Part shown: piece after piece, positions 1-32,868 of the stretch | Layout of the letters: the number at the start of each line of letters is the position of its first letter | Position numbering within the stretch: position 1 is the stretch's first letter | Source: a virus | Strand: one strand, 5' to 3' | DNA length: 32,868 nt | IMG/VR virus record: IMGVR_UViG_3300045988_034103 | Program-made: the position numbers and the translations under genes | Notes under the pieces: generated by a model | What the model saw: only the letters and a program-made list of their open reading frames with translations | What the model was told of the DNA's origin: nothing | Database searches by the model: none

Positions 1-127
1 GAAAAACTTGTCAGACTGCTTCACGCGAACTTCACGCCGGATGATCTTGAAATTCACCTGACATATACCGTTCAGCCGGAAAGCGAAGAAGAAGCCGCCC
101 GGAATGCCCGCAATTACATACGCCGCA
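1..127. repeat. Terminal direct repeat, copy 1 (identical to 32742-32868)
   Basis: Manual comparison: gaaaaacttgtcagactgcttcacgcg...caattacatacgccgca occurs at both window ends. It lies inside the Rep coding sequence. Confidence 0.95.
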
Positions 128-633
128 TTCAGCGGATGCGGAAGAAAGCCGGATTACCGCCGCTGAAATACATCGTCGTGACAGAACGCGGCGGAAAGAC
201 CGGGCGTTATCATCATCACATCACGATCAGCGGCGGGTTAGATCGTGACGCGGTGGAGGCGGCTTGGGGTTTGGGATATGCGAACAGCCGCCGTCTGCAA
301 TTCACGGAAACAGGGCTTGCCGGTCTTGGGCATTACATCGTCAAGAAGCCCGTCGGCAAAAAGGCTTGGAATGCGTCAAAGAATCTGATTGACCCTGACC
401 CGAAAACACGCGACGGGCGCATTTCCGGCAGGCGGGCGGAAGAACTCGCACGGGACACGACCAACAACGCCGAATATGAAAAGCTGTACCCCGGCTATTT
501 CCTTGCGGAAGCTGGCGCGTTTCATAACGACGTGAACGGCGGACGGTATATCGTCGCCCGGTTTTACCGCCGGGACGGTAAATTTATAAAGCCACAGCGA
601 AAAACAAAAACGAATCGGAGGCGGAAAGAATGA
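1..633 (+). CDS. HUH rolling-circle replication initiator (Rep), C-terminal part; continues from 32592-32741 across the circular junction
   Basis: Frame 1 is open from base 1. Motifs IHLTYT, RYHHHITIS (HUH) and GLGHYIVKK (catalytic Tyr region). The joined product is about 260 aa. Confidence 0.8.
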   Translation, partial: EKLVRLLHANFTPDDLEIHLTYTVQPESEEEAARNARNYIRRIQRMRKKAGLPPLKYIVVTERGGKTGRYHHHITISGGLDRDAVEAAWGLGYANSRRLQFTETGLAGLGHYIVKKPVGKKAWNASKNLIDPDPKTRDGRISGRRAEELARDTTNNAEYEKLYPGYFLAEAGAFHNDVNGGRYIVARFYRRDGKFIKPQRKTKTNRRRKE

Positions 634-1031
634 CGGTAAATGAATTTGCACAGGATGTCCACAAAAACGCCGTTGCGCACGGTTGGTATGATGCGCCTAT
701 CACGTTCCCGGAAGTCGCGGTTATGATACACGCTGAAATCTCGGAAGCCGTGGAAGAATGGCGGAGCGGAAACCCGGTTATCTACGGAACGTGTGCGTTG
801 TCGCCGGAGAATTGCAAGTTTTCAAAAATCTGCGATAATGTCGGGCATCCTTCGGGCGCTGATACGGAGGGGAACTGCAAGCCGGAGGGCGTTGCGGTCG
901 AACTCTGCGATGCGGTCATGCGCATTATGGATTTCCTTGCGTTCATGGGCGTAGACATTGAAGCCGTGCTTGTGGCAAAGCACGAATACAACAAAGGGCG
1001 CGAATACCGGCACGGCGGGAATCGCGCATAA
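630..1031 (+). CDS. MazG-like nucleoside triphosphate pyrophosphohydrolase
   Basis: ATGA overlap with the Rep stop. EVAVMIHAEISEAVEEWR and PEGVAVELCDAVMRIMDF...EYNKGREYRHGG match the all-alpha NTP-PPase pattern common in phages. Confidence 0.7.
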   Translation: MTVNEFAQDVHKNAVAHGWYDAPITFPEVAVMIHAEISEAVEEWRSGNPVIYGTCALSPENCKFSKICDNVGHPSGADTEGNCKPEGVAVELCDAVMRIMDFLAFMGVDIEAVLVAKHEYNKGREYRHGGNRA

Positions 1032-1042
1032 GGAGGCGGGCT

Positions 1043-1486
1043 ATGATTAACTATTTCAACGCAGCGGAAAACACGCTGCGATCACGTTCAATGCTTGAAA
1101 AGGCATTGAAAAACCTGATGCGGCGGCAGGAAAGAATCATGCGCCACAATTCGCCGTCGGGCTATCCGTCGTTAGATACGTCGAAGCCGTACACAAGCAC
1201 GAAAAGTGTAAACGATGCGCTGACAGATTGCATTGAGATTGCCGAAGTTGCGCGGGAGATCAACCGCACGAAAGAAAAGATCGACGAAATCGACAGCGTA
1301 TTGCAGCAGCTTGACCCGCAAGACGCGGAATTACTGCGCCTATGGTACATAGAGCGGGAAAGCAAAGAAGAAATTGCCGCACAGGTGAACTATGCGTCGC
1401 GCACGTCGATCTACGATTTGCGCAATAAAGCCGTTGCGGGCTTTGCTGTGCTGTACTTCGGTGCGGATGCTGGGGCGCTGCTCTGA
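1043..1486 (+). CDS. Sigma-70 region-4-like HTH protein, ArpU/RinA-type late transcription regulator
   Basis: RBS aaggagg upstream. C-terminal LLRLWYIERESKEEIAAQVNYASRTSIYDLRNKAV resembles sigma r4/LuxR-type HTH. Sits just upstream of the packaging genes. Confidence 0.55.
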   Translation: MINYFNAAENTLRSRSMLEKALKNLMRRQERIMRHNSPSGYPSLDTSKPYTSTKSVNDALTDCIEIAEVAREINRTKEKIDEIDSVLQQLDPQDAELLRLWYIERESKEEIAAQVNYASRTSIYDLRNKAVAGFAVLYFGADAGALL

Positions 1487-1553
1487 CCGCGCCGGACGCT
1501 TTTGAAAAAAGTCTGAACAGAAAGTTTCGGAAATCCGTGCTATGCTGATAGCC

Positions 1554-1620
1554 GTAAAGGGAGGTCGAGGAAACCTCGCCGCCGTGCGCCTTGCGCTTAT
1601 GCGCAGGGCGTTCCCTTTAC
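1554..1620 (+). promoter_or_regulatory. Nested stem-loop element upstream of the HNH/terminase operon (terminator-, antiterminator- or cos-associated?)
   Basis: Outer stem GTAAAGGGA (1554-1562) / TCCCTTTAC (1612-1620). Inner 10-bp hairpin CGCCTTGCGC-TTAT-GCGCAGGGCG (1587-1610), followed by a T-rich tract. Confidence 0.3.
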
Positions 1621-1642
1621 CCTTTTGCAAGGAGGCAGCAGA

Positions 1643-1954
1643 ATGAAATCATTTGCAAAAGCATTCTACGAATCGGCAGCATGGCGGCGGACGCGGGCGT
1701 ACATCCTGAAACGCGACGCGGGGCTATGCGTCAGGTGCGGCGCGCCCGGTTGCATCGTCCATCACAAGACGGAATTAACGCCGCGAAACATAGATGACCC
1801 CATGATTACGCTGAACGAAGATAATCTTGAAACCGTCTGCCGGACGTGTCACGCGATCATTCACGAAGGAACGCCGCCGCTTGCAGACGGTCTTGCTTTT
1901 GATGCAGACGGAAACGTCATCGAATCCGCAATATCCCCCCCGGTGCGCCGCTGA
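1643..1954 (+). CDS. HNH homing-type endonuclease (terminase-associated)
   Basis: RBS aaggagg 6 nt upstream of ATG 1643. CVRCG...HHK...N...CRTCHAIIH motif. Typical HNH-TerS-TerL arrangement. Confidence 0.85.
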   Translation: MKSFAKAFYESAAWRRTRAYILKRDAGLCVRCGAPGCIVHHKTELTPRNIDDPMITLNEDNLETVCRTCHAIIHEGTPPLADGLAFDADGNVIESAISPPVRR

Positions 1955-2055
1955 AAATTTCCGGTGGCGTAACCGCGCTTCACCCACGTTTAGAACCGCC
2001 CCGGTCGCGCACATGAGGGGGGGTAACGCAAAATTCAGGAGGTGGCATACATTAT

Positions 2056-2442
2056 ATGGCGGAAGAAAAAAAGACATACGAAGATATGTCAAACCCTGAA
2101 AAAATTGACGCGAAAAAGCGAAAAATTAAAAAACTTTTCCGTGATTTACCCACAGAAAAGAAGCAATTCGCGGAGGGTTTAATCAATCAATTCGCGGTCA
2201 CGTCGGTTACGCTGGAACGCCTTGCCGACGCGATCAACAACGGCGATCTTATCGAAGATTTTGTGCAGGGCGCACAGAAAATGCGTCGGGAGTCCCCCAC
2301 CCTACGCGCCTATAACACGACGATCAAATCGTTTTCGACGCTGACAAATCAGCTTATCAGCCTGCTGCCGGAAAAGGAAAAGAAAACGGCGGGCGATGAA
2401 CTGATGCAGTTTATTACGAAGCCGAAAGCGGCGGGCAGATAA
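2056..2442 (+). CDS. terS: Terminase small subunit (P27-like family)
   Basis: 128 aa, placed between HNH and TerL. The stop overlaps the TerL ATG (TAATG). Sequence pattern is consistent with P27-family TerS. Confidence 0.7.
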   Translation: MAEEKKTYEDMSNPEKIDAKKRKIKKLFRDLPTEKKQFAEGLINQFAVTSVTLERLADAINNGDLIEDFVQGAQKMRRESPTLRAYNTTIKSFSTLTNQLISLLPEKEKKTAGDELMQFITKPKAAGR

Positions 2443-3010
2443 TGAACTATGTGCGCGAATACTGGGGCGGATTTCAAGCGGCGAGATCGTCACAAGCCGC
2501 CGCGTCAAAGCTGTTTATGGGCGGCTGATGCAGGAAATGGACGCGCCCTCGGATGATTCGGCGTACTATTTCGACGAAGAAACCGGGGAGCGCCCGATTT
2601 TGTTCATTGAGCAATTCTGCAAGCAATCACAGGGTACACTCGGCGCGGCGTTGAAGCTGGAATTATTTCAGAAGGCGTTCATTCAGACGCTATTCGGTTG
2701 GCTTGAAAAAGATACGGGATACCGGCGATTCCGCGAAACGCTGCTTTTGGTCGCCCGAAAGAACGGCAAAACGACGCTGCTTGCGGCTATCGCGCTGTAT
2801 CTGCTTGTCGCGGACTATGAGGGCGCGGCGGAAATCTATTCCGTAGCGACGAAAAAAGATCAGGCAAAAAAGACGCTGACCGAAGCCGTCAACATGGTCA
2901 AGCAGTCGCCGGAACTGCGCGCGATCATCAAAAAGCGCCGGAACGATATTTATTTTCCGGCGACGGCATCCATCTTTGAAGCCCTCGCGTCGGGATTCCA
3001 ACACGCTTGA
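2442..3010 (+). CDS. terL: Terminase large subunit, N-terminal ATPase fragment (frameshifted; longest ORF piece 2528-3010)
   Basis: ATG 2442 gives MNYVREYW, then the frame changes at the G-run 2464-2467 to ISSGEIVTSRRVKAVYGRLMQEMD. Walker A ARKNGKTT. The frame breaks again at GGG 2992-2994. Confidence 0.8.
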
Positions 3011-3120
3011 CGGTCTAAACTCCCACGCGGTTATCATCGACGAATTGCACGCCATTCGTGACCGCAATTTGTACGAAGTTATGAAGCAATCGACTCCAGC
3101 CGCCGACAGCCCATCGTGAT

Positions 3121-4095
3121 ATGATTACCACATCCGGCACGGTACGCGAATCCGTGTTTGATAACATTTACGAATTGGCGTGCAACATAGCCGACGGCAA
3201 GATCACGGAAGATACGTTTTTGCCGGTGCTGTATGAACTGGATGACCGCGCCGAATGGACAGACCCGCAAGCGTGGATAAAGGCGAATCCGGGACTCGGC
3301 ACGATCAAGCGTTATTCTACACTGGCATCATTCGTCGAGCGGGCAAAGAAGAACCCGGAAGATTTACCCGGCGTTCTCTGCAAGGATTTCAACGTAAAAT
3401 CCGTGACAGCGGCGGCGTGGTTAAGCTACGACGAAGTAAAGAGCGACGCGACGTTTACCATGCAAGACGTGTATAACACGTACGCAATCGGCGGTTGTGA
3501 CCTATCCGCGACAACTGACCTGACGTGCGCGACGCTCCTGATTCGCAAATCCGGGGATGACCCGCAAATTTACGTTTTACAGCATTACTTTTTACCGGCG
3601 AAGAAGCTGGAAATGCTGGACGAACACAACACGCAGGAAGCGCCCTATAAAACATGGGCTGACCGTGGTTTGCTGACGGTATGCGACGGCGTGCGCGTGG
3701 ACTATTCCGATGTTACGGCGTGGTTCTGCCAGATGCGCGACGAATACAAGATCGACACGTACAAAGTCGGATATGACCGCGCCCTCGCGGGTTACTGGGT
3801 CGATGAAATGACCTCCAACGGCTTTGAAATGGTCGCCGTTGCGCAGGGTCCGTTTACATGGTCGCAGCCGATGCGCGAAATGGGCGCAGCATTCGCAGAC
3901 AAAAAAGTGAATTACAACAAAAACCCCGTTTTGCTTTGGTGTCTGACGAACACGGCGGTCAAGAAAAGCGGGGTCAACAATATCCAGCCCGTAAAGATTT
4001 CCGACAAGCGCCGCATTGACGGCGCGGTTTCGCTCCTGAATGCGTGGGTCATCTATGTGCGGGATTTCGAGGACTATATGTATTTGGTGGGGTGA
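3121..4095 (+). CDS. terL: Terminase large subunit, C-terminal nuclease fragment
   Basis: ITTSGTVRE...PVLYELDD...GGCDLSATTDLT is typical Terminase_1. The missing middle (SNTLDGLNSHAVIIDELHAIRDRNLYEVMKQS, RRQPIVI) is readable in other frames across 3000-3120. Confidence 0.85.
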   Translation: MITTSGTVRESVFDNIYELACNIADGKITEDTFLPVLYELDDRAEWTDPQAWIKANPGLGTIKRYSTLASFVERAKKNPEDLPGVLCKDFNVKSVTAAAWLSYDEVKSDATFTMQDVYNTYAIGGCDLSATTDLTCATLLIRKSGDDPQIYVLQHYFLPAKKLEMLDEHNTQEAPYKTWADRGLLTVCDGVRVDYSDVTAWFCQMRDEYKIDTYKVGYDRALAGYWVDEMTSNGFEMVAVAQGPFTWSQPMREMGAAFADKKVNYNKNPVLLWCLTNTAVKKSGVNNIQPVKISDKRRIDGAVSLLNAWVIYVRDFEDYMYLVG

Positions 4096-4099
4096 TAAC

Positions 4100-5179
4100 A
4101 TGGCAGAAAAACGAGGGCTATTTCAGTCGATCTTCGGGAAGAAGCAGCAAAGCGACAAGGATTTTCATGCGTACAAGCTGCTTAGTTCGTGGGAATCGAC
4201 CTTTTCGCCGTATTCCGGCAATATGTGGGATATTAACACGGTTCGTTCCGCTGTGGACGCATTCGCCCGCCGCACATCGACCGCGCAGCCGCGCCACGTC
4301 CGGCAGTCCCCGGAAACGACGGTATCCGTCAATGACTACGTTGACCGCATCTTGCAGTATCAGCCGAATCCGTACATGACGGCGGCTGATTTTTATTACA
4401 AGCTGGCGGCACAATACAAGGTCTACAACAACGCCGTCGCGTATCCCGTCTTTGACAGTCAACGGCGGCTTGTGGCGATCTATCCCATCAACGCGCAGTA
4501 TTTTGAATTGCTTGAATACATGGGAACGCTGTATTGCCGGTTCAAATTCGCAACGGGCGCGTCGTATATCTGCGAGTATTCCCGCATTATCCACATCCGC
4601 AGACATTTTCTCGAAAACGATATTTTCGGGGATGACAACCGCCCGCTGAATCCTGTTTTGAAAACGGCGAACACGTTCAATCAGTCTATGTCGAAGTTTG
4701 CCGAACTCGTCGCCGTCATTCGCGGCATCCTGAAAGTTTCAAACGCCGTGAAAAATGAGGATTTGAACCGCCGCCGTGACGATTTCGTACGGGACAATTT
4801 GCGCATGGAGAACAACGGCGCGGGCATCGTGGTCACGGATTCCAAGTATGACTATACGCCGCTGAACGACAAGACAACGCCGATTCCGGCAAATCAGCTT
4901 GAATACATCAAGACAGAAATTTATGACTACCTCGGCGTTTCAAAAGAGATCGTCGAAAACACGGCTACCCCGCAGCAGGAACAGGCTTTTTTACAGCGGC
5001 GAAATCGCGCCGTTCTTCCGCAAGCTAACGCAGGCGTTCACGAACGTGCTGTTTACAGAACGAGAGATCGGACACGGCAACCGCATCATTTTCGCCGCAA
5101 ATTCCGTGCAGTTTGCAACGCTGCCCGAAAAGGTGACGGCGGCGAAATTCCTGACGGAGATCGGCGCGGCGACGCTTGA
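4100..5179 (+). CDS. Portal protein (HK97 family), N-terminal part; true frame is lost at T6 4987-4992
   Basis: Start MAEKRGLFQSIFGKK right after the TerL stop. Portal-like sequence runs to ...TATPQQEQAF, then out-of-frame Arg-rich junk runs to 5179. Confidence 0.8.
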   Translation: MAEKRGLFQSIFGKKQQSDKDFHAYKLLSSWESTFSPYSGNMWDINTVRSAVDAFARRTSTAQPRHVRQSPETTVSVNDYVDRILQYQPNPYMTAADFYYKLAAQYKVYNNAVAYPVFDSQRRLVAIYPINAQYFELLEYMGTLYCRFKFATGASYICEYSRIIHIRRHFLENDIFGDDNRPLNPVLKTANTFNQSMSKFAELVAVIRGILKVSNAVKNEDLNRRRDDFVRDNLRMENNGAGIVVTDSKYDYTPLNDKTTPIPANQLEYIKTEIYDYLGVSKEIVENTATPQQEQAFLQRRNRAVLPQANAGVHERAVYRTRDRTRQPHHFRRKFRAVCNAARKGDGGEIPDGDRRGDA

Positions 5180-5381
5180 CCAGATTTTGACCATGTTCGA
5201 TATGCCGACAATCGGCGGCGAAGAAGGTGCGCGCCGCGTCCAGACGTTGAACATGGTAAATGCAAAACTTGCCGACAAGTATCAGACGGGCGCAGACGAC
5301 GAAACGCCGCCGGATGACCCGAAGAAGGAAAAAGACCCGCCGCCCGCAGAGCCGGACGGCGGAGAAGCAAAGGAGGCTTAA
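4989..5381 (+). CDS. Portal protein, C-terminal part (other frame)
   Basis: FYSGEIAPFFRKLTQAFTNVLFTEREIGHGNRIIF...acidic tail continues the portal if one T is removed from 4987-4992. Confidence 0.75.
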   Translation, partial: FYSGEIAPFFRKLTQAFTNVLFTEREIGHGNRIIFAANSVQFATLPEKVTAAKFLTEIGAATLDQILTMFDMPTIGGEEGARRVQTLNMVNAKLADKYQTGADDETPPDDPKKEKDPPPAEPDGGEAKEA

Positions 5382-5385
5382 CGTT

Positions 5386-5973
5386 ATGGGTATGAAACAA
5401 GGGCGCGAATACCGCGCCGTGCAGGATTTTTCCCTCGTTCCCCGCGCAGAAGAAAAGGACGAATACCGCGTGCGCGGTACGGCGGTCGTGTTTGATACGC
5501 CGACGGTTCTTTTTGAATACGACGGCGTGAAGTATTCCGAGGTCATTGACCGCAACGCATTTGACGAATGCGATATGTCAGACGTGATTTTTAACTACAA
5601 TCACGGCGGCAAGGTGGTCGCCCGTCTGCGCAATAAAACGCTTACGCTGACCGTCGACGAACGCGGCTTGCACATGGAAGCCGACCTCGGCGGAACACAG
5701 GCGGGGCGCGAACTGTATGAGGAAATCGACGGCGGGTATGTCGATAAAATGTCATTTTCCTTTTCTGTGCGCGAATCAAAGTATGACAGCGTAACGCATA
5801 CCCGCACGATCACAAAGGTCAAGAAGCTATACGACGTGTCGGCGGTGGATATTCCCGCGTACAAAGACACAGAAATTTCCGCGCGCAGTTTCTTTGAAGT
5901 GGAGCATTCAAAGGAACTGGCGGCTTTGGAGCAAGCCGCGCGCAGGAAACGTCTGGTAGCTTTGACATACTGA
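5386..5973 (+). CDS. Prohead serine protease (HK97 / S78 family)
   Basis: RBS aaggagg. RGTAVVFDTP...NYNHGG...GRELYEEIDGGYVDKMSFSF...VSAVDIPAY. Sits between portal and capsid. Confidence 0.85.
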   Translation: MGMKQGREYRAVQDFSLVPRAEEKDEYRVRGTAVVFDTPTVLFEYDGVKYSEVIDRNAFDECDMSDVIFNYNHGGKVVARLRNKTLTLTVDERGLHMEADLGGTQAGRELYEEIDGGYVDKMSFSFSVRESKYDSVTHTRTITKVKKLYDVSAVDIPAYKDTEISARSFFEVEHSKELAALEQAARRKRLVALTY

Positions 5974-6008
5974 AAACCCACATTTTTTGAATTTATGGAG
6001 GTAAAAAC

Positions 6009-6545
6009 ATGAACATTGAGAAAAGACGCGCCGAAATCGCCGCGCGCAAGGCTGAAATCCGCAAGCTGCTTACCGATGACAAGAACGCCGACATTGACGC
6101 GCTGGAAAAGGAACTGCGCGAACTGAATGAGGAAGATGCAGGACTCGAAAAGCGTCAGGCAATCGAACGTATGCTGAATTCCGGCTCGGCTACGGGCAAT
6201 CCCATCGAAAACCCCGTCGCCGCCCGCAGCCTGCCCGTAGAGGATACGGAAAAGCTGTATCGTTCCGCATGGCTGAAAACCTTGCAGGGCAAGTCCCTGA
6301 CGGACGATGAAAAGCGCGTTTATGAGCAGCGCGCGTATTCGACCGCTGCAAACTCTGCGCTGCCCATCATCCCGGAAACGACTGCGAATCAGATCATCAA
6401 GAAAATGTACGAGGTCGCCCCGATTTTGCAGCGCTGCAAAATCTTCCACGTCCCGGCAATTTCAAATTCGCCGTCGAAGGTACGAACAGTGACGCGGCGC
6501 TCCACACGGAGAACGCAAGCATTACCGCCGCTTCCGACAGCCTGA
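6009..6545 (+). CDS. Major capsid protein (HK97 fold), N-terminal part with delta-like coiled coil; frame lost at 6452-6456
   Basis: The N-terminal coiled coil then ...IIKKMYEVAPILQRCKIFHVP is real. The remainder to 6545 is out of frame. Confidence 0.8.
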   Translation: MNIEKRRAEIAARKAEIRKLLTDDKNADIDALEKELRELNEEDAGLEKRQAIERMLNSGSATGNPIENPVAARSLPVEDTEKLYRSAWLKTLQGKSLTDDEKRVYEQRAYSTAANSALPIIPETTANQIIKKMYEVAPILQRCKIFHVPAISNSPSKVRTVTRRSTRRTQALPPLPTA

Positions 6546-6610
6546 CCTCCGTTTCCCTGACGGGCTACGAAATCGTCAAGCTGGTCAAGGCATCCCGCGC
6601 ATCTTCCGAA

Positions 6611-7189
6611 ATGGCGCTGTCCGCGTTTGAAAGCTACATTGTCGAAGTGATTGCCGAATCCATCGCCCGCAAAATCGAAAATTACATCTTCACGGGTACG
6701 GGCAGCGACCAGCCGGGCGGCGTGAAGGTCGCGGGCAAGGGTACAAGCGGCGCATACACGAACGGCACAGATCAGGTGACAGTTGCAAAAACGGAATCCC
6801 TTACAGAAGAAAATGTAGTTTCGCTTTACGGTATGCTTGCGTCCGGCTATGAGCGAAATGCCGTCTGGTGCATGAACAAGGCGACGTTCTTTACTGATTT
6901 CTTCCCGCTGATGAACAAGTCGAAGAACAACCTCATCGAATTCGCAGGCGGCAAGTATTACATCATGGGCGCAGAGGTCTACTTCACTGGTTCGCTTGCG
7001 GCACATGAAGCGTACTACGGCGATTTCGAGTACATCATCGGCAACTATTCGCAGGACATTACGGTTGTCCGCTCTGAGCATTCCGGGCTTGCAACCAACA
7101 GCATTGATTACCTCGGCGCGTGCGTCTTTGATTGCAAGCCGGTTGCCGGACTCGGTGCATTCGTGCATCTTACGAAAGCAACGGCGTAA
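6611..7189 (+). CDS. Major capsid protein, C-terminal part (homology actually resumes near 6458 in this frame)
   Basis: Frame 2 from 6458 reads NFKFAVEGTNSDAALHTENASITAASDSLTSVSLTGYEIVKLVKASRASSEMALSAFESYIVEVIAESIARKIENYIFTGTG..., typical HK97-type MCP. Confidence 0.85.
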   Translation: MALSAFESYIVEVIAESIARKIENYIFTGTGSDQPGGVKVAGKGTSGAYTNGTDQVTVAKTESLTEENVVSLYGMLASGYERNAVWCMNKATFFTDFFPLMNKSKNNLIEFAGGKYYIMGAEVYFTGSLAAHEAYYGDFEYIIGNYSQDITVVRSEHSGLATNSIDYLGACVFDCKPVAGLGAFVHLTKATA

Positions 7190-7204
7190 CGCGGAGGGCT
7201 GAAC

Positions 7205-7507
7205 ATGGCAGTTAGCAGCGAATATGTCGCGGCTATCCGTCAACGTTTGCGGCTGACAACCGACGATTTCGACAATGAAATTACCGACCTCATCAACGCC
7301 GCCCGCGCAGACCTTGCGCTCGGCGGCGTTGTTGAGGAAAAAGCGAACGACGAAACTGACCCGCTGATTCTGAAAGCGGTCGAAACGTATGTAAAGGCTG
7401 AGTTCGGGCTTGACAACGATGATGCGGAGCGATACCGCGCATCGTACAAAGAGCAGCGGAACGTTCTGACGCTATCGGATAAATACATTGTCGCGGAAGG
7501 AGGTTAG
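7205..7507 (+). CDS. Head-tail connector (gp6-like / Phage_connect_1)
   Basis: 100 aa. ...DDFDNEITDLINAARADL...ETYVKAEFG pattern. Sits immediately after the MCP. Confidence 0.7.
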   Translation: MAVSSEYVAAIRQRLRLTTDDFDNEITDLINAARADLALGGVVEEKANDETDPLILKAVETYVKAEFGLDNDDAERYRASYKEQRNVLTLSDKYIVAEGG

Positions 7508-7510
7508 CCC

Positions 7511-7819
7511 GTGTATTGGCGCGATGTCGTGATACTCTGCGCCGTAGTCACGGACACGGACGCGGACGGATACCCGGCGGAAGTCGTGAAGGAAACGCGC
7601 GTTTTCGCGGACGTGCAATCCGTCAAGCGCACGGAATTCTACGCCGCAAAGCAGATCGGCATTGATCTTGCAATAACCGTGAAAGTCCGATACGGCGATT
7701 ATGGCAATCAGGAACGTTTGCTGTTCAGCGGCAAGGAATACAAGGTCGAGCGGGCATACACGGACGCGCGCGAATTCTACACGCTGGAATGCTCTGAATT
7801 CAAGGAGGCAAGCGCATGA
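7511..7819 (+). CDS. Head-closure / head-tail adaptor protein (SPP1 gp16-like)
   Basis: GTG start. ...VFADVQSVKRTEFYAAKQIGIDLAITVKVRY...FSGKEYKV matches the head-closure family pattern. Confidence 0.7.
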   Translation: MYWRDVVILCAVVTDTDADGYPAEVVKETRVFADVQSVKRTEFYAAKQIGIDLAITVKVRYGDYGNQERLLFSGKEYKVERAYTDAREFYTLECSEFKEASA

Positions 7820-8148
7820 ATGTCAACGAAACGCTGAAAACGATGTTTTCCGACCTCCTGCCGGTCGCCGCTGATACCTACAAGGGCAAAGCGACGGAAT
7901 ACATCGTTTTCAACTATACGGCTATCCCGGAAGATTTCGGGGACGATGATGCGCAACACTGGCGCTATCTGACGCAGGTGCATTTATACGCGCCGCATGA
8001 AAAGAATTCGCTTGCGTACCGGCGGGAGATCACGCGGCGGCTTGTCGCCGGGGGCTTTACGCGCCCGACGATCACGCCCGCCTCCGATGAAACCGGGCAG
8101 CATTACGTTTTTGAATGCGAGATTTCCGGGGGCGTTGACGATGGCTGA
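7816..8148 (+). CDS. Neck / tail-completion protein (family uncertain)
   Basis: ATGA overlap with the upstream gene. 110 aa. Position lies between head-closure and gp10-like genes. Confidence 0.5.
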   Translation: MNVNETLKTMFSDLLPVAADTYKGKATEYIVFNYTAIPEDFGDDDAQHWRYLTQVHLYAPHEKNSLAYRREITRRLVAGGFTRPTITPASDETGQHYVFECEISGGVDDG

Positions 8149-8564
8149 ATTATCGACACAGGGGCTTGACGGTCTGATTGACGATATGACGGCGCTTATG
8201 GAACTGCCAGACGAAACCGTTTTGGAAATGCTGACGGCGGAGGCGGAAGTGGTCGCCGCCGCGCAGCAGTCCGAAGCGCAGAGCATGGGCGTATATGCGA
8301 CCGGCAAAACGGCGGGCAGTATTTCATACGACAAAAAAGTTGAAGGTCAAGGGCGCAAGCCGCGCAATCTACGTTTCACCGAAAGGGACGCGCAGCGACG
8401 GAAACAAGCGCCGCAACGCCGAGGTCGCATTCGTCAACGAATACGGCAAGGCTGGACAACCCGCCCGCCCATTCATCAATACAGCAAACGAAAAATCGGC
8501 AGACGCAGCCGTTGAAGCGGCAGCGGGTGTCTATGACAAGTATTTGAAATCGAAGAATCTTTAG
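8141..8564 (+). CDS. HK97 gp10-like head-tail joining protein, frameshifted at A6 8343-8348
   Basis: MAELSTQGLDGLIDDM...SISYDKK in one frame, then KVKGASRAIYVSPKGTRSDGNKRRNAEVAFVNEYGKAGQPARPFI (ORF 8295-8564) in the next. Confidence 0.75.
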
Positions 8565-8575
8565 GAGGTTACATT

Positions 8576-9169
8576 ATGGCACAGTTTGGAGCAAAACGCC
8601 CTGTTTTTGCGCCCATCAAGACCACGCCTGACGGCGCATTGCCGACGTATGATTACGAAAAGAAAGTCACAATCGGCAAGCTGGTCAAGGCGGATTTGAC
8701 CGTTACGAACGCTTCCGGCGAACTGTACGGCGACGATGCGCTTGCGGAAAAAGTCGATATGTTCGCGTCCGGCTCTCTGGCGCTGGAAACGGATGACAAG
8801 ACAGACGAAGTACAAACCGCCCTGCATGGTGCGACGAAGGACATGGAAAGCGGCGAAGTCACGGACTCCGACGGCGACGTAGCCCCGCGCGGCGGTCTTG
8901 TGTATTACAAGGTCATCATGCGCAAGGGTATCCGCTATTTCAAGGGCATCTTCCATCCCGAAACAAAGGCAATCCTCGGCAACGACAGCGCCGCAACAAA
9001 GGGTTCGTCTATCACGTTCGGCACGTCCAACACGACGTTTACGATCTTCCGCTGCAATTCCGGCGCATGGCGTATTACGAAGGAATTCACAGGTGACGGC
9101 GCGGAAGCGAATTGTATTGCGTGGTGCGATACGAAACTCGGCAAACCGACAACGGGTGGCGGCGGTTAA
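8576..9169 (+). CDS. Major tail protein (phi13-like family)
   Basis: RBS ggagg. 197 aa. Sits before the chaperone pair and tape measure. A hairpin follows downstream. Confidence 0.8.
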   Translation: MAQFGAKRPVFAPIKTTPDGALPTYDYEKKVTIGKLVKADLTVTNASGELYGDDALAEKVDMFASGSLALETDDKTDEVQTALHGATKDMESGEVTDSDGDVAPRGGLVYYKVIMRKGIRYFKGIFHPETKAILGNDSAATKGSSITFGTSNTTFTIFRCNSGAWRITKEFTGDGAEANCIAWCDTKLGKPTTGGGG

Positions 9170-9180
9170 ACAATCAGCAG

Positions 9181-9215
9181 AGCGGGCGCGCGGGTCAATT
9201 CCGCCGCCCGCTTTG
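9181..9215 (+). terminator. GC-rich hairpin after the major tail gene (probable leaky terminator)
   Basis: AGCGGGCG (9181-9188) pairs with CGCCCGCT (9205-9212), plus inner GCGG/CCGC. The loop contains TCAAT. Followed by TTT. Confidence 0.5.
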
Positions 9216-9235
9216 GCGCTATGGAGGTAAAGACA

Positions 9236-9652
9236 ATGAAAGCGGCAAAAATCACGGTTGCGGGTACAACGTATTTCCTCGTCATGGACGGCGAAGCGAT
9301 GTTTACCATCCGCGACATTTACGGCGGCACGCGCCTGATGCTGGAAAAGATGGAACAGGACACGCGCGAAGGTTTCCTTGAAACGTGCAACGCCGCCGCT
9401 ATCCTTGCAGAGCGCGGCGAACTCGTCCGCCGCCGGTTGGGATATGAGCCGGGGCGCATCCCGGAACGCGACGATTTCGCGCTTTTGACGCAGCCGCATG
9501 AAATCGTCCCGCTGAAACGTGCGATTGCGAACGCAATCAAACTCGGTTACGGGCGCGAGATCACAGCCCCCGGCGATGATGAAGTTGACGAAGGGCTTGA
9601 AGAATTGAATCAAAAAAAATCAAGATTCGCCGCGCGGACTATTACAGAATAG
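9236..9652 (+). CDS. Tail assembly chaperone (gpG-like)
   Basis: RBS ggagg 8 nt upstream of ATG 9236. Sits between major tail and tape measure. Ends shortly after an A8 slippery run. Confidence 0.8.
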   Translation: MKAAKITVAGTTYFLVMDGEAMFTIRDIYGGTRLMLEKMEQDTREGFLETCNAAAILAERGELVRRRLGYEPGRIPERDDFALLTQPHEIVPLKRAIANAIKLGYGREITAPGDDEVDEGLEELNQKKSRFAARTITE

Positions 9653-9771
9653 CCGTTTTGTGCGGCATTTCCCCGGCTGATGCGCTGTTTATGCCGCCGG
9701 GGGAAGTATTTGACTTGTGGGAACTGTACCTTATCGCACACGGTAAAGGCAACAACGGGGAGGGTAACTGA
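9236..9771 (+). CDS. Tail assembly chaperone, -1 frameshift fusion product (gpGT-like)
   Basis: The -1 frame from the A-run reads KKIKIRRADYYRIAVLCGISPADALFMPPGEVFDLWELYLIAHGKGNNGEGN*. Its stop overlaps the tape measure ATG (TGATG). Confidence 0.7.
9611..9619 (+). promoter_or_regulatory. Slippery site for programmed -1 ribosomal frameshift (CAAAAAAAA)
   Basis: A8 run 9612-9619 near the end of the zero-frame chaperone ORF. An open -1 frame extends to 9771. Confidence 0.65.
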
Positions 9772-12548
9772 TGGCAACGCGCACAATATCAACGAAATTG
9801 CAGCTTGACGGCGAAGCCGAATACCGCGCGTCGCTAAAAAATATCAATTCCGAACTCGGCACGCTGAAAAGTGAACTGAAATTGACAGAATCGCAGTTTG
9901 CGGGGCATTTGAACAGCTACGCGGCGTTGTCTGCAAAGGGCGAAACCCTCGCGGGTATGTATGACCAGCAGGAAAAGAAACTTGCCGCGATCAACAAAAT
10001 TCTGTCAGAAGCAAAAGACGCGCAAAGCAAATTCGGGAACGAAGTCCAGAGCGCGAAAGACAAAATTGCAAAAACCGAAGCCGCCCTGAATGCGCTTGCG
10101 GATGCGGAGGGGGACACTTCCGAACAGCAGGCAAAATTGACGGCGGAACTCGAAGAATACAAGACGGAACTTGCGACCGCCGAAGCGAATCAGCAGAAAG
10201 CGACGGAAGCCGTCAACAAATATCAGACGCAGGCAAACAGCGCCGAAGCCGAATTGAATAAACTCGGCAATGAGATCGACGAAAACAACAAGTGCATGGA
10301 CGAAGCTGCAAAATCATCCGACAAATGCGCTGATTCCGTCGATAAATACAGCGGCAAGGTCAAGAAAGCCGACGAAGATACGGAGAAGTTTTCCGAAAAG
10401 CTGAAAACCGGGCTTGTCGCCGGTGCGAAGGCGGCAGCGGCGGCGTTTGCGGCGATCAGCGCGGCGGCGGTCAAGCTGGGCGTTGAAGTTGTGACCGCGT
10501 ATGCGGATTATGAACAGCTTGTCGGCGGCGTGGAAACGCTTTTTCAGGACAGTAGCGGCAAAGTCTTAGACTACGCGAATAACGCCTACAAAACGGCGGG
10601 TCTGTCTGCAAATGAATACATGGAAACCGTGACCAGCTTTTCCGCAAGTTTGTTATCCAGCCTCGGCGGGGACACGGAAAAAGCCGCAGACTACGCGGAT
10701 AAAGCGATTACGGATATGTCAGACAACGCAAACAAAATGGGGTCTGACATGGACAGCATTATGAACGCCTACAAAGGATTTTCAAAGCAGACGTTCACGA
10801 TGCTTGATAACTTGAAGCTGGGCTACGGCGGCACAAAAGAGGAAATGCAACGGTTGCTTGATGACGCGGAAAAGATTTCCGGCATCAAGTACGATATTTC
10901 CAGCTACGCCGACATTGTAGATGCTATTCACGTCATCCAGACGGAAATGGGCATTACGGGAACGACGGCGAAAGAAGCGGAAGAAACGATTTCCGGCTCT
11001 ATTGGAATGCTGAAAACGTCGCTTCAAAACCTCATTACCGGCATGGGCGACGCGGATGCAAATATTGACCAACTGTGCGATAACGTCGTAAATTCGTTCA
11101 AATCCGTCGTAAAGAATATTTCTCCCGTCATTCAGAATCTTGCAAAGACGATTCCGAATGCAATGGAGGGGATTCTGGATGCGATCAGCCCGCTAATTCC
11201 TGAATTTCTGGAACTCGGCGTGAATCTGTTTGAAGCTCTGTTAAACGGCATCATAGATATGCTGCCGGAATTGAGCAGCACGGCGGCGGAACTGATTACA
11301 ACGCTGATTACGGGCATCGTGGAGGCGCTGCCGCTTGTAGTCGAAGCGGCGGCGCAATTATTGACCGCGCTTGTTGAGGGTATCGGGGCGGCGCTGCCGA
11401 CGCTGATTCCGGCGGCGGTGGAAGCCGTCACACAGCTTGTGCAATCCCTGATTGACAACATTCCGCTGCTTATTGAAGCGGCGTTACAGCTTGTCACAGG
11501 GCTTGCGGAGGGCATCATTGAAGCGATTCCCGTATTGCTGGAGGCGCTGCCGAAACTGATTGACAGCCTGATTTCGGCGTTGCTTGAAGCCGTCCCGCAG
11601 ATCATCGAAACGGGCGTGACGCTCCTGACCGCCCTCGTCACAAACCTTCCGACGATCATTCAGACGATCATTGCGGTATTGCCGCAGATCATCACAAGCG
11701 TCATTCAAACGCTTTTGACGCATTTGCCGGAGATCATTGACGCGGGTTTCAAGCTGCTTACGGCGCTGATTGACAATCTGCCGGAAATCATTTTGACCAT
11801 TGTCGAAGCGCTTCCGGAAATCATTTCTGCAATCGTAAAGGCTTTGACAGACAATATACCGCTTATCGTAGAAACCGGCGTGAAGCTGCTCACGTCCCTG
11901 ATTACGAATCTTCCGCAGATCATCGCGGAAATCGTGCGGGCAATGCCGGAAATCATTACCGGCATTGTCAATGCGCTGTCCGAGGGCATTTCACAGGTCA
12001 CGGAAGTCGGCGCAAACATTGTGCGCGGCTTGTGGAACGGAATTCAGTCCCTTGCCGGTTGGCTTTGGGATCAGGTTAGTAGTTGGATTTCCGGCATTTG
12101 GGACGGAATCAAGGATTTCTTCGGAATCGCATCCCCGTCAAAACAGATGGCATGGGTGGGGTCTATGCTTGTCGAGGGTCTTGCGGGCGCAATCGACAAA
12201 GACGGCAAAAAAGCCGTTGCAGCCGTTGACGATATGGCGGCGGGCATGATTGCGGAAGTCGAGTCCGAAATGGCAAAAGTCAACGCATCCCTCGCGGATG
12301 GCATCGGGGACATTGAAACAGGCTTTACCGCGCGGGCGACCATTCAGGAGGTCGCCGCGTCTATTCCGTCATCCCTGAACGCTGGACGCATGGGAGCGGG
12401 CACGACCGCAGGCGGCGAAACGTCCGTTACAAATCATTTTCACATTGCGGCGATGCAAGTGCGGGAAGAAGCCGACGTGAAGAAGGTTGCAAAGGAACTC
12501 TACAATATGCAGAAAACGAAAACGCGCAGCAAGGGGGTCGTTACGTAA
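9771..12548 (+). CDS. Tape measure protein
   Basis: 925 aa. N-terminal coiled coil. Long helical repeat region (LPxIIxxI-type repeats, about 11130-11990). Position is canonical. Confidence 0.9.
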   Translation: MATRTISTKLQLDGEAEYRASLKNINSELGTLKSELKLTESQFAGHLNSYAALSAKGETLAGMYDQQEKKLAAINKILSEAKDAQSKFGNEVQSAKDKIAKTEAALNALADAEGDTSEQQAKLTAELEEYKTELATAEANQQKATEAVNKYQTQANSAEAELNKLGNEIDENNKCMDEAAKSSDKCADSVDKYSGKVKKADEDTEKFSEKLKTGLVAGAKAAAAAFAAISAAAVKLGVEVVTAYADYEQLVGGVETLFQDSSGKVLDYANNAYKTAGLSANEYMETVTSFSASLLSSLGGDTEKAADYADKAITDMSDNANKMGSDMDSIMNAYKGFSKQTFTMLDNLKLGYGGTKEEMQRLLDDAEKISGIKYDISSYADIVDAIHVIQTEMGITGTTAKEAEETISGSIGMLKTSLQNLITGMGDADANIDQLCDNVVNSFKSVVKNISPVIQNLAKTIPNAMEGILDAISPLIPEFLELGVNLFEALLNGIIDMLPELSSTAAELITTLITGIVEALPLVVEAAAQLLTALVEGIGAALPTLIPAAVEAVTQLVQSLIDNIPLLIEAALQLVTGLAEGIIEAIPVLLEALPKLIDSLISALLEAVPQIIETGVTLLTALVTNLPTIIQTIIAVLPQIITSVIQTLLTHLPEIIDAGFKLLTALIDNLPEIILTIVEALPEIISAIVKALTDNIPLIVETGVKLLTSLITNLPQIIAEIVRAMPEIITGIVNALSEGISQVTEVGANIVRGLWNGIQSLAGWLWDQVSSWISGIWDGIKDFFGIASPSKQMAWVGSMLVEGLAGAIDKDGKKAVAAVDDMAAGMIAEVESEMAKVNASLADGIGDIETGFTARATIQEVAASIPSSLNAGRMGAGTTAGGETSVTNHFHIAAMQVREEADVKKVAKELYNMQKTKTRSKGVVT

Positions 12549-13084
12549 TGATTGGATTTACATTCAACAACGTCCACAGCCGGGACATGGGCGTAGTATT
12601 CAAGTCCGATGACAGGACGCTGCTTCCGGCAAAACGAATCACGCAATACAAGATTCCGGGCAAGTCCGGCACGTATGACATTGCAGACGGCTACGACAAC
12701 CGGCAGATTTCATGCACAGTCGCTTTTGTTGGAGCGGGCAACGCATACGCGGGCGTTCGGCAGACGGCGCGCGCCGTCGCGGAATGGCTCTCCGGCGACG
12801 GTCTGCTTATTTTCGATGACGAACCAGAAAAGGCGTACAGCGCAAAGGTCATTGACGGCATCGGCATTGAACAGATTGCCGTTACCGGGCATTGCAGCGT
12901 TACGTTTTTGTGCGAGCCGTTCGCGGAAACCATCGGCTACAACCAGAAAGCCGTGCAGTCCGTTTCCCTGCCGGATACGGTCACGATTAACGTAAAAGGC
13001 ACGCAGGAAACCGACGGGCTGATTTACATTACAGCGCGCGGCACAATTACGAATTTGACCGTTACACGGTTAAAGGTGAATTAA
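12548..13084 (+). CDS. Distal tail protein (Dit, siphovirus tail component)
   Basis: TAATG overlap with the TMP gene. MIGFTFNNVHSRDMGVVF...RTLLPAKR...IPGKSGTYD is a typical Dit N-terminus. Confidence 0.8.
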   Translation: MIGFTFNNVHSRDMGVVFKSDDRTLLPAKRITQYKIPGKSGTYDIADGYDNRQISCTVAFVGAGNAYAGVRQTARAVAEWLSGDGLLIFDDEPEKAYSAKVIDGIGIEQIAVTGHCSVTFLCEPFAETIGYNQKAVQSVSLPDTVTINVKGTQETDGLIYITARGTITNLTVTRLKVN

Positions 13085-13103
13085 AGAACGGAGGTATTTC
13101 AAC

Positions 13104-13484
13104 ATGAGCGCATTATCAAACGTCCACGCGACAAGTCTACTGAACACATCCTTGCGCAGCGGCACGTACTACCTTGCATTGTTTCTGACTGACCCGACGG
13201 CAAGCGGAAACGGCACGGAAGTCAGCGGCGGCGGATACGCCCGCAAGATCATCACGTTCGGCACGCCGTCGCTTGTGTCCGGCAAAGAACAGGTCACAAA
13301 CAGCGCTGCCGTCGATTTCGGCACGATGACCGCAGACCTCGGCACGGTCGCGTATTGGGGCATCTACGATGCACAGTCAAGCGGCAATCTGCTTTGGTAC
13401 GGCTCGTTTTCGCGCAGCAAGAACGTGTTGAGCGGCGACGCAATCACGGTTTCGACGGGGGCAATCGTCTGTACGCTGTCATAA
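13104..13484 (+). CDS. Hypothetical tail-associated protein
   Basis: RBS ggagg. 126 aa. Lies inside the baseplate/fibre block. No family recognised with confidence. Confidence 0.5.
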   Translation: MSALSNVHATSLLNTSLRSGTYYLALFLTDPTASGNGTEVSGGGYARKIITFGTPSLVSGKEQVTNSAAVDFGTMTADLGTVAYWGIYDAQSSGNLLWYGSFSRSKNVLSGDAITVSTGAIVCTLS

Positions 13485-13496
13485 GGGGGCAAGACA

Positions 13497-14018
13497 ATGT
13501 TTAACCGCTCTGCATACAACAGAACATCGTTTAACCGTTCATCGTCCATCGTCTTTGAATGGCTTGCGACGGCGAACGCGGAAACGGATGCGTCGGCGGC
13601 GGTCAAGATCATCCGGCATTTGAACGGAGCGGTCGAAGCGGTTGCAGAAGCGCGCGGCGTGATTATCCGCGTCGTGCTGCCGTCTGCCATTGCAGAAGCA
13701 GAATCATCCAGCGTGGGTGATTACATCCGCATACTGTTCTTTGACGCGATGGCGGAAGCCGTAGCGACGGCGACCGCAACAGGCGTTTCAACGTACGGTT
13801 CGATCACGATGCAGTTTCCCGGTCTGACCATGACCGCCGGTGACGAACTGATTATTGACACAGGACACATGACGATCACGCTGAACGGTGCGAATGTCAT
13901 TGACCTTCTGAGCGATGACAGCGAATTTTTCAAGCTGAAACCGGGCGAAAACGACATTATCGTAGAGGGCGGCACGACGGCGGACATTAAAGTTTTGTGG
14001 AAAGACAGGTGGCTATAA
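13497..14018 (+). CDS. Hypothetical tail/baseplate component
   Basis: 173 aa. The C-terminus ...FKLKPGENDIIVEGGTTADIKVLWKDRWL resembles the ends of phage tail-family proteins. TAATG overlap with Tal. Confidence 0.5.
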   Translation: MFNRSAYNRTSFNRSSSIVFEWLATANAETDASAAVKIIRHLNGAVEAVAEARGVIIRVVLPSAIAEAESSSVGDYIRILFFDAMAEAVATATATGVSTYGSITMQFPGLTMTAGDELIIDTGHMTITLNGANVIDLLSDDSEFFKLKPGENDIIVEGGTTADIKVLWKDRWL

Positions 14019-15925
14019 TGAAAGTCCCACAGATTTTTGACCGCAACATGAAGCGCCTTGCGTTCCTTGACAACGCTGTTTCCGTCGGCTATTCGCTGGA
14101 AATCAATTCGTTATGGACGGCGACGTTTACGCTTCCGGCGGACGATGACAAAAACGCCTATTGCCAGCCGTTGAATTTCGTTGAAATCTTTGACGGCGAC
14201 GAAAGAATTGACCTGTTCCGCATCATTGGGGAAGATTTGGAGCGCAGCAACGGCGCGACGCGGTTCTATGACTGCGAACACGTCCTTGCTACGCTCCTGT
14301 CCGACGTGCTGTTTCAGTACCATCAATACGGCGGGGGCGGTATCAAAACCGCCGACGTGCTGAACTACGTGCTTGCGCGGCAGACAACGCGCAACTGGGT
14401 TTTGGGCGATTGCGATTTCAAGCGGTATTTCGAGTACAACTGGGAAAATTCGACGCTGCTTGCGGCGCTGTTCGCCGTGCCGGAATGCTTTGACAGCGAA
14501 TATATGTGGACATGGGACACGACTGTTTACCCGTGGACGATTTCGCTTGTAACGCCGTCGGACACGATGAAAAGCGAAGTCCGATACGCGAAGAACATGA
14601 CCTCGATGAAAAAGACCGTGGACGCATCCGGCATCGCAAACCGCATTTATGCCCTCGGCTACGGCGAGGGCGTGAATCAGTTGACCATTGCGGGCGTGAA
14701 CGGCGGCAAACCGTACGTCGAGGATGCAATGAGCATTCAGCAGTACGGGCTATGTTCGACCATTCTTGTAGACAGCCGGTATGAAGTCGCGGAAAACCTC
14801 AAGGGATACGCGGAACAGATGCTTGCGGAACTGAAAAACCCGTATGTAAGCTATGAGATCGGCGCAATCGACCTCCACAGGCTGACCGGCGACACGTTTT
14901 CAAAGTTCCGCCCCGGCGAGATCGTCCGCGTCGTGGACGAAGCCGACGGCATAAACCTCCGCACGCGCATTGTCAGCGTGGAGAAAAGCGACGCGCAGGG
15001 CGACCCCGGAAGCGTGACCGTTACCATTGCCAACAAGTCAAAGGACATTGCAGGCAGCATTTCGGAACTGCAAAACCGCGCCCTCATCAACGAAACGTAC
15101 GCGCAGGGCGCGACGAATCAGCAGATTTACAATTTCACGGACAACGCCGATGCAACGCATCCGGCGACGCTGAAACTATATATTTCTGATTCCGTCGTGC
15201 GTATCAACAAAATGCTGTTAAACATCCAGTTTGAAGCATTCCGCGCGTATGAAAAAGCAATCGGCGGCGGTGGCGGGCAGACAACCTCCAGCGGTGGCGG
15301 GCAAACTACCTCGTCCGGCGGCGGTTCGACCACATCCAGCGGCGGCGGGTCTACAACCTCGTCCGGCGGCGGAACAACGTCATCGTCAACCAGTCTGCGC
15401 AGCAGCAACACAATCAATTCGTCTGATAACGGCGGCAGCGGCGGCGAAAATCACAATCACGGTCTTGCGCGCGGCGACCGCCTCGCGCTGATAGACTACA
15501 ACGGCAATATCATCGGCGGAGTGAATTTCGTCCCGTCCGGCGCGCATACGCATCCGGGGCATACGCATACCGTCGGTTCACACACGCATAGCGTCAGCGC
15601 GCACACGCATAGCGTCAGCGCCCATACGCACACGGTAAAGGCGCATACGCACACGGTTCAAGATCATACACACAAAATCGAATTCGGCATCTATGAGGGC
15701 GCGCGGGCATCTTCGGCAACGATCAAGGTTGACGGCGTGGAAATCCCTGCCCCGGCATCGTATGACAATCTGGATATTGTCGAGTACCTGAAAACAGACG
15801 GCGGCGGCAAGATTCAGCGCAACGCATGGCATACGATTCAGATTTTACCGAATTCCATGAGCCGCATTGTCGGCGCGGTATTCATGCAGACGTTCTGCAA
15901 TTCGCGCGGCGGCGGCGATTACTAA
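14018..15925 (+). CDS. Tail-associated/tip protein (Tal-like, prophage tail endopeptidase-type N-terminus) with Gly/Ser/Thr linker and HxH repeat needle
   Basis: MKVPQIFDRNMKRLAFLDNA...FTLPADD...FVEIFDG is a typical Tal N-terminus. The C-terminal half carries 5x GGGxTTSS and 7x HTH motifs. Confidence 0.75.
   Translation: MKVPQIFDRNMKRLAFLDNAVSVGYSLEINSLWTATFTLPADDDKNAYCQPLNFVEIFDGDERIDLFRIIGEDLERSNGATRFYDCEHVLATLLSDVLFQYHQYGGGGIKTADVLNYVLARQTTRNWVLGDCDFKRYFEYNWENSTLLAALFAVPECFDSEYMWTWDTTVYPWTISLVTPSDTMKSEVRYAKNMTSMKKTVDASGIANRIYALGYGEGVNQLTIAGVNGGKPYVEDAMSIQQYGLCSTILVDSRYEVAENLKGYAEQMLAELKNPYVSYEIGAIDLHRLTGDTFSKFRPGEIVRVVDEADGINLRTRIVSVEKSDAQGDPGSVTVTIANKSKDIAGSISELQNRALINETYAQGATNQQIYNFTDNADATHPATLKLYISDSVVRINKMLLNIQFEAFRAYEKAIGGGGGQTTSSGGGQTTSSGGGSTTSSGGGSTTSSGGGTTSSSTSLRSSNTINSSDNGGSGGENHNHGLARGDRLALIDYNGNIIGGVNFVPSGAHTHPGHTHTVGSHTHSVSAHTHSVSAHTHTVKAHTHTVQDHTHKIEFGIYEGARASSATIKVDGVEIPAPASYDNLDIVEYLKTDGGGKIQRNAWHTIQILPNSMSRIVGAVFMQTFCNSRGGGDY
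15263..15390 (+). repeat. Coding tandem repeat, about 24 bp x 5 (GGGQTTSS/GGGSTTSS)
   Basis: Protein reads GGGGQTTSSGGGQTTSSGGGSTTSSGGGSTTSSGGGTTSSS. Confidence 0.85.
15544..15673 (+). repeat. Coding tandem repeat, 21 bp / 7 aa (HTHxVxx), giving a His-x-His array
   Basis: AHTHPGHTHTVGSHTHSVSAHTHSVSAHTHTVKAHTHTVQDHTHKI. Two units are near-identical at the DNA level (gcgcacacgcatagcgtcagc). Confidence 0.9.
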
Positions 15926-15941
15926 AACGGGAGGTTACGCA

Positions 15942-16670
15942 ATGGCAGAACTTGCAAAAATGTACCCGCCACAGGCGAACACGCCGGAAACGTCCCTGTC
16001 CGGCGCGCTGACGGCGGCGGGAACGACCGTAAACGTCGTTGACGGGACAATGCTGCCGGATGCGCCGAACTTGCTGACAATCGGTGCAGACGGGTCTACG
16101 GCGGAAACTGTGCTGATGACCGAAAAGAGCGGGAACGTGCTGACCGTTGTACGCGGGCAGGACGGCACGACCGCGCGGGCGTGGTCTGCGGGCGACGTTA
16201 TCGGCAGATATTTCACGGCGGCAGATCAGAAAGCAATGCAGGACAACATTACAGCCCTGAACAACGGAAAAACGGAAAAGGTCACATCCCCGACGGATGG
16301 CAACCTCGTCGCGTTCGACGGCGCGACCGGCAAGCAAAAGGACAGCGGCAAAAAGCCGGGAGATTTTGCCGCTGCCAGCCATTCACACAGCGGATATGCG
16401 CAGGCGCTTATTTTCCAGAACGTCAGTGTTGCAGCGTCCGCGTGGAGCAGCGACAGCACGTATGCAGCGTACCCGTACGCGGCGACACTGACGCTGCCGG
16501 GCGTGACCGCAAGCCACGTGCCGGAGGTTACGTTCGGGGCAACGGAAGCCGCATCCGGCATCTACGCGCCCGTCGCGCTGTCCGGCAGCGGTACGGTCAA
16601 AATCTACGCCGCGTCGAAACCGGCGGCGGCGATCACGCTGCAATCTATTTTGTGCATTAAGGCGGTGTAA
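15942..16670 (+). CDS. Tail fibre protein
   Basis: RBS gggagg. N-terminus MAELAKMYPPQANTPETSLSGALTAAGTTVNVVDGTMLPDAPNLLTIG...VLTVVRGQDGTTARAW resembles a conserved fibre N-terminus seen in Firmicutes prophages. Confidence 0.65.
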   Translation: MAELAKMYPPQANTPETSLSGALTAAGTTVNVVDGTMLPDAPNLLTIGADGSTAETVLMTEKSGNVLTVVRGQDGTTARAWSAGDVIGRYFTAADQKAMQDNITALNNGKTEKVTSPTDGNLVAFDGATGKQKDSGKKPGDFAAASHSHSGYAQALIFQNVSVAASAWSSDSTYAAYPYAATLTLPGVTASHVPEVTFGATEAASGIYAPVALSGSGTVKIYAASKPAAAITLQSILCIKAV

Positions 16671-16673
16671 AAC

Positions 16674-17924
16674 ATGATCGGAAAAACAAACGCATTATCG
16701 GCGGCGGGGGTGGAATTATCCCTTGTCGTTTCTGTTACATCCGGCGCGGCAGTAACCGCGACGAAAAGCGGCAAGACCGTCACAGGCACGGCGGCGGGCG
16801 GCTCTTGCGTTCTGAAACTGCCGGAGGCGGGTACGTGGAGCGTGTCGGCAACGCTGAACGGGCAGACCTCCAACACGCAAAGCGTGTCCGTAAAAGACAG
16901 CTACGCCGTGTCCCTGACGTTCTTTAGCGCGACGATCACGGTAACGGTCGATTCCGGCGCATCCGTCGCGTTGAAAAAGGACGGCGTAACAGTCCAGACA
17001 AAGACCAGCACGGGGACGGCGGTATTTACCGTAACGGAAACCGGCACATATACAATCGTCGCCACAAAGAGCGGGCAGAGCGTCAGCGGCACGGTCAACG
17101 TCGTATCCAGCACGACAACGTACGCGCTGACCCTCTCTTTTGTTTCGTCTACGCTGAACAATAACGAATGGAGCGTCATCAAGTCCGTATCTGATGCAGG
17201 ACAGGGCGCGTCCTATTGGAGCATTGGCGACCGCAAGGCGGTCACGCTGAACGGCACAGTCGGCGCGTTGACATTATCCAACGTCACGACGTATGTGTTC
17301 ATCATCGGATTCAATCACAATTCCAGCGTCGAGGGCGCAAACCGCATTCATTTCCAGTTAGGCAAAACGGCGCTGTCCGGCGGCACAGACGTTGCGCTAT
17401 GCGACAGCAAATATAATTCGCAAGTATCCGCGACGGGCTATTTTTCCATGAACAGCAGCGGAACAAACTCCGGCGGATGGAACTCGTCGCAGATGCGCAC
17501 AAAAATTTGTGGTACAAGCCTGTCAAGCTATTCCGGCACGATCATTGCGGTCATCCCGGCAGCGCTCCGCGCGGTGCTGAAATCTGTGACGAAGTACACG
17601 GACAACACAGGCAACAGCAGCGCCGCAAGCGCGGTGACAGCGACCACAGATTACTTTTTCCTGTTATCGGAATACGAAGTATTCGGGTCTACCACTTACG
17701 CAAACAGCAACGAAGCCAGCAAACAGGCGCAGTATTCGTATTACAGCGCCGGAAACAGCAAGGTCAAATACAATCACAGCGCGACAAGTACAGCCGTTTG
17801 TTGGTGGCTCCGTTCCCCGTGTGCCAGCATTTCCGCGTATTTCGTGTTTGTGCTTACTGACGGCACGGTCGGCAGCTACTACGCGGTCTACTCGTTTGGC
17901 TTTGCCCCCGGCTTTTGTGTATAA
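16674..17924 (+). CDS. DGR target protein 1: tail fibre / receptor-binding protein with two Ig-like repeats, a DUF6273-like domain and a C-terminal variable region
   Basis: 416 aa. The last 45 aa (TAVCWWLRSPCASISAYFVFVLTDGTVGSYYAVYSFGFAPGFCV) are encoded by VR1, which matches the TR except at TR adenines. Confidence 0.9.
   Translation: MIGKTNALSAAGVELSLVVSVTSGAAVTATKSGKTVTGTAAGGSCVLKLPEAGTWSVSATLNGQTSNTQSVSVKDSYAVSLTFFSATITVTVDSGASVALKKDGVTVQTKTSTGTAVFTVTETGTYTIVATKSGQSVSGTVNVVSSTTTYALTLSFVSSTLNNNEWSVIKSVSDAGQGASYWSIGDRKAVTLNGTVGALTLSNVTTYVFIIGFNHNSSVEGANRIHFQLGKTALSGGTDVALCDSKYNSQVSATGYFSMNSSGTNSGGWNSSQMRTKICGTSLSSYSGTIIAVIPAALRAVLKSVTKYTDNTGNSSAASAVTATTDYFFLLSEYEVFGSTTYANSNEASKQAQYSYYSAGNSKVKYNHSATSTAVCWWLRSPCASISAYFVFVLTDGTVGSYYAVYSFGFAPGFCV
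17788..17920 (+). repeat. DGR variable region 1 (VR1)
   Basis: Ungapped alignment to TR 18412-18544 (offset 624). I count 21 mismatches, all opposite TR adenines. Confidence 0.92.
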
Positions 17925-17964
17925 TTCGGAATTCAAGCCTTGCGCCCTCAATGGGCGCACAGGC
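17923..17964 (+). other. Post-VR1 conserved 14-mer AATTCGGAATTCAA plus hairpin (putative DGR target-recognition structure)
   Basis: 14-mer at 17923-17936. Stem TGCGCCC (17941-47), loop TCAAT (17948-52), stem GGGCGCA (17953-59). The same 14-mer and loop follow VR2. Confidence 0.65.
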
Positions 17965-17980
17965 GGCAGGAGGTCACGAA

Positions 17981-18379
17981 ATGTCAGTACCGAAGTCACG
18001 ACGCGGAGAAAGCCCGGCGGAGTATATCAACCTCGCCCGCGAAATCTACGTTTTCACGTACAACCGCGTCAGAATCTTACCGAAAAGCTACACGTTCTAT
18101 TTCTCGCTGCCGCTTTACAATGCGGCGCGCGAGGCGTACCGGCTTATCAAGACGGCAAATCTGATTTACATTCACAACGACGCAGACAAGCAGAACCGCA
18201 AGGAATTGTACGAACGGGCGCAAGGCTATTACAATTCCATGCTGGACGTGCTTGACCTTGCGTATATGAATGTCAACCATGAAAAATTGCCGTCGAACGT
18301 CCTGAAAGAATGGGTCAAGCTGATAACCGACGAACTCGCACAAATATCAAAGATCAAGCGGAGCGACAAAGCGCGATAG
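17981..18379 (+). CDS. avd: DGR accessory variability determinant (Avd-like four-helix-bundle protein)
   Basis: RBS ggcaggagg. 132 aa, basic, predicted helical. Lies between the target gene and the TR, as in Bordetella phage BPP-1. Confidence 0.7.
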   Translation: MSVPKSRRGESPAEYINLAREIYVFTYNRVRILPKSYTFYFSLPLYNAAREAYRLIKTANLIYIHNDADKQNRKELYERAQGYYNSMLDVLDLAYMNVNHEKLPSNVLKEWVKLITDELAQISKIKRSDKAR

Positions 18380-18411
18380 CGCGCCGCCCTGCATGATTTG
18401 GGTTATATTCC

Positions 18412-18544
18412 GTACAGCCGTTAATTGGTGGCTCCGTTCCCCGAATGCCAGCAATTCCGCGAATTTCGTGAATGTGAATACTGACGGCACGGTCAACAAC
18501 AACAACGCGAACTACTCGAATGGCTTTGCCCCCGGATTTTGTAT
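18412..18544 (+). repeat. DGR template repeat (TR)
   Basis: Non-coding copy of the VRs. Read in the VR frame it gives TAVNWWLRSPNASNSANFVNVNTDGTVNNNNANYSNGFAPGF, with 12 AAY codons. I count 33 adenines. Confidence 0.92.
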
Positions 18545-18772
18545 GGACATAGGGCAGACCGATTAGCCGACAGGCAAAAAGCAGTCCATATACAAAAGGG
18601 GAATATAACCCCTCTGACGGCATCCGCCGCCGGACAAACATATACCACGATACGGAAAGCCGGACGCTACTTGCATGGACGTGGGGCGCGCGTTCCCTGC
18701 GTTTTCATGGCTACGCCGTTACGCATTTTAGACAGCGCGACAAGAAAGAAATGTACGAGGTATCATTTTCCC

Positions 18773-19921
18773 ATGAACAGCACAGAAAGGCACGAAGCGC
18801 GGTATCAGCGGCGCAAAGCCGCGCGCATAGAGAAGAAAGCAAAAGCGTTGAAAGAATTCGGGGATTTCGGCGCGGTGTTTTCTTTTGACCATCTTTACGC
18901 ATCATACCGCGCGTCTATCAAGGGCGTTGGGTGGAAAGCAAGCACACAGCGTTATAAATCGTCCGCCCTCGCCCACATCGCAAAGACGCAGGAAGAATTA
19001 CTGACCGGAAAATATCGGTCGCGTGGATTTTACGAATTTGATCTTGTAGAACGGGGCAAGCCGCGCCACATCCGAAGCGTTCACATTTCCGAACGTGTTG
19101 TGCAGCGCTGCTTATGCGATTACTGCCTCGTCCCTGCATTATCAAAGTCGTTTATCTACGACAATGGCGCAAGCCTGCCCGGAAAAGGCTATGACTTCGC
19201 CGTATCCCGCGTGACGCGGTTTCTTGCAGATCATTACCGCCGGTACGGAAACGAGGGCTATGCCCTGATTTTCGATTTCTCAAAGTATTTTGACACGGCG
19301 CATCACGAACCGATATTTGAACAATTCCGGCGCAGCGGAATCGACGGCAACCTCGTCCGCTTGTCGGAATATTTTATTTCAAACTTCGGGGACGTGGGGT
19401 TAGGGCTTGGCAGTCAGGTTTCACAGATTTCCGCGCTTGCCTTGCCGAACAAGATCGACCATTTCATAAAAGACGTTCTGCGCATGAAACGGTACGTCCG
19501 ATACATGGATGACGGTTGCATTATCGACCGGTCAAAGAAGCGGCTCGAAAACTGCCTGCATCATTTGCGGCGGCTCTGCGCCGCGCACGGTATCCGCCTG
19601 AACGAAAAGAAAACACAGATCATCAAATTGACGCGCGGATTCTCTTTTGTAAAAGTCCGTTTCCGATACGGAAGAACCGGCAAGATCGTCCGCAAAGCGA
19701 CGTATCAGGGAATTCGGCACATGATGCAGAAATTGAAGATTTTCCGAAGATGGGTAGACCGGGGCAGGATGGCAGCGGCGGACGTAGCAGCTTCCGTCAC
19801 ATCATGGCTCGGTCACATGAGAAGATTTCACTCCTACTTTGCCGTACAAAAGGTATTGCGGCAGTACAATCAACTGTTTCCGGGAGGTACGTATGGACTA
19901 CATCACTTACAAACGGTATAA
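18773..19921 (+). CDS. DGR reverse transcriptase
   Basis: YMDD at 19502-19513. LGLGSQVSQ fits the GxxxSQ signature of DGR RTs. Lies downstream of the TR. Alternative ATG at 18707. The track ORF from 18539 runs through the TR end. Confidence 0.9.
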   Translation: MNSTERHEARYQRRKAARIEKKAKALKEFGDFGAVFSFDHLYASYRASIKGVGWKASTQRYKSSALAHIAKTQEELLTGKYRSRGFYEFDLVERGKPRHIRSVHISERVVQRCLCDYCLVPALSKSFIYDNGASLPGKGYDFAVSRVTRFLADHYRRYGNEGYALIFDFSKYFDTAHHEPIFEQFRRSGIDGNLVRLSEYFISNFGDVGLGLGSQVSQISALALPNKIDHFIKDVLRMKRYVRYMDDGCIIDRSKKRLENCLHHLRRLCAAHGIRLNEKKTQIIKLTRGFSFVKVRFRYGRTGKIVRKATYQGIRHMMQKLKIFRRWVDRGRMAAADVAASVTSWLGHMRRFHSYFAVQKVLRQYNQLFPGGTYGLHHLQTV

Positions 19922-20273
19922 GGGCAGCGGAATCGGCGGCTATTTCAACCTTCGCCACGGAACAAAGGTAACGGAAAACGGCGGATTCCTTCACGCCCCG
20001 GACGGGCGCGGTATCTGCGCCGTGACCAGCGAGGACGGCTGGGAACATTTCAGACCAGACACGCCGGAGGGCGCATACCGGCAAAAGCTGCTTGACAAGC
20101 TGTACCGATTCTATATCAGCGGAAAGGGCGACGCGGCGGCGGATTTTACCGCCGAACGCTTCCCGGACGCTGATAATTATTACTGGAAAAACCTCTTGCG
20201 CACAATGCCCACGCCGAAGCTGACGGCGTTTTATTCTGCGCGGCTCGGACAGCCGCCGAAAATGGAGGGATAA
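19893..20273 (+). CDS. Hypothetical protein, overlaps the RT 3' end by 29 nt
   Basis: RBS gggagg 5 nt upstream of ATG 19893. 126 aa (MDYITYKRYKGSGIGGYFNL...). No family recognised. Confidence 0.6.
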   Translation: MDYITYKRYKGSGIGGYFNLRHGTKVTENGGFLHAPDGRGICAVTSEDGWEHFRPDTPEGAYRQKLLDKLYRFYISGKGDAAADFTAERFPDADNYYWKNLLRTMPTPKLTAFYSARLGQPPKMEG

Positions 20274-20276
20274 CGT

Positions 20277-20603
20277 ATGTATCAGATCAAACAGGACGGC
20301 GCGGTTATTGGCTATTCCGATACCGTCGTCTATATCCGCCTACATGAAAACGGGTGCTATGTCCCGTGTGAGCGGGAGAAAGCCGAGGGGTTTTGCGTCA
20401 AAGTCGCCATTGACAGCAAGGACGCGGACACGGGCGAAACCGTGACGCGCCTTGAAGATTTCGTTTACAAGTTTTCGGACAACGGCTTACTCGGCATTGA
20501 GCCGGTCGCCTCGGTGGAAAGCGTGAGCGGGGCTATCATGTTGGCAAAAGCGGAGACGTTGCAAGCGCAGCTTGCGGAGATTGAGAGGGCATACGATGAA
20601 TAG
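20277..20603 (+). CDS. Hypothetical protein (paralogous N-terminus with 20886-21107)
   Basis: RBS ggaggg. 108 aa. YQIKQDGAVIGYSDTVVYIRLHENGCYVPC compares with YTVELDGKIIARRDALIWVKLTEPGLYIVC. Confidence 0.6.
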   Translation: MYQIKQDGAVIGYSDTVVYIRLHENGCYVPCEREKAEGFCVKVAIDSKDADTGETVTRLEDFVYKFSDNGLLGIEPVASVESVSGAIMLAKAETLQAQLAEIERAYDE

Positions 20604-20895
20604 TGAAAAGATGAACGCCATCAAGGGAGCAATCCGGGATGGAAAGATGGTGCAAGCCGCCGGAGGCATCACCATTAGCGCCGAGCAGAGCGACAAGCTG
20701 GGCTTTGACTGGACGGTGTACAGCGTCAACGATGTCGTTGTGCGCAAGGACTACGTCGAGCAGGAAAATCCAGTCGGCACGAGCGCGGAGAATCCTATTG
20801 AATATGCAGAGGGCGTACCGCTGATTAACAACGCCTATTATCGAAAGGACGGAAAAATATACGTCTGGATGGGCGAGTGGGTAGCATGGGAATAA
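20596..20895 (+). CDS. Hypothetical protein
   Basis: 99 aa. Overlaps the upstream stop. Coding-like composition. No family recognised. Confidence 0.55.
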   Translation: MNSEKMNAIKGAIRDGKMVQAAGGITISAEQSDKLGFDWTVYSVNDVVVRKDYVEQENPVGTSAENPIEYAEGVPLINNAYYRKDGKIYVWMGEWVAWE

Positions 20896-21107
20896 AAGGA
20901 GCGGTCTACACGGTCGAACTCGACGGAAAAATCATAGCGCGGCGGGATGCGCTGATATGGGTAAAGCTGACCGAGCCGGGGCTTTACATCGTCTGCGGCG
21001 AAGCGGACGGCGAGGGCGTTCTGATTGACGGAACGATTTACCACGTGCGCGGTTGTCCCATTTTGCCGGGGAAAGAAACCGTGACGCTTGACTACATCGA
21101 ACAATAA
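20886..21107 (+). CDS. Hypothetical protein (paralog of 20277-20603 N-terminal domain)
   Basis: 73 aa from ATG 20886 (GTG 20877 is also possible). Confidence 0.55.
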   Translation: MGIKGAVYTVELDGKIIARRDALIWVKLTEPGLYIVCGEADGEGVLIDGTIYHVRGCPILPGKETVTLDYIEQ

Positions 21108-21120
21108 CGGAGGGTGCATT

Positions 21121-21503
21121 ATGAATTGGAGCGTGATTATCGGCATTTTTGGAACGCTTGCGGGGTTTGCGCTGTCATATCTTGCGTTTGCGAGGAACAG
21201 CAAAAAGACAGCGCCGACGCGGGCAAGGAGTCCGGGACGGTGCTGACCGAAATCGGCTATATCAAGGCAAACACGGATGACATTAAGCGCAAGCAGGAAA
21301 AACAGGACGAAACGCTTGTGAAGATGACAGAGCGTGTTGTGAAGCTGGAGGGCGACAGCGCCAGCACGAACAAGCGGCTTGAAATTCTGGAGTCCCACGA
21401 TTACGGGGCAGCAAATGACCAGAAAGCGCGCCCTACGGCGCATGAAGATCAAAGCGGCGTTAGCCGCAGCATGGGAGTTTGTAAAAGGCTATCTGTCATT
21501 TAG
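21121..21503 (+). CDS. Membrane-anchored coiled-coil protein of the lysis region, frameshifted at A5 21202-21206; 3' end uncertain
   Basis: RBS ggaggg. ATG 21121 gives the TM helix MNWSVIIGIFGTLAGFALSYLAFARNSKK. The adjacent frame continues DSADAGKESGTVLTEIGYIKANTDDIKRKQEKQDETLVKMTERVVKLEG. Confidence 0.5.
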
Positions 21504-21741
21504 CAAACTTCTCTGCTACGGAGTTTTGTTGATAGACTACAAAACGACATCAACGACGCTGGATTTATGCTATATCGCAGTCGCAAACAACTATACGGGC
21601 AGCTTGCCGTATTTGACTGCGCTGATAGCGTTATTGCAGGCGGCTACTGCTACGGTGCTATCTTTTGCCCTGAACAAAAGCAAGGCAGAAAACACGGCGG
21701 GCGGTATCGTGTACGAAACCACACTGAAACGGGACTGTTAA
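21415..21741 (+). CDS. Putative holin-like membrane protein (two hydrophobic helices)
   Basis: 108 aa. AALAAAWEFVKGYLSFSKLLCYGVLLI and LPYLTALIALLQAATATVLSFAL. Lies upstream of the holin and endolysin. Confidence 0.5.
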   Translation: MTRKRALRRMKIKAALAAAWEFVKGYLSFSKLLCYGVLLIDYKTTSTTLDLCYIAVANNYTGSLPYLTALIALLQAATATVLSFALNKSKAENTAGGIVYETTLKRDC

Positions 21742-21755
21742 AAGGAGGAAAACAC

Positions 21756-21965
21756 ATGAACGAAATCATTCTGAAACGAATCGGCGCGCTTTTGAGCGTC
21801 AAAAGCATTGTGACGCTTGCGCTGACGGCGGTATTCGCGTACTTAGCCGTTACGAAGCAGATCAGTCAAGAATTCATGGTCGTTTATACGGTCGTGATTG
21901 CGTTCTACTTCGGCACGCAGACGCAGAAGATCAGCGACGCAGTAGAAAGCAAGGGGGCGCAATAA
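21756..21965 (+). CDS. Holin (small, two TM segments)
   Basis: RBS aaaggagg. 69 aa. Two hydrophobic segments and a charged C-terminus. The stop overlaps the endolysin ATG. Confidence 0.7.
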   Translation: MNEIILKRIGALLSVKSIVTLALTAVFAYLAVTKQISQEFMVVYTVVIAFYFGTQTQKISDAVESKGAQ

Positions 21966-22762
21966 TGCCCCTGACAGTTGAACAGCGGCTTATCAGCCGC
22001 AATTTCCGGCGATGCACGGGGAAGCGGAAAATTGAATACATCGTGATTCATTATTTCGGTTCGCTCGGTACGGCGGCAGCAGTTGCAAACTATTTCAATA
22101 CGCCGGGTATTCAGGCATCCGCGCATTATTGCTTAGACGAAGGAAGCACGGTCTATCAGTGCGTCGAGGACAACAATATTGCTTGGCATTGCGGCACATC
22201 CGGCGCATACGTTCACCCGCGATGCAGGAATGAAAACAGTATCGGCATTGAAGTCCGACCGTATAAGCTGGACAAATCTACGGCGCGTTCCGCAGCGCCC
22301 GCAGATTGGTATTTCCCGCCGGAGATCGTGGACAACCTCGTTGTATTCACACAAATGCTGATGCAGAAATACAACGTCCCGCTTGAAAACGTCGTGCGGC
22401 ATTACGACGTTACGGGGAAATGGTGTCCGCGTCCGTGGATGGGCGACGATACGAATACCTATTACGGCACGTCCGGCAATGAACAATGGAAGAAATTCAA
22501 GGAACGGTTATCCGGGGAGGAATTGGACATGAACATTGAAGAAGCACGGAAACAGTTGACCTCTTGCGCCGACACGGGCGACACGCCCTCCGCATGGGCG
22601 CGCGACGCGGCGGAATTCTGCAAGCGAAAAGGCATTTTCAACGGCGACGGCGCAGGCAATTATGGATGGCAGCAGCCCATTACGCGCGAAGCCGTCGCAC
22701 AGATTCTTTACAACGCTTTTGAAAGCGCGGGTATGCTTGACGCTATCCCGGACAAAAAATAA
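21965..22762 (+). CDS. Endolysin, N-acetylmuramoyl-L-alanine amidase (Amidase_2/PGRP fold) with C-terminal binding region
   Basis: IEYIVIHYFGS...ASAHYCLD...NNIAWHCG...NSIGIEV...VVRHYDVTGKWCPRPW. Confidence 0.9.
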   Translation: MPLTVEQRLISRNFRRCTGKRKIEYIVIHYFGSLGTAAAVANYFNTPGIQASAHYCLDEGSTVYQCVEDNNIAWHCGTSGAYVHPRCRNENSIGIEVRPYKLDKSTARSAAPADWYFPPEIVDNLVVFTQMLMQKYNVPLENVVRHYDVTGKWCPRPWMGDDTNTYYGTSGNEQWKKFKERLSGEELDMNIEEARKQLTSCADTGDTPSAWARDAAEFCKRKGIFNGDGAGNYGWQQPITREAVAQILYNAFESAGMLDAIPDKK

Positions 22763-22765
22763 TTT

Positions 22766-22796
22766 GAGCGGGCGGGGTCTGATTCCCCGCCCGCTC
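22766..22796. terminator. Bidirectional rho-independent terminator between the endolysin and the convergent minus-strand gene
   Basis: GAGCGGGCGGGG (22766-77), loop tctgatt, CCCCGCCCGCTC (22785-96). T/A-rich flanks on both sides. Confidence 0.8.
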
Positions 22797-22808
22797 TTCT
22801 CGTTTTCG

Positions 22809-23357
22809 TTACGCCTGTTTGCGGAACTCGCAGTTGATTTTCATGCCGTAGTTGATCGAATGCCCCTCGTCATCCGTTCCACCGCCGTAGACTTCGGCGG
22901 AAGTCACGCCGACGAAATCGCCCCAACGCCGCACGAAAAACGGCACGTCATCTTTGCTGATATTGCCGACCTGATGACCTTCGGCGAATACGGAAAACGC
23001 CGGTTCGCCCTGATATTCCCCGCGTTCAATCGTAATGTCAACACCCTCGTCGCTGTTAAAGGGCGCGTCCCCGAAATGCAGCTTGCGCAGAAGCGTTTGA
23101 CGGCTTTTCCCGTCCTCGTTTTTGAACGTCACGCCGACAACCTTGAATTTCAACGTTTCCCGCGCTGCCCGCTCTGCGCGCCACGATTCCAGACGCGCCG
23201 CATCTTCTCGTTCTTTTGCTTCCCGGCGGGCGGCAGCAGCCGCAGCCGCGTCCCGTTTTAGCTTGTTTTTCTTCCAGACCCGATAAATCCATACACAAAT
23301 GCCGATGGGATAGAAGATCACAAGAAGAACGATTTGCCACGTTTTCAGTTTTTTCAT
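22809..23357 (-). CDS. Membrane-anchored HIRAN-like domain protein (moron; the only minus-strand gene)
   Basis: RBS aggaggg upstream on the minus strand. N-terminal TM (WQIVLLVIFYPIGICVWIY), Ala/Arg/Glu helix, then FKVVGVTF...GEPAFSVFAEGHQVGNISKDD resembling HIRAN. Confidence 0.6.
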   Translation of the reverse strand: MKKLKTWQIVLLVIFYPIGICVWIYRVWKKNKLKRDAAAAAAARREAKEREDAARLESWRAERAARETLKFKVVGVTFKNEDGKSRQTLLRKLHFGDAPFNSDEGVDITIERGEYQGEPAFSVFAEGHQVGNISKDDVPFFVRRWGDFVGVTSAEVYGGGTDDEGHSINYGMKINCEFRKQA

Positions 23358-23398
23358 GGTATGAGTAGCCCTCCTGATTTTTTTCCGGTCGTGCTGAC

Positions 23399-23434
23399 CT
23401 TTAACACAATTATCATTTCATCCGCGTGTTAAAG
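23399..23434. promoter_or_regulatory. Inverted repeat in the divergent intergenic region (candidate operator)
   Basis: CTTTAACAC (23399-23407) and GTGTTAAAG (23426-23434), a perfect 9-bp IR separated by 18 nt. Confidence 0.4.
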
Positions 23435-23481
23435 TCAAGAATAATGCAGATCATTAGCACAAGGAGGGCGGCGCGCATCGC

Positions 23482-23724
23482 ATGAAGATATATGACTACA
23501 ACGGAAAAAAGAATATCTGCGGCGAACGTATCCGGGAAGCACGGCTGAAACAGCGGCTATCACAATCCGACCTCGCGGCGCGCGTTCAGGTCGAGGGCGT
23601 GATAATGGAGCGCGATTCGATCAGCCGCGTTGAGATCGGGACGCGGTTTGTTCCTGACTATGAAATACCGATATTCGCAAAAGTCCTCGGCGTGTCTGTT
23701 TTGTGGATTTTGGGTATAGAGTAA
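23482..23724 (+). CDS. XRE-family HTH transcriptional regulator (Cro/CI-like)
   Basis: ICGERIREARLKQRLSQSDLAARVQVEG...ISRVEIG is a classic HTH_3 pattern. 80 aa. Confidence 0.85.
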   Translation: MKIYDYNGKKNICGERIREARLKQRLSQSDLAARVQVEGVIMERDSISRVEIGTRFVPDYEIPIFAKVLGVSVLWILGIE

Positions 23725-23755
23725 CCCCGGCGGGATTCTTCCCCGCCGGGGTTTT
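23725..23755 (+). terminator. Rho-independent terminator
   Basis: CCCCGGCGGG (23725-34), loop attcttc, CCCGCCGGGG (23742-51), then TTTT. Confidence 0.8.
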
Positions 23756-23759
23756 ATGA

Positions 23760-23824
23760 TACACAAAAAATGTGTAAATTATTTTCTGATAGCTATTGAC
23801 AAATACACATCAAATGTGTATAAT
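23760..23824 (+). promoter_or_regulatory. Consensus sigma-70-type promoter of hicAB with two TACACA-N5-TGTGTA operator palindromes
   Basis: TTGACA (23796-23801), 17-nt spacer, TATAAT (23819-23824). Palindromes at 23760-23776 and 23804-23820; the second lies in the spacer and overlaps the -10 box. Confidence 0.7.
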
Positions 23825-23847
23825 AGACAATGTAAGGAGGGTCGAAC

Positions 23848-24021
23848 GTGAAAACAAAAGATTTCATCGAACTATTAGAAAGAAACGGATGGAAATTCAA
23901 ACGGCACGGCTCAAATCACGACATATACACGAAAGGCGGTGAAAGGGAAAGCGTTCCGAGACACAGAGAAATCGACGAAGATTTAGCAAAGGCAATCATA
24001 AAACGGCGGGGGCTGAAATAA
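23848..24021 (+). CDS. hicA: HicA-family mRNA interferase toxin
   Basis: Not in the ORF track (57 aa, GTG start, RBS aaggagg). VKTKDFIELLERNGWKFKRHGSNHDIYTKGGERESVPRHREIDEDLAKAIIKRRGLK. Confidence 0.85.
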   Translation: MKTKDFIELLERNGWKFKRHGSNHDIYTKGGERESVPRHREIDEDLAKAIIKRRGLK

Positions 24022-24079
24022 GCCCCCTGCCGAACGCCTATAATTATATATGCTATGCGAATTTCAAGGAGGTTACAGT

Positions 24080-24478
24080 ATGAAAGCGGCGTATCCTATC
24101 GTTATGACAAAAGGGAAAGAACACATCATTGTGTATGTGCCGGATTTTAATATCAATACGGAGGGCGCGGACTACGCTGACGCTATGGAGATGGCACGCG
24201 ATGCAATCGGGCTTGTCGGAATCGACATGGAAGATGATAACGAGAAGCTGCCGAAGCCGTCCAGCATTGACGAGGCAAAAAGCGGAGCGGAAAACGGCAT
24301 TGTCACGCTTGTAGACGTTGACTTTACGGAGTATCGCAGGAAGAATGACATGAAAACTGTACGCCGCAACGTATCGCTTCCGTCGTGGCTGGACGTTGCC
24401 GCGAAAGAAGCAAATGTAAACGTATCGGCGGTATTGGCACGGGCGCTGAAACAGGAATTAAACCTCGCGGAAAGATAA
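24080..24478 (+). CDS. hicB: HicB-family antitoxin with C-terminal RHH-like DNA-binding tail
   Basis: RBS aaggagg. YPIVMTKGKEHIIVYVPDFNINTEGADYADAMEMARDAIGL...LPKPSS... then RRNVSLPSWLDVAAKEANVNVSAVLARAL. Confidence 0.85.
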   Translation: MKAAYPIVMTKGKEHIIVYVPDFNINTEGADYADAMEMARDAIGLVGIDMEDDNEKLPKPSSIDEAKSGAENGIVTLVDVDFTEYRRKNDMKTVRRNVSLPSWLDVAAKEANVNVSAVLARALKQELNLAER

Positions 24479-24492
24479 ACAATAAAGCAGCA

Positions 24493-24516
24493 AGGGGCGG
24501 GAAACCGCCCCTTTTT
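24493..24516 (+). terminator. Rho-independent terminator after hicB
   Basis: AGGGGCGG-GAAA-CCGCCCCT followed by TTTTT. Confidence 0.75.
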
Positions 24517-24537
24517 GCTATGTATGGAGGGCATGAC

Positions 24538-25584
24538 ATGGGCGAACAATACAAGCAGTTGCAGTTTCGGGACAGACTGAAAATTGAAGCGCGTCTGAAT
24601 ATCGGATACAAGCCGAAGCAGATTGCCGCAGACCTCGGCGTACACGTCAGCACGATCTATCGGGAAGTGAAGCGCGGGACGTACACGCACATGAATTCAG
24701 ACCTGACAACGGATATTCGGTACAGCCCTGAAATTGCCGAGGCACGTTATCAAGAAAGCCTGTCAGCAAAGGGCGCGCCGCTGAAAATCGGAAAGAATCA
24801 TGCCGTCGCCGCGTTCATCGAAGATAAAATAATAAACGACGATTATTCCCCGGCGGCGGTCTGCGCGCTTCTGCATCAGGAAGAATTTGCGCATTTCGGT
24901 ATGACGTTCTGCCGCGCCACGCTTTACAAGTACATTGACGAGGGCGTATTTCTGGAACTGACCAACGCCGACCTCCCGGAAAAGGGCGAACGGAAAAAGG
25001 AATACAAGAAAGTCCGCCCGCGTCAGAAGCGGGAAAGCCGGGGAACGCCGATTGACGAACGCCCGGAGATCATCAACGAACGCAAAGAACCGGGGCATTG
25101 GGAAATGGATACCGTCGTAGGAAAGAAAAAGACAAAGGCGCGCTTGCTTGTGCTGTCTGAGCGGGTGACGCGCCGCGAGATCATCATACGCATAAAAGAC
25201 GGCAGAGCGGAAACCGTCGTGCAGGCGCTTGACCGGCTGGAACGGATTTACGGCGCGGCGTTCTATACGGTATTCAAGTCGATCACGGTTGACAACGGTT
25301 CGGAATTTGCGGATGCGGACGGAATCGCACGCAGCGCGATCAACGCCGAAGAAAAACGCACGGCGTTGTATTATTGTCATGCGTACTGCTCTTGCGAACG
25401 CGGAACGAACGAAAATATAAACCGCATGATTCGTCGGCGCTTCCCGAAAGGCACGGACTTTGAAGCCGTCACGGACGCGGACGTTGCCCGCGTGGAAGAT
25501 TGGATAAACAACTATCCCCGTGAAATCCTCGGTTTCCAGTCATCCGCGCAGATGTTCAGCGCCGCGTTCGCCGCCGCTGCATAG
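24538..25584 (+). CDS. IS30-family DDE transposase
   Basis: N-terminal HTH (IAADLGVHVSTIYREVKRG). DDE triad contexts HWEMDTV, ITVDNGSEF, CERGTNENINRMIRR. 348 aa. No terminal inverted repeats found by eye. Confidence 0.9.
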   Translation: MGEQYKQLQFRDRLKIEARLNIGYKPKQIAADLGVHVSTIYREVKRGTYTHMNSDLTTDIRYSPEIAEARYQESLSAKGAPLKIGKNHAVAAFIEDKIINDDYSPAAVCALLHQEEFAHFGMTFCRATLYKYIDEGVFLELTNADLPEKGERKKEYKKVRPRQKRESRGTPIDERPEIINERKEPGHWEMDTVVGKKKTKARLLVLSERVTRREIIIRIKDGRAETVVQALDRLERIYGAAFYTVFKSITVDNGSEFADADGIARSAINAEEKRTALYYCHAYCSCERGTNENINRMIRRRFPKGTDFEAVTDADVARVEDWINNYPREILGFQSSAQMFSAAFAAAA

Positions 25585-25668
25585 CCCCTGAAATGCACCT
25601 TGACAACGCCTTTTTGCCGAGGTAAAAAGGTATCATAAAAATATTTCTACTTTTTTCGCATTAAATAC

Positions 25669-25697
25669 TTGACATTTGCGGATGCGCCGTTTATTAT
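25669..25697 (+). promoter_or_regulatory. Putative early promoter (TTGACA-17-TATTAT) embedded in an imperfect inverted repeat
   Basis: -35 at 25669-25674, -10 at 25692-25697. Flanking arms TTTCGCA..TTAA (25654-25664) and TTAA.TGCGAAA (25697-25708). Confidence 0.5.
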
Positions 25698-25774
25698 TAA
25701 GTGCGAAAGAAGTTATTACTTCTGACGCGCTTATTTTTTATCCACAAAAACGCAGGAAACGGAGGCGATACGGA

Positions 25775-26020
25775 ATGAACAGCTACAATATCGGGCTTGA
25801 AGATCGGAAAATCATCGAAGAAATGTATAACGCGGGCGCGAAGCCGTGCGAAATCGCGGCGCGCATCGGCAAATGTCAAGCGACGATTTACCGGGAAATC
25901 AAGCGCGGAGAAGTGCCGGAACTGAACGCGCGCTGCCGCCCTGCATATCGGGCAGAAGTTGCAGAAAAGCGCGTGACCGAAGCATACCGCAAAAGAGGTC
26001 GCCGGAAAGCGACGGAATGA
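25775..26020 (+). CDS. Stand-alone HTH protein homologous to the IS30 transposase N-terminal DNA-binding domain
   Basis: 81 aa. LEDRKIIEEMYNAGAKPCEIAARIGKCQATIYREIKRGE...YRAEVAEKR parallels FRDRLKIEARLNIGYKPKQIAADLGVHVSTIYREVKRGT...YSPEIAEAR of the transposase. Confidence 0.7.
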   Translation: MNSYNIGLEDRKIIEEMYNAGAKPCEIAARIGKCQATIYREIKRGEVPELNARCRPAYRAEVAEKRVTEAYRKRGRRKATE

Positions 26021-26037
26021 AAAAGGAGGCTCATACC

Positions 26038-26259
26038 ATGAACGAAAAAACATTAACCTCGGAACAGCGCGCGACCCTGATAGCCTATATCCTGATGACT
26101 ACGAAAATGCGCGAGGAAGAAGCGGCGGCGTGGGAGAAATTAGCGGAAGAAAAAACCGCAGGCGGGCAACCGCGTTTTCAGCACGCGGCATCAAATGCGC
26201 AGTATTGGCGGGAACTACAAACGAAATTAACGGAAATCGTCGGGATTCTGGAGGCGTGA
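26038..26259 (+). CDS. Hypothetical protein
   Basis: RBS aaaggagg. 73 aa, helical-looking. No family recognised. Confidence 0.55.
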   Translation: MNEKTLTSEQRATLIAYILMTTKMREEEAAAWEKLAEEKTAGGQPRFQHAASNAQYWRELQTKLTEIVGILEA

Positions 26260-26260
26260 A

Positions 26261-26479
26261 ATGAACGTTTTTGACCGAATCACGGCAAGCCCGCAGGCGT
26301 TGGCGGATTTTCTGCAAGCGATTCCGGCGATCAATGCGCCGTGGGACGATGCTTTTCATCGCATCTACTGCGACCAGTGTGCGGCGGAAAACTGCGACAA
26401 CTGCCCGAATGAAGCCCTTCGGGGCAGCGCGCTTTGGTATTTGACGCTTCCGGTGAAAAGCTGTAAGGAGGGTCAATAA
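26261..26479 (+). CDS. Hypothetical Cys-rich protein
   Basis: 72 aa. CDQCAAENCDNCPNE cluster. Tightly packed with neighbouring genes. Confidence 0.55.
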   Translation: MNVFDRITASPQALADFLQAIPAINAPWDDAFHRIYCDQCAAENCDNCPNEALRGSALWYLTLPVKSCKEGQ

Positions 26480-26638
26480 ATGGGGGCTGATTTGGAACGT
26501 ACGGCGATTATGCGCCTGCAAGAAGCCGCGAATATGTCTGAACGGTTCTACAAAACGCCGCTGATTGTCACAACAAGCGGAGGAAAAGACAGCTCGGTTT
26601 GTGTTGCCCTTGCAGAGCGGGCAGGAATCGAAATTTGA
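26480..26638 (+). CDS. PAPS reductase-like (adenine-nucleotide alpha-hydrolase) protein, fragment 1 of a multiply frameshifted gene
   Basis: PLIVTTSGGKDSSVCVALAE (PP-loop SGGKDS). The frame is lost near 26631-26636. Below the ORF-track size cut-off. Confidence 0.7.
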   Translation: MGADLERTAIMRLQEAANMSERFYKTPLIVTTSGGKDSSVCVALAERAGIEI

Positions 26639-26707
26639 AGTCATGCACAATCACACAACGGTTGACGCGCCGGAAACAGTTTATTTCATCCGCAACGAAC
26701 TAAAAGA

Positions 26708-26926
26708 TTGGAGCAAAAAGGCATTAGATGTTCTATAAATTACCCGTATTACAAGGGCGAACGGGTTACAATGTGGAGTTTAATTCCGCAAAAACTTATG
26801 CCGCCCACGCGGTTAGCACGGTATTGCTGTTCAATCTTAAAGGAGCAAGGCGGACAGGGGCGGTACATTACAACGGGCGTGCGATGGGCGGAAAGCACAA
26901 AACGCAAGCAAAGGGGGCATTTATGA
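26708..26926 (+). CDS. PAPS reductase-like protein, fragment 3 (fragment 2, EFEVMHNHTTVDAPETVYFIRNELK, lies at about 26634-26705 in another frame)
   Basis: ...MWSLIPQKLMPPTRLARYCCSILKEQGGQGRYITTGVRWAES. The frame is lost again at G5 26913-26917. Confidence 0.7.
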   Translation: MEQKGIRCSINYPYYKGERVTMWSLIPQKLMPPTRLARYCCSILKEQGGQGRYITTGVRWAESTKRKQRGHL

Positions 26927-27005
26927 GGACATATCAAGCGGAAAGAGCGAAAGGGTAATTATCAGCAATGACAACGATGACCGCCGCAGGCTCTTTGAAT
27001 CATGT

Positions 27006-27377
27006 ATGCGTCAGCGCAAAGCGGTCTGCAATCCGATTATTGACTGGAAGGATTCGGACGTTTGGGACTATATCGAATCCGAAAAAATCCCGGTAAACCC
27101 GCTTTACAAGTGTGGTTACTCCCGCGTTGGGTGCGTCGGCTGCCCTATGGCTGGAAAAGCAGGCAGGAACGCAGAGTTTGCCCGCTATCCGAAATATCAG
27201 GAAGCGTATATACGAGCGTTCGGGCGAATGCTGGAAGAACGGAAGCGGCGAGGAAGGACAACAACGCAAAGTTGGGAAACCGGGCGGGACGTGTTTCATT
27301 GGTGGATAGAGGACGGCGTTTTACCGGGGCAGATTGAACTTGACGATCTTCTTTCCGACGAGGACTATGACGAATGA
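27006..27377 (+). CDS. PAPS reductase-like protein, C-terminal fragment (homology in this frame starts near 26915)
   Basis: CNPIIDWKDSDVWDYIESEKIPVNPLYKCGYSRVGCVGCPMAG is the characteristic C-terminal region of phage PAPS reductase-like proteins. Confidence 0.75.
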   Translation: MRQRKAVCNPIIDWKDSDVWDYIESEKIPVNPLYKCGYSRVGCVGCPMAGKAGRNAEFARYPKYQEAYIRAFGRMLEERKRRGRTTTQSWETGRDVFHWWIEDGVLPGQIELDDLLSDEDYDE

Positions 27378-27592
27378 CCCGCGCGGACTATACGCGGACG
27401 TGTGCCGGATGCGGAAGCGTCGTAACGGAAGATTGGGTAAATGGTCAAAAGTGTTTCAGATGCTATGAGCCGGGGCAAACGTGCGGTTACATCGTCGGCA
27501 TTGAACGGTTTCTGCCGTACGTCCCGGCATGGTGTCCAAAAATGGGCGGCTGCTTACGACCGCCGGAAAGATACGAGGTACAAAAGACATGA
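27374..27592 (+). CDS. Hypothetical zinc-ribbon-like protein
   Basis: 72 aa. CAGCG...CFRC plus further Cys. ATGA overlaps at both ends. Confidence 0.55.
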   Translation: MTRADYTRTCAGCGSVVTEDWVNGQKCFRCYEPGQTCGYIVGIERFLPYVPAWCPKMGGCLRPPERYEVQKT

Positions 27593-28032
27593 AAAAGCTG
27601 TATTCAAAGCAATTCGGCAGCGAGGTCTACGCGCTTGCGCCGGAACAGTTGAAAGTATTCGCGTCGAGCGGGTACGAAGTCCCAACGCCGGAAGCCGTCA
27701 TTGCAGACGCGGGCGCTATCCGCATCGTTCCCCCGGCAGGAAAGCGCGCGTATGCGGTATTCAAATTCACGACAGGCGCTTTTGTCGTTCGCACGTCCGC
27801 CGAAACGATGACGATGCAGGACGTCGGCGCGTTCGTCGGTGAGGTCGTGCAAGCGGCTATCGTCTGCAAGCTGGCGGAAAACGCTGACCCGGACAGACCG
27901 AAGCCGGAAGCGGCGGGCGGTCAAATCGCGTCGGCGGTCGCGGCGCTGACGGCGGCGATCAGGCGGGCGACCTGCGAAGCGCACGCGGGCGGCGATCAGG
28001 CAGCGGCGGAAAGCCCGGAGGTAACGGAATGA
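27589..28032 (+). CDS. Hypothetical protein
   Basis: 147 aa. ATGA overlap with the upstream gene. No family recognised. Confidence 0.55.
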   Translation: MKKLYSKQFGSEVYALAPEQLKVFASSGYEVPTPEAVIADAGAIRIVPPAGKRAYAVFKFTTGAFVVRTSAETMTMQDVGAFVGEVVQAAIVCKLAENADPDRPKPEAAGGQIASAVAALTAAIRRATCEAHAGGDQAAAESPEVTE

Positions 28033-28418
28033 CATTCGGAACGTGTAGGTACTGCGGGCAAGTCGTGAATCTGGACTGCGAAGAAGAAACGCAGGCGGAA
28101 GCCGATATTGCCGCTTCCGAAAAATGCGAATGCTACGACGCACGGCATGAACGGAATCTGCGCAAGCAGATCACGGCGGCGCAAAACCGCATTCGCAAGA
28201 TTTTCGGGGACGATGCTGCAAAACTGGGCTTTGCCCCGATTGCTGCCGAAGAACCGCTGCAACTCCTGAACGCTATCGCGGAGCAGACCGCACGCGGGTT
28301 TATCACGTCGGCTACGATCAACGTGCGCGGGCTTTGCAAGGCGAAAATCACGATGACCACAAAAGAGAAAATCAAGGTCGAGCGCAGCGAAACGAAAACG
28401 TACCAGTTGGAGGAATGA
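28029..28418 (+). CDS. Hypothetical protein with N-terminal Cys cluster
   Basis: 129 aa. CRYCGQ...C...CEC. Overlapping start and stop with neighbours. Confidence 0.55.
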   Translation: MTFGTCRYCGQVVNLDCEEETQAEADIAASEKCECYDARHERNLRKQITAAQNRIRKIFGDDAAKLGFAPIAAEEPLQLLNAIAEQTARGFITSATINVRGLCKAKITMTTKEKIKVERSETKTYQLEE

Positions 28419-28424
28419 CGGCAA

Positions 28425-29047
28425 ATGAACGAAGCGTATAACATTGACTGCATGGAATTTATGCGCCGCGTTCCGAGTAAATATTTCGATTTGGCGGTTG
28501 TAGACCCGCCGTACGGGATTGAAAAGGGGTTCAAGGCGACAAGCCGGGTTAGGCGCTACGGGCAGACAAAGACCGCGAACGACGATAAACCGACGGCGGA
28601 ATACTTCACCGAACTGTTCCGTGTCAGCAAGAATCAGATTATTTGGGGCTACAATCACTTGTCGGATTTGCTGCCGCCGATGAAGGAATTCATTTTCTGG
28701 TACAAGCGTCAGCCCGTGGACAGCTATTCCGACGGCGAATTAGCATGGACGAGTTTCAATAAAACGGCGAAATGCTTTGACCATGCGTATTTCGGGAACG
28801 TCGGCGCGGATGACGTGCGGATTCATCCCATGCAAAAGCCGGTTGCGCTGTATTTGTGGCTTTACGCGAAATACGCGCATCCATACGACAAGATTTTTTG
28901 GATTCACACCTTGGGAGCGGGTCAAGCCGAATTGCCGCTTACGATATGGCGCTTGATTTCATCGGGTGCGAGATCGACGCAGATTATTTTCAGAAGCAAG
29001 AACAACGTTTTGAAGAACATACAGCGCAGCAGCGGTTATTCCTATGA
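28425..29047 (+). CDS. DNA N6-adenine (N6/N4 family) methyltransferase, frameshifted at T6 28894-28899
   Basis: Motif IV VVDPPYG near the N-terminus. After the shift, ORF 28856-29047 reads LDSHLGSGSSRIAAYDMALDFIGCEID (motif I). The track ORF 28425-29075 ends in out-of-frame sequence. Confidence 0.8.
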
Positions 29048-29068
29048 CCGCCGCAAGGAGGGTACATC

Positions 29069-29266
29069 ATGGTAACAATCGGATGCGGCAGGACGGTCAA
29101 GCCCGTCACGTTCAGCGTCTTAGGCAAAGACGGCAAAGATAAAGCCGTTCGGGGTACGGTTTCGTACATCCATCCGGCGCGCCGCTATTGCATTCTTGAA
29201 TTTGCCGTGCGGGGCGGCATTCTCCGCGAATCATTCCAACTGATAGACGGCGAAATTGCCGAATAG
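29069..29266 (+). CDS. Hypothetical protein
   Basis: RBS aaggaggg. 65 aa. Confidence 0.5.
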   Translation: MVTIGCGRTVKPVTFSVLGKDGKDKAVRGTVSYIHPARRYCILEFAVRGGILRESFQLIDGEIAE

Positions 29267-29284
29267 AGAAAGGCAGGGGCTTAC

Positions 29285-29476
29285 ATGGAACGCAGACCTA
29301 TGAAGCTATACCTCGTCAGACACGCCGAATACGGCGAAACAACTGCAAACGGGCGCTGCAAATATGATGCGATCATCGCCGCCGCGCGGCAATGGCGCGC
29401 CCGATGGACGCAGATAGCCCGCGAATGTGAATTTATTGTGCTTGCCGAAGAAGAAGCGGCAGGCACAGAGCAATGA
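29285..29476 (+). CDS. Hypothetical protein
   Basis: 63 aa. The stop overlaps the start of the next gene (ATGA). Confidence 0.5.
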   Translation: MERRPMKLYLVRHAEYGETTANGRCKYDAIIAAARQWRARWTQIARECEFIVLAEEEAAGTEQ

Positions 29477-30159
29477 CCGCGCAGCAGCGGCGGAAACGCC
29501 GCATGATACGCCGGTTCGCGCCGACGGTTGCGCTGTGCGCCGTCATCACAATCATTGCGGCGGCTTGTGTCTGCGCGCTGGCGCGCCCGGTAGAGCGGGA
29601 CACACAGCCGGTAACAGCAAACACGGAAACAGTCGCCGCAGCAACAAAAATCGCCCCTGCGATCACAAAAGCGACGGAGCAGATCACGAAAACGCCGGAA
29701 ACGATCACGCCGGAAGCGCCGGAAGAAACAGAGCCGGAAGAACAGCCGGAGGAAGCGCCGGAAGAAATCAGCCGTTATGCGGCGCTGAACGTCACGGAGG
29801 ACGATATTGATATGCTGGCAGCGCTTGCATGGCACGAAGCGCGCGGCGAACCGTTTGACGGGCAAGTTGCCGCTGTCCTGACTGCGCTGAACCGCTGCTT
29901 GTCGCCGGAATTCCCGGATACGGTCGAAGAGGTCGTTTTCCAAAAATACGGGGACGTTTGGCAATTCAGCCCCGCGCCGTATCTTTGGACAGCAGAACCG
30001 ACACAGACGCAGTACGACGCAGTTTATACCGCGCTGCACGACACAGATTACATTCTTCCCGCCGAAGCGGTATTTTTCAGCACAAAGGCATACAACGACA
30101 ATATCGTTGCAGTCATCGGAAATCACATCTTTTGTTCTATTGAGGAGGTCACACAATGA
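29473..30159 (+). CDS. SleB/CwlJ-like cell-wall hydrolase (Hydrolase_2) with N-terminal membrane anchor and Pro/Glu/Thr-rich linker
   Basis: TM FAPTVALCAVITIIAAACVCAL. Linker TPETITPEAPEETEPEEQPEEAPEE. Catalytic-domain pattern MLAALAWHEARGEPFDGQVAAVLTALNRCLSPEFPDTVEEVVFQ...QFS. Confidence 0.75.
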   Translation: MTAQQRRKRRMIRRFAPTVALCAVITIIAAACVCALARPVERDTQPVTANTETVAAATKIAPAITKATEQITKTPETITPEAPEETEPEEQPEEAPEEISRYAALNVTEDDIDMLAALAWHEARGEPFDGQVAAVLTALNRCLSPEFPDTVEEVVFQKYGDVWQFSPAPYLWTAEPTQTQYDAVYTALHDTDYILPAEAVFFSTKAYNDNIVAVIGNHIFCSIEEVTQ

Positions 30160-30794
30160 AAATCACACGCAGGACAGAGCAAGAAATCAATATTTCGGAA
30201 CTGAAAGCGGCGATCAAGGAGGGGCGCGGGCTGGAGGTCATCCGCCCGCACGACGAAATCACGCTTGCGCTTGACACGGGCGAAACGATTACGCCGGTTT
30301 GCGGCTACGTCGGCAAGCATAGCGCCCGATTTGTTTTCAAAGATTGCCTCCGCGAAATGTGGCAGATGAACAAGACCATGACCAACAAGGGCGGATATTT
30401 CAGAAGCGAAGCCCGCAGACACGTCCTCGAAGATATTCTGCCGCATTTGCCCGCCGAACTGCGCGAAGCGATCACGCCGCGACACTTATGCGAGGAAATC
30501 GACGGCGAAACGTACGAATATTTTGATTCGTTGTGGTTGCCGTCGGCAACGGACGTTTTCGGCAATGACCCGGATGGATGGTGGAAAGAAGAAACAGACA
30601 GCTTCCAGTTACCTATTTTCAAAGCGGAACGCGACCGCGTGAAGGAAGTTCCCGGAAACGGCACATATCCGTACTGGCTCCGTTCCCCGTTTGCCGGCAG
30701 TTCCGCGATTTTCGTGGGTGTGTATACTGACGGCACGGTCGACAGCGGCAGCGCGGGCTACTCGTGTGGCTTTGCCCCCGGCTTTGATTTGTAA
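30156..30794 (+). CDS. DGR target protein 2 (remote): 212-aa DUF6273-like protein with C-terminal variable region
   Basis: ATGA-coupled to the hydrolase gene. C-terminus YWLRSPFAGSSAIFVGVYTDGTVDSGSAGYSCGFAPGFDL is encoded by VR2. No signal peptide or TM segment evident. Confidence 0.88.
   Translation: MKITRRTEQEINISELKAAIKEGRGLEVIRPHDEITLALDTGETITPVCGYVGKHSARFVFKDCLREMWQMNKTMTNKGGYFRSEARRHVLEDILPHLPAELREAITPRHLCEEIDGETYEYFDSLWLPSATDVFGNDPDGWWKEETDSFQLPIFKAERDRVKEVPGNGTYPYWLRSPFAGSSAIFVGVYTDGTVDSGSAGYSCGFAPGFDL
30675..30785 (+). repeat. DGR variable region 2 (VR2)
   Basis: Ungapped alignment to TR 18429-18539 (offset 12246). I count 18 mismatches, all opposite TR adenines. The pattern differs from VR1. 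Confidence 0.9.
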
Positions 30795-30835
30795 AATTCG
30801 GAATTCAAAACTTCCCCGGCTCAATGCCGGGGAAG
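30795..30835 (+). other. Post-VR2 conserved 14-mer AATTCGGAATTCAA plus hairpin
   Basis: 14-mer at 30795-30808. Stem CTTCCCCGGC (30811-20), loop TCAAT (30821-25), stem GCCGGGGAAG (30826-35). Confidence 0.65.
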
Positions 30836-30861
30836 TAGCCGCAAGGAGGCAAGACCATACC

Positions 30862-31761
30862 ATGAATATAGGGCTTATCGACGTAGATAGCCACAATTTC
30901 CCGAATCTTGCGCTTATGAAGATTTCCGCATTCCACAAATCGCACGGCGATCATGTCGAGTGGTGGTGGGGATTCGGTGACTACGACATTGTTTATATGT
31001 CGAAGGTGTTTGACGATACATATTCAAAAGACGTTGACGAACCATTGAATGCAAGGAAAATCATAAAAGGCGGAACGGGATACGGACTTAACGGCAATCT
31101 GCCGAAAGAAATCGAACACATTTACCCTGATTATTCCCTATACCCGGAATTGACGAAAGACACAGCATACGGGTTTCTGACAAGAGGTTGCCCACGACAC
31201 TGTTCTTTTTGCATCGTTGGCGACAAAGAGGGCTTGCGGAGCAGAAAAGTCGCAGACTTGTCGGAATGGTGGCACGGGCAGCGATATATAAAGCTGCTTG
31301 ACCCGAATATAACAGCCTGCAAAGATCAGCTTGACCTTCTGCGGCAACTGGCAGATAGTGGCGCGTGGGTCGATTTTACGCAAGGCGTTGACTGCCGGAC
31401 ATTGACGAAGGAAATCATTCTGTCCCTGAACGCCGTGAAAACGAAAATGATTCATTTTGCGTGGGATTTCATGGAACAGTCTGACGCAGTAGTGAAAGGA
31501 CTTGAATTATACGCGCAGCACGGCACGATCACGGACGAACGAAAACGCCGGGTCTACGTGCTTACGAACTACAATACGACGCAGGCGGAAAATCTACATA
31601 GGATTTACACATTGCGGAGCATGGGCTATGACCCATACATTATGATCTACGACAAGCCCCATGCACCGCGTGAAATACGACTTTTGCAAAGATGGGTAAA
31701 CAACAAGATCATTTTCAGGAAATGCGAACGCTTTGAAGATTACGACCCGAAGCGGCGCTGA
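30862..31761 (+). CDS. Radical SAM protein (phage-type, function unknown)
   Basis: RBS aaggagg. CxxxCxxC cluster in LTRGCPRHCSFCIV. 299 aa. Confidence 0.8.
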   Translation: MNIGLIDVDSHNFPNLALMKISAFHKSHGDHVEWWWGFGDYDIVYMSKVFDDTYSKDVDEPLNARKIIKGGTGYGLNGNLPKEIEHIYPDYSLYPELTKDTAYGFLTRGCPRHCSFCIVGDKEGLRSRKVADLSEWWHGQRYIKLLDPNITACKDQLDLLRQLADSGAWVDFTQGVDCRTLTKEIILSLNAVKTKMIHFAWDFMEQSDAVVKGLELYAQHGTITDERKRRVYVLTNYNTTQAENLHRIYTLRSMGYDPYIMIYDKPHAPREIRLLQRWVNNKIIFRKCERFEDYDPKRR

Positions 31762-31772
31762 CGGAGGCTGAA

Positions 31773-32006
31773 ATGAACAAATACATTGGAAAAATCATCA
31801 TCGTCACAAATATGCGGAAAATCCCGCGTTCGTGCGCGGAATGCGGATACTATGACGGCATGGGAAACCGCCCCGGCGGGCGCTACAACGATGGCATTTG
31901 CACAGCGGGCGCGTCGATTTACAGCACACGCGGCATTCGGGTAACAAAAGAACGGCTGAAAAACTGCCCGCTGCACATGATCGGGAGGGCTGACGATGGA
32001 TTTTGA
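31773..32006 (+). CDS. Hypothetical Cys-rich protein
   Basis: 77 aa. CAECGYYDG...C...CPLH. Confidence 0.5.
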   Translation: MNKYIGKIIIVTNMRKIPRSCAECGYYDGMGNRPGGRYNDGICTAGASIYSTRGIRVTKERLKNCPLHMIGRADDGF

Positions 32007-32406
32007 TTATTCCGGGCTATACGTATGTGACCCACAGAAAAACACGCTATGCAACAAGCGAAATTGCGGAAACCCCTGCACGATGACCCGCCACAAGGAA
32101 TTTGCAAAAGATGGAGGAACAGATATGAACGTGCAACGTGCGATTGAAATTCTGAATCCCGCGCATCGGGAACATTACGAAAGCATTGAACCGGTAAACG
32201 AAGCCTGCCGCATGGGGATTGCGGCGTTGTCGTACCGCGTTCGGGAAAAACCGGAATACCTTCCAGCGCACCCCGCGCCCACTTTAGCCTGCAAGCGGTG
32301 CGGCAGCGTCAAACACTTGCACAATGCAGACGGCGCGCAGAACGCATTCTGCGGGCAATGCGGACAGGCTATTGACTGGACGGATGCGGCGGAGAGGGAC
32401 GCATAA
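31996..32406 (+). CDS. Hypothetical protein with C-terminal zinc-ribbon (CKRCG...CGQCG)
   Basis: 136 aa. Followed by a strong terminator. Confidence 0.55.
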   Translation: MDFDYSGLYVCDPQKNTLCNKRNCGNPCTMTRHKEFAKDGGTDMNVQRAIEILNPAHREHYESIEPVNEACRMGIAALSYRVREKPEYLPAHPAPTLACKRCGSVKHLHNADGAQNAFCGQCGQAIDWTDAAERDA

Positions 32407-32410
32407 AAAA

Positions 32411-32440
32411 GCCGCCGACGTTTTCGCAGAACGTCGGCGG
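32411..32440 (+). terminator. Rho-independent terminator ending the early operon
   Basis: GCCGCCGACGT (32411-21), loop, ACGTCGGCGG (32431-40). Preceded by an A-run, followed by T-containing sequence. Confidence 0.7.
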
Positions 32441-32591
32441 TGCTTGCCTCGGAAAAGACAAGGTTACTCATACCTTATATATAATATCACGTTCCGGGGC
32501 GATATGCAAGCGAAAAGCGGCGGGAAACCGCTATTTTCGGGCTTGTATGGGATAGTAACTTAACGACCACAGAGCCGCCGGAGGTAAAGGC

Positions 32592-32868
32592 ATGAAAACA
32601 ATCTATCGGGAAAAGCGCTACTACTGCGGGGAGTACCTCGACGTATATATTTTTCCTACATACCGGCAATCGAACGGACGGCGCAGCCGGAGCAAGCCGA
32701 CAACCGCCGCGCAGAAGAAATTAAATCAGCGCCACAGGGAAGAAAAACTTGTCAGACTGCTTCACGCGAACTTCACGCCGGATGATCTTGAAATTCACCT
32801 GACATATACCGTTCAGCCGGAAAGCGAAGAAGAAGCCGCCCGGAATGCCCGCAATTACATACGCCGCA
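32592..32868 (+). CDS. HUH rolling-circle Rep, N-terminal part (runs off the window end; continues at base 128 after removing the 127-bp overlap)
   Basis: RBS ggagg. MKTIYREKRYYCGEYLDVYIFPTYRQ... In frame with 1-633 (32742-32592 = 150). Confidence 0.8.
   Translation, partial: MKTIYREKRYYCGEYLDVYIFPTYRQSNGRRSRSKPTTAAQKKLNQRHREEKLVRLLHANFTPDDLEIHLTYTVQPESEEEAARNARNYIRR
32742..32868. repeat. Terminal direct repeat, copy 2 (identical to 1-127)
   Basis: See copy 1. Confidence 0.95.

What the first reader, a model, noticed from the sequence alone, without database searches (positions are those of the whole stretch)
16674..19921. Diversity-generating retroelement (target fibre with VR1, avd, TR, RT) built into the tail-fibre module
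The TR (18412-18544) aligns without gaps to the last 133 bp of the 416-aa fibre ORF (VR1, 17788-17920). By hand I find 21 mismatches. Every one is at a TR adenine (33 A in the TR), and none is at C, G or T. Read in the VR frame, the TR carries 12 AAY (Asn) codons. In VR1 these are C, C, I, Y, F, L, G, S, Y, Y, V, F, with no stop codon. A 132-aa helical basic protein (Avd-like) lies between the target and the TR. An RT with YMDD and the GxxxSQ motif follows. This is the same cassette order as the Bordetella phage BPP-1 mtd-avd-TR-brt cassette. Twelve AAY codons at 15 possible residues each allow about 1e14 receptor-binding variants. The variable scaffold (WWLRSP...GFAPGF) sits after a DUF6273-like domain and two Ig-like repeats.
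Basis: partly seen in the sequence, partly recalled or inferred. Interest (0 to 1): 0.9.

Follow-up and report, generated by a model that had tools for sequence, protein, structure and literature searches.

The report
Phage diversity-generating retroelement, two targets
This gut-bacterium phage carries a complete, naturally active diversity-generating retroelement that rewrites the tips of two of its own proteins; this kind of system is already well described, including in closely related phages.

Summary
TR 18412-18544 matches VR1 17788-17920 without gaps. All 21 mismatches lie at TR adenines (P about 2e-16).

The interpretation as a diversity-generating retroelement (DGR) holds and is more complete than reported:
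- A second variable repeat, VR2 (30675-30785), ends a 212-aa DUF6273 protein. All 18 of its mismatches are at TR adenines.
- In near-identical phages from other metagenomes the TR is almost invariant. VR1 varies at 28 of 33 A-templated columns against 4 of 100 others. VR2 varies at 26 of 28 against 4 of 83. The element therefore works in nature.
- The RT is closest to Bordetella bRT and has LGxxxSQ and YMDD.
- The 132-aa protein has no sequence match to Avd. It models as a basic four-helix bundle whose best structural neighbours are Avd-like proteins.
- Each VR is followed by a GC hairpin.
- The TR-RT spacer is Rfam RT-2 RNA. Covariation shows it pairs with both ends of the TR, as in the BPP-1 ribonucleoprotein.

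Corrections: two of the 21 mismatches are fixed IMH/IMH* differences, and the VR lies inside DUF6273, not after it. The C-type-lectin fold could not be confirmed here.

Verdict: a new member of a published group (Faecalibacterium-type phage DGRs with DUF6273 targets).

The parts
16674..17924 (+). Target gene 1 (416 aa): two N-terminal Ig-like beta-sandwich domains followed by a DUF6273 domain. It lies in the tail-fibre module.
   Evidence: Pfam DUF6273, E 7e-13, residues 259-416. phrog_37900, E 4e-103. AF2 gives pLDDT 77-94 for residues 15-153, all beta, with Foldseek hits to pilin and adhesin Ig-like folds. About 50% identical to the aligned ORFs of Faecalibacterium phages FP_Taranis, Roos and Pioen; PMC11792537 describes DUF6273 DGR targets in Roos and Pioen. 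Upstream genes are Prophage_tail and a tail-fibre-like protein.
17788..17920 (+). VR1, the variable repeat at the 3' end of target 1.
   Evidence: 133 nt ungapped against the TR, with 21 mismatches, all at TR adenines. Variable in 9 near-identical phages at 28 of 33 A-templated columns against 4 of 100 others.
17898..17915 (+). IMH-like 3' end of VR1 (GGCTTTGCCCCCGGCTTT). The GC-rich 14-mer is identical to the TR, followed by a fixed C where the TR has A.
   Evidence: The same 18-mer ends VR2. The C opposite TR A18536 is invariant in all VR1 and VR2 copies. Assigned by analogy to the BPP-1 IMH (PMC3240598).
17941..17959 (+). GC-rich hairpin/cruciform downstream of VR1 (TGCGCCC-TCAAT-GGGCGCA). 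It can extend to 17937-17964.
   Evidence: Fold. It lies 20 nt after the VR end. 29 distinct hairpins with different GC-rich stems occupy the same position in related DGR loci.
17981..18379 (+). Avd-like accessory gene (132 aa, pI 9.54).
   Evidence: No Pfam, NCBIfam or PDB sequence hit, and hhalign against bAvd gives probability 0.35%. The AF2 model shows four helices, pLDDT 76.6, pTM 0.73. Foldseek against PDB: the top hits are 2gsc and 2rld (2rld is deposited as an 'S23 ribosomal protein family' protein; from my own knowledge both belong to the four-helix-bundle family that includes Avd), TM 0.78-0.84; bAvd chain 8ube_D has probability 0.90. Foldseek against BFVD: the top hit is 'Avd-like protein', E 2e-3, and 6 of the top 15 are Avd-like. 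39% identical over 74 aa to orf29 of Faecalibacterium phage Roos, at the same position in its cassette.
18400..18411 (+). 5' strand of the long-range RNA duplex abutting the TR (GGGUUAUAUUCC). It is the analogue of the BPP-1 avd:Sp 'cPRT Stop' duplex.
   Evidence: Pairs perfectly (12 bp) with 18600-18611. 9 of 12 pairs show double compensatory changes across 15 loci, and 97% of cells are paired.
18412..18544 (+). TR, the template repeat. It has 33 A and 12 AAY codons in the VR frame.
   Evidence: Nearly invariant in 10 related phages, with 2 variable columns. Serves both VR1 and VR2 in the same reading frame.
18537..18544 (+). TR strand of the predicted template:primer duplex (UUUUGUAU), lying within IMH*.
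   Evidence: Pairs with 18590-18597. 6 of 8 pairs show compensatory changes, and 93% of cells are paired. Analogue of BPP-1 TR118-129:Sp47-56.
18549..18783 (+). [quoted passage not shown] It matches Rfam RF03077 (RT-2 RNA).
   Evidence: 120.6 bits against a gathering score of 40, E 1e-29, full-length match. Present at the same place in 15 of 15 related loci and in Faecalibacterium phage Roos.
18590..18597 (+). Spacer strand of the template:primer duplex (AUACAAAA). The predicted priming nucleotide is A18597.
   Evidence: Covariation. The priming nucleotide is inferred only by analogy with Sp A56 of BPP-1.
18600..18611 (+). Spacer strand of the stop duplex (GGAAUAUAACCC). It is 2 nt downstream of the primer strand.
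   Evidence: BPP-1 has the same 2-nt separation, Sp57-58.
18773..19921 (+). DGR reverse transcriptase (382 aa from ATG 18773).
   Evidence: Pfam RVT_1, E 1e-15. phrog_1423, E 3.5e-75. Best PDB hit is bRT 8ub7_A, E 1.2e-19. 26% identical to BPP-1 Brt, E 6e-23. LGSQVSQ and YMDD are present.
30156..30794 (+). Target gene 2 (212 aa, a single DUF6273 domain). It lies in the early/replication module, and its start overlaps the stop of a cell-wall hydrolase gene.
   Evidence: Pfam DUF6273, E 1e-11. 34% identical to target 1 in the alignment. Homologues occupy the same neighbourhood in Dulem virus 34 and Roseburia phage Shimadzu.
30675..30785 (+). VR2, the second variable repeat, templated by TR 18429-18539.
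   Evidence: 111 nt with 18 mismatches, all at TR adenines. Variable in 16 related contigs at 26 of 28 A-templated columns against 4 of 83 others.
30810..30836 (+). GC-rich hairpin downstream of VR2 (ACTTCCCCGGC-TCAAT-GCCGGGGAAGT).
   Evidence: DNA fold -24.4 kcal/mol, z = -5.7. 11-bp stem with the same TCAAT loop as the VR1 hairpin but a different stem.

Best explanation
This is a complete, functional diversity-generating retroelement (DGR) of a temperate phage of an uncultured gut bacterium (MAG records labelled Clostridiales and Oscillospiraceae). The phage genome is circular, 32.7 kb.

Proposed mechanism:
1. A transcript covering the 3' flank of avd, the TR and the RT-2 spacer RNA folds so that one spacer segment (18590-18611) pairs with both ends of the TR. 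The pairs are the TR 3' end (18537-18544 with 18590-18597) and the sequence just 5' of the TR (18400-18411 with 18600-18611).
2. The RT, with the Avd-like protein, primes cDNA synthesis from the spacer. Predicted priming is at A18597.
3. The RT copies the TR towards its 5' end, inserts random nucleotides opposite template adenines, and stops at the 5' duplex.
4. The cDNA replaces the homologous VR at two targets. Each target is marked by the IMH sequence GGCTTTGCCCCCGGCTTT and a downstream GC hairpin.
5. This recodes 12 AAY codons in VR1 and 11 in VR2, plus other A-containing codons. The affected region is the C-terminal surface of a DUF6273 domain in a tail-fibre protein and in a small second protein.

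What is shown:
- repeat geometry and adenine specificity
- adenine-restricted diversification in natural populations
- RT affinity to bRT
- the RNA pairings, by covariation
- the hairpins

What is inferred by analogy with BPP-1:
- the priming nucleotide
- the stop function of the 5' duplex
- the role of Avd
- the route by which cDNA integrates
For: - A-only mismatches at VR1 (21 of 21, P 2.4e-16) and VR2 (18 of 18).
- Population test: the TR is nearly invariant. VR1 varies at 28 of 33 A columns against 4 of 100 non-A columns. VR2 varies at 26 of 28 against 4 of 83.
- Against L003/L098, VR1 holds 17 differences. The 2,119 nt flanking VR1 within 16324-18575 hold none.
- RT: closest to bRT by sequence. 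LGxxxSQ and YMDD are present. It scores far below cut-offs for group II, retron and Drt families.
- Avd: four-helix model whose best neighbours are Avd-like proteins, and pI 9.54. Wu et al. report that Avd proteins are poorly conserved, with mean pI 9.5.
- RNA: RT-2 hit at 120.6 bits. Two TR-bracketing helices have 95.7% paired cells against 40-58% when slid, 15 of 20 pairs with double changes, and 0 of 500 shuffles reaching the observed values. [quoted passage not shown]
- Hairpins with GC-rich stems of differing sequence lie mostly 13-34 nt after the VR across relatives. This matches the requirement described in PMC3240598.
- The VR-TR-RT arrangement with A-only mismatches recurs in 102 related loci.
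Against: - No reads or experiments from this particular genome: activity is inferred from differences between related contigs, not within one population.
- The Avd candidate has no detectable sequence similarity to bAvd or to any curated family. Its Foldseek E-values are weak (0.002-0.8), and four-helix bundles are a common fold.
- The C-terminal, VR-bearing part of the target modelled poorly (pLDDT below 50). It shows no profile similarity to Mtd or to any PDB entry. The ligand-binding scaffold is therefore not verified here.
- The strand registers for the covariation test were chosen by best complementarity within a search window. This inflates the paired fraction somewhat.
- The hairpin loops are 5 nt (TCAAT), not the 4-nt GRNA loops found functionally constrained in BPP-1.
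Confidence: 0.95

Rival explanations
1. The TR/VR pair is a decaying or inactive DGR remnant. On this view the repeats and genes are present, but the element no longer mobilises sequence, and the VR differences are historical.
For: No within-sample read data are available. Phage Lelie and candidate prophage CP11, which also have two DUF6273 targets, showed no read-level variation at the time of sequencing (PMC11792537).
Against: All ORFs are intact and the RT catalytic motifs are present. No non-adenine drift has accumulated in either VR. Phages with 0 differences in the 2,119 nt flanking VR1 differ at 17 VR1 positions. Every one of about 25 related contigs carries a different VR. Where the TR itself is polymorphic (G/A at 18459), most VR copies carry the base of their own locus's TR there, and the one VR1 exception lies at a TR adenine.
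Confidence: 0.04
2. The RT belongs to a group II intron, a retron or a defence RT (Drt/UG), and the TR/VR similarity is an ordinary gene-fragment duplication.
For: The weak NCBIfam hit with the highest score is group II intron RT/maturase, at 65.7 bits. Some database records name homologues 'retron-type' or 'group II intron RT'.
Against: All NCBIfam scores are far below their cut-offs (65.7 against 300, 26 against 235, 31.6 against 200). The best solved relative is bRT by 13 orders of magnitude in E-value. Rfam finds no intron or retron RNA in 17700-19000, only RT-2. An ordinary duplication would not place 39 of 39 mismatches on adenines of one copy.
Confidence: 0.01

Closest known systems
Bordetella phage BPP-1 DGR (mtd-avd-TR-brt)
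   Same: - Same gene order and strand logic.
- The TR is 133 nt here and 134 nt in BPP-1.
- A-specific mutagenesis at the 3' end of a tail receptor-binding gene.
- A GC-rich IMH with fixed IMH/IMH* differences, and a GC hairpin after the VR.
- The RT is 26% identical, with the same motifs.
- The spacer RNA pairs with the TR 3' end and with the sequence 5' of the TR, with a 2-nt linker between the two spacer strands.
   Different: - The target has a DUF6273 domain and no detectable similarity to Mtd.
- Avd is unrelated in sequence.
- The spacer RNA belongs to a different Rfam family: RT-2 (RF03077) here, Phage_DGR (RF03022) in BPP-1.
- The hairpin loop is TCAAT (5 nt) instead of a GRNA tetraloop.
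- The 5' strand of the stop duplex lies in the avd-TR intergenic gap rather than inside avd.
- This element has a second, non-adjacent target. The region labelled 'VR2' in the BPP-1 record was not compared with the BPP-1 TR here.
- The host is a gut bacterium whose MAG records are labelled Clostridiales/Oscillospiraceae, not Bordetella bronchiseptica.
DGRs of Faecalibacterium phages and prophages (Roos, Pioen, FP_Taranis; Lelie and CP11 with large and small DUF6273 targets), PMC11792537
   Same: - DUF6273 targets with the VR at the domain's C-terminus.
- Target 1 is about 50% identical to the aligned ORFs of Roos, Pioen and Taranis.
[quoted passage not shown]
- Roos has an Avd-candidate homologue at the same position.
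- One TR serving a large and a small DUF6273 target is described for Lelie and CP11.
   Different: - The RT is only 30-34% identical, and there is no nucleotide-level similarity.
- The genome is smaller: 32.7 kb against 52-54 kb.
- The host lineage probably differs. The 99% RT matches are in the UMGS830 'Clostridiales' MAG and the Oscillospiraceae isolate POC01, with 71% relatives in Acutalibacter.
- The closest annotated phage RT is Roseburia phage Shimadzu, at 47%.
Gut-virome phages nd4 and nd12 with two DGR targets ('tentaclins'), PMC10743442
   Different: In tentaclins the VR is near the 5' end of target 1 and the Ig-like domains follow it. Here both VRs are at the 3' end and the Ig-like domains precede the DUF6273 domain.

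Membership tests
Diversity-generating retroelement (DGR) | A TR/VR repeat pair whose differences are confined to adenines of the TR | tested here: met
   VR1 21 of 21 and VR2 18 of 18 mismatches lie at TR adenines; P 2.4e-16 for VR1
Diversity-generating retroelement (DGR) | An adjacent RT of the DGR type (closest to bRT; motif [I/L]GxxxSQ; YxDD) | tested here: met
   Best PDB hit is the DGR ribonucleoprotein RT 8ub7_A, E 1.2e-19, against 1e-6 for group II RTs. BLASTP against Brt gives E 6e-23. LGSQVSQ and YMDD are present. No full RT phylogeny was built.
Diversity-generating retroelement (DGR) | VR at the 3' end of a protein-coding target, with AAY-rich TR codons and no stop codons reachable | tested here: met
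   12 AAY codons for VR1 and 11 for VR2. No codon can mutate to a stop. Both VRs use the same frame.
Diversity-generating retroelement (DGR) | An IMH at the VR 3' end that differs from IMH* in the TR, preceded by a GC-rich identical segment | tested here: met
   GGCTTTGCCCCCGG is identical in the TR, VR1 and VR2. The next base is A in the TR and C in every VR copy in the population. Function is inferred from PMC3240598.
Diversity-generating retroelement (DGR) | A GC-rich hairpin/cruciform shortly downstream of the VR | tested here: met
   7-bp and 11-bp GC-rich stems lie 20 and 24 nt after VR1 and VR2. 29 distinct stems occupy the same position in relatives. The loop is 5 nt (TCAAT), not the GRNA tetraloop of the published consensus.
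Diversity-generating retroelement (DGR) | Avd accessory protein: sequence membership in a curated Avd or four-helix-bundle family | tested here: not met
   No Pfam, NCBIfam or PDB sequence hit, and hhalign against bAvd gives probability 0.35%. Avd is not universal in DGRs (74% have it) and is described as very poorly conserved.
Diversity-generating retroelement (DGR) | Avd accessory protein: a small, basic four-helix bundle encoded between the target and the TR | tested here: met
   132 aa, pI 9.54. AF2 gives four helices, pTM 0.73. Best structural neighbours are Avd-like proteins and bAvd. The pentamer state and RT binding cannot be tested here.
Diversity-generating retroelement (DGR) | DGR RNA: the spacer pairs with the TR 3' end (template:primer duplex) and with the sequence 5' of the TR (stop duplex) | tested here: met
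   Two helices supported by covariation in 15 loci: 95.7% paired, 15 of 20 pairs with double changes, 0 of 500 shuffles. Compared with BPP-1. The registers were partly chosen by complementarity.
Diversity-generating retroelement (DGR) | Variable residues displayed on a C-type-lectin (or Ig) scaffold | tested here: inconclusive
   Pfam DUF6273 is met. My AF2 model of residues 231-416 has pLDDT below 50, and there is no profile hit to Mtd or to PDB. Only the literature assigns DUF6273 a C-lec-like fold.
Diversity-generating retroelement (DGR) | Actual adenine-directed diversification in vivo | tested here: met
   Comparison between contigs: variable columns are 28 of 33 (A) against 4 of 100 for VR1, and 26 of 28 against 4 of 83 for VR2. 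The flanks are identical in L003. Within-sample read data are not available.
Group II intron | RT/maturase reaching the family cut-off, plus flanking ribozyme domains | tested here: not met
   TIGR04416 scores 65.7 bits against a cut-off of 300. No group II RNA family is found in 17700-19000.
Retron | A retron-type RT with an adjacent msr/msd RNA | tested here: not met
   NF038233 scores 26 bits against a cut-off of 235. The only Rfam hit next to the RT is RT-2, which here abuts a TR.
Rfam RF03077 (RT-2 RNA) | Covariance-model score above the gathering threshold over the full model | tested here: met
   120.6 bits against 40, model positions 1-222 of 222.

The most novel reading that the evidence does not exclude
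The second, small target (30156-30794) may not be a virion receptor-binding protein. Instead it may be a diversified early or accessory ligand-binder. It is translationally coupled to a SleB-like cell-wall hydrolase. In distant relatives it is conserved next to hydrolase and DNA-methyltransferase genes at the edge of the replication module. It could be, for example, a variable targeting subunit for the hydrolase, or a counter-defence or superinfection factor. In that case one TR would co-evolve host recognition and a second, non-structural function.

Separately, and much more securely, the Rfam 'orphan' motif RT-2 is the DGR spacer RNA of this large gut-phage lineage. Its conserved single-stranded segments are the partners of both TR flanks.
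Probability: 0.15. Interest if true: 0.6.

Novelty: new member of a known kind. Interest (0 to 1): 0.3.

Why it matters
It adds a cleanly delimited, naturally active two-target DGR to the known set. The phage is small (32.7 kb) and widespread in the gut. Its host is an uncultured bacterium whose MAG records are labelled Clostridiales/Oscillospiraceae.

Every cis element is mapped to the nucleotide: the TR, two VRs, the IMH, the hairpins, the template:primer duplex, the stop duplex and the RT-2 RNA. This could serve as a compact Gram-positive counterpart to BPP-1 for engineering or mechanistic work.

It also gives a function to Rfam RT-2 RNA. Weinberg et al. 2017 described the RT motifs only as lying near RT genes and speculated that some might act in DGRs.

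None of this changes how DGRs are understood. DUF6273-target DGRs with large and small targets in related phages were published in 2023-2024.

Tried and rejected
- Megablast of 16000-21000 against INPHARED phages found no match. This phage is not a deposited isolate.
- Sequence searches for Avd all came back empty: Pfam, NCBIfam, PDB with phmmer, PDB with a 26-sequence profile, and hhalign against bAvd. The assignment rests on structure only.
- The full-length AF2 model of target 1 failed for the C-terminal domain (pLDDT below 50). Its Foldseek hits reflect only the N-terminal Ig-like domains.
- hhalign of the target family against Mtd, and a profile search against PDB, found no relation.
- The MFE fold of the whole TR-spacer RNA was not significant against shuffles (z = -1.3). 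The long-range helices were accepted only after the covariation test.
- The MFE pairing of GGAC (18545-18548) with GUCC (18584-18587) was rejected as part of the primer duplex. The Rfam RT-2 model pairs that GUCC with 18552-18555 instead.
- A MAFFT alignment of the whole TR region (A3) misaligned the distant loci upstream of the TR. I replaced it with a register-defined mini-alignment (A4).
- The ORF overlapping the RT 3' end (19893-20273) was considered as an extra accessory gene. It has no similarity to the ORF at the same position in phage Roos, so I did not include it.

Full report
**Observation.** I compared TR 18412-18544 with VR1 17788-17920 base by base.
- The two stretches align without gaps over 133 nt. 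There are 21 mismatches, and every one is at a TR adenine (33 A in the TR; A>T 12, A>G 7, A>C 2).
- Extending by two or more bases on either side immediately brings in mismatches at other bases. The stated limits are therefore the real limits.
- Given 33 A among 133 positions, the chance that all 21 mismatches fall on A is 2.4e-16.
- In the reading frame of the 416-aa ORF, the TR has 12 AAY codons, which read C,C,I,Y,F,L,G,S,Y,Y,V,F in VR1. No TR adenine can give a stop codon when mutated.

**A second target.** Scanning the whole window with the non-adenine positions of the TR found a third copy.
- TR 18429-18539 matches 30675-30785 with 18 mismatches, all at TR adenines.
- This VR2 is the 3' end of a 212-aa ORF (30156-30794) that also matches Pfam DUF6273 (E 1e-11). 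It uses the TR in the same reading frame as VR1.

**Is the element active?** The RT protein found about 130 related loci in IMG/VR and GTDB genomes. Twelve of them have a 99% identical RT.
- In nine near-identical phages the TR differs at only two columns. VR1 differs at 28 of the 33 A-templated columns and at 4 of the 100 others. Two of those four are the polymorphic TR columns.
- Against L003/L098, the stretch 16324-18575 holds 17 differences in VR1. The 2,119 flanking nucleotides hold none.
- Sixteen contigs carrying the small target show the same pattern for VR2: 26 of 28 A columns vary against 4 of 83 others.
- This is the signature of ongoing mutagenic homing at both targets. It is seen between samples, not within one population.
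They are fixed differences between IMH (VR) and IMH* (TR), not mutagenesis products. All copies share the GC-rich segment GGCTTTGCCCCCGG before them. This matches the BPP-1 IMH layout (PMC3240598).

**Proteins: RT.**
- The RT (18773-19921) matches RVT_1. Its best solved relative is 8ub7_A (E 1.2e-19), and the next hits are near 1e-6.
- 8ub7 is the Bordetella DGR ribonucleoprotein (description). Its sequence is that of BPP-1 Brt, to which the RT is 26% identical (E 6e-23).
- It carries LGSQVSQ and YMDD.
- It is far below the curated NCBIfam cut-offs for group II intron, retron and Drt RTs.

**Proteins: Avd candidate.**
- The 132-aa ORF 17981-18379 has no hit in Pfam, NCBIfam or PDB, and no profile similarity to bAvd.
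- It is basic (pI 9.54). It models as four long helices (pLDDT 76.6, pTM 0.73).
- In PDB its best neighbours are 2gsc and 2rld. 2rld is deposited as an 'S23 ribosomal protein family' protein. From my own knowledge, both belong to the four-helix-bundle family that includes Avd. They give TM 0.78-0.84, and bAvd chains follow further down the list.
- In BFVD the top hit, and six of the top fifteen, are annotated Avd-like.
- Wu et al. describe Avd proteins as very poorly conserved, with mean pI 9.5. I accept it as Avd-like by fold, charge and position, not by sequence.

**Proteins: target 1.**
- It has two confidently modelled N-terminal beta-sandwich domains (residues 15-153) that resemble pilin and adhesin Ig-like domains.
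- A DUF6273 domain follows, and its C-terminal part is the VR.
- The C-terminal domain modelled at pLDDT below 50. I therefore could not test the C-type-lectin prediction. Only the literature supports it for DUF6273 (PMC10743442).

**Cis elements in DNA.**
- Each target's stop codon is followed by the identical 14-mer AATTCGGAATTCAA and then a GC-rich hairpin.
- The two hairpins share the loop TCAAT but have different stems: 17941-17959 with 7 bp, and 30810-30836 with 11 bp.
- Across relatives, 29 distinct hairpins lie mostly 13-34 nt after the VR. Most stems are GC-rich, differ in sequence, and are 6-12 bp long; three of the 29 had stems of only 3-4 bp.
- Guo et al. found such hairpins to be required for target recognition, but with 4-nt GRNA loops. 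In this lineage most loops are 5-6 nt (TCAAT, CTTGT, CTGTGT).

**Cis elements in RNA.** The TR-RT spacer 18549-18783 is a full-length match to Rfam RF03077, RT-2 RNA (120.6 bits, gathering score 40).
[quoted passage not shown] It also does so in Faecalibacterium phage Roos, whose DGR was shown to be active (PMC11792537).
- The BPP-1 spacer is a different family, RF03022.
- Weinberg et al. placed RT-10 in the BPP-1 spacer and only speculated that other RT motifs serve DGRs.
- Folding suggested two long-range helices that involve segments left unpaired in the Rfam model:
  - GGGUUAUAUUCC (18400-18411, directly 5' of the TR) pairs with GGAAUAUAACCC (18600-18611).
  - UUUUGUAU (18537-18544, the TR 3' end) pairs with AUACAAAA (18590-18597).
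- Over 15 diverged loci, 95.7% of cells pair, against 40-58% when the partner is slid. Fifteen of 20 pairs show changes on both sides, and no shuffle out of 500 reaches the observed values.
- Caveat: the strand registers were picked by complementarity within a window. However, the 5' strand always abuts the TR start.
- This geometry reproduces the BPP-1 cryo-EM structure:
  - a template:primer duplex (TR118-129 with Sp47-56) that primes from Sp A56;
  - two unpaired nucleotides;
  - an avd:Sp 'cPRT Stop' duplex just 5' of the TR, followed by a stem-loop and adenosines.
- By analogy I predict priming from A18597, a first template base at or next to A18536, and termination at the TR 5' edge. That would explain why homology starts exactly at 18412. 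These last points are inference.

**Context.**
- The window's first and last 127 nt are identical, and related contigs run across the junction. It is therefore a complete circular assembly of 32,741 bp.
- It encodes terminase, portal, tape measure, tail endopeptidase and tail fibre. The DGR follows, then a possible holin region, an Amidase_2-SLH endolysin, an IS30-like transposase, DNA methyltransferase, a SleB-like hydrolase, target 2 and a radical SAM protein.
- A 99% identical copy lies in a 77.9-kb contig of the human-gut MAG UMGS830 (labelled 'Clostridiales'), and another in Oscillospiraceae isolate POC01. Copies with about 71% identity occur in Acutalibacter.

**Comparison with what is known.** The element works like the BPP-1 DGR and passes every DGR membership test I could run, apart from two items. 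Avd fails the sequence-level family test, and the target fold remains unresolved.
- The closest described systems are the DGRs of Faecalibacterium phages. The aligned ORFs of Roos, Pioen and Taranis are about 50% identical to target 1, and the RTs are 30-34% identical.
- PMC11792537 already reports one TR serving a large and a small DUF6273 target in Lelie and CP11.
- PMC10743442 describes two-target gut phages with DUF6273 domains.
- Non-adjacent targets within the same prophage are common (Wu et al.).
- The finding is therefore a new member of a known kind.
- What is modestly new:
  - the functional placement of RT-2 RNA, with covariation support for the two TR-bracketing helices;
  - the non-GRNA hairpin loops;
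  - the conserved position of the small target beside cell-wall-hydrolase and methyltransferase genes. This leaves open that it is not a virion protein.

**Scores.** Confidence that this is an active DGR: 0.95. Interest: 0.3.

Noticed in passing
window 1-127 and 32742-32868: The first and last 127 nt are identical, and related contigs L082 and L087 read from the window end straight into its start. The window is therefore a complete circular phage assembly of 32,741 bp with 53.6% GC.
   Followed up: yes
window 13997-15925: The tail protein (Prophage_tail domain) carries five GGGxTTSS repeats, then a histidine-rich repeat (A/S)HTH(S/T)V about six times (translation). The function of this His-rich tract is unknown; it might bind metal.
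   Followed up: no
window 24385-25584: An IS30-like transposase lies inside the phage genome (HTH_38 + rve; phrog_4646, E 8e-128). Homology of the related contigs L098 and L009 to the window stops about 100 nt after this gene, at 25681-25684. It may be the phage's integration enzyme or an inserted IS.
   Followed up: partly
window 21965-22762: The endolysin combines Amidase_2 with an S-layer-homology (SLH) domain. This hints at a host with SLH-anchored wall polymers.
   Followed up: no
window 29473-31761; L150, L151: The start codon of the small DGR target overlaps the stop of a SleB-like cell-wall hydrolase gene (ATGA at 30156-30159). A radical SAM gene follows it. In Dulem virus 34 and Roseburia phage Shimadzu the small DUF6273 homologue likewise sits after a lytic transglycosylase or cell-wall hydrolase and DNA methyltransferases, and before the replication genes.
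   Followed up: partly
window 17923-17936 and 30795-30808: An identical 14-mer, AATTCGGAATTCAA (nearly palindromic), begins within or directly after the stop codon of each target, between the IMH and the hairpin. It is absent after the TR and only partly conserved (TAATYC...) in distant relatives. It may be part of target recognition.
   Followed up: partly
window 19893-20273: A 126-aa ORF overlaps the 3' end of the RT gene (phrog_29409, unknown function). It has no similarity to the ORF at the equivalent position in phage Roos.
   Followed up: partly
window 18459 (TR), related loci L001-L009: The TR itself is polymorphic at one or two positions (CCGCG, CCACG or CCATG). At the G/A position most VR copies carry the base of their own locus's TR. 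The one VR1 exception (L004) lies at a TR adenine. This gives an internal marker of TR-to-VR information flow.
   Followed up: yes
L080 7125-7361: Two tRNA genes lie directly downstream of the RT in a distant relative (55% RT identity) of this DGR cassette.
   Followed up: no

What the first reader, a model, noticed from the sequence alone, without database searches (positions are those of the whole stretch)
30156..30835. Second, remote DGR target in the early/non-structural region, about 12.2 kb from the TR
VR2 (30675-30785) matches TR 18429-18539. I count 18 mismatches, again all at TR adenines, and the substitution pattern differs from VR1. The AAY codons read F, S, I, G, Y, D, S, G, S, G, C. 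One TR therefore appears to service two genes independently. The host ORF is only 212 aa and has no visible signal peptide or TM segment. It shares the DUF6273-like core with target 1 but lacks fibre or Ig domains. It sits far from the virion genes. It is translationally coupled (ATGA) to a membrane-anchored SleB-like hydrolase upstream and is followed by a radical SAM gene. A DGR-diversified protein that is not obviously structural is unusual in a phage. It could be a second detachable receptor-binding or adhesin subunit, a diversified targeting partner for the hydrolase, or an intracellular binder. All three options are speculative.
Basis: partly seen in the sequence, partly recalled or inferred. 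Interest (0 to 1): 0.9.

Follow-up and report, generated by a model that had tools for sequence, protein, structure and literature searches.

The report
Second, remote DGR target in phage
A gut phage uses one mutagenic retroelement to rewrite two genes, its tail-fibre tip and a small lectin-like binding protein encoded 12 kb away; the finding is real and the site is active in nature, but the arrangement is already described in related gut phages and the small protein's job is still unknown.

Summary
VR2 (30675-30785) matches TR (18429-18539) without gaps. All 18 mismatches fall on TR adenines (chance about 5e-14). Seventeen are real variable sites; the last (GGA to GGC) is a fixed TR/VR boundary difference.

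VR2 is an active target, not a fossil:
- Close relatives' proteins are nearly invariant over residues 1-178 and vary almost only at TR-adenine codons. One 90%-identity cluster holds 7,950 distinct sequences.
- In 10 related contigs plus the window, VR1 and VR2 both match their own diverged TR at non-A sites.
- Both VRs, but not the TR, are followed by a GC-rich hairpin with a TCAAT loop and compensatory stem changes.
- VR1 and VR2 vary independently.

The target is a 212-aa single-domain DUF6273 / C-type-lectin-like protein with no signal peptide. It lies in the early DNA-modification/replication block of a 32.7-kb temperate siphovirus-type phage of gut Oscillospiraceae. A membrane-anchored SleB-type hydrolase lies directly upstream in most relatives. 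The radical SAM gene downstream is an accessory insertion.

This architecture is already published (Wu 2018; phages Toutatis, Lelie, CP11, Shimadzu; Dahlman 2025). It is a new member of a known kind. The small protein's function remains open.

The parts
30156..30794 (+). Target gene 2: 212-aa standalone DUF6273 / C-type-lectin-like protein with no signal peptide or TM segment
   Evidence: Pfam DUF6273 E = 1.1e-11, 45.3 bits against a cutoff of 23.5. AF2 gives a single domain, pLDDT 96.4, pTM 0.91. Foldseek matches the T. ramosa IgA peptidase 9qa6, whose N-terminal domain the depositors' paper names DUF6273, plus C-lectin-like domains and phage DUF6273 proteins. Hydropathy is negative for TM segments. 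833 homologs were found, mostly 210-211 aa.
30675..30785 (+). VR2, the variable repeat (codons 174-210). Diversified sites span 30690-30766.
   Evidence: 18 of 18 mismatches to the TR are at adenines. 15 related loci show 13-19 A-site changes and 0-1 non-A changes. Protein variation in the clusters is confined to these codons.
30768..30781 (+). IMH-like 3' element GGCTTTGCCCCCGG, identical in TR, VR1 and VR2. It is followed by the fixed VR-specific C at 30782 (A in the TR).
   Evidence: Alignments. The fixed A/C difference is present in all copies examined.
30810..30836 (.). Post-VR2 hairpin/cruciform: ACTTCCCCGGC-TCAAT-GCCGGGGAAGT, about 25 nt after TR/VR homology ends
   Evidence: DNA fold -15.8 kcal/mol, z = -5.4, 0 of 200 shuffles as good. 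The TCAAT loop occurs in 40 of 42 VR2 and 25 of 26 VR1 copies, with at least 6 compensatory stem variants; no TR has it.
18412..18542 (+). TR, the template repeat. VR2 uses 18429-18539; VR1 uses the full 131 nt.
   Evidence: It holds 28 adenines in the 111-nt core, including 11 AAY codons, and no stop codon is reachable by A mutagenesis.
16674..17924 (+). Target gene 1 (416 aa): Ig-like/beta-rich N-terminal part plus a C-terminal DUF6273 domain. VR1 lies at 17788-17918.
   Evidence: Pfam DUF6273 E = 7e-13; phrog_37900 E = 4e-103. VR1 mismatches are all at adenines.
17937..17964 (.). Post-VR1 hairpin with the same TCAAT loop and a different stem (GCCTTGCGCCC / GGGCGCACAGGC)
   Evidence: DNA fold -13.5 kcal/mol, z = -3.4; conserved in relatives.
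17978..18379 (+). Avd-like accessory protein candidate (the ORF opens at 17915; the Met is at 17978)
   Evidence: It lies between target 1 and the TR. AF2 predicts a four-helix bundle, pLDDT 70.5. The best Foldseek hits are the Avd-family proteins 2gsc and 2rld and the Avd chain 8ub7_B, with prob 0.98-1.0 but E = 0.1-0.5. No sequence-level match was found.
18539..19921 (+). DGR reverse transcriptase (the ORF opens at 18539; probable ATG at 18707 or 18773)
   Evidence: RVT_1 E = 1.5e-15; phrog_1423 E = 3e-76. Best PDB relative is the DGR RT 8ub7_A, E = 1.3e-19. LGSQVSQ and YMDD motifs are present.
29473..30159 (+). Membrane-anchored SleB-type cell-wall hydrolase (Hydrolase_2); its stop overlaps the target 2 start (ATGA)
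   Evidence: Pfam Hydrolase_2 E = 8e-13; TIGR02869 SleB C-terminal domain E = 1e-16, far below the equivalog cutoff. A TM-like segment lies at about residues 11-41 after a basic N-terminus. It is immediately upstream of target 2 in all clades of 57-95% identity except the L018/L088 lineage.
30862..31761 (+). Radical SAM protein, an accessory gene inserted just after the VR2 hairpin. It is a neighbour, not part of the DGR.
   Evidence: phrog_9298 E = 7e-105. It is present in only 6 close loci (window, L001, L007, L008, L013, L077) and absent from most relatives.

Best explanation
VR2 is a genuine, currently active second target of the phage's single DGR.

Shown: the cassette target1-Avd-like-TR-RT (16.7-19.9 kb) has an intact DGR-type RT. 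The same TR matches two VRs with adenine-only differences. Both VRs sit at the 3' end of DUF6273 / C-type-lectin-like domains. In nature both are hypervariable at exactly the TR-adenine codons, and both keep pace with their own TR at non-A sites.

Inferred from the BPP-1 paradigm (Guo 2011): TR RNA is reverse-transcribed with adenine misincorporation. The cDNA then replaces VR sequence in trans at any site that offers TR homology, the GC-rich IMH-like 3' element and the downstream hairpin. VR2 has all three. The TR lacks the hairpin and carries A instead of C at the boundary, which keeps transfer one-way.

The product is a 212-aa, single-domain, cytoplasmically made lectin-fold binding protein. 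Its variable residues (about 10^16 possible variants) form a diversified ligand-binding surface. It is encoded in the early DNA-modification/replication operon, usually directly after a membrane-anchored SleB-type peptidoglycan hydrolase, and never in the tail module.

Least secure step (inference only): I favour a role outside the tail adsorption apparatus, as an early-made binder acting either inside the cell (counter-defence or host takeover) or at the envelope together with the hydrolase, over a role as a second tail receptor-binding protein.
For: A-only mismatch pattern, P about 5e-14. In two clades, protein clusters with 7,950 and 6,125 distinct members vary almost only at TR-adenine codons. 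At DNA level, 15 loci show 13-19 A-site changes against 0-1 non-A changes. Ten related contigs plus the window carry VR1, TR and VR2 together: of 904 non-A sites, 2 (VR1) and 10 (VR2) mismatch, the VR2 ones mostly in columns upstream of VR2's shorter homology, and the TRs differ between clades, so this is concerted evolution. The shared post-VR spacer and TCAAT-loop hairpin has covarying stems and is absent after the TR. The RT has LGSQVSQ and YMDD motifs, and its best PDB relative is the DGR RT. An Avd-like four-helix bundle is predicted. VR1 and VR2 are independent (permutation p = 0.71). The fold is confident and lectin-like. There is no signal peptide or TM segment. The early-module position is conserved in this family, Shimadzu, Toutatis and Dulem virus 34. 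A promoter-like site at 25669-25697 heads the operon, with no + strand terminator-like site before the window end. Published precedent: PMC5758913, PMC11792537, 10.1101/2024.10.15.618418, PMC12629997.
Against: No direct evidence of retrohoming in this genome: there are no reads and no cDNA. The window is an error-prone consensus with 7 homopolymer indels in 5.3 kb, so its exact VR2 sequence may be a population consensus. The hairpin loop (5-nt TCAAT) and the IMH-like element (not GC-only) differ from the tested BPP-1 elements, so their function is inferred by analogy. For the functional lean: in phages, DUF6273 domains are mostly distal domains of fibres and receptor-binding proteins, and virion proteins also lack signal peptides, so a virion role is not excluded. 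Expression timing is inferred only from gene order and a consensus promoter scan.
Confidence: 0.85

Rival explanations
1. Virion accessory adhesin: the small protein is a detachable second receptor-binding or decoration subunit that is encoded outside the late operon but assembled onto the particle. The DGR would then tune two virion binding specificities, for example host surface and mucus or another host.
For: Structural neighbours include the DUF6273 distal domains of tail-collar fibres and receptor-binding proteins, and standalone phage DUF6273 proteins. Lack of a signal peptide is compatible with cytoplasmic virion assembly. Egorov & Atkinson (10.1101/2024.10.15.618418) and Baykov 2023 (PMC10743442) favour a receptor-binding role for such targets.
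Against: The gene is never in the structural module in five divergent lineages. It always lies among early DNA-modification and replication genes, upstream of the ArpU-like late regulator. No recognisable virion-attachment domain exists: the whole protein is one globular domain. VR1 and VR2 show no within-genome similarity, so there is no sign of a shared receptor.
Confidence: 0.33
2. Targeting partner of the hydrolase: the small lectin-fold protein is a separately encoded, diversified cell-wall-binding subunit for the adjacent membrane-anchored SleB-type hydrolase. This would be a two-gene lysin in the manner of PlyC (comparison from memory).
For: The Hydrolase_2-to-target 2 adjacency, with overlapping stop and start, is conserved across clades of 57-95% identity. 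A peptidoglycan-lytic gene of another type lies 3-8 genes upstream in Shimadzu (cell wall hydrolase), Toutatis (3D domain) and Dulem virus 34 (Slt70-like).
Against: A lineage without the hydrolase keeps the target in the same position and still diversifies it (L018-21 and L088; P0038 versus P0069 with 1,844 cluster members). The topologies do not match: the hydrolase domain is exported behind a TM anchor, while the target has no export signal. 4-nt overlaps are common in this genome. A canonical small-TM-protein plus amidase lysis cassette exists elsewhere, at 21567-22762.
Confidence: 0.17
3. Intracellular counter-defence or host-takeover binder: an early-expressed cytoplasmic lectin-fold protein is diversified to keep binding a variable host (defence) protein.
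For: No export signal. The gene lies in the early operon beside an orphan DNA methyltransferase, PAPS reductase and MazG-like genes. Dahlman et al. [quoted passage not shown] Intracellular DGR-diversified C-lec sensors are proposed in bacteria (PMC10907252, from its abstract).
Against: This rests purely on guilt by association. There is no match to known defence proteins in PADLOC, and no anti-defence library was available. From memory, all experimentally characterised phage DGR targets bind extracellular ligands.
Confidence: 0.3
4. Fossil or non-functional repeat: VR2 is a relic of an old duplication or homing event and is no longer diversified, or the ORF is a fragment of a duplicated fibre gene.
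For: One relative (L012, UMGS830-type) carries a TGG-to-TGA stop at the first VR2 codon. No read-level data exist for this window.
Against: There is massive VR-restricted diversity among otherwise near-identical genes. Non-A sites track the cognate TR across clades. The hairpin is conserved with compensatory changes. The family is full-length, confidently folded and widely conserved.
Confidence: 0.03

Closest known systems
Faecalibacterium phages Toutatis/Lelie (Toutatisvirus) and prophage CP11: one DGR with a 'large' adjacent and a 'small' remote DUF6273 target (PMC11792537; bioRxiv 10.1101/2024.10.15.618418)
   Same: One TR serves two VRs. Both targets carry DUF6273 with the VR at its C-terminus. 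The large target has Ig-like domains and sits next to Avd/TR/RT. The small target (about 215 aa, Toutatis gp24) lies many kb away (17.5 kb in Toutatis; about 16 kb and 23 kb by the TR/VR coordinates given for Lelie and CP11) among early genes with DNA methyltransferases, a peptidoglycan-lytic-type protein and a replication initiator. Both VRs show variation in alignments of related genomes. Function is unknown.
   Different: The phage lineage differs: Toutatis has a sheath (myovirus), a 55-kb genome and a serine integrase. This window is a 32.7-kb siphovirus-type genome with an rve-type integrase candidate. The small targets are too divergent for tblastn at E = 1e-5. The cassette order differs: in Toutatis the adjacent VR gene is downstream of the RT, here it is upstream of Avd. 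The hydrolase neighbour is directly adjacent here.
Roseburia phage Shimadzu (LR596903) orf43
   Same: The best named-phage homolog with a described DGR: 32% identity over 84% of the protein. It sits in the early module with methyltransferases, a 'cell wall hydrolase' (orf40), Erf, SSB and Rep. [quoted passage not shown]
   Different: The hydrolase is three genes away, not adjacent. The host family differs (Lachnospiraceae). I could not read the primary paper or verify the TR/VR pair myself.
Bordetella phage BPP-1 DGR (mtd-avd-TR-brt) and its target-recognition elements (Guo 2011, PMC3240598)
   Same: Same cassette order for target 1. Adenine-specific mutagenesis. The VR lies at the 3' end of a C-type-lectin-fold domain. 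A GC-rich 3' element is shared by TR and VR and is followed by VR-specific bases. A GC-rich hairpin lies within 4-34 bp downstream, with stem structure (but not stem sequence) and loop sequence conserved. The machinery is shown to act in trans.
   Different: BPP-1 has a single target, the trimeric tail-fibre tip protein Mtd. Mtd is not among the top 50 structural matches of this protein. The loop here is 5-nt TCAAT, not 4-nt GRNA. The IMH-like element is GGCTTTGCCCCCGG, not a GC-only 14-mer.
Gut phages nd4/nd12 with two DUF6273 targets (tentaclin + tgt2; Baykov 2023, PMC10743442)
   Same: One TR with two targets of different architecture. The second target is a single globular C-lec/DUF6273 domain flanked by short helices. 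VR1 and VR2 differ.
   Different: In nd4/nd12 both targets lie inside the DGR cassette near the tail genes, and target 1 has its VR at the N-terminal end. Here the second target is 12.2 kb away in the early module.
Non-adjacent DGR targets in prophages (Wu et al. 2018, PMC5758913) and distal second VRs in four gut prophage species (Dahlman et al. 2025, PMC12629997)
   Same: The general class is one adjacent target plus one non-adjacent target within the same prophage. The smallest targets are lectin folds alone. The second VR lies near DNA methyltransferase genes.
   Different: Those are survey-level statements. They give no analysis of this phage family, of the hydrolase pairing or of the cis elements.

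Membership tests
Diversity-generating retroelement (DGR): VR2 as a functional target | TR/VR pair whose differences are restricted to TR adenines | tested here: met
   18 of 18 mismatches at A and 0 of 83 at non-A positions, P = 5.5e-14. The same holds in 15 related loci and in 10 related contigs plus the window.
Diversity-generating retroelement (DGR): VR2 as a functional target | DGR-clade reverse transcriptase with the [ILV]GxxxSQ motif and YxDD (motif recalled from memory) | tested here: met
   RVT_1 and phrog_1423 matches. LGSQVSQ at residue 290 and YMDD at residue 322 of the ORF. The best PDB relative is the DGR RNP RT 8ub7_A, E = 1.3e-19.
Diversity-generating retroelement (DGR): VR2 as a functional target | Accessory protein (Avd, four-helix bundle) next to the TR | tested here: inconclusive
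   No sequence match in Pfam, NCBIfam or PDB, and no similarity to Toutatis Avd. The single-sequence AF2 model is a four-helix bundle with pLDDT 70.5. Its top Foldseek hits are the Avd-family proteins 2gsc and 2rld and the Avd chain 8ub7_B, with prob 0.98-1.0 but E = 0.14-0.5. This leans towards yes.
Diversity-generating retroelement (DGR): VR2 as a functional target | IMH-type 3' element: a GC-rich stretch identical in TR and VR, followed by VR-specific bases that set directionality | tested here: met
   GGCTTTGCCCCCGG is identical in TR, VR1 and VR2. Then comes a fixed C in the VRs against A in the TR, after which the sequences diverge. The composition is not GC-only as in BPP-1. Function was not tested.
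Diversity-generating retroelement (DGR): VR2 as a functional target | GC-rich hairpin/cruciform 4-34 bp downstream of the VR, with stem structure and loop sequence conserved | tested here: met
   An 11-bp stem at 30810-30836, z = -5.4. The TCAAT loop occurs in 40 of 42 VR2 and 25 of 26 VR1 copies, with at least 6 compensatory stem variants, and is absent after the TR. The loop is 5 nt and not GRNA, so this is a variant of the BPP-1 class.
Diversity-generating retroelement (DGR): VR2 as a functional target | Hypervariability in natural populations confined to the VR | tested here: met
   Clusters of 7,950 and 6,125 distinct sequences at 90% identity. The aligned members vary almost only at TR-adenine codons.
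Diversity-generating retroelement (DGR): VR2 as a functional target | Demonstrated mutagenic retrohoming (cDNA, RT dependence) | not testable with these tools
   This needs reads from one population or genetics in a lysogen.
Pfam DUF6273 (PF19789), C-type-lectin-like variable domain | Score above the Pfam gathering threshold, and a lectin-like fold | tested here: met
   45.3 bits against a cutoff of 23.5. The best PDB match is T. ramosa IgA peptidase 9qa6, E = 1.6e-4; its N-terminal domain is named DUF6273 in PMC12402451. Next come Lcl and CD23 lectin domains at weak E-values. BFVD DUF6273 proteins match at E down to 1e-16.
Mtd-type tail-fibre tip receptor-binding protein (BPP-1) | Mtd-like architecture (N-terminal trimerisation/attachment domains plus a C-lec domain; recalled from memory) and a position in the tail module | tested here: not met
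   The protein is a single 212-aa globular domain. No Mtd entry appears among the top 50 PDB fold matches. The gene lies in the early module. Oligomeric state was not tested.
Two-gene (PlyC-like) lysin with a separately encoded binding subunit | Physical complex between the catalytic and binding subunits; genes in the lysis cassette | not tested
The canonical lysis cassette is elsewhere, at 21567-22762. The hydrolase is absent from one lineage that keeps the target.

The most novel reading that the evidence does not exclude
The small lectin-fold protein is not a virion receptor-binding protein at all. Instead it is an early-expressed, cytoplasmically made binder that the phage hypermutates for a non-adsorption purpose. 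It could neutralise or sense variable host proteins (counter-defence), or it could direct the co-encoded membrane-anchored peptidoglycan hydrolase to variable cell-wall structures. That would extend phage DGR biology beyond tropism switching. The recurrent block [peptidoglycan-lytic enzyme + DNA methyltransferase + small DUF6273 target + Rep] in at least four divergent Clostridia phage lineages would then mark a conserved functional module.
Probability: 0.4. Interest if true: 0.8.

Novelty: new member of a known kind. Interest (0 to 1): 0.36.

Why it matters
DGRs are the only known natural machines for targeted protein hypermutation in prokaryotes and their viruses. In phages they are understood almost entirely through tail-fibre tropism switching. 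A second, remote target in the early gene block is very common in gut metagenomes: thousands of distinct variants of this one small protein are on record. This shows that phages also invest hypermutation in a protein of unknown role. The family offers a tractable case:
- the target is a small, confidently folded single domain;
- both VRs are visibly active in public data;
- the partner hydrolase is conserved;
- a prophage whose small-target protein is 93% identical sits in a cultured Oscillospiraceae isolate assembly (POC01).

Working out the function would settle whether phage DGRs act only in adsorption, or also in lysis, cell-wall targeting or counter-defence. The finding as stated, however, repeats an architecture already published for related gut phages.

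Tried and rejected
1. Fossil VR or duplicated fibre fragment: rejected on population diversity, concerted evolution with the TR and a full-length conserved family.
2. Stop-codon recoding or a decaying element as the cause of the broken TerL, portal and capsid ORFs: rejected. All differences from a 99.4%-identical relative with intact genes are single-base homopolymer indels.
3. Hydrolase_2 as the phage's endolysin, making target 2 part of the lysis cassette: rejected as the simple reading. A small-TM-protein plus amidase cassette lies at 21567-22762, right after the DGR.
4. Radical SAM gene as a functional partner: rejected. It is present in only 6 close loci.
5. ATGA overlap as evidence of specific coupling: discounted, because 4-nt overlaps recur at 630, 27374, 28029 and 29473.
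6. Shared ligand or co-conversion of VR1 and VR2: no support (permutation p = 0.71, n = 11).
7. Identity with prophage CP11 of PMC11792537: could not be shown. No window 18-21-mers were found in the held supplement text, and the TR-VR geometry differs.
9. The genome-collection scan with the 50-sequence alignment failed for lack of a conserved stretch and was repeated with 14 sequences.
10. NCBIfam and PADLOC gave nothing for target 2 or its small neighbours.
11. The Shimadzu primary paper is not held.
12. Nucleotide search of the phage collection with 28000-32868 found only one trivial hit.
Full report
**Observation.** TR 18429-18539 and VR2 30675-30785 align without gaps over 111 nt. There are 18 mismatches, every one at a TR adenine, and none at the 83 non-A positions. 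With 28 adenines in the TR, the chance that 18 mismatches all fall on adenines is 5.5e-14. A scan of both strands finds exactly three copies: VR1 (17805-17915, also 18 A-only mismatches), the TR and VR2. VR2 is in frame and occupies codons 174-210 of the 212-codon ORF 30156-30794. No A-containing TR codon can mutate to a stop, and the TR encodes about 10^16 protein variants. One refinement: the 3'-most 'mismatch' (TR GGATTT against VR GGCTTT) is the same in every VR1 and VR2 copy of every relative. It is a fixed TR/VR boundary difference, not mutagenesis.

**The genome.** The window's first and last 127 nt are identical, so this is a complete 32,741-bp circular or terminally redundant genome. 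All genes listed are on the + strand:
- Replication and regulation: Rep, MazG-like, ArpU/sigma-like regulator, HNH.
- Packaging and head: TerS, TerL, portal, protease, capsid.
- Tail: tape measure, Prophage_tail protein, a fibre protein.
- DGR: target 1 (16674-17924), Avd-like ORF, TR, RT.
- Lysis: a small TM protein plus an amidase endolysin (21567-22762).
- Integration: an rve-type integrase or transposase.
- Early block: small genes, a PAPS-reductase fragment, DNA methyltransferase, two small ORFs, Hydrolase_2 (29473-30159), target 2, radical SAM, two small ORFs, then back to Rep.

The broken TerL, portal and capsid ORFs are due to seven single-base homopolymer indels relative to a 99.4%-identical relative with intact genes. 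They are sequencing or assembly errors. Close relatives are prophages in gut Oscillospiraceae/Clostridia genomes, including a 249-kb contig of isolate POC01.

**Is VR2 active?**
- A search with the 212-aa protein returns 833 homologs, mostly 210-211 aa. Single 90%-identity clusters hold 7,950, 6,125 and 1,844 distinct sequences.
- Aligned members of two such clusters are almost invariant over residues 1-178. They vary at the codons that contain TR adenines.
- At DNA level, 15 IMG/VR loci show 13-19 changes at TR-adenine positions and 0-1 elsewhere.
- Loci anchored on the amidase gene gave 10 further contigs that carry VR1, TR and VR2 together, with TR-VR2 distances of 9.4-12.3 kb. The TRs differ between clades, yet each VR matches its own TR at non-A sites. 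Mismatches number 2 (VR1) and 10 (VR2) of 904 sites, the VR2 ones mostly in columns upstream of VR2's shorter homology. This concerted evolution requires continuing transfer from the TR into both sites.
- VR1 and VR2 of one genome are no more alike than VR1 and VR2 from different genomes (9.2 against 9.6 of 24 sites, permutation p = 0.71). They are diversified independently.

**Cis elements.** Both VRs end in GGCTTTGCCCCCGG, shared with the TR, followed by the VR-specific C. Next comes a shared spacer (TAA(A)ATTCGGAATT...) and then a GC-rich hairpin with the loop TCAAT. The stems differ between VR1 and VR2. Across all fetched loci the loop is TCAAT in 40 of 42 VR2 copies and 25 of 26 VR1 copies. 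Stems are 7-12 bp, with at least six compensatory VR2 variants. No TR has such a hairpin at that position. As single-stranded DNA the VR2 hairpin folds at -15.8 kcal/mol (z = -5.4) and the VR1 hairpin at -13.5 kcal/mol (z = -3.4). Guo et al. 2011 (PMC3240598) showed for BPP-1 that an IMH element plus a downstream GC-rich hairpin is required for efficient homing and is sufficient to target a heterologous gene in trans. There the stem structure matters but not the stem sequence, and the loop sequence is conserved. The elements here fit that logic. They differ in loop size and sequence (5-nt TCAAT against 4-nt GRNA) and in an IMH-like stretch that is not GC-only.

**Machinery.** The RT has RVT_1 and phrog_1423 matches and the LGSQVSQ and YMDD motifs. 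Its best solved relative is the DGR ribonucleoprotein RT 8ub7_A (E = 1.3e-19). The ORF between target 1 and the TR has no sequence-level match. It is predicted as a four-helix bundle, and its best structural matches are Avd-family proteins, including the Avd chains of 8ub7, at weak E-values.

**The protein.** AF2 with a 50-sequence alignment gives one globular domain (pLDDT 96.4, pTM 0.91). The best PDB match is the Thomasclavelia ramosa IgA peptidase, whose N-terminal domain its authors name DUF6273 (PMC12402451). Weaker matches are Legionella Lcl and CD23 C-type lectin domains. Among viral models the matches are standalone DUF6273 proteins of 160-260 aa and the distal domains of tail-collar fibres and receptor-binding proteins. 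There is no signal peptide or TM segment. An exhaustive search at 50% clustering finds 1,318 relatives, including many full-length proteins of about 205-230 aa down to about 30% identity.

**Neighbourhood.**
- Hydrolase_2 lies immediately upstream of target 2 in every clade of 57-95% identity, except one prophage lineage (L018-21, L088). That lineage lacks the hydrolase yet keeps and still diversifies the target.
- The radical SAM gene is present in only six close loci and sits just after the VR2 hairpin.
- 4-nt gene overlaps are common in this genome, so the ATGA overlap says little by itself.
- The same kind of small DUF6273 gene lies in the early module of Roseburia phage Shimadzu (orf43, with a 'cell wall hydrolase' three genes upstream), Faecalibacterium phage Toutatis (gp24, with methyltransferases and a 3D-domain protein upstream) and Dulem virus 34 (an Slt70-like transglycosylase and a methyltransferase upstream). 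In each case replication genes follow.
- A near-consensus promoter-like site at 25669-25697 precedes the block, and no + strand terminator-like site follows before the window end. This comes from a consensus scan only.

**What is known.**
- Wu et al. 2018 (PMC5758913) reported many phage-associated DGRs with one adjacent and one non-adjacent target inside the same prophage. They also noted that the smallest targets are lectin folds alone.
- Gulyaeva et al. 2024 (PMC11792537) described 'large and small' DUF6273 targets in Lelie and CP11, with variation at both CP11 VRs in alignments of related genomes. They cite the Shimadzu case.
- Egorov & Atkinson (bioRxiv 10.1101/2024.10.15.618418) described the Toutatisvirus second VR gene. 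It lies 17.5 kb from the TR and is a core gene of unknown function.
- Dahlman et al. 2025 (PMC12629997) noted four gut prophage species with a distal second VR near DNA methyltransferase genes.
- Baykov et al. 2023 (PMC10743442) described two adjacent DUF6273 targets.

The finding is therefore a new member of a known kind. What this analysis adds for this family: population proof of activity at both sites, the shared TCAAT-loop hairpin with covarying stems, the conserved Hydrolase_2 pairing together with its one exception, and the recurrence of a peptidoglycan-lytic gene in the same early block in distant phages.

**Function.** Function is unresolved. The diversification mechanism is well supported. 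The role of the protein is inferred only from fold, lack of export signal and gene context. I lean towards a non-tail role, either an intracellular binder or an envelope-directed partner of the hydrolase. A virion accessory adhesin remains a serious rival.

Noticed in passing
window 1-127 and 32742-32868: Identical 127-nt direct repeats at the two ends of the window. The sequence is a complete circular or terminally redundant 32,741-bp phage genome, so VR2 is also only about 4.4 kb upstream of TerL across the junction.
   Followed up: partly
window 2016-6451 (TerL 2441-4095, portal 4040-5179, capsid 6009-7189): TerL, portal and major capsid ORFs are broken by seven single-base homopolymer-length differences relative to a 99.4%-identical relative (L078) that has intact 565-, 446- and 399-aa ORFs. 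These look like sequencing or assembly errors, not decay or recoding. The PAPS-reductase fragment at 27006-27377 (123 aa against 301 aa in relatives) may have the same cause.
   Followed up: yes
window 30862-31761: The radical SAM gene (phrog_9298, E = 7e-105) is an accessory insertion directly after the VR2 hairpin. It is present in only 6 of about 20 close relatives. Its function was not examined.
   Followed up: partly
L012 2867-2869 (IMG/VR UViG_3300029549_000040); probably also L078: The first VR2 codon (W174, TGG) is TGA in this relative. This non-adenine change truncates the small target inside the TR-homologous stretch, and a homing event would be expected to repair it.
   Followed up: no
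window 17937-17964 and 30810-30836; relatives L001-L085: The post-VR hairpins have a 5-nt loop, TCAAT, in nearly all copies, and not the 4-nt GRNA loop described for BPP-1-class phage DGRs. Two VR2 copies (the L044 type) have the loop GTCTA. This may mark a distinct target-recognition subclass.
   Followed up: partly
window 24385-25584; 24485-24527 and 32508-32550: The only integrase candidate is an HTH_38 + rve transposase-like protein (phrog_4646, E = 8e-128). A 43-nt hairpin-containing repeat occurs at 24485-24527 and, at 72% identity, at 32508-32550. Its role (terminator or att-related) was not examined.
   Followed up: no
window 21567-22762: A canonical lysis pair sits directly after the DGR: a small protein with one TM-like segment, then an amidase endolysin (phrog_1794, E = 2e-31). 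The TM-anchored Hydrolase_2 at 29473-30159 is therefore a second, separately placed peptidoglycan hydrolase.
   Followed up: partly
L023 (Shimadzu), L086 (Dulem virus 34), L087 (Toutatis), window 28425-30794: A recurrent early-region block appears in four divergent Clostridia phage lineages: DNA methyltransferase(s), a peptidoglycan-lytic enzyme of varying type (Hydrolase_2, 'cell wall hydrolase', 3D domain, Slt70-like), the small DUF6273 protein, and then replication genes. No statistical test against background was done.
   Followed up: partly
window 15244-15387 and 11215-11992: There are 24-nt tandem repeats (Gly/Thr/Ser-rich) inside the Prophage_tail protein, and 33- and 66-nt repeats inside the tape-measure gene.
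   Followed up: no
window 25669-25697: A near-consensus sigma-70-type promoter-like site (TTGACA-17-TATTAT, 11 of 12) lies at the head of the early operon that contains target 2. It corresponds to the left end of the prophage in relatives, where the first gene is an HTH_38 protein.
   Followed up: no
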